From positions 4,482 through 22,911 of the forward strand of contig JBHLNT010000063.1 of NCBI GenBank assembly GCA_048941265.1: 18,430 nt of DNA. The letters run 5' to 3'. This DNA comes from Promethearchaeota archaeon. GTDB taxonomy: Archaea; Asgardarchaeota; Lokiarchaeia; Sigyniarchaeales; SOKP01. Below, piece by piece: positions 1 through 18,430 of this stretch. The first letter of the stretch is position 1. Every line of letters begins with the position of its first letter. Both the position numbers and the translations under genes were made by a program. A model generated the notes under the pieces. The model was not told the DNA's origin, did not search any database, and saw only the letters and a program-made list of their open reading frames with translations.

Positions 1-1088
1 TTTGTTGTCCATAATTTTTTATAAGCTTTTTGTCCGTTAAAAGCAACTTCTAGTAATTTTTCTTGATCGTTTAAAGCATTCTTTATTTCGAATCCCCAAT
101 CTTCAATATTCCAGGAAATAGGGATGTAAGTCTCATCTTTTTTGTATAGATCTGGCCAGGTAACTAAATGATCAATATTGGGTTTAATTAACGCAGCACC
201 GGCTATAAAAGCTTCAAAATCACGATAGCATATCTCACCCCATCCAAAGGGACTAATAACAGCATGTGACTGTCTTTGAGTCCATAGATATTTTTTTTTT
301 GGTATTTTACCGATTGAAATTCTTGGATTTGACTCAAAATTTGCTATGAGAACATCTAAAAGTTTTTTTCTTTGAAAATATATTAACTCATCCGGATTTC
401 TAATTGTATAATTAGCAGATAATTTATATTTACGGTTTATATTAGGTTCATGCAAATGAACTTTGTAATTCTTAGTAAAAGAGTATAAAAATTTTTTAAA
501 TCTATTCGTTGATCGATAATCTCTCAAAGCGAAATTCCAAGATAATGAGATTTTATTAAGCTCGTTTTTATTTAATGTATATCCACTTGGTAGTCCATCA
601 TAATTGTTAAATAAATACGTATTTGCATAAAAATCAGAGTAGAGCCTTTTTCTAATTAATTTCTTAGAATATAATGAGAAATCTTTTAATAATTGCTTTT
701 TTAAAAAACGATCTACATAAGATAATAAATAAAAATGATTTGAAGCTGTACTATCCCCATTATCAAAAAAAATTAGAAAATCAACTTTTTCTCTCAATGA
801 TTTGACAAAAGGTAACATTTCTTGTTTAATAGCACTCTCTAAGCCCTGATATCCTGCTTGAATGTCTCGAACAATAGCACTATCAATTGCTACGATATTA
901 GATAATTTCTTTTTTTTATAATTGAAGTAATTGATAAATCTAATATTAATATTATAATTTTTTAAATATTTGGAATTGATCCAGACAGGAAACCAATTTT
1001 CTAACCAATTAGGAAAAGCCTTAAGTTGATAATTTCGAAATCTTGGTGTTTTTATAACAGATGGTATTATGATATCAACATTTATCAC
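1..1088 (-). CDS. Putative GT-B glycosyltransferase (Glyco_trans_1_2/YkvP-CgeB-like C-terminal domain), 3'-truncated by the window edge
   Basis: Not in the ORF track. Manual translation from GTG at 1088 (nearest upstream in-frame stop TGA at 1160-1158) stays open to base 1, about 362 codons: MINVDIIIPS...FFDNGDSTAS...KKQLLKD...SWNFAL...VISPFGWGEICYRDFEAFIAGAALIKPNIDHLVTWPDLYKKDETYIPISWN...LLEVAFNGQKAY. The R-x-F-E-A-x-x-x-G-x-x-L-I and late 'A.NGQ' pattern is typical of GT-B donor-binding C-terminal domains. Confidence 0.8.
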   Translation of the reverse strand, partial: MINVDIIIPSVIKTPRFRNYQLKAFPNWLENWFPVWINSKYLKNYNINIRFINYFNYKKKKLSNIVAIDSAIVRDIQAGYQGLESAIKQEMLPFVKSLREKVDFLIFFDNGDSTASNHFYLLSYVDRFLKKQLLKDFSLYSKKLIRKRLYSDFYANTYLFNNYDGLPSGYTLNKNELNKISLSWNFALRDYRSTNRFKKFLYSFTKNYKVHLHEPNINRKYKLSANYTIRNPDELIYFQRKKLLDVLIANFESNPRISIGKIPKKKYLWTQRQSHAVISPFGWGEICYRDFEAFIAGAALIKPNIDHLVTWPDLYKKDETYIPISWNIEDWGFEIKNALNDQEKLLEVAFNGQKAYKKLWTT

Positions 1089-1274
1089 TCGAAAAACCTT
1101 ACATGAGTGTGAATTATGAATATTGGTTAAAAAATCTTGTTTAACTAAATATTTCTTTCATTTAATATTTTTCTTTGAAACTTATTATATAGAGATTTAT
1201 TAAAAAATCTTTAAAATTAAATTTTATTAATATTTTTAACTAAAAATATGAATTATTAGCATTAAAGGAAAAAA

Positions 1275-2543
1275 TTGAGATTATTATATATCGATCATAA
1301 TTTTGACGTAACAAGTATAGGAGGCGCATTTAAAAGTAGTTATGCTATAATCAGCGAATTTTCTAAGAATTCTGAGAATAAAATCTTAGTTTTAGCAGAA
1401 AATACAATGAATATTAGCCAGAAAAACCTTGAAATAAGGCAATTACCCCTAATTTTGAGGATGCCATCAAGAAAGTTAAATTATTTTATAAATTTGTTGA
1501 AATTTAATATATATCTGAATTTTTTTACAATTTTAAGATCAATCAAGAAATTTAAGCCAGATTTTATCATTGTACAAAGAGAACTTTCACTACCAACAAT
1601 TTTAGCGGGATTTTTTAAGAAAGTTCCAGTTGTAAATATTATTAGAGATGCAATGTGGTTTTGTCCTAAATATATTGATATTAGAAAAGGATTTGAGAAT
1701 TGTGATGAAAAAGTCTCTAGAAATGTTTGCTGGAATTGCATCAATCGATGGAGAACTTTCAGGATTGCTCTTTTAGATAAACCTAAAGGTTCAGAACATT
1801 CTTTACAAGCGATTTTTTCCACTATTTATTACAAAATTAATTATTATATTACAAGGGTTTATTTCTTTCTGTGCAAATTGGCTCACTTAAACATTGTTGC
1901 CTCTCCCTTAATGAAAAAAATAATATTGAAAAGAAATGGAAGAATTCAAATTCTAATTAGAGATATAACCCCTATAGATGATTCTAAATTCCAGATAAAA
2001 ACGGATAAACTTAATAAATACGCTATTGAGAGAATTGAAAATGCTCATAAAATTATTCTTTTCGTTATCCCTAGAAATGAAGGGGGTAGTAAAGGATATC
2101 CCTTTGTTAATATACTGCTTAAAAAGTTGCCGAAAGAGATTTTAGTAGTAGTTGTCGGCGCCGAATTAAAAGATTTAAGTACTTATTCTAATGTTCTTAA
2201 CTTAAGTAAAATGCCAACCAGTAATCTTTATTATTTGTATAGAAAAGCAAATATTACCATCGTTCCATCAATATATACTGAAGCATTTGGGAGAGTGGTG
2301 CTAGAAAGCATTATAAATGGAACACCAGTAATTACATCTCCTCAGTGTGGTGCTAATTACGTGTTTAGAAATAAACCCTATGTAAAAGTTATACCCTTAA
2401 AAACTGAATTTTGGATTAAAGAAATTAATAATTTAATAAATAAACCAATTCAAATACAAGAAAAGGAGATTACATGCTTAGAAAGAAGATTTTCACCTCA
2501 AAAATGCGCAAAGGGTATTTTAGATATTTTGATTACATTCTAA
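1275..2543 (+). CDS. Glycosyltransferase family 4 (GT-B, retaining) with Cys-rich insert
   Basis: N-terminal 'GGA' loop (SIGGAFKS), 'FKPDFIIVQ', C-terminal GT4 signature KG...VPSIYTEAFGRVVLESIINGTPVITS (E-x7-E). TTG start. Confidence 0.9.
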   Translation: MRLLYIDHNFDVTSIGGAFKSSYAIISEFSKNSENKILVLAENTMNISQKNLEIRQLPLILRMPSRKLNYFINLLKFNIYLNFFTILRSIKKFKPDFIIVQRELSLPTILAGFFKKVPVVNIIRDAMWFCPKYIDIRKGFENCDEKVSRNVCWNCINRWRTFRIALLDKPKGSEHSLQAIFSTIYYKINYYITRVYFFLCKLAHLNIVASPLMKKIILKRNGRIQILIRDITPIDDSKFQIKTDKLNKYAIERIENAHKIILFVIPRNEGGSKGYPFVNILLKKLPKEILVVVVGAELKDLSTYSNVLNLSKMPTSNLYYLYRKANITIVPSIYTEAFGRVVLESIINGTPVITSPQCGANYVFRNKPYVKVIPLKTEFWIKEINNLINKPIQIQEKEITCLERRFSPQKCAKGILDILITF

Positions 2544-2578
2544 TGATCAATATTGCTTCATCTCAGTGAGAATTTACA

Positions 2579-3223
2579 TTAGATTAGTTTCATGAGTAAG
2601 AGCATTTTTAAAATCATTCCTTTTAAGAAAAATCCTTTTCTTAGTAATAAATTCGTTCTTGACTTCATTAATTCTTTATATTTGCGTTTATATTCAGAAT
2701 AATTTTCTAAATTGTATCCCCTAAGAAGCTCTTTTTCACAATTTCTATATTTAAAAAATTTCCATGGCTTTTTTAGAATATGCATGTTTAGACTAATTTT
2801 TATTGTAACTAAATCATGCATGGTTGTCCGTTCGTTAAAGAAAGGAACATCTACTAATACAAATTTTCCATTAGTATATAGGATATCTGTTAAATCTATA
2901 TGACCATGTATAAAACCTTTGTCATGAAATTTTTTAAGTTTTTTACCAAAAATATAGTATAGTTTTGGATTTAGTATATCTTTCAGACTTTTTCCATCAA
3001 CATATCTAGTTATGAGGGATTCTTTTTCTTCAGAATAATCAATAGGTTCAACTAATTGGAGGTCTTCAATATTTAATTTATTCCAATAATTTTTGAGATT
3101 TTCATACTCTTTTAAAATCCACTCTCTGCCACCTTTACATGTTTTTATGAAGTATTTCTTATCTTTAGTAATCCTATAAGAGAAGTTTCCTCCAAGAAAG
3201 ATACCTTTAACCTTTTTTGTCAT
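2579..3223 (-). CDS. Protein-kinase-like fold protein (Kdo/WaaP/RIO/Bud32-like small kinase) with atypical catalytic loop
   Basis: Gly-rich start (FLGGNFSY), beta3 Lys (YFIK), alphaC Glu (KEYENL), hinge LITRYVDG, 'LKKFHDKGFIHGHIDLTDILY' and 'FVLVD' align with the kinase-like consensus LxxLHxxGxxHGDLxxxNIL...LID. Confidence 0.7.
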   Translation of the reverse strand: MTKKVKGIFLGGNFSYRITKDKKYFIKTCKGGREWILKEYENLKNYWNKLNIEDLQLVEPIDYSEEKESLITRYVDGKSLKDILNPKLYYIFGKKLKKFHDKGFIHGHIDLTDILYTNGKFVLVDVPFFNERTTMHDLVTIKISLNMHILKKPWKFFKYRNCEKELLRGYNLENYSEYKRKYKELMKSRTNLLLRKGFFLKGMILKMLLLMKLI

Positions 3224-3371
3224 GATTTAATTATTTTTTCAACTTAGAATTAATTTTTCTGTTATCAATACGAATTTAATAGGTATCATTAGCTTGAAAA
3301 TTAATTATATTTAATGAATTAAAGGAAAAAAAGATTGGAGTAAAATTAAATTTAATTCGTTGATTATTTTA

Positions 3372-5396
3372 TTAAGTTTTAAAAAATAAATAATGAGGAT
3401 TTTCATATAAAATATCCTCTTCCTCATCAATTTTATCCAAGCAAGAATGTTGCGTTTCTAACTTATAGACTAAAACAAAATCAGCATTCTTTTCTAATGT
3501 TGCATTTATTAACTCTGCGTAACTCATATCATCAAATTCTATGTACTCCTTTTTACAATCCTTATGATAGATTAAGCGATAAATGACTTTTGGGTCCACA
3601 TTATCTGGAAGAATAATTGTTTTATCTCTAATATCTTTTTCATCGAAATAATCTCCTATATATAACAGAGCGTCCGTTAAATAATCGTCCTTATAATCAC
3701 TTGTATAAATGACATTATATTGAAGATACAGATGAGTAGAGTATATAGATGCTCCAACTATGATTAATAAAATAAAATAGAATCGATCTAGCTTTTTACT
3801 TATTTTAGCGGTTATTTGGTCTACAGTAATTTTATATCCTCTTAAATTTTTTAGTCGTTTCTCTTTAAAATAACTAAAAATTGTAATATAACCGAAAACA
3901 AAAAGTAAAGCCCACACTGGAGAGTATAGTTCAAATAATCTTTTTCCATACTGATTTATAAAACTGGCAATCGATAAAACTGTGTTATTATCAATCACAA
4001 ATAAAAATGAATTCGTTAAAAATAAGAGAAATGTAAGTAAAAAACTAAACTTTATAAAATTTATTAAGTAATCATTACTTTCAGATTTGCCTTGATACTT
4101 ATAAAATAAACCTAATACAAGAAAAATAAAACCCCAATTTAGTGTCTTGTTGATTGGAATATCTAAACCAAAAAATATTAAATTAAACAAGAAATTTGAT
4201 CTCGAAGGTTTTAGGCTAATTAAAAGCAATTTATTCCATTCGGAAATAGCATGAATCTTAATGAATATAACAGCTTTTGCTTGATAACCTCGATACAAAT
4301 ACCGTGTAAAATTTTCGTAAAAATGCTTACCACTCATTAAAAGATTAATAAAATAAGGAATGGTGACAATTGCTGAAATTAAGAAGTAAATACCGTTTTT
4401 AATAATAAAATATTTAATTCTTTCAGTTGATTTATGACTTTTTATACTAAAATTTTCCTTTAGAACATTAATTAATATCAATACATCATATATGATAAGA
4501 TACCCAAATAAGAAAAGAAAATAGAGAAGATGACTTAAAAATATCCCTCCTAGTAAAAGACCTCTGATAAAAAAATATCTCATATTTTCATTTTGAATCA
4601 GTGTATTTAGTAATATAATACCTAATGTTGTTGCAAGGATAGATGGAACAGCAAATGAAAATCGATATAGTAAAGAATTAAAACTTAAAAGCACAACTAA
4701 TGTTATGAAAATTTCAAGATTCTTCTTAAAATAATAAGAAGCGATATTATAAATAGCTAAAATTATTATAGAGAAAAAAAAGATCGCAACATATTTTATG
4801 AAGAAATACTGTAAGTAGAAATCATTTATAATTAATAAAGCCGCAGCAATGAAAATAGCAAAACCAATACCATGAACAGTGTAATTTTCATAATCTAAAT
4901 CACCATATTTATGCAAATATGAAATTACGTCAAACCATATATAAGCATCTTCAGATGGTAGACATAAATTAGTTTCAATCACTCCTTCAACGAGTATTAA
5001 GAGCAAGAACACAAAAAGGAGCATAATTATTTTCAATTGAATATGTTTGTTTGTTAAAAAACCATATAACTTATTATAGGTTTTGATGAGGATATTTTTT
5101 ATCGAAGTTTGTGATTTAAAATATAAATATATTAAACACATTGAATCAAATAATATAAGTGGTAAATAAGCTGTAAAAAAATTAAATATTCTTAAGAAAT
5201 CTATAATGAAATATGAATAAAATATAAAAACCACGGTCCCTAATCCAAAAGATTCTAAAATAATTGACAAATTAATCCTTATTTGTTTAAACTTTTTAAA
5301 AAAGATGTATTGAATGAAATATCCAAAAAGTGTAATTATGAATGCAAAGAAAAAAAAAATAATACTGGATATCAGAAAATAAAGAAAATGAAACAT
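3372..5396 (-). CDS. Large polytopic membrane protein, probable GT-C-fold (lipid-phosphate-sugar dependent) glycosyltransferase-like
   Basis: More than a dozen hydrophobic segments; acidic motif in an early external loop (LPSEDAYIW) followed by Y-x-x-H-G-x-G; 'LFLSHLLY' membrane His motif; soluble acidic C-terminal domain ending 'ILYENPHYLFFK'. Architecture resembles GT-C enzymes; family assignment is inference. Confidence 0.5.
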   Translation of the reverse strand: MFHFLYFLISSIIFFFFAFIITLFGYFIQYIFFKKFKQIRINLSIILESFGLGTVVFIFYSYFIIDFLRIFNFFTAYLPLILFDSMCLIYLYFKSQTSIKNILIKTYNKLYGFLTNKHIQLKIIMLLFVFLLLILVEGVIETNLCLPSEDAYIWFDVISYLHKYGDLDYENYTVHGIGFAIFIAAALLIINDFYLQYFFIKYVAIFFFSIIILAIYNIASYYFKKNLEIFITLVVLLSFNSLLYRFSFAVPSILATTLGIILLNTLIQNENMRYFFIRGLLLGGIFLSHLLYFLFLFGYLIIYDVLILINVLKENFSIKSHKSTERIKYFIIKNGIYFLISAIVTIPYFINLLMSGKHFYENFTRYLYRGYQAKAVIFIKIHAISEWNKLLLISLKPSRSNFLFNLIFFGLDIPINKTLNWGFIFLVLGLFYKYQGKSESNDYLINFIKFSFLLTFLLFLTNSFLFVIDNNTVLSIASFINQYGKRLFELYSPVWALLFVFGYITIFSYFKEKRLKNLRGYKITVDQITAKISKKLDRFYFILLIIVGASIYSTHLYLQYNVIYTSDYKDDYLTDALLYIGDYFDEKDIRDKTIILPDNVDPKVIYRLIYHKDCKKEYIEFDDMSYAELINATLEKNADFVLVYKLETQHSCLDKIDEEEDILYENPHYLFFKT

Positions 5397-5444
5397 ATTT
5401 TATTTTTTCTCTTATTTTATATTTTATAAAAGTATTTAAAATTT

Positions 5445-6281
5445 TTAATATCCTACTAAACCATATTTTTTATAGAAATAATTAAAAAATTTAACACTCA
5501 ACATAGGGGTAATTGAGGAGAATAATATAATAACATAAAAATGTATTAGATATTTAGAATTAAAAATTATAGTTTCAGAGCCCAAAACTAACGATACTCT
5601 CATAATATCCCAATAATAATAGAATGGATTAAAAATTATTAGATATTGAAATTCGTCAGGAAAAAACTCTCTTGGATATTTAATACAGCTAAAGATTAAA
5701 AATAAATTTACAATAAGAAAAAACATGCGAAATCCTCCTTCTACGGACAATCTAAATGATCCGATTATTAAACCAATAGAAGAAATGAATATAGCTGAGA
5801 GAAAATAAACTGTTATAACTAAAATAATCGTTAATAATGAAGCTTCAGCAATAATTAAACAAGAAGCAATTACAAAAGAAAGAGGTATTATGAAAATAAA
5901 CAATTCTGACAACAATTTACTTACTAAAATATTATAAAAATTAATAGGAGAAAGAAATAGCACTGGTAAAGTTTTCCAATATTTCTCTTCTAAAAGACTT
6001 TTAGAATAAGTGACTAAAAGATTGGTTAATGCCATAATGAATATTCCTGTAAGTATAAATAGTATATAATTTTCGGGCGTCCATATTCCAAAGGATTCAT
6101 TTCCTATGGAATCAAATATTTTCCTGAAAATAAGAAACGGTACTATAAATGTTGTAAAAGGGGTAACAATAGCAAATGCAAATTTTGCTTTATATCTCGA
6201 TTTTAATTTAATATCTTTTATAACAAGTGCTCCTAATTGATAAAATTGTATTTTAATTAGTTTTAATATTCTCAAATTCAT
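5445..6281 (-). CDS. ABC-2 type transporter permease (paralog A)
   Basis: About six TM segments; 'KDIKLKSRYK', 'EEKYWKTLPVLFLSPI' (E-x-x-x-x-T-L-x-x-x-x-x-x-P ABC-2 motif), 'YPREFFP...IFNPFYYYWDIMR'. Confidence 0.88.
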   Translation of the reverse strand: MNLRILKLIKIQFYQLGALVIKDIKLKSRYKAKFAFAIVTPFTTFIVPFLIFRKIFDSIGNESFGIWTPENYILFILTGIFIMALTNLLVTYSKSLLEEKYWKTLPVLFLSPINFYNILVSKLLSELFIFIIPLSFVIASCLIIAEASLLTIILVITVYFLSAIFISSIGLIIGSFRLSVEGGFRMFFLIVNLFLIFSCIKYPREFFPDEFQYLIIFNPFYYYWDIMRVSLVLGSETIIFNSKYLIHFYVIILFSSITPMLSVKFFNYFYKKYGLVGY

Positions 6282-6306
6282 TTTAAAAAATATAAATGTT
6301 AATAGA

Positions 6307-6321
6307 TTTTAATAATTTTTT
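6307..6321 (-). promoter_or_regulatory. Candidate archaeal BRE/TATA promoter for permease A
   Basis: Minus strand reads AAAAAATTATTAAAA, 26-40 nt upstream of ATG 6281; mirrors the element on the opposite strand. Confidence 0.35.
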
Positions 6322-6405
6322 ACTTCCTCTACTGATAAGTATTCTTTTCTAATATTGAAAAAAAATCAGATTTAATCTTGAAAAAACAAAAATTAATTGA
6401 ATGTT

Positions 6406-6419
6406 AAAAAATTTATATT
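6406..6419 (+). promoter_or_regulatory. Candidate archaeal BRE/TATA promoter for permease B-ATPase-deacetylase unit
   Basis: AAAAAATTTATATT (purine run then TTTATA) 36-49 nt upstream of ATG 6455. The AT-rich background limits specificity. Confidence 0.4.
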
Positions 6420-6454
6420 TCGTAAAAAAGCGTATAATAAACGAATAAGTTGAG

Positions 6455-7288
6455 ATGCTAGAAAAAAAGAATATAATTGCAAATTTAATTCAAATTTACT
6501 CCTTGACCATAAAAGACATTAAGTTAAAAACTAGATATAAAATTGAATTTATTTCAGAATTTATTGCTCCACTTCTCACATTATTTTTTCCGTTTATAAT
6601 CTTTAATAAATTATTTAACCTCGATAAGAATTTTTTTGGGACCTACTATTCTAAACAGAATTTTTTATTATTCATTTTACTTGGATATTGCGTAACTTGT
6701 CTGATTTTTCTATTATGGAATTATAAAGATCTTTTTTATGATGAAAAAACTTGGAAAACATTAAACGCAATAATTATAGCACCTGTTCGAAGAATTAATA
6801 TCCTTATTGGATATCTATTATCTGGAATAATTGCAAAGCTAGTTCCAATTAGTTTTATCATTGTAATTTGTTATTTGCTTTTTCCTATCCCATTAATTAA
6901 TCTATTTTATGTGTGCATTGTATTATTATGTCTTTCTATTACATTTGCCGGAATTGGATTTATGTTAGGTGTTTTTGAAATAGTTAATGAAGATATTTCA
7001 GCAACGCTAGCTGTTGGAGTGAGTTTTATTTCTTTAGTAAGTTGTTTATATTTTCCGATAACAATTTTTCCCAGCAGTATTCAATTTTTAATTCTAATGA
7101 ATCCCTTGTACTATTATTTTGATTTATTAAGATTATCATGGTGGGCAGGTATCAATTCAAATGAAGCATTGAGGTATATTACAATTTATCACATCATCTT
7201 TGTATCTGTATGCACGGTACTTTCACCATTATTTGGATCTTATTTATTTTTGAGAATTTATAAGAAATATGGAACTTCGGGGTATTAA
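6455..7288 (+). CDS. ABC-2 type transporter permease (paralog B)
   Basis: About six TM segments; 'KDIKLKTRYK', 'DEKTWKTLNAIIIAPV', 'FPITIFP...LMNPLYYYFDLLR'; 3 nt upstream of the ABC ATPase. Confidence 0.9.
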   Translation: MLEKKNIIANLIQIYSLTIKDIKLKTRYKIEFISEFIAPLLTLFFPFIIFNKLFNLDKNFFGTYYSKQNFLLFILLGYCVTCLIFLLWNYKDLFYDEKTWKTLNAIIIAPVRRINILIGYLLSGIIAKLVPISFIIVICYLLFPIPLINLFYVCIVLLCLSITFAGIGFMLGVFEIVNEDISATLAVGVSFISLVSCLYFPITIFPSSIQFLILMNPLYYYFDLLRLSWWAGINSNEALRYITIYHIIFVSVCTVLSPLFGSYLFLRIYKKYGTSGY

Positions 7289-7291
7289 GTA

Positions 7292-8218
7292 ATGGAAAAT
7301 ACAGTTATTGAGACATTTAATTTGATAAAGGAATATAAATTAAAGGCTGGCGGTAAAATAAGAGCATTAAATAATATCAATATTTCAATACAAGAAGGAG
7401 AAATCTTTGGTTTATTAGGACCTAATGGTGCTGGAAAAACAACCCTAGTTTCAATTTTATCTACCTTATTACAGCCCACAAGCGGATATGCTAAAATCTT
7501 TGGATTAGATATTCGGAAAAATATAAACGCTAGAAAAATTAAAAGCCGAATTGGGCTAATGTTAGGAGATGAAATGGTATATCATCGAATGACAGGATTA
7601 GATAATTTGAAATTTTTTGCTAGACTTTACCGAATTGCTGACTATAAAAAAAAAATAAACAGTATTACATCTAAACTTGGAATAAATGATAAATTAAGTG
7701 AATATGTCTCGAATTTTTCACGAGGTCAAAAATTAAGACTTGCTCTTTCGAGGATTTTGTTAATAGAACCAGATATATTATTCTTAGACGAACCTTTATT
7801 AGGATTAGATCCAAAAACTACCAGAGAACTGATTTCTATACTACTAGGATTAAATAAAACGATGCTCTTGACTTCCCATCAGATGCAAATTGTTGAGCAA
7901 TTATGTGGGCGAATAGCATTCTTGAATAACGGAAATGTAATAAAAATTGACTCCCAACAGAACTACATAAAACTTCTTTCAGAATTTATTAGAATTCGAT
8001 TTGATATCTATGATAATGACAAAAAAAGGGAATTAAAAAAAGAGCTTGATAGTCTAAATTATATTCGTTCTATATCTGAAAACGCAAATGGATTAATTGT
8101 TTCAATATTAGATAATAAATTTTATCCTAATCTTTTAACATGTTTAGGGAAATATCCTGTTCGAAAAATTATGGAAATTGAACCAACATTAGAGGATGTT
8201 TTTGTAGCTTTAACTTAA
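7292..8218 (+). CDS. ABC transporter ATP-binding protein (ABC-2/DrrA-NatA-like exporter)
   Basis: Walker A GPNGAGKT, signature variant FSRGQ, Walker B ILFLDEP, D-loop GLDP, H-loop TSH, and C-terminal EPTLEDVF motif typical of DrrA-like ATPases. Confidence 0.95.
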   Translation: MENTVIETFNLIKEYKLKAGGKIRALNNINISIQEGEIFGLLGPNGAGKTTLVSILSTLLQPTSGYAKIFGLDIRKNINARKIKSRIGLMLGDEMVYHRMTGLDNLKFFARLYRIADYKKKINSITSKLGINDKLSEYVSNFSRGQKLRLALSRILLIEPDILFLDEPLLGLDPKTTRELISILLGLNKTMLLTSHQMQIVEQLCGRIAFLNNGNVIKIDSQQNYIKLLSEFIRIRFDIYDNDKKRELKKELDSLNYIRSISENANGLIVSILDNKFYPNLLTCLGKYPVRKIMEIEPTLEDVFVALT

Positions 8219-8266
8219 TCAAAATTAGAAAAATTTGTAACAAGAAAAAAGAGAAGGAATAATAAT

Positions 8267-8827
8267 ATGAGGCTTAAAAACCTGTATACAAAAATAATTC
8301 GTAGAATAATAAAAGAAAATGAAAAAACGATTCATGTAGAAGCTTTTATTAGAGAAGACGTATGGAATAATCTCAAGAAATTAATTGGAAATCAATATAC
8401 TTGGTTTATCACAACTCCAGCTAATTATGATTATTGTAGATGTTATTTCAACTTAAAAGTGACCAAGGAAGAATTTACAAATATTTTAAAGAATCGAATA
8501 GGATTTTTAAAGGACCACAATGAAGAAATTCAATTGCACCTTCACTTGTGTAATGTAAAGAATTTTTTAGATAAAGATTTACAAGATGAGAAATTTGAAG
8601 AAGCAATGATGTTCATGCATGATGTGGCAGTTAAACCGATAAAATTTGCTCCAGGATGGAATGCTTATGATGATTATACTTTGAAATTAGTTAAGAAATA
8701 TGGATTTAAGTATTTATATGTTTATACGAAAGAGCCTCTTGACTTAAACAGACCTCACATTAAAAATGGGCTAATCATAAAATATTATAGTAAATTCTGG
8801 CATGACTATGATTTTATCAAAAATTAA
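8267..8827 (+). CDS. Polysaccharide deacetylase-like (CE4/NodB-fold, DUF2334-like) protein
   Basis: 'EEIQLHLH' matches the (G)HEIxxHxH metal motif; 'FAPGWNAYDDYTLKLVKKYGFKY' matches FxPPx...L...GfxY; C-terminal 'WHDYD'. Motif 1 (TFDD) appears as 'TIHVE'. Confidence 0.6.
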   Translation: MRLKNLYTKIIRRIIKENEKTIHVEAFIREDVWNNLKKLIGNQYTWFITTPANYDYCRCYFNLKVTKEEFTNILKNRIGFLKDHNEEIQLHLHLCNVKNFLDKDLQDEKFEEAMMFMHDVAVKPIKFAPGWNAYDDYTLKLVKKYGFKYLYVYTKEPLDLNRPHIKNGLIIKYYSKFWHDYDFIKN

Positions 8828-8846
8828 AGGGGTATAAAACAAATTA

Positions 8847-9953
8847 TTATAAAATTTTCATCTCTTTTAATACCGATGCCAACGCAACTAAAAATTTCTC
8901 TATATCTTCCTTGAATATGGCACCCATAACTGATAATCTGAATGTATCCAATTCTGTTATTTTACCTGGATAAATAGTAAATCCTTGTTCATATAATTTA
9001 TCATGAAGGGTTTCAAAATTAAAATTGGGATGATCTAAATAATATATTGTAGTTAATATGTTAGATTCATGCACATCGTCCTGCATTAAAAATTTGAAAC
9101 CCAATTTGGTTAAACCAGTCTTTAATACTTTATAATTTTCCTTATAGCGATTAAACCGATTATTTGGTCCTTCTTCAAAAAATTCATCAATCGCTTTTTT
9201 AAAAGCATACATTATCTGAACGGGAGGAGTGAATCTGGTTTGATTTTTTTTTTCAAGATATTCGAATTGACTATAAAGATCAAGATAATAATTTCTTGGC
9301 TTGTAATTTTTTAATTTTTTTAACTCCTGTTTTTTACATATAATAAAAGTGATTCCCGCCATGCCCTGAATACATTTATTTGATGTAGACATCATATAAT
9401 CAATATTAAACTCTTTTATATTAATAGGTGTTCCCGCAAAACTCGAAATTGTGTCCACTATGAAAATTTTCCCATATTTTTTAGTAATTTCACCTATTTC
9501 CTTAATTGGATTTAATATTCCAACAGTTGTCTCATGATGCGTGACTGCGACGCATGCAATATCTGTATGTTTTTTTAATAATTCCTCAACTTGTTCTAAT
9601 TCTATTTTTTTTCCGAACTCAAATTTAAGCTCAATAACTTCAATATTATAGGTTCTAGCAATTTCAGCAAATCTAATTCCATAAGCACCATTGATAATGA
9701 TAAGAACTTTTTTATTCGGGGGTACTGCTGAACTAATTACGCTGTCCATTGCAGCTGTTCCGGACCCTGTAAATAAAATTGAGGTAAAGTTTTCATCTCC
9801 TTTAACAATTCTAACGAGATCCCGTCTTATTTCTTGCATTAGATCTCCAAACTCTTTTTCTCTGGGGCATATATCTGGAACTATTAGAGAATTTTTCACA
9901 CTGTCTGTCGTTGTTGCCGGACCTGGATTTAATAATATGTTTCTTTTAACCAT
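8847..9953 (-). CDS. phnW: 2-aminoethylphosphonate aminotransferase (class V PLP; biosynthetic AepZ role)
   Basis: LLNPGP, GSGT, NGAYG, HHETTVG, DTISSF, PLP-lysine motif STSNKCIQG, RFTPP, IYPGK are characteristic of PhnW/AepZ; last gene of the pepM operon. Confidence 0.93.
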   Translation of the reverse strand: MVKRNILLNPGPATTTDSVKNSLIVPDICPREKEFGDLMQEIRRDLVRIVKGDENFTSILFTGSGTAAMDSVISSAVPPNKKVLIIINGAYGIRFAEIARTYNIEVIELKFEFGKKIELEQVEELLKKHTDIACVAVTHHETTVGILNPIKEIGEITKKYGKIFIVDTISSFAGTPINIKEFNIDYMMSTSNKCIQGMAGITFIICKKQELKKLKNYKPRNYYLDLYSQFEYLEKKNQTRFTPPVQIMYAFKKAIDEFFEEGPNNRFNRYKENYKVLKTGLTKLGFKFLMQDDVHESNILTTIYYLDHPNFNFETLHDKLYEQGFTIYPGKITELDTFRLSVMGAIFKEDIEKFLVALASVLKEMKIL

Positions 9954-10692
9954 GATTATCTTCTTTTTTTTTTAATTTAGGATAAATAACTTTTTTCGCT
10001 CTATTTAAATCATTGATAGTATCAATTTCAATCCAATTTAAATCATGAATTAATCTACATTTTATAGGATAAGTTTTTGATAATTTATATATAACTTCTT
10101 CGTAATGAAAATTTTTTTTATTGTTGTCATAATCCTCCCTGGCTTTTTTATATAGCAGATTAAGAAAATCTTTAGATAATTTTGAAATCCCCACTAATTC
10201 TCCAATTGCTAAATCTTTATTTTCAATATTTTTACCTAAATTTGTGAGGTTGTTATTTTTATCAACACATATATATACTTCATCACCAGAACCACTTGTT
10301 GGAGCAACAAGTATTTCATTCGGGTCATTTGAATTCATTAAAAAATCTAATGCTCTCTTTTCGTATAATAAATCTGATTCTAATAATAGTATGTTATCAT
10401 TTATTATGCCTTTAGTCTGTGATAAAGAATACATACTGCCCGTATTCATATATTCCCTATTTGTAACATAACTAATATTAATTTGCTTGAATTTTTTTCC
10501 AAGCCTCCTTTTGAAGTATTCTTCCATATATCCCACAACGATTACTATTTCCTCTAATCCTAGTTTATTAAGATTATTCAGAGACCTGATTATTAAAGGA
10601 ACATTTTCAATTTCAAGAAATGCTTTTGGTTTTTTATCGGACAATGGTTTGATACGAATCCCCAATCCCGCCGCTAATATAACCGCTTTCAT
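9946..10692 (-). CDS. LicC/PntC-family phosphocholine/phosphonate cytidylyltransferase (predicted AEP -> CMP-AEP)
   Basis: ILAAGLGIR...PK nucleotidyltransferase motif, TGSMYSL, LLESDLLY, SGSGDEVY, GELVGISKLS, HYEE, WIEIDT; overlaps ppd (4 nt) and phnW (8 nt). Confidence 0.88.
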   Translation of the reverse strand: MKAVILAAGLGIRIKPLSDKKPKAFLEIENVPLIIRSLNNLNKLGLEEIVIVVGYMEEYFKRRLGKKFKQINISYVTNREYMNTGSMYSLSQTKGIINDNILLLESDLLYEKRALDFLMNSNDPNEILVAPTSGSGDEVYICVDKNNNLTNLGKNIENKDLAIGELVGISKLSKDFLNLLYKKAREDYDNNKKNFHYEEVIYKLSKTYPIKCRLIHDLNWIEIDTINDLNRAKKVIYPKLKKKEDNHG

Positions 10693-11825
10693 TTTAATTC
10701 ATTTAGATAATCCATAAATTTTTCTTTATATTTTATGGGAGATTCATTAGGTCTTGCTAAATCGGACCTTGATCCTAATTTAGTTTTAATAACTAAAATA
10801 ATTGGACCCTCTTTATTTTTAATTATTGGAAGAATTTCAACCATTTCATTTTTTGTTTTAATAACTTTGCCATATTTATAATTTGAAGCGAGTGCAATTT
10901 GAACTAAATCTGCTGTCGCAGAATTGGTGGGTTGTCCACCTGTAGATTCATGAGAACGATTATCAAAAATTATATGAATTAGATTTTTAGGAGCATATTT
11001 TCCGATTGTTGTAAATACACCCATTTGCATAATACTTGCTCCATCACCATCTAAAATAAGGACCCTATTCTTTTTTTGGAGGGAAATGCTTAAACCAATG
11101 GAACTCGCGCATCCCATACTCCCAATATTAAAAAAACTATTAAATTTTTGTATTTTTTTGGCCAATAAGTATTCAAATAGTTCTCTAGAAGTATATCCGG
11201 TTGTTGAAATAATAATTACATTTGTATCATCTAAGCTATCTAATATAATTTTAATATACTCTTCTCTCGTTAAATCATATTCATTTAATTCTTCTTTTTG
11301 ATACTCATAAGTTTGAAAGAAGTTGGGTTTGATAATAAAAGCAAATGGGCCTTTATTTTTTTCAAAATGTTGAACGGCCTTTTCAATACTTTTAGTTATA
11401 AATTCAGAATTTGGTTCAAGAATGATATAAGGAATGTTAAGAGTATCTAGTAAGGATAAGGTTATTTTTCCCATTTTTTTATGCTGAGGCGCATCGGCTA
11501 AACCCGGTTCTCCACGCCAGCCTATCATCAAAAGAAGTGGTATTGAATAAATTTCGACATCGCATAATGATACTAAGGGATTTACGGCCTTACCTAATCC
11601 AGAATTTTGCATATATACAACTCCCACTTTGTTTGTTGCCAAATAATATCCGGCGCCTAATGCTACGGCCTCACATTCATTGCAAGGAATTATATTCTGT
11701 AACAATTTTCCATTTTTGTCTGACAAAAAATTCATCCAATCTTTGAATGTAGAATCGGGGATACCCGTAAAAAAAGAGATATCTTTTGTTTTCAAAATGT
11801 TAAAAAAATCCTGACAAGAAATCAT
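10689..11825 (-). CDS. aepY: Phosphonopyruvate decarboxylase (TPP-dependent, fused alpha/beta)
   Basis: FFTGIPDS, YMQNSGLG, GWRGEPG..D.PQH, STTGYTSRELF, GSMG, TPP motif DGDGA...DN, HESTGGQPT, L.RP; directly downstream of PEP mutase. Confidence 0.93.
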   Translation of the reverse strand: MISCQDFFNILKTKDISFFTGIPDSTFKDWMNFLSDKNGKLLQNIIPCNECEAVALGAGYYLATNKVGVVYMQNSGLGKAVNPLVSLCDVEIYSIPLLLMIGWRGEPGLADAPQHKKMGKITLSLLDTLNIPYIILEPNSEFITKSIEKAVQHFEKNKGPFAFIIKPNFFQTYEYQKEELNEYDLTREEYIKIILDSLDDTNVIIISTTGYTSRELFEYLLAKKIQKFNSFFNIGSMGCASSIGLSISLQKKNRVLILDGDGASIMQMGVFTTIGKYAPKNLIHIIFDNRSHESTGGQPTNSATADLVQIALASNYKYGKVIKTKNEMVEILPIIKNKEGPIILVIKTKLGSRSDLARPNESPIKYKEKFMDYLNELK

Positions 11826-11827
11826 AT

Positions 11828-13525
11828 TTAAATCATCAATTCTGCTAACTTGACATCATTTTGATCATTTATTTCGATCCATCCTTTATGGACTTCAGCA
11901 GTGTATACACGAAATCCACGATTTATTATTTCTTGGATTAAATCCATAAAATCTGCCTGCTTAAACTCAATAGCTTCATGAAATGGTCCGTTCCAGTTTT
12001 TTGAGCAATTATGGTAAACTTTTTTTAGTACTTCAGCCCCGAATTTAGAGAAATAGGCGATCCCTATGTATTCATAATCAGCCATCTCGATGTTAATGTT
12101 TTTACCGATTCTTATTACTTCATTCTCTTCTCCATAGAGGCTATAAATCATTTCTGTTGGTTTGTTTTTGGTCAAAACTAAATCTAAATTTTTATCTATT
12201 CCGTGTTTATGATATTTATAAGACCGGTCTACAACTAAAACTATATCGTGATGGGTATTAAGCACGTTACTTATTACAACTTCTGTAAATAAAATATCGG
12301 AATTGATATAGAGAAAACCCTCGTCAAAATCATCCTCAGCGCAAAATAAGGAATGAAGTAAATAATAATCTTTATAATTATCATTATCTATATATTTAAT
12401 TCCTTTTAAATTAATATCTTCTTTTTTATATCCTCTAATCAGCGTTATTTTATTTATATTGAATTTATTTAACACGTCGATTTGTCTTTGTAAAATTGGC
12501 TTATTTTTTATCTTAACCATAGCTTTTGGCATATTAAAATTTTCTGCTTCTCCAGCAGCAGGTATTATTACTTGGAGACCCTCAGTTTGATAAAATTTAT
12601 CCAAATCCTTGATAACAGATAACCCAACTTTATCAAAAATTTCTTTTACTGGAGTACATATTGATTCAACTTCAAAGCCCCTTCCATATTTTAGAATTTT
12701 TTTAGCAGCTTCTTGCATTGCCTTATGGGCAGCTCTTAATAAATGATTAGCATAAATTACTATATCAAAATCGTATTTGCTAAGTTCTTCCTCAGTTATC
12801 ATATTATAAGTAGTAGGTACACAGATGAGAGGTTTTCTAAATCCTAATTCAGAACATAATTCATTATAGGCTTTTGCGAATTCAATAATCTCGTTTGGAT
12901 CATCATTTTTTGAGTGGATCATTATTGCATCTGCCCCTGCTTCCACATATTTTTTAGCCCTAAAAATTGCATCCTTCAACCCCGCTCCCGAAATTAAACT
13001 TTCAATTCTGGCTGCAATAAAAAATTCATCTGAGAATTGAATTTGCTTCCCTCTTTTAATTTTAAGGGCAAATTTATTAGGATCTTCCTGAGTTTGGGAA
13101 CATTCAGGATCTAAACTGTTTCTTTTGGGAAAAACTTTATCCTCAATTATAACCATTGAAACTCCTAAATATTCTAATCTTTTAACTAAATATTCAAAAT
13201 TAGCTAAATCGCCTCCGGTATCTCCATCAAATATAACTGGTTTAGAAGTTGAATCTAAAATAAATCTTAAAGACTCAAAACGGGAATCAATACTTATAAT
13301 ATCTGCATCCGGGTATCCTTTTGAAGCACTATCAGTAAAACTACTCTCCCAAATTCCATCAAATTCTATTAGGTCCCCGTTATTTACTGTTATTTTCGTC
13401 TCTTCTACAATTATAGAACTAAGTCCATCATGGGCTTCTAAAAAGCGTAATGGTCGTTTTATTTCCAATAATTCTTTTAATTTTTTCCTTCTTTTTCCAG
13501 GTGAGATTTGGTTTAAAATAGTCAA
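11828..13525 (-). CDS. pepM: Phosphoenolpyruvate mutase fused to C-terminal nucleotidyltransferase domain
   Basis: Diagnostic PepM motif EDK-x5-NS (EDKVFPKRNS at 13144-13115), plus EAHDGLS, DGDTGG, ARIESLI, GADAIMIHS, VPTTY, IYANHLLRAA. The last ~250 aa (12580-11828) are NTP-transferase-like (IIPAAG...PK...GY...SDILF...GWIEIN). TTG start. Also called aepX. Confidence 0.95.
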   Translation of the reverse strand: MTILNQISPGKRRKKLKELLEIKRPLRFLEAHDGLSSIIVEETKITVNNGDLIEFDGIWESSFTDSASKGYPDADIISIDSRFESLRFILDSTSKPVIFDGDTGGDLANFEYLVKRLEYLGVSMVIIEDKVFPKRNSLDPECSQTQEDPNKFALKIKRGKQIQFSDEFFIAARIESLISGAGLKDAIFRAKKYVEAGADAIMIHSKNDDPNEIIEFAKAYNELCSELGFRKPLICVPTTYNMITEEELSKYDFDIVIYANHLLRAAHKAMQEAAKKILKYGRGFEVESICTPVKEIFDKVGLSVIKDLDKFYQTEGLQVIIPAAGEAENFNMPKAMVKIKNKPILQRQIDVLNKFNINKITLIRGYKKEDINLKGIKYIDNDNYKDYYLLHSLFCAEDDFDEGFLYINSDILFTEVVISNVLNTHHDIVLVVDRSYKYHKHGIDKNLDLVLTKNKPTEMIYSLYGEENEVIRIGKNINIEMADYEYIGIAYFSKFGAEVLKKVYHNCSKNWNGPFHEAIEFKQADFMDLIQEIINRGFRVYTAEVHKGWIEINDQNDVKLAELMI

Positions 13526-13569
13526 TCTATTTTTTAGATTTTAAGTTAAAAATTTCACTTATTTATATT

Positions 13570-13583
13570 GTATATATAGTTTT
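13570..13583 (-). promoter_or_regulatory. Candidate BRE/TATA promoter of the pepM operon
   Basis: Minus strand reads AAAACTATATATAC, 45-58 nt upstream of the pepM TTG, within the divergent 13526-13797 spacer. Confidence 0.35.
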
Positions 13584-13797
13584 AAAAATCATTAATTAAT
13601 AATTTTAACTCATTTGCTATTGATTTTCTCTTAAATAGTCGATTTTTTTTTTAATTCTATTAAAATTAAATTAAGATTCTATGCATAATTTCTGCAAATA
13701 TTTTTTAGATTAAGAGAACTTAGAAAAACTCAAAATTTATTTACTTAAAGATTTTTTAATCAAATAATTCTATTAGTACTAATTTAATGCCGGTCTT

Positions 13798-15843
13798 ATG
13801 AGATTAAAGACAAAATTAGGAAAAATTCGATTTGCAAAAATTCCTTTTATTAAGAAGTCTTATAAATTCGCTATTAAAATTTATGCTAAAAATAGAAAAA
13901 ATATAATGATCAATTCTCTATTTTCTTCGGTATTAAGATTCTCACTTAGATTTAAATTTATGATAAGCTCTTACTATTTTTTGAAAAAAAATCTAATTAT
14001 AAAGAATATCAACGAGTTTTGGATTATTCATATAGGATTTATAAGGAAAAAAAATTACTTTCCTTTTATAGAAATGGATTCTTATATCTCAAATAATCCA
14101 TCCATTTGCTCCAATCTTTTAAATTTACCTTTTAATTCAGAGAGTTGTCAAATGATCTATATTAAACATTTTTTTAGATATTTCAAAAATAAAAATTTTA
14201 ATAAAATAATTAAATCTTGGAAAAAATATCTTATTCCAGGGGGAATCTTAAAAATTCAAGTATATTTAGGTAAAAATGAGAAGAAAGTCGAAAAATTGAA
14301 AAATACCATATTGAAGCATAATTTCTTCTTAAAAACAATTGATGAATATGATCTAAAGATCAATGGAACAATATTAATTACCGCAATTAAGCAAAGAAAA
14401 AGTAATAGTACGATAAGTTCTATTTCTGGTGAAAAGTTAAGGGATATGTGTCTAATCTTAAATCAGAACAGAAAATACTTTTCAAATATCGAAAAGCTTT
14501 GTATAATCGGATTTGATTCTGTTAAAATTAAAAATTTTGTTCAAAATCTAAAACTAAATATAAATCAAATTGATTGTTTTGAGGATATTGAAATTTTTTC
14601 TAAAACAACTGAAAATTATTATGATGCTGCTATTGTGGCAAATTTTTTCGAATATAATAATTATTCTAAAAATACTAAAATTTTCAAGGAGTTACGAAAA
14701 TTATTAAAACCGGGTGGAAAGATGTTGATATTAATCCCGGAAAAAAAAAATTATTACGCTCACCAAGTAGCCCAAGTTTTTGATAAAGGGATTCTTTTGA
14801 AGATATTGGATGATAATAATATAGCAATTAAATGGATAAATTTAAGTTCATCCTTTAAATTTATACAAGTTTTAGTTGAGAATAAAAATAATTTTCCTTT
14901 AGAACACATTGGTATAAAAGTACTATTACTGGGAGTTTATTCTCTCAGATACACTTTTTTAAGCAATGCACGATGGGATAGCCAAGTAAGAGCATTTAAA
15001 AAACTCGGTTATGATATAAGAATATTAGAGATTGAAGATAATTCGTTTTCTTATTTATATAAGTATATTAAATTATTTAGACCCGATATTTTGTGGATTG
15101 GTAGTAAACTTGCCTATGATTTTTTAAAAAAGTATGCTGATTTTTTTAGAGGGTCAAAAATAAAGGTAGTTTATTGGCTTTGGGATATTATAACTCCTGT
15201 TGAATACGATTTTAGGGGAATTATTGATTATATGTTTATTACTAGTAAAGGAGAAATCCCATTATATAAAAAAACGTATAATTTAAATAAAGTTTATTAT
15301 GTACCCGTCGCGATTATGCCTGAAATTATACATAGAAATAAATTTATAAAAAAAATTTATGATGTGGGATTTGCTGGTCAACTGGGATATACACATCCGT
15401 TTTATAAAGAAAGAACGAGATATTTTGATATAATTCGCAAGCATTATACTGTACACGTTTTTAAAAATATCTATAACAATTTATCTGAAAATTACTGCCA
15501 ATGTAAAATTGTATATGGAGGTACGCCGTACTTTAAAGATTTAGAATTATATGCTTCAAATCGACCGTATATTGCAATGGCTAGCGGATGCGTTTTTATA
15601 ACTAATTATTTTAAAGGATTAGAACGTTTAGCTGAAAATGAAAAGCATCTTTTATGGTTTAACAATGATGATGAATTGCTATATTTATTAAATAAATACA
15701 TTAATAACGAAGATCTCTGTAATCAGATAAAAAGAAATGCTGTAAAATTAATCAAAGAAAATCATAATTATGTTATCAGGATACAAAATATGTTAGATAT
15801 CATTGACGGTAAAACAGAAGATTTTTATGGTTTCATTAAGTAA
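13798..15843 (+). CDS. Fusion protein: two degenerate class I SAM methyltransferase-like domains plus C-terminal GT-B glycosyltransferase (YkvP/CgeB-like)
   Basis: Domain 1: LPFNSESCQMIYIKHFF...WKKYLIPGGILKI; domain 2: ENYYDAAIVANFFEY...FKELRKLLKPGGKMLILIP (Methyltransf_11-like C-terminal motifs). GT part: RAFKKLGYDI, FRPDILWI, YDVGFAG...ER, YASNRPYIAMASGCVFIT, ENHNYVIRI. Confidence 0.78.
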   Translation: MRLKTKLGKIRFAKIPFIKKSYKFAIKIYAKNRKNIMINSLFSSVLRFSLRFKFMISSYYFLKKNLIIKNINEFWIIHIGFIRKKNYFPFIEMDSYISNNPSICSNLLNLPFNSESCQMIYIKHFFRYFKNKNFNKIIKSWKKYLIPGGILKIQVYLGKNEKKVEKLKNTILKHNFFLKTIDEYDLKINGTILITAIKQRKSNSTISSISGEKLRDMCLILNQNRKYFSNIEKLCIIGFDSVKIKNFVQNLKLNINQIDCFEDIEIFSKTTENYYDAAIVANFFEYNNYSKNTKIFKELRKLLKPGGKMLILIPEKKNYYAHQVAQVFDKGILLKILDDNNIAIKWINLSSSFKFIQVLVENKNNFPLEHIGIKVLLLGVYSLRYTFLSNARWDSQVRAFKKLGYDIRILEIEDNSFSYLYKYIKLFRPDILWIGSKLAYDFLKKYADFFRGSKIKVVYWLWDIITPVEYDFRGIIDYMFITSKGEIPLYKKTYNLNKVYYVPVAIMPEIIHRNKFIKKIYDVGFAGQLGYTHPFYKERTRYFDIIRKHYTVHVFKNIYNNLSENYCQCKIVYGGTPYFKDLELYASNRPYIAMASGCVFITNYFKGLERLAENEKHLLWFNNDDELLYLLNKYINNEDLCNQIKRNAVKLIKENHNYVIRIQNMLDIIDGKTEDFYGFIK

Positions 15844-15881
15844 AATTATGATCTCTATAGTGCTGAATTTGAGTTTGGAAG

Positions 15882-17030
15882 TCAATTTTTGAGATAATGG
15901 AAAAAATCGCTTATGCTTATAGGTTTTTTCAAATATTTTTCATAAACTTCATAATTTTTATAAACACTCCTATAAAAATCGCATTTTTTGCAAATGGGAT
16001 TAAAATGACCTTTTTGTTGATTGGCTATTAATTTTAAAAAGTTTTTATTATTAATTGAATAAATCTCATCGAAGGTTTGTGTTTTTATATCTCCAATTCT
16101 TAAAGTAGCATTTATATCTCTACAGGCACAGGCATTAATGGTACCGTCTGCCATGACCTGATTTTTGTAAAATATTAAAGAGCATGCTCCATTTTTATAG
16201 AATTTTGTGGGATCGTTTATAATCATGTCTAATCCTTTAACATCTTCAGAAGTGATTAAACCTCCCCATGTGTTAAATGATTTTAGAATTTGTATATTAC
16301 TATTAGTGATTTTTATTATATTTCTAAGTATTTTACATAAATCACTATCGCATTTCTGTAAACCTATAAAAGAACGATCAGTTCTTAATCCAAAACTTAA
16401 CTTAAATTTGATTTTATTACATTTACTTAACAGATAATCTAAATTTGATAATAATTTTTGATATGTTTCACGGTTTCCTCTGGTAATAAGAATAAAGGAA
16501 TTGAGATCGTGACCGTATAAGCTGATAAAAAGTTCTTTAATTTTTTTACTTTGAATTAAATCATCAATATCCTGTTTACTAACTAAAGTAAAATTCGTGA
16601 AAAAGCTATAATTTTTAACTTTAGGATGAGCTTCTAAAAATTTAGTTTTATCTATAAAATTTTTATCGACGAAAACTTCTCCTACTATTGGAGTAAGACC
16701 GAATGTATCATAACCAAAATTAGTTGCTCGGTTAATAATATCAAAAAACAATTCATTAGACATTGTTAATTTTTTATTATTCAATGATTTACTATAACCA
16801 CAAAATTTGCATCTAAGATTGCAAATATTTGAAACTTCTACATAAAGATGTTCTCTCGGATTAGGTATATACTCATTTCTAATTAATCGATTAATTTTCA
16901 TAGTAAGCATGTCGGCATAATATTTCATATCAACTTTATTTCTGGTTAATCTTCGGAATAATGCTGATATTCTAAAAATATTTCTATTCAATTTTTCGGC
17001 TAATAAAGTTGTAATCTTTTTTATTTTCAT
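15882..17030 (-). CDS. Radical SAM protein with C-terminal SPASM/twitch domain
   Basis: YVEVSNICNLRCKFC (CxxxCxxC), IVGEVF in place of GGEP, FTN, ISLYG; C-terminal C-x(~17)-CAC...IGDI...CKKC auxiliary-cluster cysteines. Confidence 0.92.
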   Translation of the reverse strand: MKIKKITTLLAEKLNRNIFRISALFRRLTRNKVDMKYYADMLTMKINRLIRNEYIPNPREHLYVEVSNICNLRCKFCGYSKSLNNKKLTMSNELFFDIINRATNFGYDTFGLTPIVGEVFVDKNFIDKTKFLEAHPKVKNYSFFTNFTLVSKQDIDDLIQSKKIKELFISLYGHDLNSFILITRGNRETYQKLLSNLDYLLSKCNKIKFKLSFGLRTDRSFIGLQKCDSDLCKILRNIIKITNSNIQILKSFNTWGGLITSEDVKGLDMIINDPTKFYKNGACSLIFYKNQVMADGTINACACRDINATLRIGDIKTQTFDEIYSINNKNFLKLIANQQKGHFNPICKKCDFYRSVYKNYEVYEKYLKKPISISDFFHYLKN

Positions 17031-17084
17031 CTTTATTTCCCTTTTCTAATTAATACCTCATTTATTTAATCAAGTAAAACCTTT

Positions 17085-18302
17085 TTATATTAATTTTAAA
17101 AACTTTAGAAGTCTTTTCGCAGAATTTCCGTCTAAATGGGCATTAAAGTAGTCTCTTAATTCTATCCTTTTTACCTTATAATCTTTATCAATTTCTTTAA
17201 TTTTTTTGATGGTTTCAATCAATTCCGTTGCCGTATACACAACTGGTCCTGGTGCTATTTCTTCTAAACTATTATAATATATGCCCCATTCTTTAATGTA
17301 CTCATTATAATCGTAAGGAAACAGTATCATGGGTCTATCTAATAGTAAAAAATCATGATATATAGAAGAATAATCGGTAATTAAAATATCTGTGATATAT
17401 AATAGTTCTTGGGTATCAGATTCAACATCCATTATCCTAATATTCCCATATTCTTTAAAGGCTATAATTCTTTCACTTATATGCGCTTTCAATAAAAATG
17501 TAGAATTGGTATCACCCATTAATCGGTTTAACGTGATTAAATCTTCATTGCTTAAAGGAAATTTAGCCGTGTAGTTTCTTCTAAAAGTAGGTGCATAAAG
17601 AATTATTCTATCTACTGTATCGGGAACATTATATTTCTTTCTAAATTTTTCTCTTAAATTTGTCTCTTTTGAAAAAAAAAGGTCATTTCTCGGATACCCT
17701 GTGGGTATTATCTTTTTTAAAGGATATCTAAACGCATCTGCTAAAATTTTTAATGGTTTTTGTGCACCAGATAAAGCAACAATATAATCAACATATTCAT
17801 GGTCGCGAATTTTTAGCCTGAAAATTCTTGACCACTTAGAATAAATGAATTTCGCTGAATATGGATCTATTCCTATAACTTTTATATCACCGCCGTGCCA
17901 AGTTTGAATATGTAATGTTCCGGGAGAATATTTGATAGGAAGTACATCATTATATCCGTGAGTTACAAATACAGCTTTCGCCTTTCTTAGTAATTTAATA
18001 GCTTTTATAGAGTAAGCATATATTGTATTAATCCCTTCTTCTTCTAGTTTCCTATTTAATTTACGATTTTTTGACATCCAAATTAATTTATAATCTGTAT
18101 TTTCTTTCAAATATTTATAAAGATATTTTGTATTTCCTGAAAAATATTTTCCATTGCTACTGCCTAAAATTATTAATTTTTCATCTATTTTGCCCCTAAA
18201 TAATTTTGATAGATGATAGATAATTAAATCAGATATGAACGTACTATTTAAACCAACAAGGTTAATTAATTTGAAAATCTTTATATTTGATTGCATATTC
18301 AA
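17085..18302 (-). CDS. CDP-glycerol glycerophosphotransferase family protein (TagB/TagF-like)
   Basis: All family motifs visible: SGN.KYLY, IQTWHG, TGYPRND, ILYAPTFR, KAH, DILITDYSSI..DF...DRP, PGP, DGNSAKR. Start is either TTG 18302 or ATG 18296. Confidence 0.93.
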   Translation of the reverse strand: MNMQSNIKIFKLINLVGLNSTFISDLIIYHLSKLFRGKIDEKLIILGSSNGKYFSGNTKYLYKYLKENTDYKLIWMSKNRKLNRKLEEEGINTIYAYSIKAIKLLRKAKAVFVTHGYNDVLPIKYSPGTLHIQTWHGGDIKVIGIDPYSAKFIYSKWSRIFRLKIRDHEYVDYIVALSGAQKPLKILADAFRYPLKKIIPTGYPRNDLFFSKETNLREKFRKKYNVPDTVDRIILYAPTFRRNYTAKFPLSNEDLITLNRLMGDTNSTFLLKAHISERIIAFKEYGNIRIMDVESDTQELLYITDILITDYSSIYHDFLLLDRPMILFPYDYNEYIKEWGIYYNSLEEIAPGPVVYTATELIETIKKIKEIDKDYKVKRIELRDYFNAHLDGNSAKRLLKFLKLI

Positions 18303-18430
18303 CCGATTATTTTAAATTGTTTTATATATGTAGAATTATTCTCCTTCATTTTTTGAAAAAAATGTATTAAATCTATTAAAAATTATTAATTATCTTTGTT
18401 ATCTGCCATATTTTAGATAATAAAATAGCA

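What the first reader, a model, noticed from the sequence alone, without database searches (positions are those of the whole stretch)
8847..13525. Complete, translationally coupled AEP biosynthesis and activation operon (pepM-NTase, ppd, pntC, aepZ)
Seen: four co-oriented genes with a 2-nt gap (pepM/ppd), a 4-nt ATGA overlap (ppd/pntC) and an 8-nt overlap (pntC/phnW); catalytic motifs look intact. Known: this set gives PEP -> phosphonopyruvate -> phosphonoacetaldehyde -> AEP -> CMP-AEP. The characterised archaeal phosphonate route (Nitrosopumilus maritimus) instead goes through hydroxyethylphosphonate and MpnS to methylphosphonate; neither a phosphonoacetaldehyde reductase nor MpnS is in this window. 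AEP is the phosphonate of eukaryotes such as ciliates and trypanosomes, so an Asgard copy would bear on the origin of eukaryotic AEP pathways.
Basis: partly seen in the sequence, partly recalled or inferred. Interest (0 to 1): 0.75.

Follow-up and report, generated by a model that had tools for sequence, protein, structure and literature searches.

The report
Aminoethylphosphonate operon in Asgard archaeon
An Asgard archaeon carries an intact four-gene set for making the carbon-phosphorus compound 2-aminoethylphosphonate and activating it for attachment to a cell-surface polymer, but the set is a patchy, exchangeable accessory trait and gives no sign of a link to the eukaryotic pathway.

Summary
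Four minus-strand genes at 8847-13525 have a 2-nt gap and 4- and 8-nt overlaps. They encode a PEP mutase-nucleotidyltransferase fusion, phosphonopyruvate decarboxylase, a PntC-type cytidylyltransferase and an AEP transaminase. Three score above curated cut-offs, and the motifs I checked are intact.

The PntC and transaminase genes together match the characterised Treponema PntC-AEPT fusion (PDB 6PD1), as a split form. The predicted route PEP to CMP-AEP is well supported. The genome is Asgard, and a syntenic copy lies on a 700-kb contig titled Promethearchaeota.

The eukaryote-origin angle gets no support:
- A true AEP transaminase occurs in 4 of 400 genomes of the phylum, 3 of them in this genus.
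- 42 of 400 have a PEP mutase. All 17 loci from other genera that I examined pair it, where the contig reaches, with an iron alcohol dehydrogenase, which predicts hydroxyethylphosphonate.
- The transaminase sits in a mixed archaeal/bacterial clade among bacterial clades.
- No eukaryotic sequence could be placed in a tree.

The interesting part is a conserved mutase/decarboxylase core that carries either of two head-group cassettes, each with its own nucleotidyltransferase (Glu versus His at an amine-binding position). It lies among TagF-like, glycosyltransferase and ABC-2 exporter genes.

The scan saw AEP modules before in Omnitrophota and DPANN genomes, not in Asgard. This is a new member of a known kind, of moderate interest.

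The parts
11828..13525 (-). pepM-NTase fusion (565 aa, TTG start). PEP mutase domain is about residues 1-309 (12599-13525). The LicC-like MobA-type nucleotidyltransferase domain is about residues 310-565 (11831-12598).
   Evidence: TIGR02320 335.8 bits, above cut-off 319.55, and PF13714 plus PF12804. EDKVFPKRNS motif. The NTase domain's best solved relative is LicC 1jyk, E 6.1e-10, with no match to 6pd1 at E up to 0.01. The start codon is supported by orthologues.
10689..11825 (-). ppd, phosphonopyruvate decarboxylase (378 aa)
   Evidence: TIGR03297 415.7 bits, above cut-off 312.5. GDG-X26-N TPP motif. 54-62% identical to the Ppd of same-family relatives.
9946..10692 (-). pntC-type AEP cytidylyltransferase (248 aa)
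   Evidence: Best solved relative is 6pd1_A residues 4-242, E 1.6e-41. E105 and E198 align with Glu104 and Glu196 of Tde-PntC, which bind the AEP amine (Rice et al. 2019 section 8).
8847..9953 (-). aepZ/phnW-type AEP transaminase (368 aa)
   Evidence: TIGR03301 441.9 bits, above cut-off 360.8. Best solved relative is 6pd1_A residues 247-608, E 1.3e-99. Lys193 aligns with the catalytic-site Lys.
13526..13797 (.). 272-nt AT-rich divergent intergenic region, the presumed promoter region of the operon. A TATATATA run lies about 45-50 nt upstream of the TTG.
   Evidence: Sequence read. The promoter is inferred, not tested.
17085..18302 (-). TagF/TarF-like CDP-alcohol phosphotransferase (405 aa), the candidate enzyme that moves the phosphonyl group from CMP-AEP to the polymer
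   Evidence: PF04464 248.2 bits. TarF model 165.6 bits, below cut-off 550. Homologues flank the operon on both sides in same-genus L034 and abut the phosphonate genes in L036, L037, L043 and L044. The role is inferred.
15882..17030 (-). radical SAM/SPASM protein (382 aa), no B12 domain found
   Evidence: PF04055 plus PF13186. 64% identical orthologue next to the operon in L034. Role unknown.
13798..15843 (+). methyltransferase-glycosyltransferase-like fusion (681 aa), divergent from the operon
   Evidence: PF13524, PF08241 and PF13649.
5445..8218 (.). ABC-2 type exporter: permease 5445-6281 (-), permease 6455-7288 (+), ATPase 7292-8218 (+)
   Evidence: PF01061 twice, PF00005. All three are conserved near the operon in L034 at 42-56% identity.
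8267..8827 (+). DUF2334/polysaccharide-deacetylase-like protein (186 aa), convergent on aepZ
   Evidence: ESM Atlas feature scores 0.92 and structure TM 0.64-0.69 to Polysacc_deac_1/DUF2334 clusters (a lead only). 57% identical orthologue in L034.
1275..2543 (+). GT4 glycosyltransferase (422 aa)
   Evidence: PF00534 and PF13692.
3372..5396 (-). polytopic membrane protein of no known family (674 aa, about 13 hydrophobic segments)
   Evidence: No Pfam or NCBIfam family. Hydropathy scan.
2579..3223 (-). small Bud32/RIO-like kinase-fold protein (214 aa)
   Evidence: TIGR03724 39.6 bits, below cut-off 125. 50% identical orthologues beside the operon in L034 and L035.

Best explanation
The four genes form an operon that makes 2-aminoethylphosphonate and activates it as CMP-AEP. 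PepM rearranges PEP to phosphonopyruvate. Ppd decarboxylates that irreversibly to phosphonoacetaldehyde. AepZ transaminates it to AEP. The stand-alone PntC-type enzyme joins AEP to CMP from CTP. CMP-AEP then most likely donates the phosphonyl group to a glycan or teichoic-acid-like polymer. That polymer would be built by the neighbouring glycosyltransferases and TagF-like phosphotransferase and exported by the neighbouring ABC-2 transporter. In evolutionary terms this is an accessory surface-decoration module. A PepM-NTase/Ppd core is shared with relatives in the same family, and it carries one of two exchangeable head-group cassettes. This genus has transaminase plus a Glu-type NTase (AEP). 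The loci examined from other Asgard genera have an iron alcohol dehydrogenase plus a His-type NTase (predicted HEP). What the data show directly: gene identities, motifs, synteny and distribution. What is inferred: every enzymatic step, the acceptor polymer, the TagF-like enzyme as the transferase, and the role of the PepM-fused NTase, which stays unexplained.
For: - Gene identity: three curated equivalog models score above cut-off, and the motifs are intact.
- Match to a characterised enzyme: the NTase and AepZ match the two halves of one solved chain, 6pd1_A (residues 4-242 at E 1.6e-41, residues 247-608 at E 1.3e-99). Rice et al. 2019 (PMC6697681; passages and section 8 read) identify 6PD1 as Tde1415 and show AEP cytidylyltransferase and transaminase activity for it.
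- Specificity residues: both Glu that contact the AEP amine are kept. Glu at the first position is found in 8 of 9 NTases encoded next to an AepZ and in 8 of 8 NTase-AepZ fusion proteins. Of 13 NTases encoded beside the alcohol dehydrogenase or in its expected place, 12 have His there, and all 4 PepM-fused NTase domains have Asn, Tyr or Phe.
- Not catabolic: no PhnX above cut-off in the genome (best 52.4 bits against 220).
- Same gene set in a relative: PepM-NTase, Ppd, NTase and AepZ lie in the same order on a 700-kb contig titled Promethearchaeota. TagF-like genes, the radical SAM gene, the ABC-2 genes, the deacetylase-like gene and the kinase-like gene are also there, rearranged (L034/L055).
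- Mosaic origin: PepM-NTase and Ppd are 54-62% identical to same-family loci that carry the alcohol dehydrogenase. The NTase is only 27-30% identical to theirs. In the PepM tree the window's clade (99*) is sister (97*) to 20 such same-family rows.
- Known architecture: Rice et al. note bacterial clusters with both a ppm-fused and a separate NTase. Spirochaetota loci L085 and L104 have PepM-NTase, Ppd and a 624-aa PntC-AEPT.
Against: - No chemistry or expression data exist. No RNA run is listed for this stretch.
- No LicD-like phosphotransferase, the transferase proposed for bacterial Pnt clusters, is in the window.
- The TagF-like enzyme is assigned by adjacency alone. It lies within the fetched flanks in only 7 of 20 relatives' loci.
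- A second NTase fused to PepM has no assigned substrate, so the pathway drawing may miss a step.
- The HEP reading of relatives rests on Fe-ADH hits below the curated cut-off (190-266 bits against 423.7).
- The direction of the cassette exchange is open. By matching contig lengths, deeper branches of the PepM-NTase clade also seem to be AEP-type (P0199/P0039, P0211/P0042, P0212/P0036).
Confidence: 0.78

Rival explanations
1. One reading: the operon is an old, vertically inherited Asgard trait, so it informs the origin of the eukaryotic AEP pathway.
For: The host is Asgard. PepM-NTase has an Asgard-labelled neighbourhood: every one of the best 120 hits that carries an organism name is labelled Asgard, except one partial Aenigmarchaeota protein. 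Eukaryotes make AEP (established knowledge; PMC3640398 passages).
Against: - A true AepZ is found in 4 of 400 genomes of the phylum. One of these (G282) branches apart with Proteobacteria.
- The operon is in 3 of 10 genomes of its own genus and is absent from two that are 98-99% complete.
- The AepZ clade lies within a group mixing Thermoplasmatota, Nanoarchaeota, Methanosarcinales, Deltaproteobacteria and Planctomycetota labels, among bacterial clades.
- Asgard PepMs fall into at least two separate lineages.
- The one solved PepM that I recall to be eukaryotic (1m1b, mussel) scores 162.8 bits. That is below all 150 best 50%-identity representatives, which score at least 167.3 bits.
Confidence: 0.06
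2. CMP-AEP feeds a phosphonolipid head group, as in ciliates, not a glycan or teichoic-acid-like polymer.
For: CMP-AEP is the donor for phosphonolipids in eukaryotes (established knowledge, recalled). The window holds a 674-aa polytopic membrane protein of unknown family.
Against: No CDP-alcohol phosphatidyltransferase family was found on any window ORF. The conserved neighbours are glycosyltransferases, TagF-like enzymes, an ABC-2 exporter and a deacetylase-like protein.
Confidence: 0.12
3. The PepM-fused NTase is the real AEP cytidylyltransferase, and the stand-alone 248-aa NTase activates something else, such as a sugar 1-phosphate or phosphocholine.
For: Rice et al. treat ppm-fused PF12804 domains as putative PntCs. 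The 248-aa protein also hits sugar-1-phosphate NTase models at 46-93 bits, far below their cut-offs.
Against: The 248-aa protein matches the characterised Tde-PntC domain end to end at E 1.6e-41 and keeps both amine-binding Glu. The fused domain has Asn and Asp at those positions and no 6pd1 match at E up to 0.01. The stand-alone NTase changes together with the head-group enzyme, while the fused one does not.
Confidence: 0.12
4. The contig is a mis-binned bacterial fragment, or the transaminase serves AEP catabolism.
For: The contig is short (22,911 nt) and its GC (27.0%) is a little below the genome's (30.5%). PhnW is reversible, and phnWX catabolism is reported in Asgardarchaeota (PMC12106651 passage).
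Against: The same gene set lies on a 700-kb contig titled Promethearchaeota. 30 of 134 other genomes of the family have PepM. Relatives' loci sit beside ubiquitin-E2/RWD-like genes. There is no PhnX above cut-off. The transaminase overlaps its upstream gene in an operon that begins with PepM.
Confidence: 0.02

Closest known systems
Bacterial phosphonyl-tailoring (Pnt) clusters of oral anaerobes (Treponema denticola Tde1415, Atopobium rimae Ari1348; Rice et al. 2019, PMC6697681)
   Same: PepM fused to a PF12804 NTase, plus Ppd, plus a separate PntC and an AEP transaminase, set among cell-surface glycan genes. The window's NTase and AepZ match the two domains of Tde1415 (6PD1) in the same order. 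Both amine-binding Glu are kept.
   Different: The host is an Asgard archaeon. PntC and AEPT are two overlapping genes, not one fused chain. No LicD-like transferase is present, and a TagF-like enzyme is the neighbour instead. PepM-NTase is only 33-34% identical to the Spirochaetota form and lies in another PepM clade.
Bacteroides fragilis aepXYZ-type AEP core (PepM, Ppd, AEP transaminase; named from recall and from Li and Horsman 2022, PMC8942020, passages read)
   Same: The same three-enzyme route to AEP. It is the commonest predicted phosphonate branch point, at 56% of neighbourhoods.
   Different: Here there are two NTases, and the setting is archaeal. Li and Horsman had only 12 archaeal neighbourhoods, and the word Lokiarchaeota has 0 occurrences in their main text.
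Fom1/PhpC-type HEP route and the Nitrosopumilus maritimus methylphosphonate route
   Same: Shared PepM and Ppd steps. The loci examined from other Asgard genera (L036-L053) have the Fe-ADH step. Some have a Fom1-like PF01467-type cytidylyltransferase-PepM fusion.
   Different: The window has no Fe-ADH and a transaminase in its place. MpnS was not sought with a model of its own.
Teichoic-acid/ABC-transporter-dependent polymer pathways (TagF/TarF polymerases, TagGH-type ABC-2 exporters)
   Same: A TagF-family enzyme uses a CMP-linked donor, and an ABC-2 permease/ATPase set lies close by.
   Different: The TarF model scores 165.6 bits against a cut-off of 550. The donor here would be a CMP-phosphonate, and the organism is an archaeon. 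No such enzyme activity is shown.

Membership tests
PEP mutase (TIGR02320 / Ppm) | Score above the curated equivalog cut-off | tested here: met
   335.8 bits against 319.55; 338 bits in the genome search
PEP mutase (TIGR02320 / Ppm) | EDKXXXXXNS motif that separates Ppm from other isocitrate-lyase family members (Rice et al. 2019) | tested here: met
   EDKVFPKRNS at residue 128
PEP mutase (TIGR02320 / Ppm) | Coupled to an enzyme that pulls the unfavourable equilibrium (Ppd next door) | tested here: met
   ppd starts 2 nt after the pepM stop
Phosphonopyruvate decarboxylase (TIGR03297) | Score above the curated cut-off, and a TPP-binding motif | tested here: met
   415.7 bits against 312.5; GDG-X26-N at residue 260
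AEP transaminase (TIGR03301 PhnW-AepZ) | Score above the curated cut-off | tested here: met
   441.9 bits against 360.8
AEP transaminase (TIGR03301 PhnW-AepZ) | PLP-binding Lys | tested here: met
   Lys193 in SNKCIQG aligns with the Lys of 1m32, 9kk8 and 6pd1. That position is Met in 9kka.
PntC (phosphonate-specific cytidylyltransferase) | Full-length similarity to a characterised PntC | tested here: met
   6pd1_A residues 4-242 against query residues 2-244, E 1.6e-41
PntC (phosphonate-specific cytidylyltransferase) | Glu at both positions that bind the AEP amine (Glu104 and Glu196 of Tde-PntC; Asp in LicC) | tested here: met
   E105 and E198
PntC (phosphonate-specific cytidylyltransferase) | Kinetic preference for AEP over phosphocholine, with CTP | not testable with these tools
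   Needs purified enzyme
Pnt surface-tailoring cluster (Rice et al. 2019) | LicD-like phosphotransferase or glycosyltransferases nearby | tested here: inconclusive
   Glycosyltransferases are present, but no LicD family was found on the window ORFs scanned. A TagF-like PF04464 enzyme is there instead.
HEP/methylphosphonate route (Fe-ADH, MpnS) | Phosphonoacetaldehyde reductase next to PepM/Ppd | tested here: not met
   None in the window. The genome's best TIGR03405 hits score 130-162 bits on other contigs. Relatives' PepM-linked Fe-ADHs score 190-266 bits.

The most novel reading that the evidence does not exclude
Asgard archaea coat themselves with a so far undescribed class of phosphonate-bearing, teichoic-acid-like surface polymers. 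A conserved PepM-NTase/Ppd core accepts interchangeable head-group cassettes. One is transaminase plus a Glu-type NTase, giving AEP. The other is Fe-ADH plus a His-type NTase, giving HEP. TagF-family enzymes would act as phosphonyl transferases or polymerases that use CMP-phosphonates, and an ABC-2 transporter would export the product. Cassette exchange would then be a way to vary surface chemistry between close relatives, for instance under pressure from viruses or partner organisms.
Probability: 0.3. Interest if true: 0.65.

Novelty: new member of a known kind. Interest (0 to 1): 0.4.

Why it matters
Phosphonate surface decoration is well described in bacteria. Three searches of the held paper library found no paper that links Asgard archaea with PEP mutase or AEP biosynthesis.

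About one Asgard genome in ten of those sampled (42 of 400) has a PEP mutase. Two of these are single-contig genomes (G138, G143), though they carry the HEP-type locus, not this operon. The envelope chemistry of the closest prokaryotic relatives of eukaryotes may therefore include C-P compounds.

That can be tested by 31P-NMR wherever a carrier is in culture. The paired exchange of tailoring enzyme and matching cytidylyltransferase also gives a natural specificity pair (Glu versus His) for enzymology. It does not, on present evidence, bear on where eukaryotes got their AEP pathway.

Tried and rejected
- Expression: the look-up of sequencing runs listed 6 DNA-type metagenome runs from 3 studies and no RNA holder. 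I did not lay reads.
- Naming the sister lineages of the Asgard PepM-NTase clade: the listing of cluster members on 10 representatives returned no organism names. Whether the wider 50-row clade is purely archaeal stays open.
- Eukaryotic sequences: none could be brought into a tree. The solved-structure search gives no protein ids, and the homologue lists show only the best 120 or 150. I compared bit scores only.
- Mobile-element signs: no tRNA gene, and only short AT-rich chance repeats.
- Catabolic reading: rejected, since no PhnX scores above cut-off.
- Shine-Dalgarno-like motifs at the overlaps: looked at by eye and not convincing. Translational coupling is inferred from the overlaps only.
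- A 'careful' bootstrap tree and AU tests were not run. The AepZ tree is a quick search with SH-aLRT support, and the PepM tree is FastTree.
- Redundant rows left out of the AepZ tree before building: 23 loci, mostly Arenibacter and other Flavobacteriaceae, plus two fragments (L084, L099).
- Rows left out of the PepM tree: 16 of 198 sequences that matched fewer than 250 positions of the domain.


Full report
**Observation.** The window is G000:C313:4482-22911. It is the larger part of a 22,911-nt contig in a 5.0-Mb assembly of 361 contigs, 91% complete. One search confirms the junctions letter by letter: a 2-nt gap, a 4-nt ATGA overlap and an 8-nt ATGGTTAA overlap.

The pepM start is a TTG. 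Both same-genus orthologues use TTG at the same codon, and genera g2 and g12 use ATG there. The operon ends 19 nt from a convergent gene. It begins after a 272-nt AT-rich divergent spacer.

**What the genes are.**
- NCBIfam equivalog models score above cut-off for PEP mutase (335.8 against 319.55), phosphonopyruvate decarboxylase (415.7 against 312.5) and PhnW-AepZ (441.9 against 360.8).
- PepM carries a C-terminal PF12804 nucleotidyltransferase domain.
- The PepM-specific EDKXXXXXNS motif, the TPP motif of Ppd and the PLP lysine of AepZ are present.
- The 248-aa protein has no equivalog model. Its best solved relative is chain 6pd1_A residues 4-242 (E 1.6e-41).
- AepZ best matches residues 247-608 of the same chain (E 1.3e-99).
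- Rice et al. 2019 (PMC6697681; passages and section 8 read) state that 6PD1 is Tde1415. This is a PntC-AEPT fusion with measured AEP cytidylyltransferase and transaminase activity. In it, Glu104 and Glu196 contact the AEP amine where LicC has Asp.
- In the window's protein these positions are E105 and E198.

The gene pair 9946-10692 and 8847-9953 is therefore a split form of that bifunctional enzyme. One metagenome relative (P0024, 75% identical to the window's AepZ, 619 aa) has the two fused. None of it has been shown by experiment.

**Direction of the pathway, and the host.** The genome has no phosphonatase above cut-off (best 52.4 bits against 220). The transaminase lies in an operon headed by PepM, so the route is biosynthetic.

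The Asgard assignment holds:
- The closest named locus (L055, 76% AepZ identity) is titled 'Promethearchaeota archaeon' and lies on a 700-kb contig. It has PepM-NTase, Ppd, NTase and AepZ in the same order.
- Named relatives are labelled Promethearchaeota, Lokiarchaeia, Lokiarchaeota, Hermodarchaeota or Odinarchaeota.
- A relative's locus sits beside ubiquitin-E2/RWD-like and Cnd1-like genes.
- Earlier notes of this scan on the same genome also call it Asgard.

**Distribution.**
- PepM above cut-off occurs in 42 of 400 genomes of the phylum, and in 30 of 134 other genomes of the family.
- In the window's genus it occurs in 3 of 10 genomes, counting G000. It is absent from two genomes that are 98-99% complete.
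- A transaminase above the AepZ cut-off occurs in only 4 of 400: G000, G170, G173 and G282. G282's copy branches with Proteobacteria, away from the window's.

I fetched 20 relatives' loci.
- Only the two same-genus ones (L034, L035) carry AepZ.
- Of the other 18, 17 (L036-L041, L043-L053) have PepM next to Ppd.
- L042 (G234) shows PepM alone within the fetched flanks.
- Where the contig allows, the 17 also have a distantly related NTase, 23-30% identical to the window's.
- All six of the intervening 376-392-aa ORFs that I scanned, from six loci, are iron-containing alcohol dehydrogenases. Five of the six have the phosphonate-linked model TIGR03405 as best hit, at 192-266 bits against a cut-off of 423.7. 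The sixth has it third.

So the loci examined from other Asgard genera predict reduction to 2-hydroxyethylphosphonate. The AEP form is the local exception.

**Cassettes.** Pairwise comparison sorts the NTases into three main classes, plus a further stand-alone kind related to the fused class.
- PepM-fused domains are 48-64% identical among Asgard, whatever the head group.
- NTases next to the Fe-ADH are 42-62% identical to each other across four families.
- The window's PntC-type is 27-32% identical to all the others.

At the position of Tde-PntC Glu104:
- NTases beside an AepZ have Glu in 8 of 9 cases. The exception is L054.
- NTases beside the Fe-ADH or in its expected place have His in 12 of 13 cases. 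The exception is L050.
- The 4 fused domains have Asn, Tyr or Phe.
- All 8 of 8 NTase-AepZ fusion proteins have Glu at both positions.

PepM-NTase and Ppd of the window are 54-62% identical to the same-family loci with the alcohol dehydrogenase. The window is therefore a mosaic: a family-type core plus a transaminase/PntC cassette.

The direction of the exchange is not settled. In the PepM tree the window's clade (99*) is sister (97*) to 20 such same-family rows. But matching contig lengths suggest that deeper branches (P0199, P0211, P0212) sit on contigs that also encode AepZ relatives (P0039, P0042, P0036). By the same matching, 10 of the 25 PepM-NTase proteins at 66-72% identity share a contig length with one of the 27 AepZ proteins at 73-80%. 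That is inference from contig lengths, not from sequence.

**Trees.**

*AepZ* (69 rows, IQ-TREE quick search, rooted on four Asgard class-V aminotransferases with long branches).
- The window lies in a 100* clade of 11 rows. Every label in it is Asgard.
- Within the next starred clade (97*, 18 rows) lie, unresolved, a 98* group of four (Lokiarchaeia and Thermoplasmatota labels, plus two unnamed) and an unnamed pair. A Deltaproteobacteria-labelled protein is sister to all of these.
- A wider 35-row group (support 88, not starred) adds Nanoarchaeota, Methanosarcinales, Planctomycetota and Brocadiae labels.
- Clades of Bacteroidota, Campylobacterota, Spirochaetota and Bacillota lie outside it.

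*PepM* (182 rows, FastTree).
- Asgard sequences fall into two separate lineages.
- The C-terminal PF12804 fusion type sits in a 96* clade of 50 rows.
- The N-terminal PF01467-type fusion (f3, f13, f16 and G234 of the window's own family, with G048 of f15, whose ORF runs off its contig end) sits inside a 99* clade of 92 rows, near Campylobacterota and Planctomycetota.
- Spirochaetota and Lentisphaerota C-fused PepMs form a third group.
- The unnamed representatives could not be given organism names.

**Eukaryote angle.** I could not place eukaryotic sequences in a tree. What can be said:
- The AEP-defining genes are rare and nested in Asgard (see above).
- The phylum has at least two PepM lineages.
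- The solved PepM 1m1b, which I recall to be from the mussel, scores 162.8 bits. A bacterial-type entry, 5unc, scores 156.
- All 150 best 50%-identity representatives score 167.3 bits or more.

Nothing points to a special Asgard-eukaryote link.

**Surroundings and likely destination.**
- The window also encodes a TagF/TarF-like phosphotransferase, a radical SAM/SPASM protein and a methyltransferase-glycosyltransferase-like fusion.
- It encodes a GT4 glycosyltransferase and two ABC-2 permeases with their ATPase.
- It encodes a 674-aa polytopic membrane protein, a DUF2334/deacetylase-like protein and a small kinase-fold protein.
- A further GT4 lies upstream on the contig.
- G170 keeps the same gene set around its operon in a different order, with TagF-like genes on both sides.
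- TagF-like genes lie within the fetched flanks in 7 of 20 relatives' loci. They directly abut the phosphonate genes in genera g1, g2 and g12.
- Genus g11 loci have instead a sulfatase-family protein, a PgtP-like transporter and an epimerase.

TagF enzymes use CMP-linked donors. A TagF-like enzyme that moves the phosphonyl group from CMP-AEP to a polymer, followed by ABC-2 export, is therefore the most economical model. It is inference only.

**What is known and in print.**
- The architecture is described for bacteria: Ppm fused to PF12804 in 33% of Ppm proteins, and clusters with both a fused and a separate NTase.
- Li and Horsman 2022 (PMC8942020, passages read) counted Ppm in 1.6% of archaeal genomes, with 12 archaeal neighbourhoods. 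The word Lokiarchaeota has 0 occurrences in their main text.
- Searches found no paper that joins Asgard or Lokiarchaeota with PepM or AEP synthesis. The 'pepM' hits of one search have unrelated titles.
- PMC12106651 mentions only phnWX catabolism in Asgardarchaeota.
- Public annotation already names these proteins in Promethearchaeota records.
- This scan noted AEP modules before in an Omnitrophota bacterium and in DPANN archaea, none in Asgard.

**Verdict.** The operon is real, intact and correctly read. It is a new (Asgard) member of the known PntC-type AEP tailoring pathway. The eukaryote-origin argument is unsupported. The exchangeable head-group cassettes and the unexplained PepM-fused NTase are the points worth following.

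Noticed in passing
L036-L053 (relatives' loci), e.g. L038:9289-14061, L046:10082-14442: Asgard PepM loci outside this genus pair PepM and Ppd with an iron alcohol dehydrogenase. TIGR03405 is the best hit for 5 of the 6 scanned, all below cut-off. They also carry a His-type NTase. This predicts hydroxyethylphosphonate and a CMP-HEP-like activated form. Two of these genomes are single-contig (G138, G143).
   Followed up: partly
L046:13141-14442 and the other 429-442-aa PepM ORFs (L004-L009, L011-L014): A second Asgard PepM lineage has an N-terminal PF01467-type (Fom1/TagD-like) cytidylyltransferase domain, seen on the one protein scanned (L046). It branches apart from the C-terminal fusion type. 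One genome of the window's own family (G234) has this form.
   Followed up: partly
window 11831-12598 (-): The NTase domain fused to PepM is conserved at 48-64% identity whichever head-group cassette follows. It lacks both amine-binding Glu (Asn and Asp instead). Its substrate is unexplained.
   Followed up: partly
L038:14243-15556 and L038:16499-18004: In genus g11 the phosphonate genes sit next to a PgtP/GlpT-like organophosphate transporter and a sulfatase-family (alkaline-phosphatase superfamily) protein. The latter could be an alternative transferase.
   Followed up: no
window 2579-3223 (-): A small Bud32/RIO-like kinase-fold protein (39.6 bits, below cut-off) is conserved beside the operon in both same-genus genomes. 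It might be a small-molecule kinase of the pathway.
   Followed up: no
window 8267-8827 (+): A protein with no Pfam family resembles DUF2334/polysaccharide deacetylases by ESM Atlas features (0.92) and structure (TM 0.64-0.69). Several of the nearest clusters are recorded as viral.
   Followed up: partly
window 3372-5396 (-): A 674-aa protein with about 13 hydrophobic segments and no family hit. It is a candidate polymerase, ligase or flippase of the surface polymer.
   Followed up: no
L111 (G282:C209): A second, unrelated AepZ/PhnW in the phylum (475 bits) groups with Proteobacteria. It lies on a 3.7-kb contig in a genome where no PepM was found (78% complete). It may be catabolic, or a stray contig.
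   Followed up: no
L037:12031-13686 and L037:2259-4970: A ubiquitin-conjugating-enzyme/RWD-like protein and a Cnd1-like protein lie close to the phosphonate locus of a same-family genome.
   Followed up: no
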